Shown here: in pieces, positions 1 to 41,801 of the stretch
How positions within the stretch are numbered: position 1 is the first letter of the stretch
Layout of the letters: each line of letters begins with the position of its first letter
Assembly (NCBI GenBank): GCA_002348925.1
Contig: DEBV01000004.1
Location: 1-41,801 of the forward strand
Source of the DNA: Alphaproteobacteria bacterium UBA2947
Lineage (GTDB): Bacteria; Pseudomonadota; Alphaproteobacteria; Rs-D84
Length of the DNA: 41,801 bases
Direction of reading: 5' to 3'
Program-made: the position numbers and the translations under genes
The notes under the pieces: generated by a model
Database searches by the model: none
What the model was told of the DNA's origin: nothing
The model's input: only the letters and a program-made list of their open reading frames with translations

Positions 1-238
<238 letters not shown>

Positions 239-337
239 TATCTTATCGTTTGATTATTTCAAACGATATGCTTGAAGAGAGTGTTAAAGATTCTTGACAT
301 CAAAGATTTTTAGATTATTATATGTTCGCTGGATTTA

Positions 338-456
338 ATTCTGGTGATTATAGAGCGGACGAAACCCTCTGTTCCATTCCGAACCAGACAGGGAAAAGCC
401 GTATCGCCGATGGTACTTTGGCTTAAGCCACGGAAGAGTAGGTCGTCGCCAGAATT
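338..456 (+). rRNA. rrf: 5S rRNA
   Basis: Matches the 5S consensus: CCATTCCGAACCAGACAGGGAAAAGCCGTATCGCCGATGGTACTTTGG ... GGAAGAGTAGGTCGTCGCCAG. Helix I closes between ~341-347 and 446-452. It is embedded in a longer perfect 12-bp stem, 329-340 / 453-464. Ends +-3 nt. Confidence 0.88.
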
Positions 457-485
457 AAATCCAGATCGATATAAAAACCGTTTTT

Positions 486-511
486 GACCGCCGATGCAGG
501 CGGTTTTTTTA
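486..511 (+). terminator. Intrinsic terminator of the rrn operon
   Basis: Hairpin ACCGCC(487-492)/GGCGGT(499-504) followed by T7 (504-510), 20 nt after the 5S processing stem. Confidence 0.75.
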
Positions 512-531
512 TGGAAAAAAGGTTGAGTAAA

Positions 532-711
532 ATGACAAAAAAAGAATTTAAAGATACTTTTGAAACAGTTGGAATTGCGTTGATTTGTACTTTGTTCGTA
601 ATTTCTGCAAATAAAAAATGTTCAAATATGACGCAAAAAGAAACAACTGCAAAAACTGAAAAAGTACAGAATATAAAAAAGCATGCAACTGCATTACAAA
701 AAGTTAGATAA
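532..711 (+). CDS. Possible small membrane protein (59 aa), hypothetical
   Basis: ATG at 532 follows AAGGTTGAG. Product MTKKEFKDTFETVGIALICTLFVISANKK... has one hydrophobic helix and a Lys-rich tail. The ORF lies exactly between two intrinsic terminators. I recognise no homology. Confidence 0.25.
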   Translation: MTKKEFKDTFETVGIALICTLFVISANKKCSNMTQKETTAKTEKVQNIKKHATALQKVR

Positions 712-733
712 AACGCCAATACAGGCGTTTTTT
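711..733. terminator. Intrinsic terminator (bidirectional candidate)
   Basis: Hairpin ACGCC(713-717)/GGCGT(724-728) with an A-run before it and a T-run after it. It sits between the small + ORF and the 3' end of the - strand VIT1-like gene. Confidence 0.6.
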
Positions 734-1205
734 ATATCCCGAATATTTGACTGGCGATTTCCCCGATAAAGAAAGCAACAATTGAAACAACTGTGCAAAT
801 GGACAGCATTTCAAAAAAGTGATGATAAAATTTCTTGCCACGATAACAGCATTTGTTAAACCCAAATATTATAAATATTGCCATAAAAACAGTTGCTGTT
901 AATGTTGTCGCGCGGTTATTAAATACAAAGAACGGTAATATTAAAAATACGCAAGTCATCATATATGCACCACCCGTATAAAAAGCAGATTTTAACGCAA
1001 TTTTGCTATCTTTTGCTTTTGTTGCCAGATAGTTTGCAGCGCCCATAGATAAACTGGCGGTGATTGAAGAGATAATGCAAGAAATAATAATTATATTTGC
1101 ATCAGAAAAAGCAATGGAAAGACCAGCGATAAGTCCTGTTAAGGATACAATCGCATCATGCATACCCAAAATAATTGCGCCTTTGCAGTTAGAATCTTTA
1201 AACAT
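732..1205 (-). CDS. VIT1/CCC1-family (vacuolar iron transporter-like) membrane protein
   Basis: Multi-TM ORF. GMHDAIVSLTGLIAGL resembles the conserved start of the VIT1 membrane domain (PF01988). The 1256 start in the ORF track is a TTG. The first ATG (MFKDSNCKG...) is at 1205, 12 nt downstream of a TATAAT, so 1205 is used here. Confidence 0.7.
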   Translation of the reverse strand: MFKDSNCKGAIILGMHDAIVSLTGLIAGLSIAFSDANIIIISCIISSITASLSMGAANYLATKAKDSKIALKSAFYTGGAYMMTCVFLILPFFVFNNRATTLTATVFMAIFIIFGFNKCCYRGKKFYHHFFEMLSICTVVSIVAFFIGEIASQIFGI

Positions 1206-1327
1206 AGTTATTTGTTTATTATATTTTTTCAAACCTTGCCACAGGTATAAAATCAAAATATTTTGTTGATAATAAGAAAATATGCTCTATGATGAATTGT
1301 GAGAGAGAGCAAAAAAAGGTATTTAAT

Positions 1328-1702
1328 ATGAAAAAATTTGTTCTTTTATCTTTGGTTGCGTCATTGTTTTCAACAGTTGCAGTTGCAGATATTTATCGTG
1401 AAAGTGTAAATACTTGTGACGAACACGAAATGCGTGCCGCACTTGACAGAGCCGCCGCTGAAAAACGTGCTGTTATAACAATCGTAGAATGTGATAATGG
1501 CGTTGTTCGTACAATGGAAAAACCAGTATACAATGTAAAATCTGTTAAACCATGTGGTTGTGGTTGCGACAAAAAAGAAGAAGTTGTAAAACGTGAATAT
1601 TTTGTTCGTGAAACAGTGCAACAATACGAACCTGTTGTACAGTATGTTCCAACAACAACATACACTCGTGTTAAACCAGCATGTAATCATGGTTGCAATT
1701 AA
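1328..1702 (+). CDS. Small secreted Cys-motif protein, hypothetical
   Basis: ATG at 1328 lies 8 nt after AAAGG. Signal peptide MKKFVLLSLVASLFSTVAVA|D. The mature part has CGCGC and C-terminal CNHGCN motifs. The track start at 1289 is upstream of the signal peptide. Confidence 0.7.
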   Translation: MKKFVLLSLVASLFSTVAVADIYRESVNTCDEHEMRAALDRAAAEKRAVITIVECDNGVVRTMEKPVYNVKSVKPCGCGCDKKEEVVKREYFVRETVQQYEPVVQYVPTTTYTRVKPACNHGCN

Positions 1703-1920
1703 TACAAAATAAACCGCCCGAAGTCAGCCTTGTTCCGCGCGTAATTACGGGAATAGAGCCTTATAGACGGGCGGTCTTTTGCAACACCACTTTCCACAGT
1801 ATGTGGGGTATTGCTGGGTTCAGTTACTCAGGCTTCGTTATATACCTGCTGTGTTCTGAACAATACCATTATTTATTATTTTGGCTGTGATTTCCACAGG
1901 TACGTTTTCTTATTTTTGTT

Positions 1921-2475
1921 TTAGAATTTATAACCGAAGGAAAATCCTGCAAAATTAAATCCTTCGTTTTTATCTGTAAAATTGCCATTTGAAAAATGTA
2001 TTGTGGCAAATTCAATATTCCATCTTTCGTTTATATTTTTTCCGATAAAGAATTTTTCTTCAAATACCAGACGACTTTCAACCCAATAATCCATGTGGTC
2101 GCGCATAAAAGGCCCAATACCGATACCCATGTACCAGCCGTCATACTGCAACAGTGCGCTGTCTACAGAAATTCCAATACCAAAGAAAGATAAACCCCTG
2201 CTGGAATTATAAGCAAAATTTTGTCCGACATTTAAATTTAATCTTGAATCAAGACGAAAGAATTTTATTGGTTGGCTGTATTGTGCCATAACAAAGGTTT
2301 GTGGACTGATATCCCAAATACCAGGTTGAATCATTTTTAAAAGTGAACCTGAACCAGTACTCTGTGCACCATAAACGGTAATAGAATTTATTTTGTCGCC
2401 AAAAAACACATTGCTTTCTGCCATGACAGGAAGCGTCAATATGCTTGCACATAAAAAGGGAACAATTTTTTTCAT
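1921..2475 (-). CDS. PagL-like lipid A deacylase / acyloxyacyl hydrolase-type outer-membrane beta-barrel
   Basis: Signal peptide MKKIVPFLCASILTLPVMA. C-terminal FSFGYKF has the aromatic last residue typical of OM barrels. HFSNGN matches the His-x-Ser catalytic region of the PagL family (PF09411). SD AAAGAGG. Confidence 0.7.
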   Translation of the reverse strand: MKKIVPFLCASILTLPVMAESNVFFGDKINSITVYGAQSTGSGSLLKMIQPGIWDISPQTFVMAQYSQPIKFFRLDSRLNLNVGQNFAYNSSRGLSFFGIGISVDSALLQYDGWYMGIGIGPFMRDHMDYWVESRLVFEEKFFIGKNINERWNIEFATIHFSNGNFTDKNEGFNFAGFSFGYKF

Positions 2476-2570
2476 CCTTTAACCTCTTTCATGGTCGATT
2501 ATAGTATTTTTATTTATTGTGTGTCTAATAAAATGTGTTTGGTTTTTATGCCTGAACCTGTTTTTTATTG

Positions 2571-2599
2571 TTTACAGAATTCTATAAAAATGTTATAAT
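2571..2599 (+). promoter_or_regulatory. Sigma70-type promoter of the 2680 gene
   Basis: TTTACA (2571-2576), a 17-nt spacer, then TATAAT (2594-2599) with an upstream TG (TGtTATAAT, extended -10). Confidence 0.55.
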
Positions 2600-2679
2600 T
2601 TCCTTAAGCAAAGGAAGATTTTGCGTAAAAAACCTGAAATCAGGGCATTTTTACGTATAAAGATAAACGGGAGAAAACC

Positions 2680-4824
2680 ATGACTTTTCGCGTAAATACG
2701 AATTCATTAAAAAATGCGATGGGAACGATGTTCTTGTTGGCGGCTGCGTTTTTCGTATGTTCGACACTGATTTCAATGCGTTCTGTGTTCGCAGATCCAG
2801 TTGCCCCAGCAAATACATTGCCTGGGCGTTCTGGTCGGACCAGCCCACGTGCAGCACTTGAAAATCGTGCTGTCACAGCACGCACCACGGTTGCACAAAA
2901 TCAAGACGCAAGCAGAACAACAACTTCACGTGGTGGTTCTGCAAATCGTGTTGTCACTTCGCGCAGCAAAGTTTCCACGCGCCCAACAAGCACAACAACA
3001 ACGTCTTCTCGTGGTGTCACAGCGCGTAATCAGGTTGTAAAAAATTCCCGTTCAAATCGTGCTGTGCGTGCCAGAACAAGCACAACACCATCACGTGTCA
3101 GTGCAACAGGTACAATGATGGCAGGAAGTCGCGCAAGCACTTCAACTTCTTATTCTTATTTGGCCAGCAGTTTGTACACTGGTTCTTATTCGAACATAAT
3201 CGATTCCAGTACAGGTTTGATTTCAGCAGACGCATATTCAAATTGTATGGAAAGTTATTATACATGTATGGATGAAATCTGCACAGCCAGAAGTGATACC
3301 AAGGGTCGTTGTTCGTGCGCTGGACGTGCAACCAATTTCTTGGCGGCAGAAACAGCATTGGAAGAAGCCAATGAAGAACTTATAAAATTATCTGGTCAAT
3401 TATCTCTTTTGATTGCTACCAAGGGCAAAGGTGATGATTTGTCTGCTGCGTTTTCTTTGACAGATGCAGAAAAAGTTATGAATTGCGTTTCTTACAAAGA
3501 AGCAACAGATAAACAGGCATGGTGTGATGAACATCCAACCTTTACAGATTCTGGTACAGCTGCATCTTGCGGTATGCCAAGTTATTGTACATCTAATGAT
3601 TTCGGATTTGATATCAAGAACATAGATGGTTCTTCGTCTGATATTTTGTCCCAATTGAAAGCATGGGCAGACGCAAAAGATTTGGCAAAAGAATACACAA
3701 TGTCAGATACAAACGGTCTGTTGAATAAATACACAACTATTTCAGGTGTTGTAAATGGTTTGGTTGGTTTGAATGATTCTACGGATTTGGATGAAGCTTC
3801 GTTAGATTCTTTGGCAAACAAATGGGGATACAAGTTGTTTGAATATGCGCACAACAATGTTTGTGGTCGTGTATTAGATTCTTGCTTTAACGGTATTTAC
3901 GAAGCCTGTGGCACACCAGTTAGCGTGACAGATTCTGATGGTAAATCGCATACAAAATGTGCAAACGGTGCAACAACCAGTTGTCCATTTAATTACAACA
4001 GTTATATTTCTGTTGTGACCAGCGGTGACAACCAAGGTGATGTTAAATTAAATGAACGCAACAGTGGAAATACAACAACAACTTCGACTGCGGCATGTTT
4101 TGGTTATACGACTACGACAACATCGTCAACCGCAACACGTACAAGTACGACCACAACCACAGATCCTTATGCAACTTTGCGTGGACCTGTTGCTGATGCG
4201 CGTCGCAGCATAATGCAAAAATACTTGTTGGACGCAAATGCAGCGTGTGATGTTTATGGCAGTGCTTTGAAACAAACAGCACAAAACATAAATTATCAAA
4301 AGATTGCGGCAGAACAGGCATTGCAACAAAAACGTCTTGAATTCAAACAAGAAGAAGAAGCATCTGTTTTGGCAAACGCAACAACTGCAATCAACAACTT
4401 TAACGAATGTATAAGCGAAATTTGGGATTGTTACGAAGATTATGCAGACGAAGACAAATGGACAACTGCACGTATCAAGGCATATTGTTCACAAGTTTCA
4501 CAAGTTCCTCATTGTTATGAAACTATGATTTGTTCTCCGTTGAAATCGCAATATATCGCGGTTGTGGACAAACCAGATGTATCGTCTTGTAAAATTGTTG
4601 AAGACGGCGAAGCATATGATTACAGAAAAGATACTTGCCGTAACGTTGTGACAATAAGCGAAATCTTGTATGGAACAGGTACTGCGCCTTCATCAAATAC
4701 AACATCTGGAAACTCTGCGGGTATTCGTGAAGCATGCTTGCAAGAAGCGTTGAATTGCGGTACTGGTGCGCAATATTCTGACGAAGGTGGATGCTTGCGT
4801 GACTGGCGTAAGACATCTGATTAA
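2680..4824 (+). CDS. Large secreted Cys-rich / coiled-coil protein, family member A (714 aa), unknown function
   Basis: SD GGGAGAA. Signal peptide ...FLLAAAFFVCSTLISMRSVFA|DP. Arg/Val/Ser/Thr repeat region (AVTART, VVTSRS, GVTARN, AVRART). Cys motif CMESYYTCMDEICTARSDTKGRCSC. Predicted coiled coils and Thr-rich tracts. 26 Cys in the mature part by my count. Own promoter and terminator. Confidence 0.9.
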   Translation: MTFRVNTNSLKNAMGTMFLLAAAFFVCSTLISMRSVFADPVAPANTLPGRSGRTSPRAALENRAVTARTTVAQNQDASRTTTSRGGSANRVVTSRSKVSTRPTSTTTTSSRGVTARNQVVKNSRSNRAVRARTSTTPSRVSATGTMMAGSRASTSTSYSYLASSLYTGSYSNIIDSSTGLISADAYSNCMESYYTCMDEICTARSDTKGRCSCAGRATNFLAAETALEEANEELIKLSGQLSLLIATKGKGDDLSAAFSLTDAEKVMNCVSYKEATDKQAWCDEHPTFTDSGTAASCGMPSYCTSNDFGFDIKNIDGSSSDILSQLKAWADAKDLAKEYTMSDTNGLLNKYTTISGVVNGLVGLNDSTDLDEASLDSLANKWGYKLFEYAHNNVCGRVLDSCFNGIYEACGTPVSVTDSDGKSHTKCANGATTSCPFNYNSYISVVTSGDNQGDVKLNERNSGNTTTTSTAACFGYTTTTTSSTATRTSTTTTTDPYATLRGPVADARRSIMQKYLLDANAACDVYGSALKQTAQNINYQKIAAEQALQQKRLEFKQEEEASVLANATTAINNFNECISEIWDCYEDYADEDKWTTARIKAYCSQVSQVPHCYETMICSPLKSQYIAVVDKPDVSSCKIVEDGEAYDYRKDTCRNVVTISEILYGTGTAPSSNTTSGNSAGIREACLQEALNCGTGAQYSDEGGCLRDWRKTSD

Positions 4825-4828
4825 ATTG

Positions 4829-4857
4829 ACCGCCCAATCGGGCGGTATTTTTTTATT
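4829..4857 (+). terminator. Intrinsic terminator
   Basis: ACCGCCC(4829-4835) AATC GGGCGGT(4840-4846) followed by ATTTTTTT. Confidence 0.8.
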
Positions 4858-4887
4858 CAAAAAAATTCTGTAAACCAATCTTGCCAC

Positions 4888-4916
4888 TTTACAGCAAATC
4901 TTTTTTATGATAAAAT
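4888..4916 (+). promoter_or_regulatory. Sigma70-type promoter of the 4931 gene
   Basis: TTTACA (4888-4893), a 17-nt spacer, then TAAAAT (4911-4916) preceded by TG (TGaTAAAAT). The ATG at 4907 lies inside this promoter, which argues for the 4931 start. Confidence 0.5.
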
Positions 4917-4930
4917 TAAATGAAAGAGAG

Positions 4931-7033
4931 ATGAAGAATTTATCGCGCATTTTAACAGTATTACTCTGCTTTGCGCCTGTTGCGTACGCATCGGGTGCGC
5001 CTGTTGCAACAACTGCGGGGTCTAATTTAACTGCTTTTAACCCCAGCAATGCCAATAATAATCAGTGGGCAACTATGTCGAACGGACGTTATGATTCGGC
5101 AAATGCCCCAACTGCCAAGGCAGATTTTGGAAATTGTAATGCGTTGATTTTGCGCTGTGCACAACCAAAATGCAGTAATGGCGGTTGTTCAGAGGCATCT
5201 ATCGCTTCTGCGATTGTAAAGGGGTGTGTGCAATCCAATTCCAATTGTAAACAGTATGGCGATGATTTGGTTCAATATATGACTGCACAACTGGTTGCTT
5301 CATCAAACGCAAAGATAAACGAACAACAAGCGGCTGCGGCAAATGCGGCAGCAGAAGCGGCGCAACAACAATCTCAACAGCAGATGCAGCAAATGCAATA
5401 TCAGATGCAGCAGATGCAACAACAAATGGCACAACAGCAGGCTGAAAGCGCACAACAACTTCAAGAAGCGTTGGCACAACAGGCTGCACAAAATGCGGCT
5501 GCGATGGAAAGTATGAAATCTGCCGCAACAGATGCTGCCAAAGAAAACGAAGCGGGTGTATCGGCTTATCAACAAGAAGCAATTGACCGCGGAATTTCTG
5601 CAGATGTTATAGAGCGTCAAAAAATCACAGGTCAAATTATGACCGAAATTGAAAACGCCGAAGTATCGTTGAAAGAAGTCAAAGTTGCAATGAATAACGC
5701 GTTTGAATATGCGAAATGTGATGCGCGTGGAAATAATTGTTCTGGTCCAAAACGTGTAAAAAAATGGCGCGAATTGGCAACTGAATTTTTAGCCCCATAC
5801 GATAACACAATCGATAAAATCTATGATGCGCTGGTTATTGCTCAAACAGTGGGGATTGATTTATCGCAAATCTATATGATGCTTAACAATTCATGTAACC
5901 AATGGGGGCAATACCTTTGTCCGCAGATGAAAGATGGAATTGTTGTGTATCCTGATGTTGATACTGATTCTGACAAAAAACAAAAAACTTCACCAAAGGT
6001 TTGTGAAGGAGGGGATGAAAGTAAAAGATGTCGTCCGTGTACGTTGGTAAAGGTTTTAACAGAAAGCCAAGACGACCAAGATGCTGTTTATGCGGGTTGG
6101 GTAGATGCCGAATATTCAACAGACAATGGTAATACGACTGTTGTTGCGTGTGCGTCAGGTGCATTGAATTCTTCGAAATTGTTTGCGCGCAGAACAAAAA
6201 CCAAAAATGGCGCAGGCTTGGTTGATATAGATAAACTGGACACTTGGTTGCATCAGGTTGGAATTGATAAAACATATACAGATTTGTCTGTCAAACCCAC
6301 AAATTACTGTGGTGTGCTGTCAAGTTTAAAGGATGCTTTGACAAGGGCGGCTTTGGGTAAAAATATAGTTAAGGATCAGGCTTTATGTGTTTCAGACGTG
6401 GGGGGCACAGGACCAAAAGAAGACGAAAATTGCCCGTACATAAACCCGATATACGCAATTTGTGATACGCATCAGTATAATGCTAATGTGCCTGCTGGTC
6501 AGAAATTGAATTCTGATAAGATTGCAGAAATGAAAGAAATTATTGGTCTTAAAACCACTGTGATTTCACAACAGATGTATAAACAGTATGAATACCTTAA
6601 TGCGACATTGCGTCGTCTTAAAACTCAACTTGAAAAGGCGACGCTGACCGCAACATTGGAAGCCGCAGGTGCTAAATCCGAAGACGGTTCTTCATCTGGT
6701 GGTTTGCTGGGCAGTTCTTCGTCTAAGAATTCACAGTATGCAGATTGTTTTGGTAAAGATATTCAGAGTACTTTGTATTGTTTGCGTCAGAATTATGCGG
6801 CTTTGTCCAATCAAATAAACAATAAAAAATGTGATAAAAAAGCCAAGGCACAATTAAAGACAGACATCGGTCTAATAAATAGTTTGCTAACAAATGGTGT
6901 GACAGAATGTACAGATACTTCTTCAGTCGATAAATGTAGGGCTTGTCTTGGGTATTATAACGCAGGTTTGATTAAACTGGATGATGAAAATTTAGATCGC
7001 GAAGCTAAAAGACAAGGCAGATACAGAGATTAA
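4931..7033 (+). CDS. Large secreted Cys-rich / coiled-coil protein, family member B (700 aa), unknown function
   Basis: AAAGAGAG immediately upstream of ATG 4931. Signal peptide MKNLSRILTVLLCFAPVAYA|SG. Cys motif CNALILRCAQPKCSNGGC. Long Gln/Ala-rich predicted coiled coil (QQMQQMQYQMQQMQQQMAQQQ). Many paired Cys downstream. Confidence 0.9.
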   Translation: MKNLSRILTVLLCFAPVAYASGAPVATTAGSNLTAFNPSNANNNQWATMSNGRYDSANAPTAKADFGNCNALILRCAQPKCSNGGCSEASIASAIVKGCVQSNSNCKQYGDDLVQYMTAQLVASSNAKINEQQAAAANAAAEAAQQQSQQQMQQMQYQMQQMQQQMAQQQAESAQQLQEALAQQAAQNAAAMESMKSAATDAAKENEAGVSAYQQEAIDRGISADVIERQKITGQIMTEIENAEVSLKEVKVAMNNAFEYAKCDARGNNCSGPKRVKKWRELATEFLAPYDNTIDKIYDALVIAQTVGIDLSQIYMMLNNSCNQWGQYLCPQMKDGIVVYPDVDTDSDKKQKTSPKVCEGGDESKRCRPCTLVKVLTESQDDQDAVYAGWVDAEYSTDNGNTTVVACASGALNSSKLFARRTKTKNGAGLVDIDKLDTWLHQVGIDKTYTDLSVKPTNYCGVLSSLKDALTRAALGKNIVKDQALCVSDVGGTGPKEDENCPYINPIYAICDTHQYNANVPAGQKLNSDKIAEMKEIIGLKTTVISQQMYKQYEYLNATLRRLKTQLEKATLTATLEAAGAKSEDGSSSGGLLGSSSSKNSQYADCFGKDIQSTLYCLRQNYAALSNQINNKKCDKKAKAQLKTDIGLINSLLTNGVTECTDTSSVDKCRACLGYYNAGLIKLDDENLDREAKRQGRYRD

Positions 7034-7044
7034 AATCTTTTTCT

Positions 7045-7069
7045 CACCGCCCATGGCGGTGTTTTTTTT
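7045..7069 (+). terminator. Intrinsic terminator
   Basis: CACCGCC(7045-7051) CAT GGCGGTG(7055-7061) followed by T8. Confidence 0.8.
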
Positions 7070-7090
7070 AATTTTAAATTCTTGGGTAAT

Positions 7091-7208
7091 AACATTGTCA
7101 AAAACTCAGTGTCATGCTGAGCGAAGCGTGAGCATCCATTAACGAAAGCACAAGATTTGGTGTATATAGATTCTCACGCTCGTTTCACTCGCTCATAATG
7201 ACAATGTT
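7091..7208. repeat. 118-bp non-coding palindromic (MITE/REP-like) element
   Basis: Perfect 10-nt terminal inverted repeat AACATTGTCA (7091-7100) / TGACAATGTT (7199-7208). Inner imperfect inverted repeat GTCATGCTGAGCGAAGCGTGAG (7111-7132) versus the reverse complement of 7173-7202. No ORF. Confidence 0.55.
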
Positions 7209-7241
7209 GTATTTATTTGCATAAATTTTTCGACAAAATGG

Positions 7242-7269
7242 TTGACTTTTGGTATTTTTAATGTACAAT
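7242..7269 (+). promoter_or_regulatory. Sigma70-type promoter of rplU-rpmA
   Basis: TTGACT (7242-7247), a 16-nt spacer, then TACAAT (7264-7269). Confidence 0.5.
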
Positions 7270-7333
7270 TTGCATAAAATCTTGTGCAGATGCACAATTT
7301 TAAGTTAACAAAATAACCAAAAGAGAAAGTATA

Positions 7334-7633
7334 ATGGCTACATTTGCAATCTTTCAAACTGGTGGCAAACAATATCGCGTAAGCGAAGGTGATATTGTAA
7401 AAGTTGAAAAACTGAATGCAACTGGTTCGGTCACTTTTGACCAAGTATTAATGGTTGGTGATAAAGTTGGTACACCTTTTATCGAAGGTGCAACTGTTGT
7501 TGCTGACGTGTTGGAACAAAAACGTGATGACAAAGTTTTGGTGTTCAAGAAAAAACGCCGTCAAAACTATCGCAGAACTGCCGGTCATCGTCAGTTTATC
7601 ACTGTTTTGAAAATTAAATCAATCAAGGCCTAA
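7334..7633 (+). CDS. rplU: 50S ribosomal protein L21
   Basis: MATFAIFQTGGKQYRVSEGDIVKVEKL... is the canonical L21 N-terminus. SD AAGAGAAAG. Confidence 0.97.
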   Translation: MATFAIFQTGGKQYRVSEGDIVKVEKLNATGSVTFDQVLMVGDKVGTPFIEGATVVADVLEQKRDDKVLVFKKKRRQNYRRTAGHRQFITVLKIKSIKA

Positions 7634-7663
7634 TACGGACCCACGAACTTAAGGAGTTTAATT

Positions 7664-7930
7664 ATGGCACATAAGAAAGCAGGTTCTGCATCAACAAACG
7701 GACGCGATTCAGCTGGACGCAGATTGGGTGTTAAAAAATCTGGTGGCAGCCGCGTTATCCCAGGCAATATCATCATTCGTCAACGTGGAACTGCGGTTCA
7801 TCCTGGATTGAATGTTGGTATGGGTAAAGATCACACACTGTTTGCAAAAATCGCAGGTATTGTCACTTTCAAACGTGGCAACGGCGACAGAAAAACAGTT
7901 TCTGTTGTTCCAGAAACCGAAGCAAAATAA
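7664..7930 (+). CDS. rpmA: 50S ribosomal protein L27
   Basis: [25 protein letters not shown]...[22 protein letters not shown] is canonical L27. SD AAGGAG. Confidence 0.97.
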
Positions 7931-7952
7931 TTTTTAAATATTTTGTTATTTT

Positions 7953-7979
7953 CACCGCCCAATCGGGCGGTGTTTTTTT
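7953..7979 (+). terminator. Intrinsic terminator
   Basis: CACCGCCC(7953-7960) AATC GGGCGGTG(7965-7972) followed by T7. The 18-nt core is identical to the hairpin at 4829-4846. Confidence 0.85.
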
Positions 7980-8009
7980 ATAAATCTGCTTTTTTTATTG
8001 TGGTTTTTA

Positions 8010-8018
8010 TGTTATAAT
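8010..8018 (+). promoter_or_regulatory. Extended -10 promoter element of the 8031 gene
   Basis: TGtTATAAT (8010-8018). No good -35. Only ~12 nt separate it from the ATG, so the leader would be very short. Confidence 0.4.
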
Positions 8019-8030
8019 TAAAGGCAGGAA

Positions 8031-10583
8031 ATGAGAAGATTTTCGTTATTCTTTTTCATGGTTGCTTTCGCTGCAACAAACGTGTTTGCGGCAGAGTCTT
8101 CTATATCCCGCACAATTCCAAATAAAAATGCAAGTGATGCAACAGAACGCGTTGAAACCAGTACTGCAAAAAATCGCAGCGCGCGTACCGTTTCGCGTAC
8201 CGCACCAAATGCAACAAAATCGTCCACTAAAACGGTAAATGTTGTATCACGCAGTGTAAATAATCGTAAAAATAATACTGGTTCTTCGTTGGGGGCGGCA
8301 GTAAACACTGTTGGGCGCAGTGCACGTACTGATGCCGCCAGTATTAACAGCAGTCCAGCACTTCGTCGTGCAGGTGTGACATTGCGTGCGTCTACTGCGG
8401 AAGTTGGTGGTCGTGCAACAATTGGAAATACAGGCATTCAAACAGGTTCTAATATTGATGAACAAGTTCGTGGTGTTCAATCGCGTGCGTCTATATTTGG
8501 GGGCGGTAAAAAAACAAATATTACCGCGGAATCTTTGGCAAATGCAAAAGACGTTTTGGAAAAAACATCTGATTTGAATAACACTTGTCAGCAACAATAC
8601 AACGAATGTATGGACCAGTTTTGTGCGGTTGTAGATGCAAACCAAAAAAGATGTTCTTGTTCTGCGAATTTGTCTAAATATTCCAAAGTTCAAAAGGCGG
8701 TGGAAGATGCAAATGCCGAATTAAACGATGTTGCACAACGTATCCGTTATGTTGGTTTGTCTGCTGATGAAATTCGTGCGATTATGTCTGCAACAGAGGC
8801 GGAATTGGAAATGTCCAAGACAAAAGACAGTACGCAAACCCGTTCTATGTTGGACGACATTGCCGAAATGTTGAAAGACCCAACTTCTTCTACAACTTTG
8901 ACTTCGTCAACAACTGCGGATTCTTTGTTGGATATGGATTTGGATTTTTCATCTGATTCATCAGATTTGTTTTCGCTTGATATTTTCAACACATCAAACA
9001 CAGACATTTCTTCTAAACGTGGCAAGGCTCTTTATAACGAAGCAAAAAAACGTTGCAAAACTGTTTTGAATCGCTGCAAAGATGCAGGCGGTACGGAAAG
9101 TCAAATTTCTGGCAACTATGATTTGGCAATTGATAAAGATTGTGTTGCGTATGAACAGGGTTTGGAAAAATTAAATGATACATTGAAAAACAATGTGCGC
9201 AGTGCGAATTTAATGTTGCAAAAGGCGCGCCTTGCGGTGTTGCAAAATAAAAACCAATACGGAATCAAAGAATGTGTGGCTGCGCTGGAAAATTGTATGC
9301 TGGACGACATGGTTTGTGGCGATGATTACATAAAATGCGTAGATCCAACCAAGATGTTTATTGATGAAAATGGCAAGGTTATATTGGGACGCAATATTGC
9401 AAACATAACCAATTCAATGACTGCGTATAACAACACAAATATAAATGCAGATTTTATCAAAAGTTCGGTTGGTGATACAACTTGTGCTAACCATGATGGT
9501 GCGTGTGTTGTGAATTATTTACTGACGAAAATTGGAACAGGGGCAACCGTCAAAGACGGTGGGCTTTGCCGCGCAGTATTGGATAAATGTCAAGATTACA
9601 CATATGTTCAAAACGGCAAAACATCAACATATAATCCGTACAATGATGTTATTGTAAATTATATTCAACGCGCAATGGTAAATATAAAATCTGCACAATC
9701 AAAGATAATTTCGAATTATGCAGCGAATTGTATGTCTGATGTTCAAGATTGCTACAGCCAACAAAACAGCCAGATTACATCGTGGACATCGGCTGCAACG
9801 ATAGACAATATCTATAAAGTTTTAACAGGAACTTGCTACAGCACCGCGTTAACCTGTGGTTATGCGGTCTTTGCGTATGATAAAGAAATGGGCAATGCCA
9901 TTAGCGATACTTCATTGCCTGAATCTGATAAACAATTAAAACTTATAGACGGTATTTCACAAATGTTCTATCAAACCATGTTATGTCCGGATAATTCTGA
10001 ATATGTTACAGAAACTACAGCTGGTATGGTTAACGACAGGTGTGCATGCAAGGCAGGGTATGTGGTTTCTGGGGGACAGTGTGTGGTGTCTTGTCCGACT
10101 GATAAATCAAAGAAGCTTTTTGGAACATGTACTGCACAATGTCCAACTGGTATGATAGAAAAAAATAATGAATGTTTGTTGAGTGTACATTCAGAAATTA
10201 GTAATGCGTTTTATTTTGCAGAAGTTGAAGGTGTTTGTGTTGGTTGGGAAGGCAATTCTACAATATGTAATAAAGATTTTCCGATTGTAGCCAGCTTTGA
10301 ATATGGTGATGTTTATGGAAAAACGAAGGCGGAACATCGTACTAGAACTTCTTATGGTTATAATCATGTTCCTTTCGAAGAGGAATACTATGACTGTTAT
10401 GCTAAGATAATAGAATATCATTCAAAGAATAGTGTTGTATATGGGTTAGGAGGTGACTGGGTCTATGTGGGAGAGGCGGATTTTTATTACCAGTGCCCAG
10501 ATATAGCCGCAGGTTATTTTCAAGATGAAGACATGTTAGGACGTTATTTTGGAAAATATGGCACAATGGAATGGCCTGAATAA
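8031..10583 (+). CDS. Large secreted Cys-rich / coiled-coil protein, family member C (850 aa), unknown function
   Basis: Signal peptide MRRFSLFFFMVAFAATNVFA|AE. Arg/Val/Ser/Thr repeat region (TVSRTA, VVSRSV, TVGRSA, GVTLRAS, GVQSRAS). Cys motif CQQQYNECMDQFCAVVDANQKRCSC aligns with member A. The C-terminal part adds CACKAGYVVSGGQC-type Cys repeats and an aromatic-rich terminal domain. Confidence 0.9.
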   Translation: MRRFSLFFFMVAFAATNVFAAESSISRTIPNKNASDATERVETSTAKNRSARTVSRTAPNATKSSTKTVNVVSRSVNNRKNNTGSSLGAAVNTVGRSARTDAASINSSPALRRAGVTLRASTAEVGGRATIGNTGIQTGSNIDEQVRGVQSRASIFGGGKKTNITAESLANAKDVLEKTSDLNNTCQQQYNECMDQFCAVVDANQKRCSCSANLSKYSKVQKAVEDANAELNDVAQRIRYVGLSADEIRAIMSATEAELEMSKTKDSTQTRSMLDDIAEMLKDPTSSTTLTSSTTADSLLDMDLDFSSDSSDLFSLDIFNTSNTDISSKRGKALYNEAKKRCKTVLNRCKDAGGTESQISGNYDLAIDKDCVAYEQGLEKLNDTLKNNVRSANLMLQKARLAVLQNKNQYGIKECVAALENCMLDDMVCGDDYIKCVDPTKMFIDENGKVILGRNIANITNSMTAYNNTNINADFIKSSVGDTTCANHDGACVVNYLLTKIGTGATVKDGGLCRAVLDKCQDYTYVQNGKTSTYNPYNDVIVNYIQRAMVNIKSAQSKIISNYAANCMSDVQDCYSQQNSQITSWTSAATIDNIYKVLTGTCYSTALTCGYAVFAYDKEMGNAISDTSLPESDKQLKLIDGISQMFYQTMLCPDNSEYVTETTAGMVNDRCACKAGYVVSGGQCVVSCPTDKSKKLFGTCTAQCPTGMIEKNNECLLSVHSEISNAFYFAEVEGVCVGWEGNSTICNKDFPIVASFEYGDVYGKTKAEHRTRTSYGYNHVPFEEEYYDCYAKIIEYHSKNSVVYGLGGDWVYVGEADFYYQCPDIAAGYFQDEDMLGRYFGKYGTMEWPE

Positions 10584-10615
10584 TAACCATAAAATTATTG
10601 TTTTTTCTGATTTAA

Positions 10616-11299
10616 TTATTCTGCCATCAAATTTTCCATAAATTTGTTATGAATTTCCAGTTCTTCCGCGGGGACTTCGAATTTTCTGTGTGGAAATTCT
10701 GTGCCAATCTTTGGGGTTTTTAAGAATGCGTCATGTTGTTCTTTGATAAGTTCGTTTATATCTATCGCAGGTGCTGTGTTTTCCAGTTCTGTATAAACGT
10801 GTGCCAAAATTTCCGCGTCAATTAATGCGCCGTGTGCGTCTGCACGTGCGGTTAATGATACCCCAAACCATTTTGCCAATGCGTCCAATGTATAACTTTT
10901 GGGTCCAAATACGCGATTGCGTGCGATAACAATACTGTCCAGCATTTGTGAACGCGGAATCGGTTTTAAATGCAGTTTTTCCAATTCGTAATTTATAAAC
11001 GGAAAGTCAAAATCAAGGCCGTTGTGTGCCACAATTTGTGCATCGCCAATAAATTCCAGAAACTTTGGTGCAATAACAGACATTTTTGGTTTGTCTTCCA
11101 AAAACGCATTAGATATTTTGTGAACCATATATGTTTCAGGTGGAATAATTTTGCCTTCGGGATTTATGTATTCGTGGAAAGTATTATCTGTCAATTTGCC
11201 ATCAACCAATTCGACCGCCCCAATTTCAATACAGCGGTCACCGCGCATATATTCAAATCCAGTCGTTTCGATATCAAAGCAAATTATTCGTGCCATCAT
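10616..11299 (-). CDS. dnaQ: DNA polymerase III epsilon subunit (3'-5' proofreading exonuclease)
   Basis: DEDDh motifs: Exo I ICFDIETTG, Exo II VAHNGLDFDFPFI, Exo III HGALIDAEILAHVY. At 227 aa the size is typical. Confidence 0.9.
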   Translation of the reverse strand: MMARIICFDIETTGFEYMRGDRCIEIGAVELVDGKLTDNTFHEYINPEGKIIPPETYMVHKISNAFLEDKPKMSVIAPKFLEFIGDAQIVAHNGLDFDFPFINYELEKLHLKPIPRSQMLDSIVIARNRVFGPKSYTLDALAKWFGVSLTARADAHGALIDAEILAHVYTELENTAPAIDINELIKEQHDAFLKTPKIGTEFPHRKFEVPAEELEIHNKFMENLMAE

Positions 11300-11365
11300 C
11301 CTTCCCTTTGGTTTTTTTGATTGTATAGAAATCTTTTATAAATTACAATACGGAAAATTGAAAAA

Positions 11366-13438
11366 ATGTCCATAGATTATATGTCTGGTTTGAACGAACA
11401 ACAAGAATTGGCTGTCTGTACAATTGACGGGCCTCTTTTGGTATTGTCTGGTGCAGGAACAGGCAAAACGCGCGTTTTAACTTCGCGTGTTGCGCATATT
11501 TTGTATTCTGGTGTGGCGTACCCATGGCAGATATTGGCGTTGACCTTTACCAACAAGGCGGCAAATGAAATGCGCTTTCGTGTGGCGCAATATTCTGAAA
11601 TTGCGCATTTGTGTGGCGATTTATGGATGGGAACTTTTCATTCAATATGTTTGCGAATTTTGCGGTCTAATTATGCAGCGGCTGGACTTCGTCGTGATTT
11701 TCTGATTTATGGTGAAGACGACCAAAAGGCTGTTCTTAAACGTGTTATAACGAATCTTGCGCTGGATACCAAGGAATTTAATCCGTCTGATTGGGTGGAA
11801 AGAATTTCAAATATCAAAGACAAAGGCGAATTTGATTTTGATAAAACGAACTTGTCACCCGTCGCGCAGAAAATATTGTGCGAATATAACGCAGAATTGA
11901 CCCGTCTGGGCGCGATTGATTTCGGGGACATAATCTTGTTCGTTTTAAAATTATTCGCTTCTCACGAAGAAATTTTGCGCAAATATCAAAATCAGTTCAA
12001 ATACATAATGGTCGATGAATTTCAGGACACTAATGCGGCACAAATGAAATTATTAAAAATGTTAACCCAAAATCAAGATGTGCCAAATATTTGCTGTGTG
12101 GGCGATGATGACCAATCTATTTATTCTTGGCGTGGCGCAGAAATAAGAAATATTTTGGAATTTGAAAAGACTTTCCCAAATGCAAAGATAATTCGCCTTG
12201 AAACAAATTACCGCAGTACAGGAAATATTCTGGGGGCGGCAAATTCTTTGATTAAAAACAATATGGGACGCCTTGGCAAAGAGTTACGTACGGCCCCAGG
12301 TGTTGATAATGGCGAACCTGTTTATGCGTTGACTGTGCCGTCTGATTGGGACGAAGCGCGCTTTATAGCCGATACGATAACACGGAACGCGAACAATAAT
12401 TTTTCAGCTTTTGCAGTGCTAATTCGTATGGGTTCGCTGTCGCGTCCGTTTGAAGAAGAATTTACATCGCGTCAAATTCCTTATCGTTTGGTTGGTGCGA
12501 CAAAATTCTATGACAGGGCGGAAATTCGCGATGCGATTGCATATATTCGTTTATTGGTTTATCCATTTGATGATGTTTCGTTTGAACGTATTATATCTAA
12601 ACCGTCGCGTCAGATTGGACCAGCTGCAATAACTAAATTACGCGAAAGCGGTAAAAGTTTAATGGATGCATTGCGGACAACAAAATTATCAGCAAAACAA
12701 CAAATTCTGGCAAATGAATTTTTATCTGCATTTGATTTTGATTGGCAGAGTGTTGCACCAAAAGAAGCTGTACAACAGTTGTTGGAAAACAGTGGCTATC
12801 TTAAAATGTGGCGCAATTCAAAAGATACAGATAGCCCCGAAAGATTGGAACATATTCGCGAACTTATAAATACGGTTGTCGCAAAGTATAATACATTGCC
12901 TGAATTTTTGGAACATGCTGCACTGATGATGACAGATGATAACGACAGTGAATTGGACGGGAAAAATTTGGTTTCTATAATGACCATCCATGCTGCTAAA
13001 GGTTTGGAATTTGATACTGTATTTTTACCAGCATGGGAAGAAGGTATATTCCCAAACGAAAAGAAAAACGATTCAGATATCGAAGAAGAAAGGCGACTTG
13101 CCTATGTTGCAATTACGCGTGCACGTAAACGTGCAATAATCACAAATGCGATGGTGCGTACAGTGTTTGGTCAACGTCTTTACCAAATGCCTTCGCGTTT
13201 CATAAATGAAATAGATACCAGATTTGTAAGTTTTAACGGCAATCAAAAACCAAAATATTCTGCGCCAAGCGCACCCCAAAAACCAAAATTCAAAAATGAA
13301 TCTGTCGTTGGAAAAATGGTATCGCATCGTGAAATGGGTACGGGGGTAGTTATTGCGGAAAACGACAAGACCTTAACAGTTGCGTTTAAAACACGTGGTA
13401 TTAAAAATGTTGCACGTGATTTTGTAAAGTTTATTTAA
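11366..13438 (+). CDS. uvrD: UvrD/Rep/PcrA-family SF1 DNA helicase
   Basis: Motif I LVLSGAGTGKT, II YIMVDEFQDTN, III CVGDDDQSIYSWRGA, IV TNYRS, V TIHAAKGLEFDTVFL, VI RRLAYVAITRARKRA. Confidence 0.9.
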   Translation: MSIDYMSGLNEQQELAVCTIDGPLLVLSGAGTGKTRVLTSRVAHILYSGVAYPWQILALTFTNKAANEMRFRVAQYSEIAHLCGDLWMGTFHSICLRILRSNYAAAGLRRDFLIYGEDDQKAVLKRVITNLALDTKEFNPSDWVERISNIKDKGEFDFDKTNLSPVAQKILCEYNAELTRLGAIDFGDIILFVLKLFASHEEILRKYQNQFKYIMVDEFQDTNAAQMKLLKMLTQNQDVPNICCVGDDDQSIYSWRGAEIRNILEFEKTFPNAKIIRLETNYRSTGNILGAANSLIKNNMGRLGKELRTAPGVDNGEPVYALTVPSDWDEARFIADTITRNANNNFSAFAVLIRMGSLSRPFEEEFTSRQIPYRLVGATKFYDRAEIRDAIAYIRLLVYPFDDVSFERIISKPSRQIGPAAITKLRESGKSLMDALRTTKLSAKQQILANEFLSAFDFDWQSVAPKEAVQQLLENSGYLKMWRNSKDTDSPERLEHIRELINTVVAKYNTLPEFLEHAALMMTDDNDSELDGKNLVSIMTIHAAKGLEFDTVFLPAWEEGIFPNEKKNDSDIEEERRLAYVAITRARKRAIITNAMVRTVFGQRLYQMPSRFINEIDTRFVSFNGNQKPKYSAPSAPQKPKFKNESVVGKMVSHREMGTGVVIAENDKTLTVAFKTRGIKNVARDFVKFI

Positions 13439-13439
13439 A

Positions 13440-14723
13440 TTATTTTTTCTTTAACCACGCATCAAATAATTTACCGCTTACAGTTTTAACATTGCCCCAA
13501 ACTGTCTTGGTGTCGTTTTTCAATTTTTCACCAAAAGAATTATCTATTTTTCCACCAATACCTTTTGCCAGTTCGTCTGCTTTGCCACCCAGATAGAAAA
13601 CAATAGCACCACACAATATCATTGTCATTGCTGAACCAACTGCATAAGTGTTATTGCTGTCTATGGATATTATGTTTGTTAATAATGCTGCACATATCGC
13701 AATAACTATGGCCAGCGATACAAAATAAATTGCCGCATTTATAAATGCAGATATAATATCTGATAATTTTTTTGTGTTAAATACTTTTAATAGACCAGAA
13801 AATATTTGTCCTGCATAATTTGTTTCTTTGCTGCCAGGCATAGATTCTGCCAATGCGGTAAAAGGCAACATCAAAAGTTTTAAAAACAAATCTGCGACAA
13901 CACCAAGCGTCATAAACGCATATTTGAAAATGCAACCGATAAACATAACCATGCAAACCAAACCGACGATAACCATAGTCGCACTGTGTCCAAAACCGTT
14001 AATCATCCATTCAAATGCAGAAGCAGTTGCGTGATAGAAATATACAGACAAACGTGATGGTAAACACATTATATTTGCCGCAGCGTCTGGGTTGATTAAA
14101 AGTTTATCTGATGTGTTTGCATTAACATACTGATGAATTGTTGCACAAGTATCTGGAATATTAACATTATAAGTTTGTGCAACAGCACCCAAAATAAAAT
14201 CAGATAAATACACACCAAGCGACAGAATAGGTGTTATAACCATTGTGAACAATTTTGCAGGTCCATAATTTAACACAATTACCCAAATTGCAATAGTTAT
14301 GCCTTTGATAAATATATCATATAAAACAGTTTTATAATCTGTTGATTCGCGAATCATTCTGTATGCTTCCAATGCTATCCAAAAAGCATACATAACAAAC
14401 AAAAACCATATAACGAATCGCACCAAAGATATTTGTAAAACATAATCGATTGAAGATAGGGCCTTCATAAATACCAGTCCCAGTTTTACTTCCACAGGAA
14501 CAAAATTTGTTGAATGCAGATTTGTTTGAAAAGTTTGTTGAAAATTTTTTACATCATCGGACAAATCATTATTGTAAGTTTTCATATTGTCCAAAGTCAT
14601 CCAGTTGCCGTATTCGCCAACATCACCATTTGGAACGTTGCCTGCCGCGTATGTTGCACCAACAAATGCAGTCACGCAAAAAATACAAACTAATAAAAAT
14701 TTCAAAATTTTACGAATCTGCAT
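13440..14723 (-). CDS. Polytopic membrane protein, paralogue 1 of 5 (VirB6/TrbL-like architecture, unverified)
   Basis: Start taken at ATG 14723 (MQIRKILKFLLVCIFCVTAFVGATYA signal peptide), 1 nt after the stop of the upstream gene. The track start at 14798 would overlap that gene by 74 nt. About 7 hydrophobic helices. Loop Cys pair (DTC...IMC). Tail ...KTVWGNVKTVSGKLFDAWLKKK. Confidence 0.85.
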   Translation of the reverse strand: MQIRKILKFLLVCIFCVTAFVGATYAAGNVPNGDVGEYGNWMTLDNMKTYNNDLSDDVKNFQQTFQTNLHSTNFVPVEVKLGLVFMKALSSIDYVLQISLVRFVIWFLFVMYAFWIALEAYRMIRESTDYKTVLYDIFIKGITIAIWVIVLNYGPAKLFTMVITPILSLGVYLSDFILGAVAQTYNVNIPDTCATIHQYVNANTSDKLLINPDAAANIMCLPSRLSVYFYHATASAFEWMINGFGHSATMVIVGLVCMVMFIGCIFKYAFMTLGVVADLFLKLLMLPFTALAESMPGSKETNYAGQIFSGLLKVFNTKKLSDIISAFINAAIYFVSLAIVIAICAALLTNIISIDSNNTYAVGSAMTMILCGAIVFYLGGKADELAKGIGGKIDNSFGEKLKNDTKTVWGNVKTVSGKLFDAWLKKK

Positions 14724-14724
14724 T

Positions 14725-16185
14725 TTATTTTTCCTTGTCCATTTTTTCGCGAACTTTTTCATATATTTTAACAGGCGCATTATAAGCGGTTTTTCCAAAG
14801 TCTTTTACCCATTGACCATAATCAAAAGATTCTTTGCCTTCTGAGCCTAATATTTCGTCTACCTTTGGTGACACAACCCAGAAGTACAAGAAGAATACGC
14901 CAAACATAAATAACAAGAATTCAAATCCGTCATCCATGAAATCAAAAGCCCCAGGATATCTTTTTTCAACAATTGTTTTCTGAGTTTTAAAACATGCTGT
15001 GAATTTTTCTTTGTCCATTTCACCGTCAATCAAAGACACTTTTTCACATGTCGAAAACACATTCATAACAGACATTGTTTTTGCGTCCATGTTTTGTTTT
15101 GTTACATCAGAAAGCAGTGGTGGCAATATGCTGGTAAAACCATCTTCGGGGCCTGGATAGAATTCATCAGCAGCAAAATAAACGACCGCATATATGATTA
15201 CTATTTTTAAACTGATTTTTAATATGCTAATTGCAGAATCTATCAACATTTTTATGCCAGAATTTAACAAGCCCTTGGCCAGTCCCCAAACTTGTTCAAA
15301 TGCAGCGGCTGCAATTAAAAGCGGCATAAATATAATGATGAAAACTAATTTAAAGAAAACAGTTAATATCTTAAAGAATAAATCAAACCCAATAATCAGG
15401 AACATTATAACCAAAGCAAATCCAGCCAGCCATGTAAACATACCACCGACTTTTTCATTTAAATCCAGCCATGAATAATTCATCAGGGCAAAACCACCAC
15501 CTGCACCAGCCAACATAACAGTATTTAAATTACCGACTACACACATAAATGGGTGTAATACAGGTGTAAATATATCTTCGTCTTTATCCGAAATTTCTGG
15601 GATTTCACATTTTGCACCGCTTATAACACCTGTTGCCATCATGGAAAGATTTGTTCCAATATACATTACAGGTGTCACAGTTATATTTGTGACGGCTTTC
15701 AATGTTGTTGTTCCGCTCCAACTTAACGCACCAATTAAAGCGCCCGCAATTAAAACGCGTACACCTGTTTTCCAAACTTTTTCAAACCATTTTTTAAAAT
15801 CGAGTTTTGGTTCATTATCTGTTAAATCTTTTATATCTTTGGATGCGGCTTGTTCGCGAAAGAAAGAAAGTGTGTGAAAAATTAAAAATATGCCAAACCC
15901 AACCGCCATCAGTATCCATAAATTATGAACAATGCCGTTCCAGAACATTTCTGTCGCACGGCCCAGTACAGCAAACAAATCACCAAGATATGCACAAAGG
16001 AAACAGCCATTAACAGATGCAGCATCACCGTTGTTGCTGCCTATTTGTTGCATAAACGCATCAACGCTGGTGTATGAAAGAGACGCACCACCCAAAGAAT
16101 GACTTAAATACCAAATGCCAATACCCAACGCGATTGCGCCCATCAAAAATTTCAAGCCGTTTAAGATAAGCCATTTTTTTATCAT
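14725..16185 (-). CDS. Polytopic membrane protein, paralogue 2 of 5
   Basis: Its ATG overlaps the upstream TGA (ATGA). N-terminal anchor, CFLC motif before the first core helix, loop Cys pair (AKCEIP...FMC), clustered TM helices, tail ...YGQWVKDFGK...KVREKMDKEK. Confidence 0.88.
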   Translation of the reverse strand: MIKKWLILNGLKFLMGAIALGIGIWYLSHSLGGASLSYTSVDAFMQQIGSNNGDAASVNGCFLCAYLGDLFAVLGRATEMFWNGIVHNLWILMAVGFGIFLIFHTLSFFREQAASKDIKDLTDNEPKLDFKKWFEKVWKTGVRVLIAGALIGALSWSGTTTLKAVTNITVTPVMYIGTNLSMMATGVISGAKCEIPEISDKDEDIFTPVLHPFMCVVGNLNTVMLAGAGGGFALMNYSWLDLNEKVGGMFTWLAGFALVIMFLIIGFDLFFKILTVFFKLVFIIIFMPLLIAAAAFEQVWGLAKGLLNSGIKMLIDSAISILKISLKIVIIYAVVYFAADEFYPGPEDGFTSILPPLLSDVTKQNMDAKTMSVMNVFSTCEKVSLIDGEMDKEKFTACFKTQKTIVEKRYPGAFDFMDDGFEFLLFMFGVFFLYFWVVSPKVDEILGSEGKESFDYGQWVKDFGKTAYNAPVKIYEKVREKMDKEK

Positions 16186-17366
16186 TTATCTTTCTTGTCT
16201 TTATCTGCGCTTTCAGGGTTAATAATTATCTTTGCCATTTCTTTGGTTTTATTCGCAATAATTTTTGTTAATTGAAATACATTTTCTCCCATTTCTTTGG
16301 AAAGTTGATTTTCCTGTTTTATATTAAACACAGATAATATTTTTTCGGTCACTTTTGGAACTTGATCTGCAATATAATTTATAACATACACCAACACGAT
16401 TGCACCAGCAAAAGTTATCTGCATCGCGCTGGAATTTTCCAAATCAAAATCAAACAAAGATTCACTTGAATTGTGTATTGAATCCGCATCTACACCATTT
16501 GCATCTAAAAAGCCACGAATAATTAACATAATAACAGTGTATGTTAAAATTGTAGACACCACAGATACAATGGCGTTTATAAGTTTTTTTATTTGACCAC
16601 CACCAAGATTAGAACCTAAATTTTTCATCCAACCAGGTGCATCTGCTGCGCCCTTGAATATAAACAACACAAGCGATAACGGGAAAAAGAACGCAAACAT
16701 TGCCATTGCGAAAATAACATCCATAAAACAGAAAGAATATTTAATAAATAATTTTGCAAAATTATAAGTCAAAAATATTCCAATAAAACAAATAATGATA
16801 TGTTTTACAAGCGCACCAATACCAAGCAGTGCTTTAAGGTCAAACGCTGCGTCTATAATGCCAATACCGATTTTTATGTAAACTTGGAAGTTTGCAACAG
16901 AAGTTTCCAGTATTTGCATTATTGTGTCGCGTAATTCTGGATTAAAGAAACCGTTGTTGCCCAATTGAAGTGCGTTTTCGTATGCTGGTATCGCGTAATC
17001 TGCTGGCAACATCGCTTTTGAATATTGCAAAGTCATTACAGCCACTGGTTCAAAAGTAATTGTTGAAATAAATCGCGGGACTATTAAACCCATGCTTAAC
17101 AACGACAACGCAATCAAAGATTTTACCAACAATGGACGGATTGCTTTGTCAAACAAAGAATCTTTTGCGCCTGTTTTGATGTTCTGCCATACGATGTTTA
17201 ATATGTAAAATGCCAGCAATACACAGAATATAAGAACGCTGAAAATGCAAAGGCGTTGATATGCGGCGGCGGCAGTGTTCGAAATAATGGCGAACAGATT
17301 GTCAAACACAGGACATGTCCAACATTGAACACCAGAATCTATTAAAGAGTTTGCCAATTCTTGCAT
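16182..17366 (-). CDS. Polytopic membrane protein, paralogue 3 of 5
   Basis: Starts 3 nt after the upstream stop. CWTCPVF motif at residues 15-21 followed by a TM helix. Clustered TM helices. Lys/Asp-rich tail. Ends with TGA. Confidence 0.88.
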   Translation of the reverse strand: MQELANSLIDSGVQCWTCPVFDNLFAIISNTAAAAYQRLCIFSVLIFCVLLAFYILNIVWQNIKTGAKDSLFDKAIRPLLVKSLIALSLLSMGLIVPRFISTITFEPVAVMTLQYSKAMLPADYAIPAYENALQLGNNGFFNPELRDTIMQILETSVANFQVYIKIGIGIIDAAFDLKALLGIGALVKHIIICFIGIFLTYNFAKLFIKYSFCFMDVIFAMAMFAFFFPLSLVLFIFKGAADAPGWMKNLGSNLGGGQIKKLINAIVSVVSTILTYTVIMLIIRGFLDANGVDADSIHNSSESLFDFDLENSSAMQITFAGAIVLVYVINYIADQVPKVTEKILSVFNIKQENQLSKEMGENVFQLTKIIANKTKEMAKIIINPESADKDKKDK

Positions 17367-17369
17367 TTT

Positions 17370-18668
17370 TTATTTCTTTAGTTTTCCTGCAGTTTCCAAA
17401 ATCTTTTTTATTGCCCCAGGTGTCGCTTTCGCTTTGCCCCACATAACTTTTGCATCACCTGTTACTTTGTTATATAACCAGTGGTCTTTGGTTGTATACA
17501 TATCTAATCTTTGACGGGTCATGTCGAAAATGTTGTGCATTAAAAAGAAAGTTAGCAATGCAGATATCCACAATATAGAATGTTGGCCAAAATTCATAGC
17601 GCTGTTTGTGATAGATGGCACATTAGAAGTTGAAACACCGCCAGCCGCAACAACAAATACTGACGAAGACCAATTAAACAGTGCGCGAACCAGTGCAATA
17701 TTTACACACAATATAAACGCACATGCAATCATCGTGATAATAAGATTTTTCAACGCATCTATTATTTGTGAAAACACAGGCAATATATCAAACCATTTGT
17801 CTGATTTTTTTGCGACCCACGCCAACACATTAAACGGATACATTATAAGCGATAAACAAAAATCAAATATGGCCTGAATTATCAAAAGTGCCATAAACAC
17901 ATTGGCTGATATAAACGCGAACAGCAACAATATCCCGCTGACTATGTTTAATAAATCTTCGCCACCATGTGGTATCATTGTCATTAAACCGCGCAATCCA
18001 GTTTTAAGAAAATCAAAACCGTATTTTATAACTTTGTTGTTTTCTTGCGAGATTATATAGACAGGTTTTACCAAGAAATCACAACTGCGTTTTGAAATCC
18101 ATCCAGATTCTTCAATGGAAGCAGGACACGCAGGTGCGTCGCTTGCATCGATTGTCGATTTGTTAATATTTACCAAAATTTGTTCTGTATAAATAGACCC
18201 GAATTCCAAAAATGGGTTAACCAGCCATTCTGTCACATATACAGGTTTTATTTGCAACAACAATACCCCCGCGACAATCGCACGAATACATGGTTTCAAA
18301 ACATTTTCTGATATTTTCCAAGGGTCCGCTTTGCCATCAACCATTTCGCCACCGTCTGAAAATCCAAGAAACGACAGCCAATCTTTTGGAAAGTGCATCT
18401 TAATCAAATACAAGCAAATATAAAAAGCCAGAAACGCATAGATGAACAAATATACGATTCCGTCGCCTTTGCCCACAAAAAAGTTATACAAAGATGTTGC
18501 GATATTCATCATTGTTTCCAAGACCAGTGGAACAAATGGTGCCAAATTATATGCGTCTAATATGTTTGCATGTGCAGGCAATACAAAAAAAGCACACAGC
18601 ACAAACGCACTGAACAATATTCTGGTGCACGATAACAAGCGTGATAACAGGGCTTTTTTTATATACAT
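17370..18668 (-). CDS. Polytopic membrane protein, paralogue 4 of 5 (first gene of the operon)
   Basis: AAAGAGAGA precedes the ATG. Signal peptide ...FVLCAFFVLPAHA|NILD. Loop Cys pair (PACPAS...RSC). Tail ...KVMWGKAKATPGAIKKILETAGKLKK. Confidence 0.88.
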   Translation of the reverse strand: MYIKKALLSRLLSCTRILFSAFVLCAFFVLPAHANILDAYNLAPFVPLVLETMMNIATSLYNFFVGKGDGIVYLFIYAFLAFYICLYLIKMHFPKDWLSFLGFSDGGEMVDGKADPWKISENVLKPCIRAIVAGVLLLQIKPVYVTEWLVNPFLEFGSIYTEQILVNINKSTIDASDAPACPASIEESGWISKRSCDFLVKPVYIISQENNKVIKYGFDFLKTGLRGLMTMIPHGGEDLLNIVSGILLLFAFISANVFMALLIIQAIFDFCLSLIMYPFNVLAWVAKKSDKWFDILPVFSQIIDALKNLIITMIACAFILCVNIALVRALFNWSSSVFVVAAGGVSTSNVPSITNSAMNFGQHSILWISALLTFFLMHNIFDMTRQRLDMYTTKDHWLYNKVTGDAKVMWGKAKATPGAIKKILETAGKLKK

Positions 18669-18695
18669 TCTCTCTTTTTATTTCTTATTTACTGA

Positions 18696-18704
18696 ATTAT
18701 ATCA
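18696..18704 (-). promoter_or_regulatory. Extended -10 promoter element for the four-gene membrane-protein operon
   Basis: The reverse complement reads TGaTATAAT, ~28 nt upstream of the ATG at 18668. Confidence 0.45.
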
Positions 18705-18720
18705 CATTTAGAATAATTTA

Positions 18721-18729
18721 TGGTATAAT
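18721..18729 (+). promoter_or_regulatory. Extended -10 promoter element for the divergent fifth paralogue
   Basis: TGgTATAAT (18721-18729). The ATG at 18737 is 7 nt downstream with no SD, so the mRNA may be leaderless. Confidence 0.4.
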
Positions 18730-18736
18730 TAAAATT

Positions 18737-20029
18737 ATGAAAGCGTTAAAAAATTTTTGGTTGTGGTTTGTTGCACTGTTGCCATTTTCAGCATGGGGTG
18801 TCGCGCCATTTGTATTGGGGGGCGCAGCGGTAGGCGTTGGTATCATCGGGGTTTCAATATGGCGAACCGCTGCACCTGTCGATATGGCAAGCGCGCTTGA
18901 TTTCTTTACTTCGTGTTGGACATGTCAGATTTTTTCAGATGTTATGATTTCTATGTCTAATTTATTGCCAAAGGTTTATGCGGCACTGGGTCAGGTTATA
19001 ATACCAATGTCTGCGACTTTGTTGGCGATATTTATTGCGTGGAATTTATTGTCAAATGCGCTGAATAACAAGATGGAAAGTGGTTCTAAAATTATGGGGA
19101 ATTTTGGAACACATATTTTCAGATTAAGTGTTTTAGTTATATTGTTGGCATTGCCGTTGCCGCGGTTGATAACAAATGTGTTTATTGAACCTGCGCTGGT
19201 TGTTGGTACATCTTTTGATTATGTTGTTTCGGATAATAATAAATTTTCTGAATGTATGGTTGCAACAGCCATCGCAGATCCTGTATCTGTTTCTGCGGAT
19301 GCATCTGCATATGGGGCGTTTTCGCCAAAATTGCGACACCAACTTGCATGCGAAGTCGCAAATGTTCACCAGATAACAGGTCTTGGTATGAGTATTGGTT
19401 GGACAATAATGAATATGGCTTTTAATGCAGACTATATGCATAAAATATTGGCGAATATCCCAATCTTTCCAAATATACCGATTTTCTTTGTGGGACTTTT
19501 GATATTGGCGTTATATTTTTATGCGCTTTTGCCGATACCATTATATTTCTTGGAAGTGTTTGTAAAATTGGCTCTGGATTTAGTGATGTTACCACTGATG
19601 TTGATGTCTTGGATGTTTGATGATGAAAACTTTGCGATTTTCCCAAAAGGTGGCAAAACGATTCGCCAAATGATAGATGATGTAATCAAAGCTGTGGTTG
19701 GAATTGCACTGACAGTGGTATTTCTAGCATTTTCGATAATGTTTCTTAATGCAGCGTTTGGCAGTATCGAAGGTGTTAATATTTTGCAACAAGCAATTGT
19801 GAATAACGATTCGAAAATACTGATGGACGGCTTGCTTTTCCACAATGGCAGCATTATCACAGTGGTCTTGATGGGTATCTTTTTGGCGATGTTTATGACG
19901 ATGATACCGCAACTGACAAATATGTTGTTCAAGATACAAATATCAGATAAATACTATCAGACAGCAAAAAAAGACTTGGATATAATGTGGGAAAACATGA
20001 AAAAATGGGCGTCCGCAATAAAAAAATAA
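18737..20029 (+). CDS. Polytopic membrane protein, paralogue 5 of 5 (divergent)
   Basis: Start taken at ATG 18737 (MKALKNFWLWFVALLPFSA...). The track start at 18641 is a GTG inside the opposite-strand gene. CWTCQIF motif (18914-18925 encodes CWTC). Loop Cys pair (SEC...LAC). Tail ...DLDIMWENMKKWASAIKK. Confidence 0.85.
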   Translation: MKALKNFWLWFVALLPFSAWGVAPFVLGGAAVGVGIIGVSIWRTAAPVDMASALDFFTSCWTCQIFSDVMISMSNLLPKVYAALGQVIIPMSATLLAIFIAWNLLSNALNNKMESGSKIMGNFGTHIFRLSVLVILLALPLPRLITNVFIEPALVVGTSFDYVVSDNNKFSECMVATAIADPVSVSADASAYGAFSPKLRHQLACEVANVHQITGLGMSIGWTIMNMAFNADYMHKILANIPIFPNIPIFFVGLLILALYFYALLPIPLYFLEVFVKLALDLVMLPLMLMSWMFDDENFAIFPKGGKTIRQMIDDVIKAVVGIALTVVFLAFSIMFLNAAFGSIEGVNILQQAIVNNDSKILMDGLLFHNGSIITVVLMGIFLAMFMTMIPQLTNMLFKIQISDKYYQTAKKDLDIMWENMKKWASAIKK

Positions 20030-20094
20030 AAAATCAAGTGGTTTATTTAACAAAGTGCTCTTTTTTATCGCGTCCGAATCTGATATAATTCATC

Positions 20095-20607
20095 GTGATG
20101 AGTAAAATTCCGATTCTTTACTGGCCACACGAAACGAAAGGTAATAACGATTACCAACTTTCGCGCAAGGTTATAAACAGTCTGACTGGCCTTATGCCAG
20201 AGGTTGTTTTGGACGATTTGGATATAAGTGGAATTTTTGCAGACAAGAAAGACGCGGTTATTTATTATCCTGTGTTTTGCGAATCAACAGGCTGGTGGGG
20301 CGAATTATTGGGTGGCGATGGCGTCATCGTTGAAAAGATAATTGTTTCTCCAGAATGTCAGTTAATGGTTATTATGCCATCCGAAGTCGCAAATCTTCGT
20401 GGGAAAAATCAGTTATTGGCCGCAGAAATCAGACCTTCTAGCGGCTTTTTCAAGAAAATGAATTCGTCTATTGCTACTGTTTCTGATATGTTGGCAACGG
20501 ACGCAGGAACCATTTTGGCTTTGTTTTCTGGGAAAAACCAGAATCAGTTTATAAATGTTATTGAAAGCACTGGCAATTCATATTTGGGCTGTATCGGTCA
20601 ATATTAA
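20095..20607 (+). CDS. Hypothetical soluble protein (170 aa)
   Basis: Clean ORF with no TM segments and no motif I recognise. GTG 20095 or ATG 20098 lies 6-9 nt after a TATAAT (20084-20089). Confidence 0.6.
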   Translation: MMSKIPILYWPHETKGNNDYQLSRKVINSLTGLMPEVVLDDLDISGIFADKKDAVIYYPVFCESTGWWGELLGGDGVIVEKIIVSPECQLMVIMPSEVANLRGKNQLLAAEIRPSSGFFKKMNSSIATVSDMLATDAGTILALFSGKNQNQFINVIESTGNSYLGCIGQY

Positions 20608-20629
20608 ATCTAAAAACAACAAGTTTATC

Positions 20630-20657
20630 TTGATTTTAATAAAAAAGCAGTTATAAT
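20630..20657 (+). promoter_or_regulatory. Sigma70-type promoter of rpmE
   Basis: TTGATT (20630-20635), a 16-nt spacer, then TATAAT (20652-20657). Confidence 0.45.
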
Positions 20658-20698
20658 TTTCGGGCTATTATATGTAACCTAAAACAAAGGACAATACG

Positions 20699-20911
20699 AT
20701 GAAAAAAGGAATTCATCCAGAATATCACGAAATTAACGTGACTACAACCGACGGAAAAACAGTAAAAATGTATTCTTCTGTTAAAAAAGATTTGGTTTTA
20801 TCAACAGACAATTTGAATCATCCTGCATGGACTGGCCAACGCAGCAACGAAGGCGTGAAGGGCAAACGTGCCGCTGAATTCAAAAGCAAATTTGCTGGAT
20901 TTAATTTCTAA
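20699..20911 (+). CDS. rpmE: 50S ribosomal protein L31 (Cys-less form)
   Basis: MKKGIHPEYHEI...HPAWTG is canonical L31. It lacks the CxxC zinc ribbon. Confidence 0.95.
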   Translation: MKKGIHPEYHEINVTTTDGKTVKMYSSVKKDLVLSTDNLNHPAWTGQRSNEGVKGKRAAEFKSKFAGFNF

Positions 20912-20938
20912 TAATCTTTTAAACCAAAAGGCGCCATT

Positions 20939-21649
20939 ATGGATTTGCTGATTAAAGGTTCAACAGAATTAAACAAAATGTTTGCGGCATTGCAGAACAC
21001 TGCAATGGGTCTGCGCCACGATTTTGGGGAAGTTGAAAACTTGCAGCAATCGCTTAAAAGCGCACGTGATTTTGTCGCAAAAGCGTCCGCACGAATCGAA
21101 GAAAGTATTCTTAACGATTTGCAGTTGGTTCGTCCATCGGCTGGTTTGTTAACACCAGATGTTTCCAAGAACGGCGATGGTCGCGATGAATTTGTGTTGG
21201 CTTTGTCTGGGGCGGCAAATTTTGTTCGTGGAAACGCACATTTTGCAATTTCATTGGCATTACGTTCAAATGGCGAAACAAAAATCGCACTGATTTATTC
21301 CCCAATAGATGAAAGATTGTATTATGGCGAAGCAGGCAAGGGTGCATACGTGTTTTCTGCGTACCATTCTGAAAAGATTCGCGTTTCTAATTTGGTTGAA
21401 CCAGCAGATTTAACAATCGGATATAACACAAACGGCATTCGTCCAATAATCGCAGGCAATGCCCGTGAAACAGGTTGCCCAGCACTTGATTTAGCATGGG
21501 TTGCGGCGGGTAAACTTGATGCGTTTGTGTCTGATCCAATCGATTATGCTGAAATTGCCGCGGGCGAATTACTGATTAACGAGGCTGGCGGAAAGTTTTC
21601 AATGGACACAGGCGACATAATCGCCACCAATGGCAAGGTTGAATTATAA
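20939..21649 (+). CDS. Inositol monophosphatase (SuhB/IMPase) family protein, catalytic motifs degenerate
   Basis: The C-terminal half aligns well with SuhB: ALDLAWVAAGKLDAF...IAAGELLINEAGG. The metal-binding motifs are replaced, see findings. Confidence 0.8.
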   Translation: MDLLIKGSTELNKMFAALQNTAMGLRHDFGEVENLQQSLKSARDFVAKASARIEESILNDLQLVRPSAGLLTPDVSKNGDGRDEFVLALSGAANFVRGNAHFAISLALRSNGETKIALIYSPIDERLYYGEAGKGAYVFSAYHSEKIRVSNLVEPADLTIGYNTNGIRPIIAGNARETGCPALDLAWVAAGKLDAFVSDPIDYAEIAAGELLINEAGGKFSMDTGDIIATNGKVEL

Positions 21650-21727
21650 GATTTCAGAAGCTGGCGTTGCCAGTTTTTTTAATTCATTAACTTGCACATT
21701 ACAAATATTTGATATAAAATAATTTCT

Positions 21728-23776
21728 ATGAAATTTAAAAAATATTTGCGGATTTTTCTTAATGTTATTTTCTGGTGTATTGTCGCTGGTATTGCGGGTT
21801 TGGCGGCATTGGTGTTGATTTATGGGCACGATTTACCTGATTATAAAAACTTGGCAACCTATACCCCACCAGTTGCAACACGTTTGTATGCTTCGGACGG
21901 TTCGCTGCTTATCGAATATGCCGAAGAAAGACGTGTTTTTATCGACTTTGACGATATGCCGCCGCAACTTGTTAACGCGTTTATCGCCGCAGAAGATCAA
22001 AATTTTTGGACGCACCCAGGGATAGATGTTCAGGGAATTACACGTGCCGCACTTAATAACGGTATGCGTGTTCTGGGATTTGATACTAAATTTACTGGTG
22101 CTTCGACCATCACGCAACAGGTTGCAAAGAATTTCTTTTTAACTTCTGACAGAACCATTTCGCGCAAGGTCAAAGAAGCAATCCTTGCGTTGCGTCTGGA
22201 ACGCAGTTTTTCCAAGAAACACATAATGACACTGTATTTAAATGAAATATTCCTTGGTGCGCGCGCATATGGGGTTGGATCCGCGGCATTGATGTATTTT
22301 AATAAGCCAGTCAAAGATTTATCTTTGGCAGAATGTGCTTTCCTTGCGTCCTTGCCAAAGGCGCCAAATGACCGCGATCGTGCGATTGAACGTCGTAATT
22401 ATGTTTTAAAACGTATGGTTGATGATGGCTATATAACAAAAGAAATGGCAGATGAAGCCATGGCAGAACCACTGAATATAAATTCTGGCTTTACCGCGCA
22501 AATGGAAATGGATTTTCAATATTTTGCAGAAGATGTTCGTCGTAAATTGCTGGAAAATATTGGACGTGATACTTTGTATAATCAGGGGCTTTACATAAAA
22601 ACAACAATTAACCCAGAATTGCAAAGGGCTGCTGCTGCTGCGCTGAACAAAGAATTGGATGCGTTTAATGCGAACAAGTCTGCAAAAGAGCCAAAATTAC
22701 AGGGTGCAATTATAGCAATGAATCCACACACTGGACGCATTTTAGCAATGACAGGTGGTCGTTCTTTTAAAGAGAGTTCTTTTAATCGTGCAACACAGGC
22801 ATATCGCCAGATTGGTTCAACAATAAAACCTTTCGTTTATTTGTCTGCACTGGAAAAAGGATACAGTCCAGAAAGTTTGATTTTGGACGCACCTATTGTT
22901 GGGTGGCGTGAAAATAACAAAGAGTGGCGCCCTGAAAATTACGACAGAAAATTTATGGGGAATATTCCACTGCGTTTTGCGCTGGAAACTTCACGTAATG
23001 TGCCAGCGGTTCGTATGGTTGAACAAATTGGCGTGCGTGATGCGATTGACACAGCACAAAGGTTCGGTGTTTATCCAAAAGATTTAAAACAAATGAACGA
23101 ATCGTTGGCGCTGGGCAGTGGTGAAACGACTTTGCAAAAACTGGTGTTGGGATATTCTGCATTTATAAACGGTGGACGCGCGATTCAACCAAAGATGGTT
23201 GACTATATCGAAGACAGATATGGGAATTTACTTAGCGGACAAAAACATAAACAAATCGAATGGGATGAAACACTTTTGCCGCCTGTGGACGAAGAAAAAT
23301 CAGAACCACTTTCTGATCCGCAGAGTTTATATCAACTGGTTTCTATTCTGCAGGGTGTTGTTGAACGCGGGACAGGTAAACAAGCACAAGTTGCGGGACA
23401 CACGATTGCTGGAAAAACAGGCACAACAAATAATGTCAAAGATGTTTGGTTTGTCGGCTTTTCAAAGAACCTGATTGCAGGTGTGTATTTGGGATATGAT
23501 ACACCAAAATCACTGGGCAAGGGTGCGGGTTCGCACATGGCAGCACGTGTGTTTGCAGACTTTATGCGTGTTGCATTACAAGATGAAAGCAATCAGCCGT
23601 TTTCTGTGCCAGACGGCCTTACGATTGTTCGTGTAAATCGTGGCAATGGTGTTGCGGCATCACAGGACCCAAATGGCATCATAGTTAACGAATTTTTCAA
23701 GGAAGGACAAGCTCCAAATAAACCACAAAATGTCGAAACCAAAGTCGAACAGGCGGTGGTTGGTGGTATATTCTAA
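21728..23776 (+). CDS. mrcA: Penicillin-binding protein 1A (bifunctional glycosyltransferase/transpeptidase)
   Basis: GT51 motifs AAEDQNFWTHPGID, GASTITQQVAKN, RKVKEAILALRLE. Transpeptidase motifs STIKPF (SxxK), SRN (SxN), KTGTT. N-terminal membrane anchor. Confidence 0.93.
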   Translation: MKFKKYLRIFLNVIFWCIVAGIAGLAALVLIYGHDLPDYKNLATYTPPVATRLYASDGSLLIEYAEERRVFIDFDDMPPQLVNAFIAAEDQNFWTHPGIDVQGITRAALNNGMRVLGFDTKFTGASTITQQVAKNFFLTSDRTISRKVKEAILALRLERSFSKKHIMTLYLNEIFLGARAYGVGSAALMYFNKPVKDLSLAECAFLASLPKAPNDRDRAIERRNYVLKRMVDDGYITKEMADEAMAEPLNINSGFTAQMEMDFQYFAEDVRRKLLENIGRDTLYNQGLYIKTTINPELQRAAAAALNKELDAFNANKSAKEPKLQGAIIAMNPHTGRILAMTGGRSFKESSFNRATQAYRQIGSTIKPFVYLSALEKGYSPESLILDAPIVGWRENNKEWRPENYDRKFMGNIPLRFALETSRNVPAVRMVEQIGVRDAIDTAQRFGVYPKDLKQMNESLALGSGETTLQKLVLGYSAFINGGRAIQPKMVDYIEDRYGNLLSGQKHKQIEWDETLLPPVDEEKSEPLSDPQSLYQLVSILQGVVERGTGKQAQVAGHTIAGKTGTTNNVKDVWFVGFSKNLIAGVYLGYDTPKSLGKGAGSHMAARVFADFMRVALQDESNQPFSVPDGLTIVRVNRGNGVAASQDPNGIIVNEFFKEGQAPNKPQNVETKVEQAVVGGIF

Positions 23777-23847
23777 AATATATATATTTCTTCTTTATGT
23801 TTGGGAATTTTTTATGATAAAATGGTCAGTATAAAAAGGAGAATTTT

Positions 23848-24981
23848 ATGCTGACTGATTTTTTAATAAGCCGTGGTTACCAATTTTTTGCAAGTGGTTG
23901 GACGCAATTTGCCGCTGCGTTCGGTATGGCGTTTTTGATAATGATTGTTTTTGGTCGTGGCTTTATACGATTGATGCATAAAATCCAAGGCAAAGGTCAA
24001 CCAATCAGTGAAAATGTCCCTGAAGAACATAAAAAGAAAGCAGGTACACCATCTATGGGCGGTGTGTTGATTTTAATTGCTGTGTTTGTGGCATCGCTGT
24101 TATTTATGCCAATGCATAATATAACAGGCTGGATTGCTTTGTCTTCTTTGTTAATGTTCGGGGCAATTGGTTTTGCAGATGATTACAAGAAAATAACCAG
24201 CCAATCAAAGAAAGCGTCAAATGGTTTATCGCCAGCAATGCGTTTGGGCTTGGAAGCAATCTGTGTTGCTGTTTTGGCGTATTTTATAAATAAAACAATG
24301 CCAGGATATGTTCCAAATTTATCCATTGTTTTGGGTTCTACTATGGAATTACCTTTGGATTCATGGCAGATTGGTTATTTGTGTGGAATTCCACTAACAT
24401 TTGGTTTTTTGTATTATGTATTTGCATATTTTGTGATATGTGGTTCTGCAAATGCTACAAATATCACAGACGGTTTAGATGGTATGTTGTCTAAACTTTA
24501 TATGCCAGTGTTAATTGTTTTGGTCGTCGCACTTTATGGTGCAACCAGAACAGGTTTTATGGACGCTGTTATATTCTTGCCACAAACCAGTGCACTGTAT
24601 GCAGTACTGGGTGCGGTGTTCGGCGGTGTTCTTGGGTTCTTGTGGTTTAATGCAAAACCAGCCAGTATATTTATGGGCGACGTGGGTTCGCTCGCACTGG
24701 GTGGTTTTATGGGAACAGTTGCAATGTTGCTGAAATCAGAAATTATAATGGGTGTTGCCGCTGGGATGATGGTTTTGATTTTATTGTCTTCGTTTATACA
24801 AACAATGGTGTTTAAAATAACACGTAAAATAACTGGTACGGGCAGACGTGTATTCTTGCGTGCGCCAATTCATCATCATTTTGAAGAACTGGGGTGGCCA
24901 GAAACCAAAATAGTGGACAGATTCTTCATAATTTCAATTCTGTTTTCGGGATTGGCATTGGTATTGTTAAAGTTTGCATAG
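23848..24981 (+). CDS. mraY: Phospho-N-acetylmuramoyl-pentapeptide transferase
   Basis: SD AAAGGAG. ~10 TM helices. NATNITDGLDGM and HHHFE motifs typical of MraY. Confidence 0.93.
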   Translation: MLTDFLISRGYQFFASGWTQFAAAFGMAFLIMIVFGRGFIRLMHKIQGKGQPISENVPEEHKKKAGTPSMGGVLILIAVFVASLLFMPMHNITGWIALSSLLMFGAIGFADDYKKITSQSKKASNGLSPAMRLGLEAICVAVLAYFINKTMPGYVPNLSIVLGSTMELPLDSWQIGYLCGIPLTFGFLYYVFAYFVICGSANATNITDGLDGMLSKLYMPVLIVLVVALYGATRTGFMDAVIFLPQTSALYAVLGAVFGGVLGFLWFNAKPASIFMGDVGSLALGGFMGTVAMLLKSEIIMGVAAGMMVLILLSSFIQTMVFKITRKITGTGRRVFLRAPIHHHFEELGWPETKIVDRFFIISILFSGLALVLLKFA

Positions 24982-24990
24982 GGTATAAAA

Positions 24991-26139
24991 ATGTCGAGAT
25001 TTATAACGCGTGGTGATGAAAGTAAATTAACCAGTTGGTATTACGAAATAGACAGAAATTTATTAAGAATGATTCTGTTGTTAATCGCAATCGGGCTGTT
25101 TACGATGATAACTGCTGGATCTGCTGATGCTGCGCGTCTTGGGCGACCTTGGTTCCATTATATTCAACAAGGTTTTGTACCATATACATTTGGTTTAATA
25201 TGTTTGTTTGGTTTCAGTATGTTGAACAAACAGCAAATAATAAAATTGTCAATAGTTGGCGCAGTAGTTGGTGTGTGTGCATTGCTTTTTACTTTTGTTC
25301 ACCCTGTTTATATAAATGGTTCGGCGCGTTGGGTTAATATTGGTGGGTTAAAGTTTATGCCTGCGGATATATTAAAACCATTTTTCATAGTACTAACCGC
25401 ATGGTTTTTGGCATATATGCATAAATTGTATGGTGGTGATATATTCCTTAATAAAGATGCATGGCGTGCAAAATGGCAAAGTTGGTGGCCGTATTTGGTG
25501 ATATTTTTAATATGTATGGTGTTGATTTTTAAACACCCAGACGTTGGTACTGCGGCATTGTATTTTAGTGTTTTGGTGGTGATGATTTTTGTGGCAGGTT
25601 TACCATGGAAGTTTATGCCAGCTATATTCGGCGCAGTTGTTGCTTTGATAGTCGCAGCATTTACTTTTATGCCGCATATTCGTTCGCGTGCAGCACATAT
25701 TTTTGATATAGTTCCGCGAACACAGGCGTGGTATTCAATAAATTCTATCAAGCATGGCGGTCTTTTTGGCAGCGGTGAAGAAGCGTATGTCAAAGATGTT
25801 TTGCCAGAATCTATTAACGATTTTGTTTATGCTTCGATAGCGGAAGATTGGGGTGCCATAGGTGCGTGTGCGCTGGTCGTGTTGCTGTTTTTTGTTTTCA
25901 ATAATTTAATTCGACACGCGGTATCCGCACGTGATGATTTTGTGATTTATGCGATTACTGGTGCGGCGGCAGTGTTCGCAGGACAAATTTGCTTTAATTT
26001 GATGACAGCATTGCACTTGATTATAGATAAAGGTATGACATTGCCATTTGTTTCTTATGGTGGTGTTTCTTTTATAACATTTTGTATATTGTTTGGGATA
26101 ATTTTAGCACTTATTCGTGAAGATACATGGAACAGATAA
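24991..26139 (+). CDS. ftsW: SEDS-family peptidoglycan glycosyltransferase FtsW
   Basis: ~10 TM SEDS protein with a ...GMTLPFVSYGG... C-terminal motif. Its position between mraY and murG supports FtsW rather than RodA. Confidence 0.85.
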   Translation: MSRFITRGDESKLTSWYYEIDRNLLRMILLLIAIGLFTMITAGSADAARLGRPWFHYIQQGFVPYTFGLICLFGFSMLNKQQIIKLSIVGAVVGVCALLFTFVHPVYINGSARWVNIGGLKFMPADILKPFFIVLTAWFLAYMHKLYGGDIFLNKDAWRAKWQSWWPYLVIFLICMVLIFKHPDVGTAALYFSVLVVMIFVAGLPWKFMPAIFGAVVALIVAAFTFMPHIRSRAAHIFDIVPRTQAWYSINSIKHGGLFGSGEEAYVKDVLPESINDFVYASIAEDWGAIGACALVVLLFFVFNNLIRHAVSARDDFVIYAITGAAAVFAGQICFNLMTALHLIIDKGMTLPFVSYGGVSFITFCILFGIILALIREDTWNR

Positions 26140-26154
26140 CCAAAAGGGGCAAAA

Positions 26155-27201
26155 ATGAAAATATGGATTGCAACAGGTGGTACGGGAGGACATGTTTTTC
26201 CTGCTTTAAGCGTTGCCAAAGAATTGGAAAAGCGTGGTCATAAAATAACTATTTCAACAGACGGTCGTGTTATGAAAATGGTACGCGACGGTAAACCTGA
26301 AAAAGCACATGTTGCTTTTGTTTGGGCGGCAGGTGTTGGCGCTAAATCTAAGATTAAACAAATGATTGCGCTGGGTAAAATAGGTGTATCTGCAGTTGCG
26401 TTAATATTAAGATTTGCTTTTTCACGCCCAGCACGCGTGGTTGCTTTTGGTGGATACGCATCTGTACCCGCTGTGTTTGCTGCACATGTTTGGAAAATAC
26501 CAACCTTTTTACACGAACAAAACGCAGCGATTGGTCGTGCAAACAAATTCGCAATGCGTTGGGTAGAAACTTTGATGACCAGTTTTGAAAATGTAGAAGG
26601 TATGCCAAAGAAAACAAATGTTCGTGTTGTTTATTCTGGTTTGCCTGTGCGTGAAGATTTTATAAAAAACGCAAATGCAAAATTAAAACATGAAAACAAG
26701 ATTTTGGTTACTGGTGGTTCACTGGGTGCACAAATATTGGATGAAATAGTGCCATTGGCAATTGCTGGTATGAAAAATAAAAAAATATTTATAACGCATC
26801 AAACGCGTCCTGAAAATGTAGAAAAATTGCAACAGTTTTATGCATCTCACAAGATTCACGCTAATGTTTTGTCTTTTATTCGTGATATGGCAACATCTAT
26901 TGTTGATGCAGATTTGGTTATTGGACGCAGTGGTGCCAGTACTGTTATAGAATTGGAAACAATCGGACGACCTGCGATACTGGTGCCTTTGAACATAAAT
27001 CCAGACCAAGCGGCAAACGCAGCGTCTTTTGCAAAACTGGGCGGTGGGTTTGATGTTGAACAGAGTAAATTTTCAGCAAAATGGTTAACATCTACTTTGG
27101 ACGATTTGTTTGATAATCCAACGCGTCTTGACAAGATGGCAAAGAAAGCATATGTGCCAAATTTAGCTGTTCAAAAAATAGCAGATACAGTCACAAAATA
27201 A
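26155..27201 (+). CDS. murG: UDP-GlcNAc:lipid I N-acetylglucosaminyltransferase
   Basis: N-terminal ATGGTGGHVFPALSVAKEL G-loop, and GRSGASTVIELETIGRPAILVP in the C-terminal domain. Confidence 0.93.
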   Translation: MKIWIATGGTGGHVFPALSVAKELEKRGHKITISTDGRVMKMVRDGKPEKAHVAFVWAAGVGAKSKIKQMIALGKIGVSAVALILRFAFSRPARVVAFGGYASVPAVFAAHVWKIPTFLHEQNAAIGRANKFAMRWVETLMTSFENVEGMPKKTNVRVVYSGLPVREDFIKNANAKLKHENKILVTGGSLGAQILDEIVPLAIAGMKNKKIFITHQTRPENVEKLQQFYASHKIHANVLSFIRDMATSIVDADLVIGRSGASTVIELETIGRPAILVPLNINPDQAANAASFAKLGGGFDVEQSKFSAKWLTSTLDDLFDNPTRLDKMAKKAYVPNLAVQKIADTVTK

Positions 27202-27204
27202 AAA

Positions 27205-27226
27205 ATGCCCGTTTGGGCATTTTTTA
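27205..27226 (+). terminator. Intrinsic terminator after murG
   Basis: ATGCCC(27205-27210) GTTT GGGCAT(27215-27220) followed by T5. Confidence 0.75.
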
Positions 27227-27276
27227 CTTGCCCACGATTCGTAATTTGTTCTATGATTAAACAAGGAAGGAAAGGA

Positions 27277-28524
27277 ATGAAATATTTTTCGTCATCTTTG
27301 ATTGCATATTTTGTTTGTGTAAATGCTGGGATTTGTGCGTATTTGCCAGTGGTTGATGTGTCACGTGGTGGTGTGTCTGCACGTGCGGCATTTGGCGAAG
27401 AAATCGTTCCTGAAAAAACGGTTGCGGTTGCACCTGTTCAAAAAAAAGAAAAAAAAGTTGTTGCACGTGTTGCGAAAAAAACAACTATGCCAATTGCGAG
27501 TGCTGATGTTTTAAAACCTAACCGCCCAAGTTCTGATTTGTGGGCACGCAATACTTCTGAAGTTTCTCTTCGCATGCCACGTATGGACGAAATTTCTGTG
27601 ATAAAATCAGAAGCGTTATTGCCAGAAGAATCTTTGATGGCAGAACCTGTAAAAATTGCAGAGGTAAAACAACAGCCAAACGAAACATTTGTTCAACGCG
27701 ATGAAGCGTTAAATGAATTAAAACAATTACGGGCAGAGGTTGCACGCCTTGCAAAAATGCAACAAGAATCTCAAATTGCAAATGCGCGTCCTATTTCTGT
27801 GCGCACGCCAATCGCAGGTGTTGCAAATGTTGCGCCAAAAGAAGTTTCTGAAACTGCACGCGAAGTAAATGTGCGTCGTAATGTTGTTTCTATGGATACG
27901 CCAAAACAGATTGCAAGTCGCAGCGTAAATAATGTTGCAGAACCAAAAACTGCATCTGTAAAAAATGAAATGACAAAGATGACGCCAAACGAATTGAAAA
28001 AAGCGTTCAAGAAAACTTATTTGTCAGAAAACAAACATTTATCAACATATCAAATAGATGATAAATTTGACGCAATAAGTGATATGTCTTTTGATACCGA
28101 AGGTTTCACTGCTGCACGCGATTTATCTGAAATGGAAGGTGGTGTTCGCCCAATGGAAATAAAAATATCTTTCCTTAATGGTGACAGCGGTTTATCACGT
28201 GATAATTATGATATTTTGACACAAACAGCATCCATAGTTGTAAATAATCCAAAGCGTGCAATTCAAATTGCAATACCAGAATCTGCAACGCATACAAAAG
28301 ATGCACGTAAATTAGCGGCTAAACGTTTAGCTATTGTTGAACAGGTTTTGCGCGATACAGGAATTGCAGATCAAAGAATTGTTCCTGTGTTATCACAACG
28401 CGATGATGACGTGTTTGTATTGCGTGTAATTTCTGGGGATACATTTGAATCTTTGCGTGAACAAAAACGCAATATGTTTGGTGATACTGTATCTACAAAA
28501 ACATACAAAAGTATGTCGTGGTAA
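27277..28524 (+). CDS. Secreted/anchored protein with long low-complexity linker and OmpA/MotB-like C-terminal domain
   Basis: ATG 27277 follows AGGAAAGGA. The track start at 27205 lies inside the murG terminator. N-terminal hydrophobic segment. Coiled-coil segment. The C-terminus ISFLNGDSGLSRDNYDILTQTASIV...RKLAAKRLAIVEQVLRDTGI resembles the OmpA_C peptidoglycan-binding fold pattern but is degenerate. Confidence 0.75.
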   Translation: MKYFSSSLIAYFVCVNAGICAYLPVVDVSRGGVSARAAFGEEIVPEKTVAVAPVQKKEKKVVARVAKKTTMPIASADVLKPNRPSSDLWARNTSEVSLRMPRMDEISVIKSEALLPEESLMAEPVKIAEVKQQPNETFVQRDEALNELKQLRAEVARLAKMQQESQIANARPISVRTPIAGVANVAPKEVSETAREVNVRRNVVSMDTPKQIASRSVNNVAEPKTASVKNEMTKMTPNELKKAFKKTYLSENKHLSTYQIDDKFDAISDMSFDTEGFTAARDLSEMEGGVRPMEIKISFLNGDSGLSRDNYDILTQTASIVVNNPKRAIQIAIPESATHTKDARKLAAKRLAIVEQVLRDTGIADQRIVPVLSQRDDDVFVLRVISGDTFESLREQKRNMFGDTVSTKTYKSMSW

Positions 28525-29240
28525 AAATATTTAAATCTTTATTGAATTTTATCTATCCACCGATTTGTCCTGTATGCAACGACTTGGTTGAATCACATGG
28601 AAATTTGTGTGCAACTTGTTGGTCGCGCTTTAATTGGATTTCAAATCCAAAATGTTTTAAATGCGGCTATCCGTTTCCTGCTGATTTAGATTTGGGACCA
28701 AAACCACTTTGTCCACATTGTGCATCTGGTGAATGCGATTTAAATTTTATTCGTTCTGCATGTGTGTATGATGATATTTCAAAAAATATAATGTTGCCGT
28801 TTAAGCATGCGTCACAACTGAAATATCAATCCTTGATGTCAAAAGCAATGATAAATTGTCTGCGTGATTTGAATTTAGAAGTTGATGTTGTTTTGCCTGT
28901 TCCATTGGCTTACAAAAGATTGTTCAAACGTGGATATAATCAGGCAACTTTGTTGGCGCGACCAATTGCCAAATATTTTAATGCAGTTTTAGATATAGAT
29001 TCTATATCACGCAAATACAGACAAGATATGGGGCATAAAAGTTCTAAACAAAGACGTGAAAATGTTCGTGGTGTTTTCGTTATAAAAAACAAAGATAATA
29101 TTCGTGGCAAAAAGATTTTAATTGTTGATGATGTTATGACCAGTGGCGCAACTTTTTATGAATTAAACCGCGTTTTACGCAAAGCAGGGGCATCTGCCGT
29201 ATACGCTGTTTCTTTTTGTCGTGTTGTCCATGCGATTTAG
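28518..29240 (+). CDS. comF: ComF-family phosphoribosyltransferase-domain protein
   Basis: N-terminal double CxxC zinc-finger region (CPVC...CATC, CFKC...CPHC) and PRTase motif ILIVDDVMTSGAT. GTG start overlaps the upstream stop. Confidence 0.85.
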   Translation: MVKIFKSLLNFIYPPICPVCNDLVESHGNLCATCWSRFNWISNPKCFKCGYPFPADLDLGPKPLCPHCASGECDLNFIRSACVYDDISKNIMLPFKHASQLKYQSLMSKAMINCLRDLNLEVDVVLPVPLAYKRLFKRGYNQATLLARPIAKYFNAVLDIDSISRKYRQDMGHKSSKQRRENVRGVFVIKNKDNIRGKKILIVDDVMTSGATFYELNRVLRKAGASAVYAVSFCRVVHAI

Positions 29241-29599
29241 TGTTTTACAGGACACAGTGATTGTTGCAAAAAATTTGCCAGTTCTAATTCGTGCCCGTTC
29301 ATTGTTTGCGCTGTTTCTTGCAGGTCTATTTTTTCTTTACATGCGTTTATTATATCAACCATATCTTTTTGTTCAGAACTCAAGGGTCTAGAATTGCTTT
29401 GGTCCCAACGCACAGACAGAATATTTTTGTTGTTCACAGATATGCTGTAATTATTCGTTGCCCATCCGTTTATTATATACAGAATTTCGCGTCCTTGTTT
29501 ATCAAATACTGTGTATTTTTCCCCCATTGGTACAGATGTCCGAACAAGTCGATTATTGTGAATAGTTTCTTTGACAAGCATTTTGATAATTTTATTCAT
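29237..29599 (-). CDS. Hypothetical protein (120 aa)
   Basis: Strong SD GGGGGAAAGA precedes the ATG. No motif I recognise. Its 3' end overlaps the comF 3' end by 4 nt (convergent). Confidence 0.6.
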   Translation of the reverse strand: MNKIIKMLVKETIHNNRLVRTSVPMGEKYTVFDKQGREILYIINGWATNNYSISVNNKNILSVRWDQSNSRPLSSEQKDMVDIINACKEKIDLQETAQTMNGHELELANFLQQSLCPVKH

Positions 29600-29739
29600 T
29601 CTTTCCCCCGGATTTTTACAGAAATTATAAGCGCTCAGGGTGCTTTTTGCACTAGGAACGTTTTTCGTTTATTTATTTGATTTTGTGTTTTTATAGTGTA
29701 AAATTCGTTTGGTAAATTTAACACTTAAGGTTTAAGCAC

Positions 29740-32139
29740 ATGAATATCAATCTTGAAAAAAATACAAACATACATGAAACGGAATCCAGAATTCAAAAAT
29801 TCTGGGATGATAATCATTTTTGGGAAAATGATGTTAATTCAACCAAGAAATCATTTTGTATTATGATGCCACCACCAAATGTGACTGGTAATTTGCATAT
29901 GGGGCATGCGTTGGATAATGTTTTGACTGATATCGTGTGCAGATATAAACGTATGGCGGGTTTTGATGTCCTCTGGCAACCAGGTACAGACCATGCTTCA
30001 ATTGCGACACAATTATTGGTGGAGCGCGATTTGTCTAAACGTGGCATAAATCCACACAGTTTGTCTTTGACGGAAAAATTAGATGCCGCATGGAAATGGA
30101 AAGCAGACAAGGGCGGACAAATTATGAATCAGTTGCACATACTTGGTGTGACGCCTGTATGGAAACGCGAAAGATTCACTATGGACGAAGGTTTATCAAA
30201 CGCGGTTACAAAATTGTTTGTGAAAATGTACAACGAAGGTTTGATTTATCGTGAAAAACGTCTTGTAAATTGGTGTCCAAAACAACAAACATCTGTTTCT
30301 GATTTGGAAATCGAAACACGCGAAGAAAATGGTAAATTTTATTATTTCAATTATCCATTGGTTGATGGTGGCTTTGTTGAAATTGCAACTACGCGTCCTG
30401 AAACATTGTTCGGTGATAAAGCAATCGCGGTACATCCTGAAAATGAAAAGTTAAAACATTTGATTGGAAAGAAAGCAATTATTCCATTAACAGATATTGA
30501 AATACCAATTGTTGGTGACGAACATGCGGATCCTGAAAAAGGTACAGGTGCGGTGAAAATTACACCTGCACATGACTTTGACGACTTTGAAGTTGGTCTT
30601 CGTCATAACCTTGAACCACTTTGCATTTTGACGAATGATGCAAAGTTGAACAATGAAAGTGTTGTTCCTGAAAAATATCGTGGTATGGACAGATATGTTG
30701 CGCGTAAAGCAATAGTAGAAGATATAGAAGCCGCGGGTTTAATGGTAAAAATCGAAGACAGGGTTATACCAACGCCTTATTCAGAACGCGGTAATGTGCC
30801 AGTTGAACCAATGTTAACGACACAGTGGTTTGTTGATGCTGAAAAACTTGCACAGCCTGCAATTAAAGCAGTAGAAGAAGGTAAAATAAAATTCTTGCCA
30901 GACCACAGATATAATTTGTTTATGTCTTGGATGAAGAATATTCGTCCTTGGACTATTTCGCGTCAATTGTGGTGGGGACATCATATCCCTGCATGGTATG
31001 ACAGTGAAGGCAATGTTTATGTTGCAGAAACCGAAAGCGAAGCAATCAAACAATCTGGGGGTAAAACTTTAACACGTGATAGCGATGTATTGGATACATG
31101 GTTCTCGTCTGGTTTGTGGCCATTCTCAACACTTGGCTGGCCAGAAGACACATTGGAATTGAAAAAATATTATCCAACAGACCTGTTGTATACCGGTGCA
31201 GATATTATCTTTTTCTGGGTTGCGCGTATGGTTATGATGGGAATTTACGTGATGGGCGATGTTCCGTTCCACACTGTTAATTTCCATGGACTTGTTTTAG
31301 ATTCCAAGGGGCAAAAGATGTCAAAAACCAAAGGCAATGGTACAGATCCATTAACCGCGGTTGATAAATTTGGTGTTGATGCGTTGCGCTATTGGATTGC
31401 AACCGCGCCTATCGGAACAAGTTTAAGATACAGTGATGACGAAGTTAAACGTGGTTCAAAACTTTTAACAAAATTGTGGAATGCATCAAGATATGTTTTG
31501 ATGAATTTGACTGATTTTGAACCAGCGAATGCAAAAGAAGTTCCTGTAAACGAAAGATTTATCGAAGACAGATGGGTGTTGTCTGAATTGAATAAAACAA
31601 TCGCAGAAACGCGTAAGAATTTGGACAGATACGATAACTATAATTCACGCAGTGCAATCGATACATTCTTTTGGGATATTTTCTGTGATCAGTATTTGGA
31701 ATTTATCAAAGACAGATTCTGGTCCCCTGAAAAATACAGCGCGGAATCTAAATTGTCTGCACAATGGACTTTGTACACAGTATTGCGTGCAATAATCGGT
31801 TTGTATGCGCCATTTATTCCATTTATTACCGAAGAATTATGGCAAAAGATTTACAAAGATGTTGAGGGTGGTGAAACATTACACCTGACTGCATATCCAG
31901 AAGTAAAATCTGAATATGATACAGATGTTTCGCAAATGGATATCGCACTGGATATTTTGAAAAATGTTCGTGGGCTTCGCACCGAAAGAAAAGTTGGAAA
32001 CGGTGCAAAGCTGGAAACGCTTACAATACCATCAGATACACCAGAAATTTTGCATGGTCTGATAAAATCTGCGGCGCGTGCAAATGAAATCGTCTTGGGT
32101 AAAGAAATCGATTTTATTGTTGCGGAAAATAATGTATAA
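29740..32139 (+). CDS. valS: Valyl-tRNA synthetase (short form, no C-terminal coiled coil)
   Basis: HIGH region PPPNVTGNLHMGHAL. KMSKS region KMSKTKGN. Editing-domain TTRPETLFGD. 799 aa. Confidence 0.93.
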   Translation: MNINLEKNTNIHETESRIQKFWDDNHFWENDVNSTKKSFCIMMPPPNVTGNLHMGHALDNVLTDIVCRYKRMAGFDVLWQPGTDHASIATQLLVERDLSKRGINPHSLSLTEKLDAAWKWKADKGGQIMNQLHILGVTPVWKRERFTMDEGLSNAVTKLFVKMYNEGLIYREKRLVNWCPKQQTSVSDLEIETREENGKFYYFNYPLVDGGFVEIATTRPETLFGDKAIAVHPENEKLKHLIGKKAIIPLTDIEIPIVGDEHADPEKGTGAVKITPAHDFDDFEVGLRHNLEPLCILTNDAKLNNESVVPEKYRGMDRYVARKAIVEDIEAAGLMVKIEDRVIPTPYSERGNVPVEPMLTTQWFVDAEKLAQPAIKAVEEGKIKFLPDHRYNLFMSWMKNIRPWTISRQLWWGHHIPAWYDSEGNVYVAETESEAIKQSGGKTLTRDSDVLDTWFSSGLWPFSTLGWPEDTLELKKYYPTDLLYTGADIIFFWVARMVMMGIYVMGDVPFHTVNFHGLVLDSKGQKMSKTKGNGTDPLTAVDKFGVDALRYWIATAPIGTSLRYSDDEVKRGSKLLTKLWNASRYVLMNLTDFEPANAKEVPVNERFIEDRWVLSELNKTIAETRKNLDRYDNYNSRSAIDTFFWDIFCDQYLEFIKDRFWSPEKYSAESKLSAQWTLYTVLRAIIGLYAPFIPFITEELWQKIYKDVEGGETLHLTAYPEVKSEYDTDVSQMDIALDILKNVRGLRTERKVGNGAKLETLTIPSDTPEILHGLIKSAARANEIVLGKEIDFIVAENNV

Positions 32140-32160
32140 TGGTGACAATAGGGGGCCCCA

Positions 32161-32889
32161 ATGATATCAAAATTGGTTAAAGAGAGAAAACTGAAGACCT
32201 ATCAGTGTGACCGTTATGGTTATTTGCGTCCCATTGCGTTGATGAATAAATTACAGGGTTTGGCTGGAATGCATGCCGATATGTTGGGTGCAGGACGTGA
32301 TTATTGCTCTTCGCGTGGTGTTGCATGGGTTCTGACCCATATGTTTGTAGATATTGTTGATATGCCACGTGCCGAAGAAGAACTGGTTTATTCAACATGG
32401 CCATCTCAAACGGGTGTGTTGCGCAGTGAACGTGATTTTGAAATACGGGGCAAAGACGGTAAATTAAAAATTCGTGCAATATCTCAATGGGTAATGATAG
32501 ATTTGAAAACGCGTCGTCCAGTGCGCATAACAGATGTTTTGCCAGATTGGGAAGGTTTGCCAGAACGGGTTTGGAATCGCGAATTTGACAAAGGGGCAGA
32601 TTTTGTTCCTACTAAATCAAGTGTTTGGGCGTGCCGTTTTGATGATATAGATGTTAATCAACATATAAATAATGCTGTTTATACTGTGTGGGCAACGGAA
32701 AGCGTTGGCTTTGATTATCGCGACAGTCATAAATTACGTGGCATAGATGTTTACTTTGAACACGAAATAAACCCAAATACACCAACAGTGCGTATAGAGG
32801 TTGCTTTTGATGGCAATACAACATATCACAAAATTATGACAGATGAAATCGAGCATGCGAAAATAGTGTGCCGTTGGGAACACAAGTAA
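32161..32889 (+). CDS. Acyl-[acyl-carrier-protein] thioesterase
   Basis: Double hot-dog pattern of PF01643: ...RGVAWVLTHMFVDIVDMP...STWPS... and RFDDIDVNQHINNAVYTVWATE. Confidence 0.8.
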   Translation: MISKLVKERKLKTYQCDRYGYLRPIALMNKLQGLAGMHADMLGAGRDYCSSRGVAWVLTHMFVDIVDMPRAEEELVYSTWPSQTGVLRSERDFEIRGKDGKLKIRAISQWVMIDLKTRRPVRITDVLPDWEGLPERVWNREFDKGADFVPTKSSVWACRFDDIDVNQHINNAVYTVWATESVGFDYRDSHKLRGIDVYFEHEINPNTPTVRIEVAFDGNTTYHKIMTDEIEHAKIVCRWEHK

Positions 32890-32910
32890 ATAACCGTAAT
32901 TATTGAAATA

Positions 32911-32934
32911 AAAAAACACCCAATTGGGTGTTTT
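32911..32934. terminator. Bidirectional intrinsic terminator (thioesterase / rpmH)
   Basis: A-run, ACACCC(32916-32921) AATT GGGTGT(32926-32931), T-run. It lies between convergent genes. Confidence 0.75.
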
Positions 32935-32956
32935 AATTTCTTATAAAACCATCGTT

Positions 32957-33109
32957 TTAGTTAACAGCAGATACTGCCAAACGTTTACGACCACATGCAC
33001 GACGACGGTTCAAAACATCGCGTCCAGATTTTGTCGCCATTTTTTCACGAAAGCCATGTGTTTTAACACGACGTGTCTTAGATGGTTGATATGTTCTTTT
33101 TGTTGCCAT
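32957..33109 (-). CDS. rpmH: 50S ribosomal protein L34
   Basis: Hand translation of the - strand gives [50 protein letters not shown], which is canonical L34. It is absent from the ORF track because it is under 60 aa. Confidence 0.95.
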
Positions 33110-33441
33110 TTGTTTTATCCTTTTAACTTTGCTCTATTTAACCATATGTTTTTGCAAAACGCAACTATTTTATTTACTTTTTATCAAACCGCATTTTTTC
33201 ATTGCTTCTGTGCACAAATACCATACAAAAATGTATGCTAATAATTGTGCGAACGGTAAAAATATGCCTGAAAATTTCATCGTTTAGGCCCTTTGTTATC
33301 CTAGAGTATTCTAGCATTTATGTTTGATTTGTCAAATTTTTGCACAAAAGGCATTTTTTGCCGATTTTTTTGCTTTATTTCTTGACCGAAACGGTAAAAT
33401 TTTGCTATGTTTTTACTATCGAAAAATAGGGGAAAATAAGT

Positions 33442-35691
33442 ATGTCTGAAATAATCGAAACAAATGAAATAAATGAAGTAAAAGTACCTACTTCGCCAAT
33501 TGAACATGAAATGCGAACATCGTTCCTTGATTACGCAATGTCTGTTATCGTGGACCGCGCATTGCCTGATGTAAGGGACGGTTGTAAACCTGTGCATCGT
33601 CGTATTTTGTATTCTATGTTGCGTCAGAAATTGTCGCCAAATGCTGCTTTTCGTAAGTGCGCAACGGTTGTTGGTGATGTGTTGGGGCATTATCATCCAC
33701 ATGGGGATTCTTCGGTTTATGATGCAATGGTGCGTCTTGCGCAAGACTTTTCAGTGCGTTATCCATTGATTGATGGTCAAGGAAACTTTGGTAATATTGA
33801 CGGTGACCCGCAGGCAGCATATCGTTATACTGAATCAAAAATGACACAGGCTGCGATGCTGATTATGGAAGGCATTGACGAAGACAGTGTCGATATGATG
33901 CCAAACTTTGATGGGACGACAGTAGAACCAACTGTAATGCCTGGCGCGTTTCCAAATTTGCTGGCAAACGGTGGTATGGGAATTGCTGTGGGTATGGCAA
34001 CCAATATTCCAACGCATAATGTTTCTGAAATTATGGATGCGCTGAATCTGGTTGTTGATAAGCCACAGGCAACGACCGAACAAATAATGAAAAAACTTGT
34101 CGGTCCAGATTTTCCAACAGGTGGTGTTTTAATTGACGATTTTGCAACGATTTGCAAAAACTATGACACAGGTCGCGGTGCGTTTCGTATTCGTGCAAAA
34201 TGGGAAGTGGAAAAACTTGATCGTGGGGCAGAGCAGGTAGTTATCACTGAAATTCCATATGGTATAGTTAAATCTAAATTGGTTGAACAAATTGCTGATT
34301 TAATCGACAACAAAAAATTGCCGTTGGTTGAAGATATTGTTGATGAATCTACGACAGATGTTCGCATTGTTATCACACCAAAGAATCGTAATATTCCAAT
34401 CGATAAAATGATGGCGCATTTGTTTGCGATGACTGATTTAGAATACAAATTCAACATGAATTTCAATGTGGTTGATTCTAACGGTGCACCACGTGTAATG
34501 CCGATTGGTGATGTGCTGCGTGAATTTATCGCGCACCAGAAAAATGTTTTAATTCGTCGCACTAAATGGCGTCTTGGCAATATAGAACGCAGATTGGAAA
34601 TTCTTGGTGGATTGTTAATCGTTTATTTAAATTTGGATCGGGTAATTGAAATTATCAGAAATGAAGACGATCCAAAAGCGGTCTTGATGGCGGAATTTCA
34701 GTTAACAGAAATTCAGGTTGAATCTATATTGAATACACGCTTGCGTTCTTTGCGTAAATTGGAAGAAATGGAAATCAAACGCGAAGACAAAGAACTGCGC
34801 GCGGAAAAAGAAAAATTGCAAGCGCTTCTTGACAGTGAAGAAATTCAAAACGCACAATTGCACGCGTGGTTTGACGATATTAAAAAACAGTACGCAAAAA
34901 ATACAGCACTTGGTCGTCGCCGTACACAGTGGGAATGTGTTGGCGAAGAAATCGTTGTTAACGCAGATGAATTTATCGAAAAAGAACCAATCACAGTTGT
35001 CTTGTCTGCGATGGGGTGGATACGCGCGGCCAAGGGACACCTTGATTTGAACAATCTTGATATGAAATTCAAAGAAGGCGATGAATTACAGTTTGCTTTC
35101 CATGCACAAACTACGGATAAAATTAACTTGTTTGCAAGTGGCGGAAAAATGTTTACTTTGTCTGCAAACGATTTGCCGTCTGCGCGTGGCTTTGGTGAAT
35201 CAGTGCGTATGATGGCGGACATTGGTGCCGAAGAAAACATAGTAAAAGCATTTGTATTGGATACAAACGCAAAATATCTGGTTGTTGGGCGCCATGGTAC
35301 TGGCTTTATAGTCGCGGGTGAAAACTGCGTCGCACAAACTAAAAATGGGAAACAGGTTATGAACGTTGACGAACATAACCCAGCGGTGCTGTGTGTTCGT
35401 GTTGATGGTGATATGGTCGCACTTTCTGGTTCGAACGATAAACTGTTGATATTTGAAACAGAACAGATTCCAGAAATGACACGTGGCAAAGGTGTAATCT
35501 TGCAGAAATACAATGCGGAACGCACTTACACAATCGACGCGATGTTCTTTAACATGTCGGATGGATTTGGTTGGACAACAGGTCGTGGTACGACAAAGTT
35601 AGACGATATAAAACCATGGCTGGCAAAACGCGCATCTCAGGGTCATACAATACCTGTTGGTTTCCCACGCAGTGGTAAATTCGGAAAATAA
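33442..35691 (+). CDS. parC: DNA topoisomerase IV subunit A
   Basis: [38 protein letters not shown], and catalytic Tyr in [10 protein letters not shown]. At 749 aa with no GyrA-box (QRRGGKG) it fits ParC rather than GyrA. Confidence 0.88.
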
Positions 35692-35712
35692 TGTTTTGCC
35701 CTTTGGGCAGAT

Positions 35713-35743
35713 AAAAAAACACCCGCAATCGCGGGTGTTTTTT
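35713..35743. terminator. Bidirectional intrinsic terminator (parC / rpmG)
   Basis: A7, CACCCGC(35720-35726) AATC GCGGGTG(35731-35737), T6. It lies between convergent genes. Confidence 0.8.
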
Positions 35744-35765
35744 CAATAATTTCTGCCTGAGAAAA

Positions 35766-35945
35766 CTAGTGGCTCATTTTTGCTTCTGTAAATACAACGT
35801 GTTTACGTAATTTTGGATCGTATTTACGGAATTTCATTTTACCCTGAGTATTTTCAGATTTTGTATTTTTTGTAGTTGTGTAATAAAAACCAGTTTCTTT
35901 ATTTTCCAGTTTTACAACTTCCTTGCTGCCTTTTTTAGATGCCAT
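35766..35945 (-). CDS. rpmG: 50S ribosomal protein L33 (Cys-less form)
   Basis: MASKKGSKEVVKLENKETGFYYTTTKNTK...KFRKYDPKLRKHVVFTE is canonical L33. Start taken at the second ATG (35945), which has better SD spacing and gives the usual MA.KK N-terminus. Confidence 0.93.
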   Translation of the reverse strand: MASKKGSKEVVKLENKETGFYYTTTKNTKSENTQGKMKFRKYDPKLRKHVVFTEAKMSH

Positions 35946-36045
35946 TTTCATAACCTTTTTTAAATACTTCGGGCATTGTATGTTATATTTTATGTAAAAT
36001 CAAGTTTTTTTTACAGGGACATGGCAATTTTATCACATAATATGC

Positions 36046-36075
36046 TTGACCGTTTTTTTTGTTTTTTGGTATAAT
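36046..36075 (+). promoter_or_regulatory. Sigma70-type promoter of giant surface protein gene 1
   Basis: TTGACC (36046-36051), an 18-nt spacer G-T8-G-T6-GG, then TATAAT (36070-36075) with TGg (extended -10). The block is duplicated at 39354-39383. Confidence 0.6.
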
Positions 36076-36203
36076 GAAAATATTAGTAAGGGGAAAAAGG
36101 CAAAATTTGCGGGAAGTCTGCGCGTTTTAAGTGATTTAATTTACGGTGTAAGAAACGTATTTTCTGCATATGCAGTGCATGTAAAAAGGAAGGATGTATA
36201 AAA

Positions 36204-39200
36204 ATGTTAAAAATAAGAAATTTCTTTCATGTAATTACTGGCGCATTTTTCGCATTATGTTTGATGTCTGTGTCGGGTACAGCATTGGCATATACGATTA
36301 CGTTGAATGCTTCTTCTGCAACAAGCCAAGGAACATCTTCTCTTGATTCTACTCCTGTTGGTGCGATGGTTCAGGGCCAATCAATGTCAACAACCGAACA
36401 CCCAATAACGTTGCCAACAAGAACAGGTTGGACATTCCAGGGATACTATAATGAGGGGCTGGATACAACGTATATTAGTTCCAGTGGTTATATAACTACA
36501 GATGGTATAAACACGGCAAAAAGTTTAACTGGAAATACAACATGGTATGCCCTTTGGAGAAGAGATAGCAATTGTTCGGCTGGAACATATTGGACGGGCA
36601 GCAGTTGTGCTACATGTACAACGGGATATTACTGTCCAAATTCTACGATTGTGTACAATCATACTACCAACGGGGCAGGAAGATACGCGTGTACAAGTTT
36701 TCGTTCAAACACAATAACAAATGGTACAGGAAAAACGTCAAAAAGTGACTGTTTGTGCAAAGCCGGTATGTATTTAAGTGGCTCTACATGTACTACAACT
36801 TCGGCTGGGTATTACAGTGGCGTAGACAACTCACAGACAGAATGTTCTGCTGGATACTACAGTACAAGTGGTGCAAGCAGTTGCAGTCCTGTATCTGCTG
36901 GTTACTATACCACAGGTGGCGGAACATCTGCGACACCAACTGCCAATGGTAATGGATGTATAAGTACTTACAGTTGTGGAAAGGTCAGCGCTGGATATTT
37001 CAGCACTGGTGGTGCAACAAAGTCTGCCCCTAATAGCACTGCTGGTGGTGAAAGCGGTACTGGCAGCAATGGCTGTATCAGTGGTCAAACATGTGGGGCA
37101 GTATCTGCGGGTTATTACAACAATGGTGGCGGAATAAAGGCCGAACCACAAACGAGCGGGGAAGGTTGCATAAGTGGTAAATCTTGTGGAATGCTAAGTG
37201 CTGGATATTTCAGTACAGGCGGTGCGATAAGTGCTACCCCAAACGCAACAGTTGGTGGTGCGAATGCTAGTGGCATGAATGGATGTGTCATTGGTAGATG
37301 TGGATTGGTGTCTGCTGGGTATTACAGCACAGGTGGTGGAACATCCGCAACACCAAAAAATGCTGATGAAGGATGTTTGCATATTTATAGTTGTGGAAAG
37401 GTATCAACGGGATATTACAGCAATGGTGGTGGAACATCTGCGACACCAACCAGCAGCGGTGATTGCGTAAGTGGCCGTACCTGTGGTTATTGCAACACTT
37501 GGCGCACAGACACGACAACCGCAGATGCTGGTGGTACAGGAACATCGTCTTGTTTATGTAAAGCGGGTATGTACCTGAACAGCAGTAATGTCTGTACAAC
37601 AACAGAAACAGGATATTACAGTGGTATAAGCAATGACAGAAGCGCATGCAGCACTTGGCGTTCAAACACAACTACGACAAGTACAGGTTCGACCAGTTCG
37701 GCCGCTTGTGTATGTAAAGCTGGTATGTATTTAAGTGGTACTACATGTACTAATGCTTCTGCTGGGTATTACAGTGGTGTAAGTAATACTCAGACAATAT
37801 GTAGTGCTGGTACTTATAGTACAGGTGGTGCAAGTGCATGTACAGATTGTAATTCAACTGGTTATTCTGGTTATACAACTGCTTCTACTGGTGCATCGGC
37901 TGAAAATATGTGTAAAAGAGACTTTACACTTTGGAGATTTGGTGCAACAGGCACGCTTACAACAACTGCAGGGTCAGTTGAATCTGGCGGTAGTGGGAAT
38001 GACAAATTAGTTTGTACCAAGGGTCAAAACTGTTATATGCCTGATTCTAGTAAATTAAGTTTGGATGGTTGGACATTTTTGGGAGGTTGGTCACAACAAA
38101 GTCAGCCGAGTTCTTCACCGTGTACTGCTAGTTTTACGGCAAATACATCTGTGTCTACTAGTGGTGCTGATTCTTTGTTCCCATGTGCAAAACCAACGGT
38201 ATTCACAATACCTGTAACCGTTATTGCCAATGGTAATACTGTGAAAAAAGGAACACAAAGTTTGTGTTATCAATTGTATAGAAAAGACAGTACTAATGAG
38301 CCATCTACGACAGGTACACTTGTTGCCAAGGTATATCTTAACCCTAATGATCCTGAACCTTGTACAGAACTTGGGGCTGAAGTGACAAGCAGTACACAAA
38401 TAACCATACCAACATGGCCAGGGCATACTTTCAAAGGTTTTTATACTAATTCAACTGGTGGTTCGAATGCAATTTCCAATACAGGATATGTCCAACAGGG
38501 CTTCTTGGAAGGTTTCTATACGTCGAATTATTTTTCAGATCCTTATTCAACCAATGCGACAAACCACCAATTGTATGCACAATTTGAAACATCAAATGTG
38601 CAATGTGCGGCGGGTACGTTCTTGGTGGGGTTGTATGGTGACTGTATGACGTGTTCTGCTGGATCTTACTGTCCAGGTGGTACCTATACAAGTGAAGACC
38701 AAGAAAATGTTGGTATAACTGTTTGTGGTAAAAATACATACAGTGGCGAAGGTGCGGCATCATGTACAGCATGTGCAAGTGGTTATGGTATATCTGATAA
38801 TGGAACTAATGCCCAATATCATAACAGTAAATATCAGTGTACTGCATCTATCACTTTGAACAAGAATGGTGGAAGCGGTGATATAACAGTTTATTCAAAT
38901 CCTGTCGGTGGTACGACCAATGCAGCGATTACTTGCCATCAAGACGAAGTTTGCAGTTTCCCAAGCACATCTGGTTTGACACAAGATGGATATGGGTTTA
39001 CTGGCAAGTGGTCAAAAACAGAAAATTGTTCAGACGGTGGTGCTACAAGCTTTACGAACCCAACTGGTACATACTATGCCTGTAAGACGGCAAATCCAAT
39101 TACAATCAAATGGATTGATGTTGGAACGGCTGGCTCTGGATTTACAGCGGTTTCTGGTGAAGCCAATGCTTATACATCGATAGTAAGCTTTAATGGCAAC

Positions 39201-39269
39201 ATCACAACCCCACAGGCTGGTTTCTCAAAAACAGGGATGACATTCTTGGGGTGGAAGTTCGAAAAATAA
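36204..39269 (+). CDS. Giant secreted/surface repeat protein 1 (1021 aa): Listeria/Bacteroides-type repeats plus Cys-rich ephrin-receptor-like repeats
   Basis: SD AAAGGAAGGA. Signal peptide ...AFFALCLMSVSGTALA|YT. Flg_new/InlB-B-like units (LPTRTGWTFQGYYN...WYALW; WPGHTFKGFYT...LYAQF; QDGYGFTGKW; KTGMTFLGWKF). CxAGxYxxGxxCxxCxxGYYC units. Six [VL]S[AT]GY[YF]SxGG[GA] units. Confidence 0.92.
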   Translation: MLKIRNFFHVITGAFFALCLMSVSGTALAYTITLNASSATSQGTSSLDSTPVGAMVQGQSMSTTEHPITLPTRTGWTFQGYYNEGLDTTYISSSGYITTDGINTAKSLTGNTTWYALWRRDSNCSAGTYWTGSSCATCTTGYYCPNSTIVYNHTTNGAGRYACTSFRSNTITNGTGKTSKSDCLCKAGMYLSGSTCTTTSAGYYSGVDNSQTECSAGYYSTSGASSCSPVSAGYYTTGGGTSATPTANGNGCISTYSCGKVSAGYFSTGGATKSAPNSTAGGESGTGSNGCISGQTCGAVSAGYYNNGGGIKAEPQTSGEGCISGKSCGMLSAGYFSTGGAISATPNATVGGANASGMNGCVIGRCGLVSAGYYSTGGGTSATPKNADEGCLHIYSCGKVSTGYYSNGGGTSATPTSSGDCVSGRTCGYCNTWRTDTTTADAGGTGTSSCLCKAGMYLNSSNVCTTTETGYYSGISNDRSACSTWRSNTTTTSTGSTSSAACVCKAGMYLSGTTCTNASAGYYSGVSNTQTICSAGTYSTGGASACTDCNSTGYSGYTTASTGASAENMCKRDFTLWRFGATGTLTTTAGSVESGGSGNDKLVCTKGQNCYMPDSSKLSLDGWTFLGGWSQQSQPSSSPCTASFTANTSVSTSGADSLFPCAKPTVFTIPVTVIANGNTVKKGTQSLCYQLYRKDSTNEPSTTGTLVAKVYLNPNDPEPCTELGAEVTSSTQITIPTWPGHTFKGFYTNSTGGSNAISNTGYVQQGFLEGFYTSNYFSDPYSTNATNHQLYAQFETSNVQCAAGTFLVGLYGDCMTCSAGSYCPGGTYTSEDQENVGITVCGKNTYSGEGAASCTACASGYGISDNGTNAQYHNSKYQCTASITLNKNGGSGDITVYSNPVGGTTNAAITCHQDEVCSFPSTSGLTQDGYGFTGKWSKTENCSDGGATSFTNPTGTYYACKTANPITIKWIDVGTAGSGFTAVSGEANAYTSIVSFNGNITTPQAGFSKTGMTFLGWKFEK
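36243..36638 (+). repeat. 396-nt near-identical segment shared by the two giant genes (copy 1)
   Basis: Base-by-base comparison with 39454-39849 shows the same length and only scattered substitutions. The remainder of the two genes is far more diverged. Confidence 0.85.
36882..37493 (+). repeat. In-frame degenerate tandem coding repeats (six units of ~26-38 aa)
   Basis: Repeating C-x-S-G-x-x-CG-x-[VL]S[AT]GY[YF]S-x-GG[GA]-x-[SK]A-x-P read from the translation. Confidence 0.8.
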
Positions 39270-39291
39270 AATTATAAATTCGTTTAAAAAA

Positions 39292-39317
39292 AGTCGTGGT
39301 TTGCCACGACTTTTTTT
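39292..39317 (+). terminator. Intrinsic terminator
   Basis: AGTCGTGG(39292-39299) TTTG CCACGACT(39304-39311) followed by T7. Confidence 0.85.
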
Positions 39318-39353
39318 GGCATAAAATTATAACATTTTTATCACATAATATGC

Positions 39354-39383
39354 TTGACCGTTTTTTTTGTTTTTTTGTATAAT
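39354..39383 (+). promoter_or_regulatory. Sigma70-type promoter of giant surface protein gene 2
   Basis: TTGACC (39354-39359), an 18-nt spacer G-T8-G-T7-G, then TATAAT (39378-39383). Near-identical copy of 36046-36075. Confidence 0.6.
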
Positions 39384-39414
39384 GAAAATATGTAAAAAAA
39401 GGGAAGGCTCGCAA

Positions 39415-41801
39415 ATGGTGGGAAAACGGGGATTTTTTAACTTTATAAAAAGTGCATTTTTCGCATTGTGTTTGGTGTTTGTGTCGGGTACAGCATTGGC
39501 ATATACGATTACGTTGAATGCTTCTTCTGCAACAAGCCAAGGAACATCTTCTCTTGATTCTACTCCTGTTGGTGCGATGGTTCAGGGCCAATCAATGTCA
39601 ACAACCGAACACCCAATAACGCTGCCAACAAGAACAGGTTGGACATTCCAGGGATACTATAATGATGGGATTGATACAACGTATATTAATTCCAGTGGTT
39701 ATATAACTACAGATGGTATAAACACGGCAAAAAGTTTAACTGGAAATACGACATGGTACGCCCTTTGGAAAAGAAATAGCAATTGTTCGGCTGGAACATA
39801 TTGGACGGGCAGTGCTTGTGCCACATGTACTGCGGGTTATTACTGTCCATCTTCAACAATAGTATATAGCTACATGTCTAGTGGAGGAAGAAAAGTTTGT
39901 GCTGCGGGTAAATACAGCAGCAGTGGTGCAACAAGTTGCAGCAATGTAAGTGAAGGTTATCATGCAACAGGATGTAATGCATCGAATGAAGCATGTACAG
40001 GGCAAGCAGCGAACACATATACGGTGACACTTAATAAAAATGCGACTGATGCAACGGCAGGTACTACATCCGTGACCGCAACATATAACAGTGCGATGCC
40101 AACACCAATTACAAAGCCATCACGCACAGGATATACTTTTGCGGGTTATTATGACACATCTGCAACAACAGGCGGAACACAATATTATACCTCTACTGGT
40201 GCCAGTGCGCGTAGTTGGAACAAAACATCAAATACAACATTGTATGCCCGCTGGATTTCTCTTAAAACACTTACTCTTGACAAGGACGGCGGAAGCGGTG
40301 GTACGAGTTATTTGTACTTTAACAGCACAGGAGTTTATTCAAATAATACTGGCACCACAGCGGTTAGTTGGCCTATATCTGTACCATCAAAAACAGGTTA
40401 TACATTTGGTGGCTATCTTTATCAGCCTAGCAGTAGTAGCACTGGCAGTACAGTGATAAATTCCGCTGGTAACGAAGCCGCAGGAGGTTATTTCATTGCT
40501 GCTTTAACTGGTGGCAGTGGAGATTTTGCAAACGACCTTACCTTAACTGCCAAATGGACTGCGAAAAGCATATCCTGTGATCCTGGGTATTATTTAAAAG
40601 CGAACAGTGAAAATTGTAACACCCTATGTCCAATGGGACAATATTGTGAAGGCGGAACGTTTGAATATGACGGTACTGCAAAAGGTGTGACAGGCAATAT
40701 AGCCGCTGGATACTACAGCTATAGTGGCGGTATAAGCGCGACCCCAACTGGATCAGGTAACGGTTGTGTTGGTGGTTCCAGTTGTGGAATAGTGTCCGCT
40801 GGATATTTCTGTGAAGGAGGCTGTTGGAGTGCGACACCAAATGACACCATTGGTGGTGCGACTGCCAATGGTATGAACGGTTGTATTGCGGGTAAATGCG
40901 GAAAGGTAAGTGCTGGATACTACAGCAGTGGTGGTGGAACATCTGCAACACCAACTGAACGTGGCAATGGTTGTTTGGCTACAAACAGTCTCAATTGCGG
41001 ACCAGTAGCTGCAGGTAGGTACAGTACAGGTGGTGCAACAACTGCTCAAGGTACAGGTGCTGTTAGTATTGGTTATTACAGCAGTGGTGGTGCAACAATA
41101 TCAACACCAGCCAGCACCAGTTGTGTAGGTTCTGGCAATACATGCGGTGCATGCAGCGCTTGGCGCACAAACACAACAACAAGTGGTAGCGGTGGTACAG
41201 GAACCTCGTCTTGTTTATGTAAAGCTGGTACGTATTTAAGTGGTACTACATGTGTAGCAACAGAAGTAGGATATTTCAGTGGTGTAAACAACTCTCAATT
41301 GAAGTGTGACGATTATATTCCAAATACAACTACGACAGGTACGGGAAAAACATCAACAAATGATTGTTTTTGCAAAGGCGGAATGTATATGGGCAGTGGA
41401 CATTGTGTCAACACTTCCGCTGGGTATTACAGTGGTGTAAGCGATACACAGACAGCATGTGACGTAGATACGTACAGCACTGGTGGTGCAAGCAGTTGTA
41501 CGCCTGTAAGCACAGGTTATCATACAACAGGATGTAATTCTTCAAGTAAGGCATGTACAGGGCAAGCAGCGAACACATACACAGTGACGCTTGATAAAAA
41601 TGCATCTGATGCAACGGCTGGTACTACGTCCAAAACAGCAACCTATGGCAGTGCTATGCCAACACCGATTACATTGCCATCGCGTACAGGATATACTTTT
41701 GCGGGATATTATGACACATCTGCAACAACAGGCGGAACGCAATATTATACCTCTACTGGTGCTAGTGCACGTAGTTGGAACAAAACATCAAATACAACAT
41801 T
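39415..41801 (+). CDS. Giant secreted/surface repeat protein 2 (partial, >795 aa, runs off the window)
   Basis: I translated frame 1 by hand from ATG 39415 to 41801 and found no stop. It is missing from the ORF track because it is open-ended. Signal peptide MVGKRGFFNFIKSAFFALCLVFVSGTALA|YT. Same repeat types as gene 1 (PSRTGYTFAGYYD...LYARW; CSAGTYWTGSACATCTAGYYCPSS; SAGYYSSGGGTSATP). Confidence 0.9.
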   Translation, partial: MVGKRGFFNFIKSAFFALCLVFVSGTALAYTITLNASSATSQGTSSLDSTPVGAMVQGQSMSTTEHPITLPTRTGWTFQGYYNDGIDTTYINSSGYITTDGINTAKSLTGNTTWYALWKRNSNCSAGTYWTGSACATCTAGYYCPSSTIVYSYMSSGGRKVCAAGKYSSSGATSCSNVSEGYHATGCNASNEACTGQAANTYTVTLNKNATDATAGTTSVTATYNSAMPTPITKPSRTGYTFAGYYDTSATTGGTQYYTSTGASARSWNKTSNTTLYARWISLKTLTLDKDGGSGGTSYLYFNSTGVYSNNTGTTAVSWPISVPSKTGYTFGGYLYQPSSSSTGSTVINSAGNEAAGGYFIAALTGGSGDFANDLTLTAKWTAKSISCDPGYYLKANSENCNTLCPMGQYCEGGTFEYDGTAKGVTGNIAAGYYSYSGGISATPTGSGNGCVGGSSCGIVSAGYFCEGGCWSATPNDTIGGATANGMNGCIAGKCGKVSAGYYSSGGGTSATPTERGNGCLATNSLNCGPVAAGRYSTGGATTAQGTGAVSIGYYSSGGATISTPASTSCVGSGNTCGACSAWRTNTTTSGSGGTGTSSCLCKAGTYLSGTTCVATEVGYFSGVNNSQLKCDDYIPNTTTTGTGKTSTNDCFCKGGMYMGSGHCVNTSAGYYSGVSDTQTACDVDTYSTGGASSCTPVSTGYHTTGCNSSSKACTGQAANTYTVTLDKNASDATAGTTSKTATYGSAMPTPITLPSRTGYTFAGYYDTSATTGGTQYYTSTGASARSWNKTSNTT
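39454..39849 (+). repeat. 396-nt near-identical segment shared by the two giant genes (copy 2)
   Basis: See 36243-36638. Confidence 0.85.
39915..40241 (+). repeat. Internal direct repeat of giant gene 2 (copy 1)
   Basis: Aligns with 41475-41801 at an offset of 1560 nt, e.g. GGTTATCAT.CAACAGGATGTAAT...GCATGTACAGGGCAAGCAGCGAACACATA and ACAGGATATACTTTTGCGGG.TATTATGACACATCTGCAACAACAGGCGGAAC.CAATATTATACCTCTACTGGTGC. Confidence 0.8.
41475..41801 (+). repeat. Internal direct repeat of giant gene 2 (copy 2, truncated by window end)
   Basis: See 39915-40241. Confidence 0.8.

Follow-up and report, generated by a model that had tools for sequence, protein, structure and literature searches.

Genes A and C are genuine paralogues over their full length, and together with gene B, whose product is best explained as a member of a separate and narrower family, they encode Cys-rich, putatively exported proteins of uncharacterised families for which neither relatives nor a fold are known. 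At roughly 45% probability, the three are abundant, disulfide-stapled structural proteins located in the outer envelope or on the surface of the cell, forming a coat or fibril that shows variable C-terminal modules; a structural role in the envelope or at the surface is the most economical reading of the sequences. The genes, with the features described within and immediately around them, lie on the forward strand of the window (the whole stretch of 41,801 nucleotides that was analysed): A at 2680-4824 (714 aa; the A-type member of the A/C family), B in a frame that opens at 4907 (708 aa from there) and ends at 7033, and C at 8031-10583 (850 aa; the C-type member). All three reading frames were present as the preliminary description had given them, including its start for B at 4931 (MKNLSRIL...), which is likelier than 4907 because the majority of homologues begin there and because the upstream ATG falls within a promoter-like site (4888-4916). 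Together the genes take up ~6.8 kb, almost 1% of a genome of less than 1 Mb.

The paralogy of A and C was evident from hhalign comparison of diverse profiles, in which A 1-655 and C 1-686 aligned over 550 columns (99.2%, E 1.3e-19) with their Cys residues collinear. Within this alignment lies a shared module with five clustered Cys, found in A at 3223-3483 (aa 182-268; C-x6-CMD-x2-C-x9-CxC, then helices) and in C at 8565-8816 (aa 179-262); over this module BLASTP gave E 5e-9, and hhalign of the module alone gave 96.8% and E 2e-10. B, on the other hand, reached only 0.2-6% in hhalign against A, C or the module, whether whole profiles, the N-terminal Cys region alone or diverse profiles were compared, and the module HMM had no match in B at E<=10. 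The three paralogues proposed earlier are thus two. The C-x6-C-x4-C triple of B does match the A/C spacing, but such a triple turns up in ~2% of shuffles (P ~0.02) and is only suggestive of kinship. What B has in common with A and C is architecture, namely a Sec signal peptide, C-x6-C pairs, a long coiled coil and variable blocks, which is best explained by convergence or by very deep divergence.

The window derives from a gut MAG of the uncultured lineage Candidatus Enterousia (order Rs-D84), which has genomes of less than 1 Mb and consists of fermentative anaerobes without a respiratory chain or flagellar machinery, predicted to be obligate symbionts or parasites with many unknown membrane proteins (PMC12306168). 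A, B and C each have more than 1000 homologues, all labelled 'hypothetical' and all from Alphaproteobacteria or Ca. Enterousia MAGs. The module HMM recovered at least 459 clusters at 50% identity that resemble C or A from end to end and carry N-terminal signal peptides; one further match, P0409, a Cys-free TPS/MBG protein, was a false positive through repeats. Those A/C members that bear an organism name come without exception from uncultured alphaproteobacterial MAGs, the loci from GTDB species are all from gut or rumen MAGs (30/30), and a distant termite-gut contig bears A-like and C-like genes together. As far as the data show, the A/C family is limited to Candidatus Enterousia/Rs-D84 and related uncultured gut Alphaproteobacteria.

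No characterised family had been recognised at the outset, and none was identified for A, B or C by comparison with Pfam, NCBIfam, PDB sequences or Foldseek. Pfam, NCBIfam and PHROGs returned only sub-threshold low-complexity or coiled-coil matches (TFIIA, SMC, portal), family profiles searched against PDB sequences gave nothing under E 0.19, and Foldseek gave no match at E<=0.001 when the AF2 models of A and B were compared with the PDB, or that of B with BFVD. The weak neighbours it returned (flagellin, VSG, mitofusin, tape-measure) owe their place to long helices alone. A flagellin or hook-associated identity was rejected (E 2.9-9.9, TM <=0.25, no Pfam match, Sec signals present) and is also countered by the absence of flagellar machinery from the lineage (PMC12306168). 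Kinship with S-layer families, one of the roles first suggested, found no homology behind it, and no account of A, B or C turned up in the literature on Enterousia, Rs-D84, CX6C and Cys-rich surface proteins.

A single hydrophobic segment stands at the N-terminus of A, B and C alike, with an A-x-A-type site after it (VFA|DP in A, AYA|SG in B, VFA|AE in C), as the earlier signal-peptide assignment would have it, and no further transmembrane segments were found. A, B and C would therefore be exported by Sec and cut by signal peptidase I. In A, the signal peptide (2680-2793, aa 1-38, ...SVFA|DP; cleavage placed by the -3/-1 rule) is unusually conserved and contains an invariant C27. This residue lies in the hydrophobic segment, but A is less likely to be a lipoprotein, as FFVC makes a poor lipobox and the xFA|DP cleavage site, but not the Cys, is retained in distant A-like proteins. 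Signals for outer-membrane translocation or anchoring (beta-barrel, lipobox, autotransporter, TPS, T9SS) were not found in A, B or C, which counts against a surface location, and the proteins may instead be periplasmic.

The three Cys-bearing peptides quoted in the preliminary description are exact translations of 3244-3318 (A), 8586-8660 (C) and 5135-5188 (B), and a recount agreed with its 26 Cys in A after the signal peptide (27 in total, with one in the signal peptide). B has 25 Cys (24 mature) and C has 32; the mature number is even in all three proteins, and the Cys content is 3.5-3.8%. Core Cys are 100% invariant in homologues, and accessory Cys are gained and lost pairwise (A 282/297, phi 0.97; B 642/677, phi 0.98; phi computed without phylogeny correction). 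CX6C pairs are enriched, with nine in C against ~1 expected, and x6 is the dominant Cys spacing (983 gaps in 149 representatives). The hallmark of the A/C family is the twin CX6C quartet, of which 289 were observed compared with 3.8±2.0 in shuffles. Three such quartets lie in the core of C (9273-9857; Cys 415/422/429/436, 485/492/513/520 and 567/574/602/609, all invariant), with partners in mirror-symmetric registers (for example 485+520 = 492+513 and 567+609 = 574+602). Similarly, the Cys cluster of B (5135-5248, aa 77-114), C-x6-C-x4-C-x4-C-x12-C-x6-C, was present in 120/120 homologues, and its register (77+114 = 84+107) is compatible with a doubly stapled helical hairpin, the pairing being deduced from the register. 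Because core Cys are invariant, mature counts are even and accessory Cys come and go in pairs, disulfides are likely in all three proteins, which backs what the preliminary description had proposed; which Cys would pair with which we infer from the sequences.

The AF2 models of A and B are mostly helical, although that of A is weak (pLDDT 59). They place C189/C196, C395/C402 and C577/C584 of A, and C77/C84 and C107 of B, on helices, and contain helices of 88 residues in A and ~95 in B (~13-14 nm); the Q/A-rich long helix or coiled coil of B occupies 5249-5536 (aa 115-210). The fold would thus be elongated and mostly helical, with the C-x6-C residues at positions i and i+7 on the same helix face and with disulfides between C-x6-C pairs pinning helices, often as 'twin CX6C' hairpins. 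In A and C the signal peptide is followed by a Cys-free basic tail, which is Arg/Ser/Thr-rich in A (2794-3189, aa 39-170; net +17, pI 12, pLDDT <40) and Ser/Thr/Arg-rich in C (8091-8525, aa 21-165; net +14, pI 11.8); B has no basic tail. This probably disordered, strongly basic segment could bind anionic envelope polymers or the glycans of a partner cell, and a highly conserved acidic stalk would come after it. At the other end of C, CxC..GY / C..CP.G Cys-rich repeats from aa 669 precede a hypervariable C-terminus (10101-10580, aa 691-850; 4-18% identity to homologues), which in C and many of its relatives may be an adhesin-type module. Among the long A/C-family relatives, Flg_new occurs in 7/27 and Ephrin_rec_like in 2/27, and PF09479 (Flg_new) is found in some A homologues; neither PF09479 nor PF07699 matched A, B or C of the window. 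B has variable insert blocks in which Cys numbers differ, and A in this genome lacks a variable C-terminal module.

Taken together, these features suggest a protease-resistant, disulfide-stabilised coat or fibril whose variable C-termini would contact a host or partner cell. The surface location and the adhesive or structural function are our inference, and so is abundance, to which only the strong-looking expression signals and the neighbouring rRNA and ribosomal-protein genes point. The hypervariable end of C and the Flg_new and Ephrin_rec_like modules of the long relatives count for surface exposure. Against a coat, however, the conserved cores change at a rate little above that of housekeeping proteins, a slow pace that exposed antigens do not usually show. 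The same conservation would suit long disulfide-stapled helical struts in the periplasm that give the envelope its architecture in a cell from which many envelope systems have been lost, their basic tails binding peptidoglycan or inner-leaflet lipids. We consider such a scaffold or spacer the strongest competitor, though improbable (about a one-in-five matter): the Sec signal with no recognisable outer-membrane export device, the great helix lengths and the absence of a variable C-terminal module from A favour it, but the hypervariable end of C and the relatives' modules would be hard to explain in the periplasm, and the variable inserts and changing Cys numbers of B also count against it.

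A bolder version of the surface coat, which we regard as quite unlikely, is that A, B and C make up a new extracellular helical fibre or lattice of disulfide-stapled twin-CX6C hairpins, serving as the attachment or feeding apparatus of an epibiont or parasite on other gut cells; its hold on the bacterium would come from the basic tails, and recognition of the partner from the variable C-termini. This proposal describes the Rs-D84 alphaproteobacteria as lacking biosynthetic pathways and standard transporters. Rs-D84/Enterousia are widespread gut bacteria with genomes of less than 1 Mb and are probably partner-dependent; A, B and C are conserved across the genus, and the A/C family reaches related termite-gut lineages. 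If the proteins do form an outer coat or attachment structure, they would offer a handle for partner finding, antibodies and FISH-compatible probes, and would help to explain the interactions between a reduced alphaproteobacterium and other cells.

It is a little less likely still that the proteins are secreted effectors or toxins that reach a host or partner cell, possibly via the M1-M5 membrane array. The predicted obligate symbiosis or parasitism of the lineage, with its many unknown membrane proteins, would fit this (PMC12306168), and so would the array itself, which lies 3 kb downstream and encodes weakly paralogous polytopic proteins of no known family (no Pfam match even at E<=10, TrbL/VirB6 included, and no match among PDB sequences). 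Synteny of the A/B/C region is conserved in ~22/30 species, with identity only slightly under that of UvrD. But the entire 20-kb region is collinear in these small genomes, and the adjacency therefore carries little information. Moreover, B is located elsewhere in some genomes, and distant A/C relatives adjoin secE-nusG-rplK or lpxB with no M1-M5-like array beside them. No toxin or enzyme domain was found in A, B or C, and their architecture is that of a structural repeat. The functional link to the array that had been suggested thus comes down to general synteny and was not upheld.

Equally improbable is that the Cys bind metal in place of forming disulfides, the C-x6-C and CxC clusters holding Zn or Fe-S for redox or metal storage. 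An anaerobic gut, the lack of a respiratory chain that could return a DsbB-type enzyme to its oxidised state (PMC12306168) and the five clustered Cys of the module would agree with it, but accessory Cys turn over strictly in pairs, mature counts are even, the i,i+7 helix spacing with mirror-symmetric partners is the geometry of inter-helix disulfide staples, and neither a His/Asp co-ligand pattern nor an Fe-S Pfam match was found (Fer4 E 0.21, below the cut-off). For the disulfide-stapled coat, the source of oxidising power in an anaerobe would be a puzzle in itself. The fermentative metabolism with no respiratory chain was also counted against such a coat (PMC12306168).

Several known systems resemble these proteins in part. 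The chlamydial OmcB and OmcA share with A, B and C Sec export, ~4% Cys and an origin in obligately host-associated bacteria, as the lineage is predicted to be; they act through envelope disulfide cross-linking, and the likeness to them is one of sequence composition. In OmcB, a basic N-terminal region binds host glycosaminoglycans, and A (net +17) and C (net +14), but not B, have such a region. The chlamydial protein is, however, built of beta-sandwich repeats, whereas A, B and C are predicted to be mostly alpha-helical, with no sequence or fold relationship to it; Chlam_OMP6 and DUF11-type repeats had no Pfam or NCBIfam match in them. This genome, in contrast to the chlamydial system, also retains genes for peptidoglycan synthesis (PBP1a, MraY, FtsW). 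The proposed analogy with the chlamydial Cys-rich complex is thus a fair one of function, through the signal peptide, Cys content and basic tails of A and C, and not one of homology to OmcB or OmcA. In the mirror register of the twin CX6C, with its deduced connectivity, the proteins also resemble the twin CX9C (CHCH) and twin CX3C proteins of the mitochondrial intermembrane space, which are helix hairpins pinned by two disulfides. They differ from CHCH and small Tim proteins in a spacing of 6 and not 9 or 3, in being bacterial, Sec-exported multi-hairpin proteins of 700-2300 aa, and in showing no sequence similarity. A twin-CX6C helical hairpin would add a bacterial example of disulfide-stapled helical architecture, and one in an anaerobe.

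Giardia variant-specific surface proteins and other Cys-rich coats of gut protists share the gut lumen and variable CxxC / C..CP.G repeats, to which the C-terminal CxC..GY and C..CP.G repeats of C and the Ephrin_rec_like domains of 2/27 long relatives correspond. The likeness is confined to this variable part; the helical core has no counterpart there, and C of the window has no significant Pfam match. Helicobacter cysteine-rich proteins (Sel1-like) are secreted helical-repeat proteins, each repeat having its helices joined by Cys pairs at regular intervals, but the Sel1 repeat profile had no match in A, B, C or the 27 long relatives, spacing and size are not the same, and the comparison implies neither a beta-lactamase-like nor an immunomodulatory role. 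Within the window, the C-terminus of C and a fourth Cys-rich protein (36204-39269) have merely short motif similarity (E 0.06).

Each gene had been credited with its own promoter and intrinsic terminator. Promoter-like sites do lie 5' of A (2571-2599; TTTACA-17-TATAAT with TG, 11/12, a consensus match only) and of B (4888-4916, a consensus match), and an extended -10 (TGtTATAAT, 8010-8018), read by eye, precedes C. GC-rich terminator-like hairpins with T-runs follow A (4829-4856) and B (7045-7071) but not C, where a weak A/T hairpin and T-run precedes a convergent dnaQ-like gene. Promoter and terminator matches across the region do not exceed shuffles in total, which makes it plausible at most that A, B and C are monocistronic. 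As reported, ribosomal protein genes stand among them: rplU (L21, 7334-7633) and rpmA (L27, 7664-7930) lie between B and C on the same strand (7334-7930), and a further GC-rich terminator-like hairpin with a T-run follows rpmA (7953-7972).

The three open reading frames, genes A, B and C, lie where the preliminary description had placed them. Gene A (2680-4824) encodes 714 aa, gene B (4907-7033) encodes 708 aa from its upstream ATG, and gene C (8031-10583) encodes 850 aa, with rplU and rpmA sitting between B and C. For B, the later start at 4931 chosen previously is likelier: most homologues open with MKNLSRIL, and the upstream ATG falls within a promoter-like site (4888-4916). Each protein has one N-terminal hydrophobic segment with an AxA-type site at its end, and no second hydrophobic segment was found in any of them. 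The three Cys peptides cited earlier are exact translations of their coordinates, and mature A carries the 26 Cys counted (27 in total, one within the signal peptide); the totals for B and C are 25 (24 mature) and 32. The G+C content of the window is approximately 38-40%, and the Cys-rich genes are placed between an rRNA operon (1-454; 23S rRNA gene 3' end at 1-242, 5S rRNA gene at 340-454) and ribosomal-protein genes. The signal peptide of A (2680-2793, 38 aa) is unusually long and nearly invariant over 112 homologues, including C27, S28, T29 and R34. This is more conservation than export alone demands; the segment might be kept as an anchor, act in regulation or serve as a recognition signal.

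Each gene had also been assigned its own promoter and terminator. Promoter-like sites do occur 5' of A and of B, with an extended -10 5' of C, and terminator-like GC-rich hairpins with T-runs stand 3' of A, B and rpmA; 3' of C, however, no GC-rich terminator was found, only a weak A/T hairpin before the convergent dnaQ-like gene. Since the total of promoter and terminator matches across the region is not above that in shuffles, separate transcription of the three genes is plausible only.

The proposal of three paralogues holds for A and C but not for B. A and C have in common a module of 84-86 residues, C-x3-Y-x2-CMD-x2-C-x8-RCSC followed by helices with invariant AN-x-EL and T-x-AE. The proteins match by BLASTP (E 5e-9) and as family profiles in hhalign (96.8%, E 2e-10), and more diverse profiles made from exhaustive-search sequences align over 550 columns (A 1-655, C 1-686; 99.2%, E 1.3e-19). 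In addition, the Cys are collinear (A395/402/410/427 with C415/422/429/436; A577/584/603 with C567/574/602). Based on this alignment and collinearity, A and C are full-length paralogues. On the other hand, whole-profile, N-terminal-region and diverse-profile comparisons of B with A/C all gave probabilities of 0.2-6%, and the module HMM did not match B at E<=10. The C-x6-C-x4-C triple of B has the A/C spacing, which arises in approximately 2% of shuffles. B is thus treated as a separate family of similar architecture.

More than 1000 homologues were found for each of A, B and C, all unnamed or "hypothetical" and from "Alphaproteobacteria bacterium" or "Candidatus Enterousia" MAGs. A scan with the B profile, using one genome per GTDB species, gave 30 loci, every one from a rumen or gut MAG of the Enterousia/Rs-D84 group. 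These gut bacteria, with genomes mostly <1 Mb, lack flagella, a respiratory chain, standard transporters and biosynthesis of amino acids, nucleotides or lipids, and are probably obligate symbionts or parasites (PMC12306168). In about 22 of the 30 loci the gene order is VIT - small 8-Cys protein - PagL - A - B - rplU - rpmA - C - dnaQ-like - uvrD - M1 to M5, the last being a five-gene membrane array. Identities across loci are 56-90% for A and 54-82% for C, slightly under those of UvrD (70-93%), and lower for B (44-75%). The position of B is not fixed: in L027 (10001-12232) it is flanked by homologues of window genes 32161-32889 and 33442-35691, and in L004 and L023 it occurs in unrelated contexts. 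UBA1185 (L025, 10001-15569) has a shorter B-like gene side by side with a C-like gene and the gene for an exported 9-Cys protein of 338 aa.

The exhaustive HMM search with the A/C module gave 459 clusters at 50% identity, 250 of them at E<=1e-10, and the only names attached were "Alphaproteobacteria bacterium" and "Rickettsiales bacterium" MAGs. Of the best 150 representatives, 110 resembled C and 20 resembled A along their whole length; they measure 650-2338 aa, contain as many as 121 Cys and almost always open with a signal peptide. One distant contig, from JGI metagenome 3300009826 (which we take to be a termite-gut sample), carries A-like and C-like genes 5 kb apart, another carries two C-like genes, and a third has a C-like gene (L031, 1220-3307) directly upstream of secE-nusG-rplKAJL-rpoB. 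Neither a B-like gene nor an M1-M5-like array was found near these genes on the three contigs. The distant A-like and C-like genes imply that the A/C duplication is old and that both types have been kept together.

The dominant gap between consecutive Cys is x6, by far the commonest in all three families and among divergent representatives. C has nine x6 pairs compared with approximately one expected (0 of 5000 shuffles reached nine), A has four (P 0.006) and B three (P 0.025), and quartets of the form C-x6-C-(n)-C-x6-C number 289 in 120 representatives vs 3.8±2.0 in shuffles. The quartets of C (415/422/429/436, 485/492/513/520 and 567/574/602/609) are in mirror-symmetric registers, e.g., 485+520 = 492+513, and the set C77/C84 and C107/C114 of B (77+114 = 84+107) is kept in 120/120 homologues. 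AF2 puts the paired Cys of A and B on helices, where i,i+7 spacing places both on one face; the mirror symmetry would be expected for two disulfides across an antiparallel helical hairpin, a predicted arrangement like that of the twin-CX9C CHCH proteins. Twin-CX9C/CX3C helical hairpins offer the closest structural analogy, although spacing, size and compartment differ. Core Cys are invariant at 100%, and accessory Cys are gained or lost in twos: with kinship ignored, A 282/297 occur together in 53 of 55/53 sequences (phi 0.97), and B 642/677 in 55 of 56/55 (phi 0.98). This pattern favours disulfides instead of metal sites.

No characterised family had been recognised previously, and the searches bear this out. 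Pfam and NCBIfam gave nothing above threshold for A, B or C, PHROGs gave coiled-coil noise only, PDB profile searches with the three families gave nothing under E 0.19, and Foldseek of the AF2 models against the PDB (A and B) and against viral structures (B) gave no match at E<=0.001. The model of A (mean pLDDT 59, pTM 0.38) is disordered at residues 23-170, with the C-terminal third at pLDDT 73-88 and an 88-residue helix at 501-588; that of B (mean pLDDT 75, pTM 0.55; 252 residues with pLDDT >=90) has a central alpha/beta domain flanked by long N- and C-terminal helices (115-210, 232-268, 536-586, 619-702). A/C and B are new families, uncharacterised so far, whose general type (exported Cys-rich proteins of the envelope or surface) is broadly familiar.

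Residues 39-170 of A and 21-165 of C form strongly basic tails (net +17 and +14, pI about 12) that are rich in Arg/Ser/Thr and lack Cys, and the A and C cores are acidic (pI 4.6-4.7); no such tail was found in B. Identity in C is 0.7-0.94 over the core but only 0.04-0.18 across the final 160 residues; B has variable blocks at 331-390, 451-540 and 601-708, and A is conserved along its whole length. The C-terminal region of C opens with CxC..GY and C..CP.G repeats, which are expanded into arrays in homologues, and long relatives contain Flg_new (7/27) or Ephrin_rec_like (2/27), modules typical of extracellular proteins; Flg_new also occurs in some A homologues. The variable ends resemble the Cys-rich surface repeats of gut protists. 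Two C homologues (P0047, P0056) have a precomputed Pfam PF27023 match, which, as their C-termini are arrays of CV.SCP.G.Y repeats, probably covers the variable repeat and not the conserved core.

Taken together, these results support a picture of elongated helical proteins that are exported, stapled by disulfides and important to the organism, given their ~6.8 kb of a <1-Mb genome, their conservation and their strong-looking expression signals beside rRNA and ribosomal-protein genes. The adhesin-type variable C-termini point to the cell surface; through the basic tails, A and C might be anchored to anionic envelope polymers or bind partner glycans. We tentatively favour a surface or envelope structural role as a protease-resistant coat or fibril (probability about 0.45), with localisation and abundance inferred. 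The chlamydial Cys-rich outer-membrane complex, invoked in the preliminary description, is the closest functional analogy: export, ~4% Cys and a basic N-terminal tail are alike, but the sequences are not homologous and the predicted folds differ. The lack of any visible outer-membrane export or anchoring device, and the need for a source of oxidising power in an anaerobe, are weaknesses of the favoured reading. A purely periplasmic scaffold, with which the lack of such a device would agree, is a less probable reading, the variable C-termini pointing outwards. Secreted effectors tied to M1-M5 are improbable. The link to the array, raised by its proximity, finds no specific support, because the whole region is collinear in Enterousia genomes, the position of B varies and the array is missing from distant relatives. 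Metal binding by the Cys clusters is equally improbable given the paired gain and loss of accessory Cys.

M1-M5 (13440-14798, 14725-16185, 16182-17366, 17370-18668 on the reverse strand and 18641-20029 on the forward strand) are polytopic membrane proteins with 6-9 hydrophobic segments each and weak mutual paralogy (BLASTP E 1e-4 to 3e-9), kept after uvrD in most Enterousia loci. Neither Pfam, even at E<=10, nor the PDB sequences gave a match to them; their arrangement recalls the tandem VirB6-like arrays of Rickettsiales, although membership finds no support. Another large ORF (36204-39269, forward strand; 1021 aa, 53 Cys, signal peptide ...SGTALA|Y), the fourth for an exported Cys-rich protein, has no Pfam match and contains many C..VSAGYYS.GGG.SATP and CLCKAGMYLSGSTC repeats and Flg_new-like motifs, G(W/H/M)TF.G(W/Y/F). 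Its similarity to the C-terminus of C is short and at motif level only (E 0.06), and it is probably a variable surface protein. The small exported protein (1289-1702, forward strand; 137-aa ORF, signal peptide from M14, 8 Cys including a CGCGC motif) is without family assignment; in most loci its syntenic place, flanked by the VIT-family gene and PagL, is conserved. Finally, a 439-aa ORFan without a Pfam match (27205-28524, forward strand) lies directly 3' of murG in the cell-division/cell-wall cluster, where mur/fts genes are expected; its N-terminus contains a hydrophobic segment, a VSRGGVSAR stretch resembles the A/C tails, and its C-terminus is OmpA/MotB-like by eye.

What the first reader, a model, noticed from the sequence alone, without database searches (positions are those of the whole stretch)
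13440..20029. Tandem array of five paralogous polytopic membrane proteins with VirB6/TrbL-like architecture and no partner secretion genes
Seen in sequence: five consecutive genes of 394-486 aa, each with roughly 6-8 hydrophobic helices by eye. They lie at 13440-14723, 14725-16185, 16182-17366 and 17370-18668 on the - strand, and at 18737-20029 on the + strand. The four - strand genes are translationally coupled (3-nt gap, ATGA overlap, 1-nt gap). The fifth gene diverges from a 68-bp shared control region. All five share one layout: an N-terminal signal or anchor, a first core helix, a hydrophilic loop of ~60-110 aa, a cluster of helices, and a Lys-rich tail. They therefore look like paralogues rather than unrelated membrane genes. 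Established knowledge: a large periplasmic loop followed by clustered TM helices and a cytoplasmic tail is the VirB6/TrbL layout. Tandem amplification of virB6 to 4-5 copies is a hallmark of the Rickettsiales rvh type IV secretion system. Inference: this may be an rvhB6-like array. However, it is not preceded by virB3/virB4, no other T4SS gene lies in these 42 kb, and the proteins are much shorter than RvhB6 proteins. The alternative is an undescribed multi-subunit envelope complex, possibly tied functionally to the Cys-rich secreted families in the same window.
Basis: partly seen in the sequence, partly recalled or inferred. Interest (0 to 1): 0.85.

Follow-up and report, generated by a model that had tools for sequence, protein, structure and literature searches.

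The report
Five divergent VirB6-like membrane paralogues
A tiny-genome gut bacterium (Candidatus Enterousia) keeps five unannotated, very divergent copies of VirB6, the inner-membrane base protein of type IV secretion machines, in one tight gene cluster with no other secretion gene nearby; VirB6 works as a ring of five, so the five copies may form one mixed ring.

Summary
Five ORFs sit exactly where stated, with the stated gaps and overlap. All five are under strong purifying selection (dN/dS 0.05-0.10). All five occur as single-copy orthologues in every one of about 70 Enterousia-type genomes with enough flank.

Profile comparisons show they are true paralogues, not just hydrophobic look-alikes. 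None hits Pfam TrbL/VirB6 (PF04610) directly. Three independent indirect lines still point to VirB6:
- 24 of 59 distant relatives hit PF04610, in the region that aligns with M5 residues 230-345.
- The relatives' profile ranks R388 TrwI/VirB6 first or second in the PDB.
- Two AlphaFold models of M5 both return TrwI/VirB6 chains as the top Foldseek hits (probability 1.00, TM 0.51-0.57).

The array is not a Rickettsiales-type rvhB6 locus. It has no virB3/virB4 synteny, and no T4SS gene was found in any held flank. Whole genomes could not be inspected.

Similar Pfam-dark arrays of three to five paralogues occur in other gut alphaproteobacterial lineages.

Best reading: a new, deeply divergent VirB6 subfamily forming an equimolar hetero-oligomer, probably a heteropentamer. 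Whether it serves a dispersed T4SS or something else remains open.

The parts
17370..18668 (-). M4, first gene of the four-gene operon; 432-aa polytopic VirB6-like paralogue without the CxxC motif
   Evidence: ORF. Ortholog profile matches M1 (E=1.5e-9) and M5 (E=4e-6). dN/dS 0.07-0.09. Present in all loci with enough flank.
16182..17366 (-). M3, 394-aa VirB6-like paralogue. It begins directly at the CWTC motif (17313-17324) and has no N-terminal anchor.
   Evidence: Strongest paralogue link, M3-M5 E=6.5e-13 local and 7.5e-18 global. The start follows the M4 stop after 3 nt.
14725..16185 (-). M2, 486-aa VirB6-like paralogue with a CFLC motif (15994-16005), the longest central loop (134 aa) and an extra C-terminal loop
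   Evidence: ATGA overlap with M3. Linked to M1 at E=4e-7. Recruited by jackhmmer.
13440..14723 (-). M1, 427-aa VirB6-like paralogue, last gene of the operon and the fastest-evolving member
   Evidence: (38-88% identity across loci). The start lies 1 nt after the M2 stop.
18669..18736 (.). 68-bp divergent intergenic region between M4 and M5. It holds an extended -10-like TGGTATAAT at 18721-18729, 7 nt before the M5 ATG.
   Evidence: Sequence and a consensus scan only. Function is not shown.
18737..20029 (+). M5, 430-aa VirB6-like paralogue, the most conserved of the five. CWTC motif at 18914-18925. The core motif LDLVMLPLMLMSWMF (about residues 279-294) aligns with the GPLFILALIW / GPLILTGYIF motif of TrwI and A. 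tumefaciens VirB6.
   Evidence: Distant relatives carry PF04610 in the region aligned to M5 230-345. AF2 models with Foldseek top hits TrwI/VirB6. Motif alignment.
20098..20607 (+). Conserved 169-aa soluble protein of unknown function, always immediately downstream of M5 in Enterousia. Whether it belongs to the system is uncertain.
   Evidence: Present next to M5 in 79 of 80 loci at 59-94% identity. No Pfam match and no PDB sequence relative. Absent near the arrays of other lineages.

Best explanation
The five genes encode a deeply divergent, so far unannotated subfamily of the VirB6/TrbL inner-membrane protein of type IV secretion systems. Its mark is an N-terminal C-W-x-C motif, present in M2, M3 and M5 and in most distant relatives.

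Shown: the five are true paralogues. Each is a single-copy core gene under strong purifying selection across the reduced-genome gut order Rs-D84 (Candidatus Enterousia). Four are translationally coupled, and the fifth diverges from the same 68-bp region. Their fold and topology match VirB6.

Inferred: all five are indispensable and are set up for equimolar synthesis, and VirB6 forms a C5 pentamer at the base of the T4SS stalk. The five paralogues therefore most likely assemble into one hetero-oligomer, probably a heteropentamer with one protomer of each kind. This would form an inner-membrane platform or channel base.

Further inferred, with less confidence: this platform belongs to a T4SS-type envelope-spanning apparatus whose other genes lie elsewhere in the ~0.9-Mb genome, as T4SS genes are dispersed in Rickettsiales. 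This metabolically dependent bacterium would use it to exchange macromolecules with a partner cell.
For: Paralogy: hhalign E-values of 1e-6 to 1e-13 with clean controls, and jackhmmer closure over all five families.

VirB6 affinity rests on four lines:
- An M5 ortholog profile found only 112 proteins among 1.84 billion. Of the 59 longer distant hits, 24 match PF04610, with a best E of 2.6e-10, and no other family is matched by more than 2 members. P0181 scores 34.5 bits against a gathering score of 25.9. All these matches use model positions ~75-210, which align with M5 ~230-345.
- The consensus of the whole superfamily has TrbL as its top Pfam hit (E=8.1e-5).
- Profiles of the relatives rank R388 TrwI first or second among 177,635 PDB sequences (E=0.03-0.04).
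- Two independent AF2 models of M5 (pLDDT 51 and 67.5) both give TrwI/VirB6 chains as the top Foldseek hits. Probability is 0.96-1.00, TM is up to 0.57 over about 345 columns, and every other hit has TM<=0.18.

Topology is the same as in TrwI and A. tumefaciens VirB6: 2 TM helices, a loop, 3 or more TM helices, and a tail.

Non-redundancy and stoichiometry: all five genes are retained in every locus with enough flank. dN/dS is 0.05-0.10. Coupling junctions are confirmed.

Five-fold logic: VirB6 is a pentamer in the R388 stalk (PMC9259494). Five-member arrays recur in other lineages (L083, L084-L086, L089). Rickettsia has five rvhB6 paralogues (PMC8035066).

Lifestyle: Rs-D84 genomes are under 1 Mb, lack standard transporters and are thought to depend on partner cells (PMC12306168).
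Against: No member of the array matches PF04610 or any Pfam or NCBIfam family, and neither do the ortholog consensus sequences.

Direct profile comparison with single canonical VirB6 sequences is not significant. Foldseek and PDB E-values are only 0.03-0.07.

No VirB4, VirB11, VirB8-10 or VirD4 was found in the window, in 80 orthologous loci, or in 23 loci of distant relatives. The one exception is a coupling protein 5 kb from the array in L093/L094.

In relatives, the conserved neighbours of the arrays are Pfam-dark soluble proteins and a double-HTH regulator, not T4SS parts.

Some related lineages carry three or four paralogues rather than five. One-to-one orthology between the five-member arrays of different lineages is not evident. 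No oligomeric state was tested.
Confidence: 0.55

Rival explanations
1. An exapted VirB6-derived complex. The five paralogues descend from VirB6 but now form an envelope complex that works without a T4SS, for example a membrane channel or anchor for nutrient or lipid uptake or for cell-cell contact. In relatives, the Pfam-dark neighbours would be its partners.
For: The array is never adjacent to virB3/virB4 in any lineage sampled. It sits in a housekeeping neighbourhood (uvrD, rpmE, suhB, PBP1A, dcw genes) and behaves as a core gene set. Relatives share a conserved non-T4SS neighbourhood. A published genome analysis of the order does not mention any secretion system (PMC12306168). The sequences have diverged beyond Pfam recognition, which fits a changed function.
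Against: To my knowledge, no VirB6/TrbL homologue is known to act outside a T4SS. T4SS genes are dispersed in other reduced alphaproteobacteria (PMC7648143), so local absence proves little. A bona fide VirD4/TraG coupling protein lies 5 kb from the array in L093/L094. Whole genomes were not inspected.
Confidence: 0.3
2. Alternative, interchangeable platforms. Each paralogue forms its own homo-oligomer, giving five variant machines or substrate specificities used under different conditions.
For: This possibility has been raised for the Rickettsia rvh paralogues (PMC8035066). M5 is transcribed separately from the other four. Related lineages work with three or four paralogues.
Against: Four genes are translationally coupled with 1-4-nt junctions, which favours fixed co-expression. 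No lineage among about 70 informative loci has lost any of the five. Purifying selection is equally strong on all five. A tiny genome would be unlikely to retain five redundant genes.
Confidence: 0.1
3. Not VirB6 at all. This is an unrelated family of polytopic membrane proteins, such as a transporter, and its VirB6 similarity is an artefact of hydrophobic helices.
For: No direct PF04610 hit. Marginal E-values to TrwI. Helical membrane proteins often give spurious profile and fold matches. The first AF2 model was of low confidence.
Against: Four independent methods converge on the same single family, with no competing family. PF04610 matches in 24 relatives all fall on the same model region and the same aligned region. 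Foldseek separates TrwI (TM 0.5-0.57, probability 1.0) from all other hits (TM<=0.18). Controls with reversed profiles and with MraY/FtsW are negative. No transporter family matches.
Confidence: 0.05

Closest known systems
TrwI/VirB6 of plasmid R388 (PDB 7O3V, 8RT9, 8RTD) and A. tumefaciens VirB6; Pfam PF04610 TrbL/VirB6
   Same: The order of elements is the same: two N-terminal helices, a large loop, a cluster of hydrophobic helices and a cytoplasmic tail. It is the best and only convincing structural match. The core motif around an invariant Pro is shared: M5 LVMLPLMLMSWMF, TrwI GLGPLFILALIW, VirB6 AIGPLILTGYIF. Distant family members reach PF04610.
   Different: No direct Pfam match. The proteins are about 100-150 aa longer, with an extra N-terminal anchor, a C-W-x-C motif and a Lys-rich rather than Ala/Gly-rich tail. 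There are five divergent chromosomal copies instead of one plasmid-borne gene, and the array is not embedded in a virB operon (versus 10, 11).
Rickettsiales rvh T4SS virB6/rvhB6 paralogue arrays (5 copies in Rickettsiaceae, 4 in Anaplasmataceae)
   Same: Tandem arrays of four to five highly divergent VirB6 paralogues in a reduced alphaproteobacterial genome. The paralogues are about 80% divergent from one another. The host is dependent on other cells. T4SS genes need not lie at one locus (PMC8035066, PMC7648143).
   Different: Rickettsiales arrays lie in one operon directly after virB3-virB4, and each paralogue carries a recognisable TrbL/VirB6 domain (PMC7648143). Neither holds here. [quoted passage not shown] None of the relatives whose source names were looked up was named VirB6 by its source. 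Specific kinship to RvhB6 could not be tested, because no RvhB6 sequence was available here.

Membership tests
Pfam PF04610 TrbL/VirB6 | Sequence match to the family HMM at or above the gathering score (25.9 bits) | tested here: not met
   M1-M5 give 0 families at E<=10. Ortholog consensus sequences give no hit. The superfamily consensus scores 22.9 bits, E=8.1e-5, below the cut-off. Only distant relatives reach it: P0181 at 34.5 bits, and 24 of 59 relatives at E<=0.01.
VirB6 fold (TrwI in the R388 stalk) | Structural similarity of the whole chain to TrwI/VirB6 | tested here: met
   Two AF2 models give TrwI chains as top Foldseek hits. Probability is 0.96-1.00, the TM-score normalised by target is 0.51-0.57, and about 345 columns are aligned. 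All other hits have TM<=0.18. Caveats: model pLDDT is only 67.5, and E-values are 0.03-0.07.
VirB6 fold (TrwI in the R388 stalk) | Topology: two N-terminal helices, a large central loop, three or more clustered hydrophobic helices, and a cytoplasmic tail | tested here: met
   Kyte-Doolittle profiles of M1-M5, TrwI and A. tumefaciens VirB6 side by side. No dedicated topology predictor was available.
VirB6 as a T4SS component | Encoded with, or co-occurring with, VirB4 and the other T4SS core genes | tested here: inconclusive
   None was found in the window, in 80 orthologous loci (1.55 Mb held) or in 23 loci of relatives, except one VirD4/TraG in L093/L094. The rest of the genomes could not be read with these tools.
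VirB6 as a T4SS component | Pentameric assembly at the inner-membrane base of the stalk | not testable with these tools
   No multimer prediction or experiment was possible. The pentamer is known for TrwI (PMC9259494). The count of five here is only circumstantial.
Rickettsiales rvhB6-type array | Four to five tandem divergent virB6 paralogues | tested here: met
   Five paralogues, arranged 4+1 divergently.
Rickettsiales rvhB6-type array | Operon synteny virB3-virB4-virB6(n) | tested here: not met
   The flanks are uvrD on one side and the 170-aa ORF, rpmE and suhB on the other, in the window and in orthologous loci. tblastn with VirB3 and VirB4 is negative.
Rickettsiales rvhB6-type array | Each paralogue carries a recognisable TrbL/VirB6 domain and several have large extensions (PMC7648143, PMC8035066) | tested here: not met
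   No PF04610 hit. Lengths are 394-486 aa. Longer forms (up to 1018 aa) occur only in distant relatives.

The most novel reading that the evidence does not exclude
A VirB6-derived heteropentameric inner-membrane machine that works without any canonical T4SS (no VirB4 ATPase) and is a core organelle of reduced-genome gut alphaproteobacteria (Rs-D84 and relatives). Together with the Pfam-dark neighbours seen in related lineages, it would form a previously undescribed apparatus for taking material from, or attaching to, partner cells.
Probability: 0.25. Interest if true: 0.85.

Novelty: new variant of a known kind. Interest (0 to 1): 0.62.

Why it matters
How multi-paralogue VirB6 sets are used is an open question in Rickettsiales T4SS biology (PMC8035066). 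The only structural fact that bears on it is that VirB6 forms a five-fold ring (PMC9259494).

This study finds a second group of lineages with arrays of exactly five. They are compact and translationally coupled, and every one of the five genes is retained across more than 100 species. That makes the idea of 'one ring, five different protomers' concrete and testable, by AlphaFold-Multimer, co-evolution analysis or heterologous co-expression of proteins of only about 400-490 aa.

The work also assigns a fold and an ancestry to five of the conserved 'hypothetical membrane proteins' of Candidatus Enterousia. This organism is widespread in ruminant, horse, chicken and human guts, and how it obtains metabolites from other cells is unknown (PMC12306168).

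If complete genomes prove to lack VirB4, this would be the first VirB6 relative working outside a T4SS.

Tried and rejected
- Direct family searches of M1-M5 found nothing real. Pfam gave no hit and NCBIfam gave only a sub-threshold YhgE/Pip hit.
- tblastn of M5 and of the bridging protein P0170 against 72,556 plasmids found no match.
- hhalign of each M profile and of the superfamily profile against single TrwI and A. tumefaciens VirB6 sequences was not significant, although both aligned at the same Pro motif. jackhmmer did not reach the two canonical sequences.
- A homologue search with the 59-sequence alignment A2 returned only its own first sequence and wasted one capped search.
- A Pfam scan of 104 non-syntenic flank ORFs from Enterousia loci showed only housekeeping families among the 25 listed. 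The list was truncated, so this is uninformative for T4SS.
- Profiles of the conserved neighbours in relatives found no PDB relatives and no homologues in Enterousia loci.
- The idea that the N-terminal anchor of M5 is a fused copy of the small 2-TM ORF seen inside related arrays, or that this ORF is VirB2/VirB3-like, got no statistical support.
- The 170-aa neighbour has no Pfam or PDB relative and is absent near arrays in other lineages.
- Literature searches for T4SS in Rs-D84/RF32 and for a VirB6 heteropentamer proposal found nothing in the held library. The one genomics paper on the order holds no supplementary tables here.
- The link to the Cys-rich proteins is rejected on synteny.

Full report
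**Observation.** The five ORFs exist exactly as described: M1 13440-14723(-), M2 14725-16185(-), M3 16182-17366(-), M4 17370-18668(-) and M5 18737-20029(+). They encode 427, 486, 394, 432 and 430 aa, and each has an ATG start. On the minus strand the junctions are a 3-nt gap (M4/M3), an ATGA overlap (M3/M2) and a 1-nt gap (M2/M1). M4 and M5 diverge from a 68-bp spacer. Hydropathy profiles confirm a common plan: two early helices, a hydrophilic loop of 57-134 aa, a cluster of helices, and a tail with 8-10 Lys in the last 40 residues. M3 alone lacks the N-terminal anchor.

**Genomic setting.** The surroundings are ordinary chromosome:
- The 3' end of 23S rRNA and 5S rRNA lie at the window start.
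- An RNase T-like exonuclease and uvrD lie to the left of the array.
- A 170-aa unknown ORF, rpmE, a suhB-like phosphatase, PBP1A and mraY-ftsW-murG lie to the right.

**The genes are real and constrained.** M5 has hundreds of close homologues, all labelled hypothetical and without Pfam domains. They come from gut and rumen alphaproteobacterial MAGs, including Candidatus Enterousia. A scan of one genome per species found relatives in 141 stretches, and 80 loci were fetched. In every locus with enough flank, all five genes are present in the same order and orientation, followed by the 170-aa ORF and suhB, at 38-93% protein identity. dN/dS against three relatives is 0.05-0.10 for each of the five, the same as for uvrD. 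One of these genomes is a closed circle of 958,618 bp (L036). According to PMC12306168, the order (Rs-D84) has genomes under 1 Mb, no respiration and no standard transporters, and it presumably depends on other cells.

**The five are paralogues.** Pairwise BLAST gives only weak, collinear similarity. Profiles built from 69-80 orthologues of each gene are clearer. hhalign links M3-M5 (E=6.5e-13), M1-M4 (1.5e-9), M1-M2 (4e-7), M1-M3 and M1-M5 (1e-6) and M4-M5 (4e-6) over about 280-350 columns (local mode). Reversed-profile controls never beat 2.8e-4, and MraY and FtsW score 0.04 or worse. jackhmmer started from M5, with E-values computed for a nominal database of one million sequences and an inclusion threshold of 1e-6, recruits all orthologues of M1-M4. 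M2, M3 and M5 share a motif just before the first core helix (CFLC in M2, CWTC in M3 and M5). M1 and M4 lack it.

**What the family is.** None of the five hits any Pfam family at E<=10, including PF04610. The M5 ortholog profile, searched against 1.84 billion representative proteins, found only 112 proteins at E<=1e-3, so the family is small. Its distant members are 400-1018 aa long. Four independent lines then point to VirB6.
- *Pfam on distant relatives.* Of the 59 longer distant hits, 24 match PF04610 TrbL/VirB6, with a best E of 2.6e-10, and no other family is matched by more than two. In the members examined singly, the match always uses model positions ~75-210 and always falls inside the stretch aligned to M5 ~230-345. 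One of them, P0181, passes the gathering score at 34.5 bits.
- *Consensus sequence.* The consensus of the whole superfamily has TrbL as its best Pfam hit (E=8.1e-5, 22.9 bits, just under the cut-off). The Enterousia-only consensus does not hit.
- *PDB sequences.* Profiles of the distant members rank R388 TrwI/VirB6 first or second among all PDB sequences, at E=0.03-0.04. The alignment places the invariant Pro of the family on the GPLFIL motif of TrwI. The same spot is chosen independently in A. tumefaciens VirB6.
- *Predicted structure.* A first AF2 model of M5 (22 sequences, pLDDT 51) and a second (99 sequences, pLDDT 67.5, pTM 0.61) both return TrwI/VirB6 chains of the R388 stalk as the top Foldseek hits. 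Probability is 0.96-1.00, and the TM-score normalised by target is up to 0.53 and 0.57 for the two models. About 345 columns cover the whole TrwI chain. Every other hit has TM<=0.18.

Individually these lines are marginal, but they converge on a single family with no competitor. I therefore accept remote VirB6/TrbL ancestry (about 0.8) while noting that formal Pfam membership fails.

**It is not a Rickettsiales-type locus.** In Rickettsiales the four or five virB6 paralogues follow virB3-virB4 in one operon, and each carries a recognisable TrbL domain (PMC7648143). Rickettsia has five rvhB6 paralogues, about 80% divergent, some with large extensions (PMC8035066). Here there is no virB3/virB4. 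tblastn with all R388 and pTi T4SS proteins found nothing in the window plus 80 loci, 1.55 Mb in all, though largely the same syntenic region. I could not read the rest of any Enterousia genome, so a dispersed T4SS is neither shown nor excluded.

**Relatives elsewhere.**
- A contig with 30% G+C (L083) carries five consecutive paralogues of 770, 781, 857, 474 and 650 aa between housekeeping genes, four of them with a KCWxC motif.
- A metagenome scan gave 23 further loci with G+C of 38-57%. Four of them have five tandem paralogues (L084, L085, L086, L089). Others have three or four.
- L084 and L089 are collinear one-to-one. Orthology between these arrays, L083 and Enterousia is not resolvable, so the five-fold state may be ancestral or convergent.
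- These lineages share a conserved neighbourhood. A divergent upstream gene occurs in 12 loci. A ~330-aa double-HTH_3 regulator follows the array in 9 loci. Three further proteins follow it. All except the regulator are Pfam-dark and without PDB sequence relatives. None has a homologue in the Enterousia loci held.
- The only recognisable T4SS gene near any array is a VirD4/TraG coupling protein 5 kb upstream in L093/L094 (PF02534, E=1.3e-56).

**Mechanism.** In the R388 T4SS, VirB6 forms a pentamer in the inner membrane that carries the VirB5 pentamer and is proposed to be the pilin assembly site (PMC9259494).
- The Enterousia set consists of exactly five non-redundant paralogues. Four have start and stop codons 1-4 nt apart, an arrangement that favours equimolar synthesis.
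- The most economical reading is therefore a heteropentameric VirB6-like ring. This step is inferred, not shown.
- Whether the ring serves a dispersed T4SS (my preference, about 0.45-0.5) or has been exapted into a T4SS-independent complex (about 0.3) depends on a genome-wide VirB4 search that I could not run.
In rearranged genomes those genes move with uvrD and exo, not with the array.

**Verdict.** This is a new, strongly divergent variant of a known kind (VirB6/TrbL), unannotated in the public sources checked and restricted to little-studied gut alphaproteobacteria. It bears directly on the open question of how multi-paralogue VirB6 sets are used.

Noticed in passing
window 20098-20607 (+): A 169-aa soluble protein of unknown function always follows M5 in Enterousia genomes, at 59-94% identity, often more conserved than the M proteins. 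It has no Pfam or PDB relative and is absent next to arrays in other lineages.
   Followed up: partly
window 18721-18729 and 20081-20089: Extended -10-like boxes (TGGTATAAT and TGATATAAT) end 7 nt before the M5 ATG and 8 nt before the ATG of the 170-aa ORF (5 nt before the alternative GTG). No Shine-Dalgarno sequence is evident, which suggests leaderless mRNAs. This rests on pattern matches only.
   Followed up: no
window 2680-4824, 4907-7033, 8031-10583, 36204-39269, 1289-1702 (all +): Five secreted-looking proteins have an N-terminal signal-like helix, 8-53 Cys and Ser/Thr-rich stretches, with essentially no Pfam match (one sub-threshold TFIIA hit for 4907-7033). The 850-aa one is syntenic with exo/uvrD in most relatives but is not linked to the array.
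   Followed up: partly
window 27205-28524 (+); L083 17448-18929: A 439-aa protein after murG, with an N-terminal TM helix, has no Pfam match. It is homologous (28% identity over 221 aa, E=2e-19) to the protein encoded immediately downstream of the five-paralogue array in L083, which has a faint OmpA hit on record. Both end in K(S/A)M(S/N)W.
   Followed up: partly
L084-L102 (e.g. L084 5418-6164(-), 16071-17078(+), 17267-22580(+)): In other lineages the VirB6-like arrays sit in a conserved neighbourhood. It comprises a divergent upstream ~210-340-aa gene (12 loci), a downstream ~330-aa regulator with two HTH_3 domains (9 loci), and three further Pfam-dark proteins (800-1270 aa, ~300-640 aa, and ~410-510 aa with a signal peptide).
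   Followed up: partly
L084 ~13800-14140, L085, L089, L093, L098, L100 (gap before the last paralogue); L083 6361-6621: A small ORF of 55-97 aa with two hydrophobic helices and a basic tail lies inside or just before the arrays in several lineages. There is no significant similarity to VirB2, VirB3 or the M5 N-terminus.
   Followed up: partly
L093 2096-4435 (-) and L094: A bona fide T4SS coupling protein (VirD4/TraG; PF02534 1.3e-56, TrwB_AAD_bind, TraG-D_C) lies 5 kb upstream of a three-paralogue array. Four Pfam-dark genes lie in between.
   Followed up: partly
window 20699-20911 (+): An unlisted small ORF (70 aa) beginning MKKGIHPEY looks like ribosomal protein L31 (rpmE), identified from memory of that protein's N-terminus. 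It fills the apparent gap between the 170-aa ORF and the suhB-like gene.
   Followed up: no
L081 6127-7155 (RefSeq R388 trwI): The RefSeq translation of TrwI differs from the PDB chain over about 10 residues (IIIPAGYGPAGAIGG versus IIILLATGLLAAIGG). This looks like a compensated frameshift in one of the records.
   Followed up: no

Follow-up and report, generated by a model that had tools for sequence, protein, structure and literature searches.

Proteins built from Flg_new units (List_Bact_rpt; PF09479, TIGR02543; 2y5p) are regarded as adhesin-like and as enriched in host-associated microbes, among them bacteria and archaea of the animal gut (PMC9723798), and the same unit is listed as a stalk domain of fibrillar adhesins, which carry long stalk-type repeat arrays besides an adhesive tip and an anchor, are biased in composition and evolve fast (PMC9210967). 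A second type of repeat, the ephrin-receptor-like/TNFR-like Cys-rich unit (ELAPOR1 9vqm, Mst1 8tx1, 8wa2, Eph receptor CRD), acts as a structural stalk element in the solved eukaryotic proteins; its family PF07699 is described as dating from ancient eukaryotes and as rare in bacteria (PMC6993872).

Here we describe two neighbouring paralogous genes, A and B, of a gut alphaproteobacterium, whose products share features with all these systems. Like the Flg_new proteins of gut microbes, they come from the animal-gut habitat (PMC9723798); B exceeds both family cut-offs, and unit 1 of A and units 1-4 of B match a custom profile built from 687 Flg_new units. They differ in that the Flg_new units are a minority of the protein, are interleaved with Cys-rich repeats, and in A end in a truncated unit (...GWKFEK). 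With the Ephrin_rec_like systems they share the spacing C-x2-G-x-Y-x5-8-C-x2-C-x2-G-x-Y and probably also the use of the repeat as an extracellular rod element, whereas they differ in the bacterial host, in scores below the Pfam cut-offs, and in the loss of Cys from the CxxC pair in many units; neither has a kinase, a transmembrane segment or a ligand-binding domain, and a search of limited sensitivity found no close eukaryotic homologue. As in fibrillar adhesins, stalk-type domains stand in tandem, here Flg_new units together with serial Cys-rich hairpin repeats; unlike them, A and B have no recognised adhesive domain or (in A) anchor, belong to a Gram-negative bacterium and contain stalk elements of the eukaryotic type that are predicted to be disulfide-rich. 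The VSPs of Giardia and the surface antigens of ciliates likewise combine Cys-rich periodic repeats, conserved ends, a variable middle and variable alleles of a multigene family; this likeness is one of description rather than of sequence, as A and B lack the CXXC-rich VSP signature, the transmembrane segment and the conserved tail, and they show no sign of switching.

Both genes lie near the end of the window, that is, the whole analysed stretch of 41,801 nucleotides; all features below are on the forward strand. Gene A (36204-39269) is a complete open reading frame encoding an exported modular repeat protein of 1021 residues, for which the epithet "giant" in the earlier note is too strong. 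Gene B starts with the ATG at 39415 and is open at the window end (41801), with 795 codons visible; the window end may coincide with the contig end. Searching the protein database for homologues of B returned no full-length product of this gene, and exact-protein look-ups for A and for ParC gave zero matches.

Each gene has its own strong promoter of the sigma-70 type. The gene A module (36025-36083) comprises TTGACC, an 18-nt T-rich spacer and TATAAT at 36046-36075, with TG preceding the -10 hexamer, and the gene B module (39333-39391) comprises TTGACC, 18 nt and TATAAT at 39354-39383. Both are near-consensus (11 of 12 positions matched in each) and are 97% identical to each other; the window has exactly two copies of their 23-mer core (0 expected), and a scan of the JGI metagenomes gave no match to it. 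The related loci L052, L059 and L060 share both the -35 hexamer and the 18-nt spacer. With the same 18-nt length in each of the five copies, phase variation by spacer length has no support. The 5' untranslated region of gene A (about 128 nt) showed neither an Rfam match to a regulatory RNA nor a folding signal (z = -0.42). An intrinsic terminator hairpin 3' of gene A (39284-39319) was overlooked by a simple terminator scan and was revealed by comparing folding energies with 200 shuffled sequences (-19.3 kcal/mol, z = -5.25; no shuffle equalled it).

Several DNA repeats connect or shape the two genes. A tract of 142 nt is identical between A (36269-36410) and B (39480-39621), while the flanking identity is 65%, so that it looks like a gene-conversion patch. 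Within gene B, 300 nt are duplicated (39898-40197 and 41458-41757, 83% identical). The window DNA contains no inverted repeats, hence no sign of an invertible element, and the coding regions of A and B contain no tandem DNA repeats.

As the earlier note had stated, both proteins start with a putative signal peptide. Read from the sequence, without a predictor, it has a positively charged n-region followed by a hydrophobic core and ends in ALA|YT, consistent with cleavage by signal peptidase I; in A it covers residues 1-29 (36204-36290, ...GTALA|YT), and residues 2-23 are modelled as a helix by AF2. A lipoprotein signal in A was rejected, since F-A-L before Cys19 is not a canonical lipobox.

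The assignment of the adjoining units to Flg_new/InlB B-repeats, also proposed earlier, holds, for B by the family cut-offs and for two clear units of A by the custom profile only. B scores 42.9 bits against PF09479 as a whole (cut-off 27; best stretch, residues 202-278) and 27.9 bits against TIGR02543 (cut-off 20.95). Its unit 1 (residues 28-119, 39496-39771, i-E 2.2e-14) overlaps the 142-nt tract, units 2 and 3 (residues 199-282 and 285-383, 40009-40563) have i-E values of 5.2e-38 and 1.6e-9, and unit 4 (residues 719-795, 41569-41799, i-E 1e-31), which the window end truncates, represents copy two of the 300-nt duplication (repeat family D4). Units in proteins of Clostridia, Ruminococcus and Enterousia MAGs share 72-80% identity with the B unit at residues 199-283. 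A stays below the Pfam cut-off, with a partial match at residues 728-763 (15.6-16.5 bits) and no Pfam hit at residues 28-119; several of its units are divergent, with added Cys pairs. By the custom profile, unit 1 of A (residues 28-119, 36285-36560) is clear (i-E 5.4e-14, model positions 2-83); of the two divergent units further on (residues 595-651 and 708-797, 37986-38594), the first is marginal (0.0036) and the second clear (1.3e-5, match at 730-795). The stretch 721-764 also matches the InlB B-repeat 2y5p weakly by sequence (E = 0.071); this structure was not among the Foldseek hits of the A model, in which pLDDT is about 30 over residues 30-120 and 560-790, so most Flg_new-like units of A are modelled with low confidence. 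All three unit ends quoted in the earlier note were located: ...LPTRTGWTFQGYYN...WYALW at residues 70-118 of both proteins, PSRTGYTFAGYYD...LYARW at residues 235-280 of B, and WPGHTFKGFYT...LYAQF at residues 738-794 of A.

The Cys-rich units form three blocks in A and one block in B. Block 1 of A (residues 121-227, 36564-36884) consists of C-x2-G-x-Y ... C-x2-C-x2-G-Y-Y units, among them the previously noticed CSAGTYWTGSSCATCTTGYYCPNS at residues 124-147, and has no significant match to a Pfam Cys-repeat family (listed hits at E = 0.12 or worse). Block 2 (residues 421-571, 37464-37916) includes two C..WR..TTT...C.CKAGMYLSG.TC...GYYSG units and CSAGTYSTGGASAC, and scores 18.4 bits against TNFR_ELAPOR1_6th (PF23091; cut-off 33.2). 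Block 3 (residues 799-878, 38598-38837), where CAAGTFLVGLYGDCMTCSAGSYCPGGTY occupies residues 801-828, has the most canonical units, with 17.1 bits against TNFR_c6 (PF00020; cut-off 29.4) and 12.2 bits against Ephrin_rec_like (PF07699; cut-off 23.1; 8.1 bits for another segment of A). In B, the block of CxCK[AG]G.Y type (residues 571-718, 41125-41568) has no Pfam hit and is 49% identical to A residues 298-627; B gives 13.1 and 11.7 bits against TNFR_c6 and TNFR_ELAPOR1_6th, both below cut-off, and no hit to PF07699. Direct Pfam assignment of the A and B units was thus rejected, as all scores are sub-cut-off even when the proteins are searched by segment up to E<=10.

The picture is different at the level of the family. 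PF07699 is matched by 11 of 29 homologues (best E = 1.6e-46), and homologues also match PF00020, PF07562 and PF23091. A profile of 34 family units, with the Cys units chosen by motif pattern, finds ELAPOR1 (E = 8.8e-13) and the Chlamydomonas mastigoneme protein Mst1 (E = 2.4e-9) and is weakly similar to TNFRs, whereas a profile of A and B units only has no hit in the PDB. The A and B units align with the canonical family units with an hhalign probability of 97.7%; in many of them the CxxC pair lacks one Cys or both. The ephrin-receptor-like/TNFR-like class suggested by the earlier note therefore stands, but only at the family level, as A and B taken alone fall under every Pfam cut-off for Cys repeats.

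The third element is the CG-x-VSAGYYSTGGGTSATP repeat, whose runs had also been noticed before. A contains six C-x4-5-C-G-x-VSAGYYSTGGGTSATP units (residues 226-430, 36879-37493; the motif runs from 228 to 415), which alternate between about 31 and 38-39 residues; at the DNA level they form repeat family D1 with start-to-start spacings of 93, 117, 93, 114 and 93 nt. In B, one canonical Cys unit is followed by five units of this VSAGYY type (residues 386-580, 40570-41154; motif at 427-565). The unit is without the canonical Cys ladder, has no Pfam model, and matches 23 clusters at E<=1e-3 among 1.84 billion representative proteins. It is a rare derived repeat specific to the family.

The VSAGYY units of both proteins are confidently modelled by AF2 as serial beta-hairpins: in A, the six units form paired hairpins with pLDDT mostly of 80-95, and in the model of B residues 383-640 (pTM 0.70) pLDDT exceeds 90 over the first 90 residues. 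Block 3 of A reaches 78-91. Foldseek found nothing at E<=1e-3 in the PDB for the whole-A and the B 383-640 models. The best sub-significant match was ELAPOR1 (E = 7.9e-3), followed by mastigoneme, the CRD of EphB6/EphA2, the CaSR CRD and TNFRs (DR5/DR6); TM scores were low, and the top matches, none of them significant, all belong to the ephrin-receptor-like/TNFR-like class. A phage-derived origin was rejected, given the housekeeping neighbours and the absence of matches of the A model to a viral library at E<=1e-3.

Cys makes up 5.2% of A and 4.4% of B, compared with 0-2.1% in 13 other checked open reading frames of the window; three further secreted ones have 3.5-3.8%. With the signal peptide removed, A has an even number of Cys, 52, and Thr, Ser and Gly are high. 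The C-terminal module of A (residues 878-1021, 38835-39266), which aligns with the C-termini of the homologues P0003, P0004, P0009 and P0020, consists of a Cys-bearing Flg_new-like unit and a truncated last unit ending in ...TFLGWKFEK. It is marginal by the custom profile (0.013 and 0.0019), is modelled with pLDDT of 80-95, and has its best HSP to P0004 at 53% identity over 148 residues. C-terminal modules fall into two classes, one of the ...GWKF and one of the ...YSVVNDxQ type. The source bacterium has an outer membrane: the window carries a gene for PagL, and its ParC scores above the cut-off of the Gram-negative equivalog. By Pfam, NCBIfam and sequence, A has no LPXTG, SLH domain or T9SS C-terminal domain; its C-terminus has no hydrophobic segment and no sorting motif. 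There was no Pfam hit to the C-terminal beta-barrel translocator of type V autotransporters, and the Flg_new-like module takes up the C-terminal 145 residues. Pfam and NCBIfam recognised no known domain other than Flg_new in A and B, and no adhesive domain in A. A polymorphic-toxin reading was rejected, because it is the C-terminus that is conserved and the searches gave no toxin domain.

The site itself is conserved. The order rpsU-parC-(GT61)-rpmG-gene is observed in the window and at L052/L053, L059 and L060, all in Alphaproteobacteria of the ruminant gut; the ParC proteins of these genomes share 95-99.8% identity, and RpmG is 100% identical between the window and L052. A GT61 glycosyltransferase gene adjoins the surface-protein gene in some alleles. 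The gene at this site differs greatly among nearly identical strains, and the divergence between strains is extreme: the surface proteins align only in patches with about 36-40% identity, A with P0004 or P0009 over 34-68% of its length with about 36-37%, and P0003 and P0004 are only 75% identical, although the corresponding ParC proteins are 99.8% identical. The promoter, the signal peptide and the C-terminal residues (about 145) are kept across alleles. The closest relatives of A include proteins of "Alphaproteobacteria bacterium" MAGs; F5/8 type C carbohydrate-binding domains or BspA-type LRRs occur in some of the relatives, and the gene of P0002 adjoins an Amidase_3 gene. Every homologue with a source on record comes from a gut or rumen metagenome, a point in support of the earlier note.

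Taken together, we consider it probable that A and B are fibrillar surface proteins of a ruminant-gut alphaproteobacterium that vary between strains and resemble either an adhesin or a coat. Both would be exported via the Sec pathway; in the periplasm the signal peptide would be cleaved and disulfides would form, making both proteins disulfide-rich. The Cys-rich beta-hairpin repeats of two kinds, the ephrin-receptor-like/TNFR-like units and the derived C-x5-C-G-x-VSAGYYSTGGGTSATP unit, would form stiff rod segments spacing out the Flg_new domains in a fibrillar molecule. The C-terminal module of about 145 residues most likely would serve in attachment to the outer membrane or in export across it, and the variable middle would be the exposed part, diversifying fast between strains through module shuffling and recombination. 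The architecture and the Flg_new literature (PMC9723798, PMC9210967) make adhesin, the word used in the earlier note, a reasonable reading, against which stands the lack of a recognised adhesive domain or anchor, and the fast divergence is also compatible with roles other than adhesion.

One such role is less likely: A and B could be a variable coat, functionally similar to an S-layer, or a decoy, serving mainly to protect the cell from phages, grazing protists or the host's immune system, with target binding being secondary, and the tandem paralogues would permit switching by recombination. The strong consensus promoter, the leader of about 128 nt of gene A, the composition, the conserved ends around a variable middle, the gene-conversion-like tract and the adjoining GT61 gene are all consistent with this; however, neither an S-layer anchoring domain nor any sign of a lattice was found, the promoter spacer is invariant, inverted repeats and, in the coding regions, tandem repeats are absent, and switching is not a general feature, as L052 has a single copy of the gene. 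A bolder version, which we regard as improbable, is that the site 3' of parC-rpmG encodes the main strain-variable coat of a clade of ruminant-gut Alphaproteobacteria, a counterpart of the protozoan VSPs built of the new repeat and of Cys repeats derived from a eukaryote, possibly a protist, with paralogues exchanging via their 5' tracts and "...GWKF" being the export or anchor signal.

It is similarly improbable that A and B are soluble secreted or periplasmic proteins which bind polysaccharide or cell-wall material and are not displayed at the surface. They have a putative signal peptide, yet the searches revealed neither an anchor nor a signal for export across the outer membrane, and the carbohydrate-binding domains of relatives and the Amidase_3 neighbour would suit such a function; on the other hand, extreme strain divergence with conserved termini would be unusual for periplasmic housekeeping binders, and the size and repeat architecture resemble surface fibrils. 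Least probable of all is the mimicry of eukaryotic receptors proposed in the earlier note. In such a reading the Cys repeats would come from a eukaryote, either a gut protist or the animal host, and would bind host ligands such as ephrins or TNF-family cytokines. The family-level similarity to ELAPOR1, Mst1 and TNFRs, the matches of homologues to the Pfam families named above and the described eukaryotic origin of PF07699 speak for it, but it is unsupported because neither an Ephrin_lbd or other receptor ligand-binding domain nor a full cysteine-rich domain of the TNFR type is present, the units are degenerate, the repeats are stalk elements in the solved eukaryotic matches, the VSAGYY unit has lost the Cys ladder, and the nine Cys-region hits at E<=1e-3, all metagenomic and without an organism name, include no eukaryotic protein (8000 candidates scored, in a search limited in sensitivity by its word filter, since even P0001 was missed).

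The general class to which the preferred reading, strain-variable fibrillar surface proteins, assigns A and B is an ordinary one, because Flg_new proteins are routine in gut-adapted microbes. What distinguishes this locus is, first, the VSAGYYSTGGGTSATP unit, a derived repeat new to Pfam and present in about two dozen protein clusters, and, second, a hypervariable locus that can be mapped between nearly identical housekeeping flanks; thanks to these flanks it can readily be used to type strains and to study surface selection in an uncultured rumen lineage. The conserved C-terminal module, which carries no known signal, may point to an undescribed route of export or anchoring. Finally, a gut alphaproteobacterial family leans heavily on Cys repeats that are treated in the literature as essentially eukaryotic (PMC6993872).

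Genes A and B are tandem paralogues on the forward strand: A (36204-39269) is a complete ORF of 1021 aa, and B, starting with the ATG at 39415, is still open at the end of the window after 795 codons. The main new result is that A occupies a strain-hypervariable site. The same gene position, parC-(GT61)-rpmG-gene with rpmG on the reverse strand, was observed in the window and in related loci of other genomes, namely L052 and L053 (encoding homologue P0004), L059 (P0003) and L060 (P0009); in L052 and L060, rpsU can also be seen upstream of parC. ParC is 95-99.8% identical among these genomes, and RpmG of the window is 100% identical to that of L052. A aligns with P0004 over 68% of its length (best HSP, 37%) and with P0009 over 34% (best HSP, 36%); P0003 and P0004 share 75% identity despite a 99.8% identical ParC. 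The copy number also differs, as the window has two genes in tandem and the relatives one. The promoter -35 hexamer with its 18-nt spacer and the signal peptide are kept across the alleles.

A GT61 glycosyltransferase gene is situated between parC and rpmG in the loci with alleles P0004 (L052, 3558-4730; L053, 3174-4346) and P0003 (L059, 1946-3145), and is missing from the window and from L060. Members of GT61 include the EGF-domain O-GlcNAc transferase, and this neighbour may glycosylate the adjacent surface protein.

Both genes have a promoter-like site, TTGACC-18 nt-TATAAT, with 11 of 12 positions matching (A, 36046-36075; B, 39354-39383; both on the + strand). Each lies within a 59-nt module, the two modules being 97% identical, and their 23-mer core is found nowhere else in the window. 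The spacers (36052-36069 and 39360-39377) are nearly pure T, T8-G-T6/7; at 18 nt, their length did not vary among the five alleles that were compared. On the 3' side of A (39284-39319, + strand), there is a strong hairpin (-19.3 kcal/mol, z -5.25) with a T-run after it. Gene A has approximately 97 nt of extra 5' UTR, where folding analysis gave no signal and the Rfam search no match.

Over their first 150 residues, the A and B proteins share approximately 90% identity; beyond that they are mosaics at 30-56%. At the DNA level, they share an identical 142-nt run (36269-36410 and 39480-39621), with 65% identity on one side (first 60 nt) and divergence past approximately nt 420; lying between less similar flanks, this tract resembles a patch of gene conversion. 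Within B, a 300-nt stretch is duplicated, the two copies being 83% identical. Tandem Repeats Finder reported no repeats inside the coding regions, and hence the protein repeats are old at the DNA level.

Each string quoted in the earlier note was found in A or B where it had been reported. At both N-termini, an n-region with positive charge is followed by a hydrophobic core and ALA|YT. Thr, Ser and Gly are abundant (13-17% each), and the Cys content is 5.2% in A and 4.4% in B, compared to 0-2.1% in 13 other ORFs of the window checked. The 52 Cys of mature A are even in number, which would be expected were all of them paired.

The assignment of Flg_new or InlB B-repeat units (PF09479/TIGR02543) holds for both proteins, on different grounds. 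B passes PF09479 (42.9 bits against a cut-off of 27) as well as the TIGR02543 cut-off. A stays below the Pfam cut-off (15.6 bits), and its units were recognised by a custom profile for which unrelated Flg_new proteins supplied 687 units, at residues 28-119 (5e-14) and 730-795 (1e-5), with three additional marginal units. The same profile matches B at 28-119 (2e-14), 199-282 (5e-38), 285-383 (2e-9) and 719-795 (1e-31). Residues 199-283 of B (window 40009-40263) are 72-80% identical to Flg_new units in L003, L005, L006, L009 and L023, loci whose proteins come from Clostridia, Ruminococcus, Ruminiclostridium and Enterousia MAGs, and are far nearer to these than the units of A and B are to each other. 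This suggests a between-phyla exchange of the module or else very strong constraint.

The canonical Cys units follow the pattern C-x2-G-x-Y...C-x2-C-x2-G-x-Y. Their proposed ephrin-receptor-like or TNFR-like nature stands through the homologues and the family profile, but not through A and B themselves, whose units fall under every Pfam cut-off (TNFR_ELAPOR1_6th, 18.4 vs 33.2; TNFR_c6, 17.1 vs 29.4; Ephrin_rec_like, 12.2 vs 23.1). PF07699 is matched by 11 of 29 homologues of A (best E 1.6e-46), and others match PF23091, PF07562 and PF00020. With a profile of 34 family units, ELAPOR1 was found at 8.8e-13 and Mst1, a mastigoneme protein of Chlamydomonas, at 2.4e-9, and there were weak matches to TNF receptors. 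When the profile was restricted to the 14 units of A and B, it had no match in the PDB; against the canonical family units, hhalign gave it a probability of 97.7%. Foldseek yielded nothing significant for the A and B models. ELAPOR1, the mastigoneme protein, Eph receptor CRDs, the CaSR Cys-rich domain and TNF receptors were the only proteins at the top of the two lists, none of them significant, and the viral library gave zero matches.

Units of another type, C-x4-5-C-G-x-VSAGYYSTGGGTSATP (six in A, five in B), are recognised by no Pfam model. AF2 predicts them with high confidence to be serial beta-hairpins (pLDDT mostly 80-95 for A 210-440; for B 383-640, >90 in its first 90 residues). A search of 1.84 billion representative proteins with this region matched only 23 clusters at E<=1e-3, including proteins 2360-3041 aa long; one of them, P0155, has approximately 40 such units and F5/8 type C domains.

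A C-terminal module of approximately 145 residues, ending in ...TFLGWKF plus 2-4 residues, is kept across the alleles. In A (39260-39266), P0003, P0004, P0009 and P0020, a further homologue, the C-terminus is a truncated Flg_new-like unit with invariant GWKF and 2-4 polar residues; the terminal GWKF may act as a motif for sorting or docking. Other members, among them a 5747-aa ORF of L003 (89-17332), end in a second family-wide module, ...LxVKIG...YSVVNDxQ. This ORF and a 4149-aa one in L012 (7874-20323), both in related rumen proteobacterial MAGs, mix Flg_new and Cys-rich repeats, with LRR-like repeats in L012 as well.

The window starts with the 3' end of the 23S rRNA (1-242) and a 5S rRNA (340-454). 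Its Gram-negative-type parC, valS, PBP1A gene, mraY-ftsW-murG and PagL indicate a cell with an outer membrane. The named homologues of A are all "Alphaproteobacteria bacterium" MAG proteins, the related loci are from MAGs of rumen and gut origin (RUG, RGIG, Ca. Enterousia), and contigs with 95-98% identical ParC belong to a rumen metagenome set (label STEW19) and an NCBI Alphaproteobacteria MAG. Three further secreted proteins (2680-4824, 4907-7033 and 8031-10583, + strand), 708-850 aa in length and with a Cys content of 3.5-3.8%, have no meaningful match in Pfam or NCBIfam; they apparently share the motif C..Y.ECMD.FC....RCSC, and might belong to a second, as yet uncharacterised, family of Cys-rich exported proteins. 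The 13440-20029 region, with lower GC (~0.35) and reversed GC skew, holds five ORFs (394-486 aa; four on the - strand) with no Pfam match.

The earlier observation is confirmed, and its interpretation is borne out in part. The putative Sec signal, many presumably paired Cys, rod-type repeats, Flg_new units and conserved ends around a fast-changing middle are in keeping with a surface fibril or coat that is exposed and subject to diversifying selection; in solved eukaryotic proteins, rod-type Cys repeats are extracellular stalks. The proposed adhesin role agrees with this architecture and with the literature, where Flg_new proteins are considered adhesin-like and commoner in host-associated microbes (PMC9723798) and Flg_new is a stalk domain of fibrillar adhesins (PMC9210967), but the searches revealed no adhesive domain, and neither an anchor nor a signal for export across the outer membrane. 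The conserved C-terminal module would be the best candidate for anchoring or outer-membrane export. Mimicry of eukaryotic receptors is unsupported, since a search of limited sensitivity found no eukaryotic protein among the relatives of the Cys regions, a ligand-binding domain is absent and the units are degenerate.

Modular repeat surface proteins of gut microbes are an already known general class, within which A and B stand out by the eukaryote-type Cys repeats, the rare derived repeat and the strain-hypervariable position. PF07699 has been described as of eukaryotic origin and rare in bacteria (PMC6993872), and the family of A and B shows repeated use of units of this type in gut bacteria.
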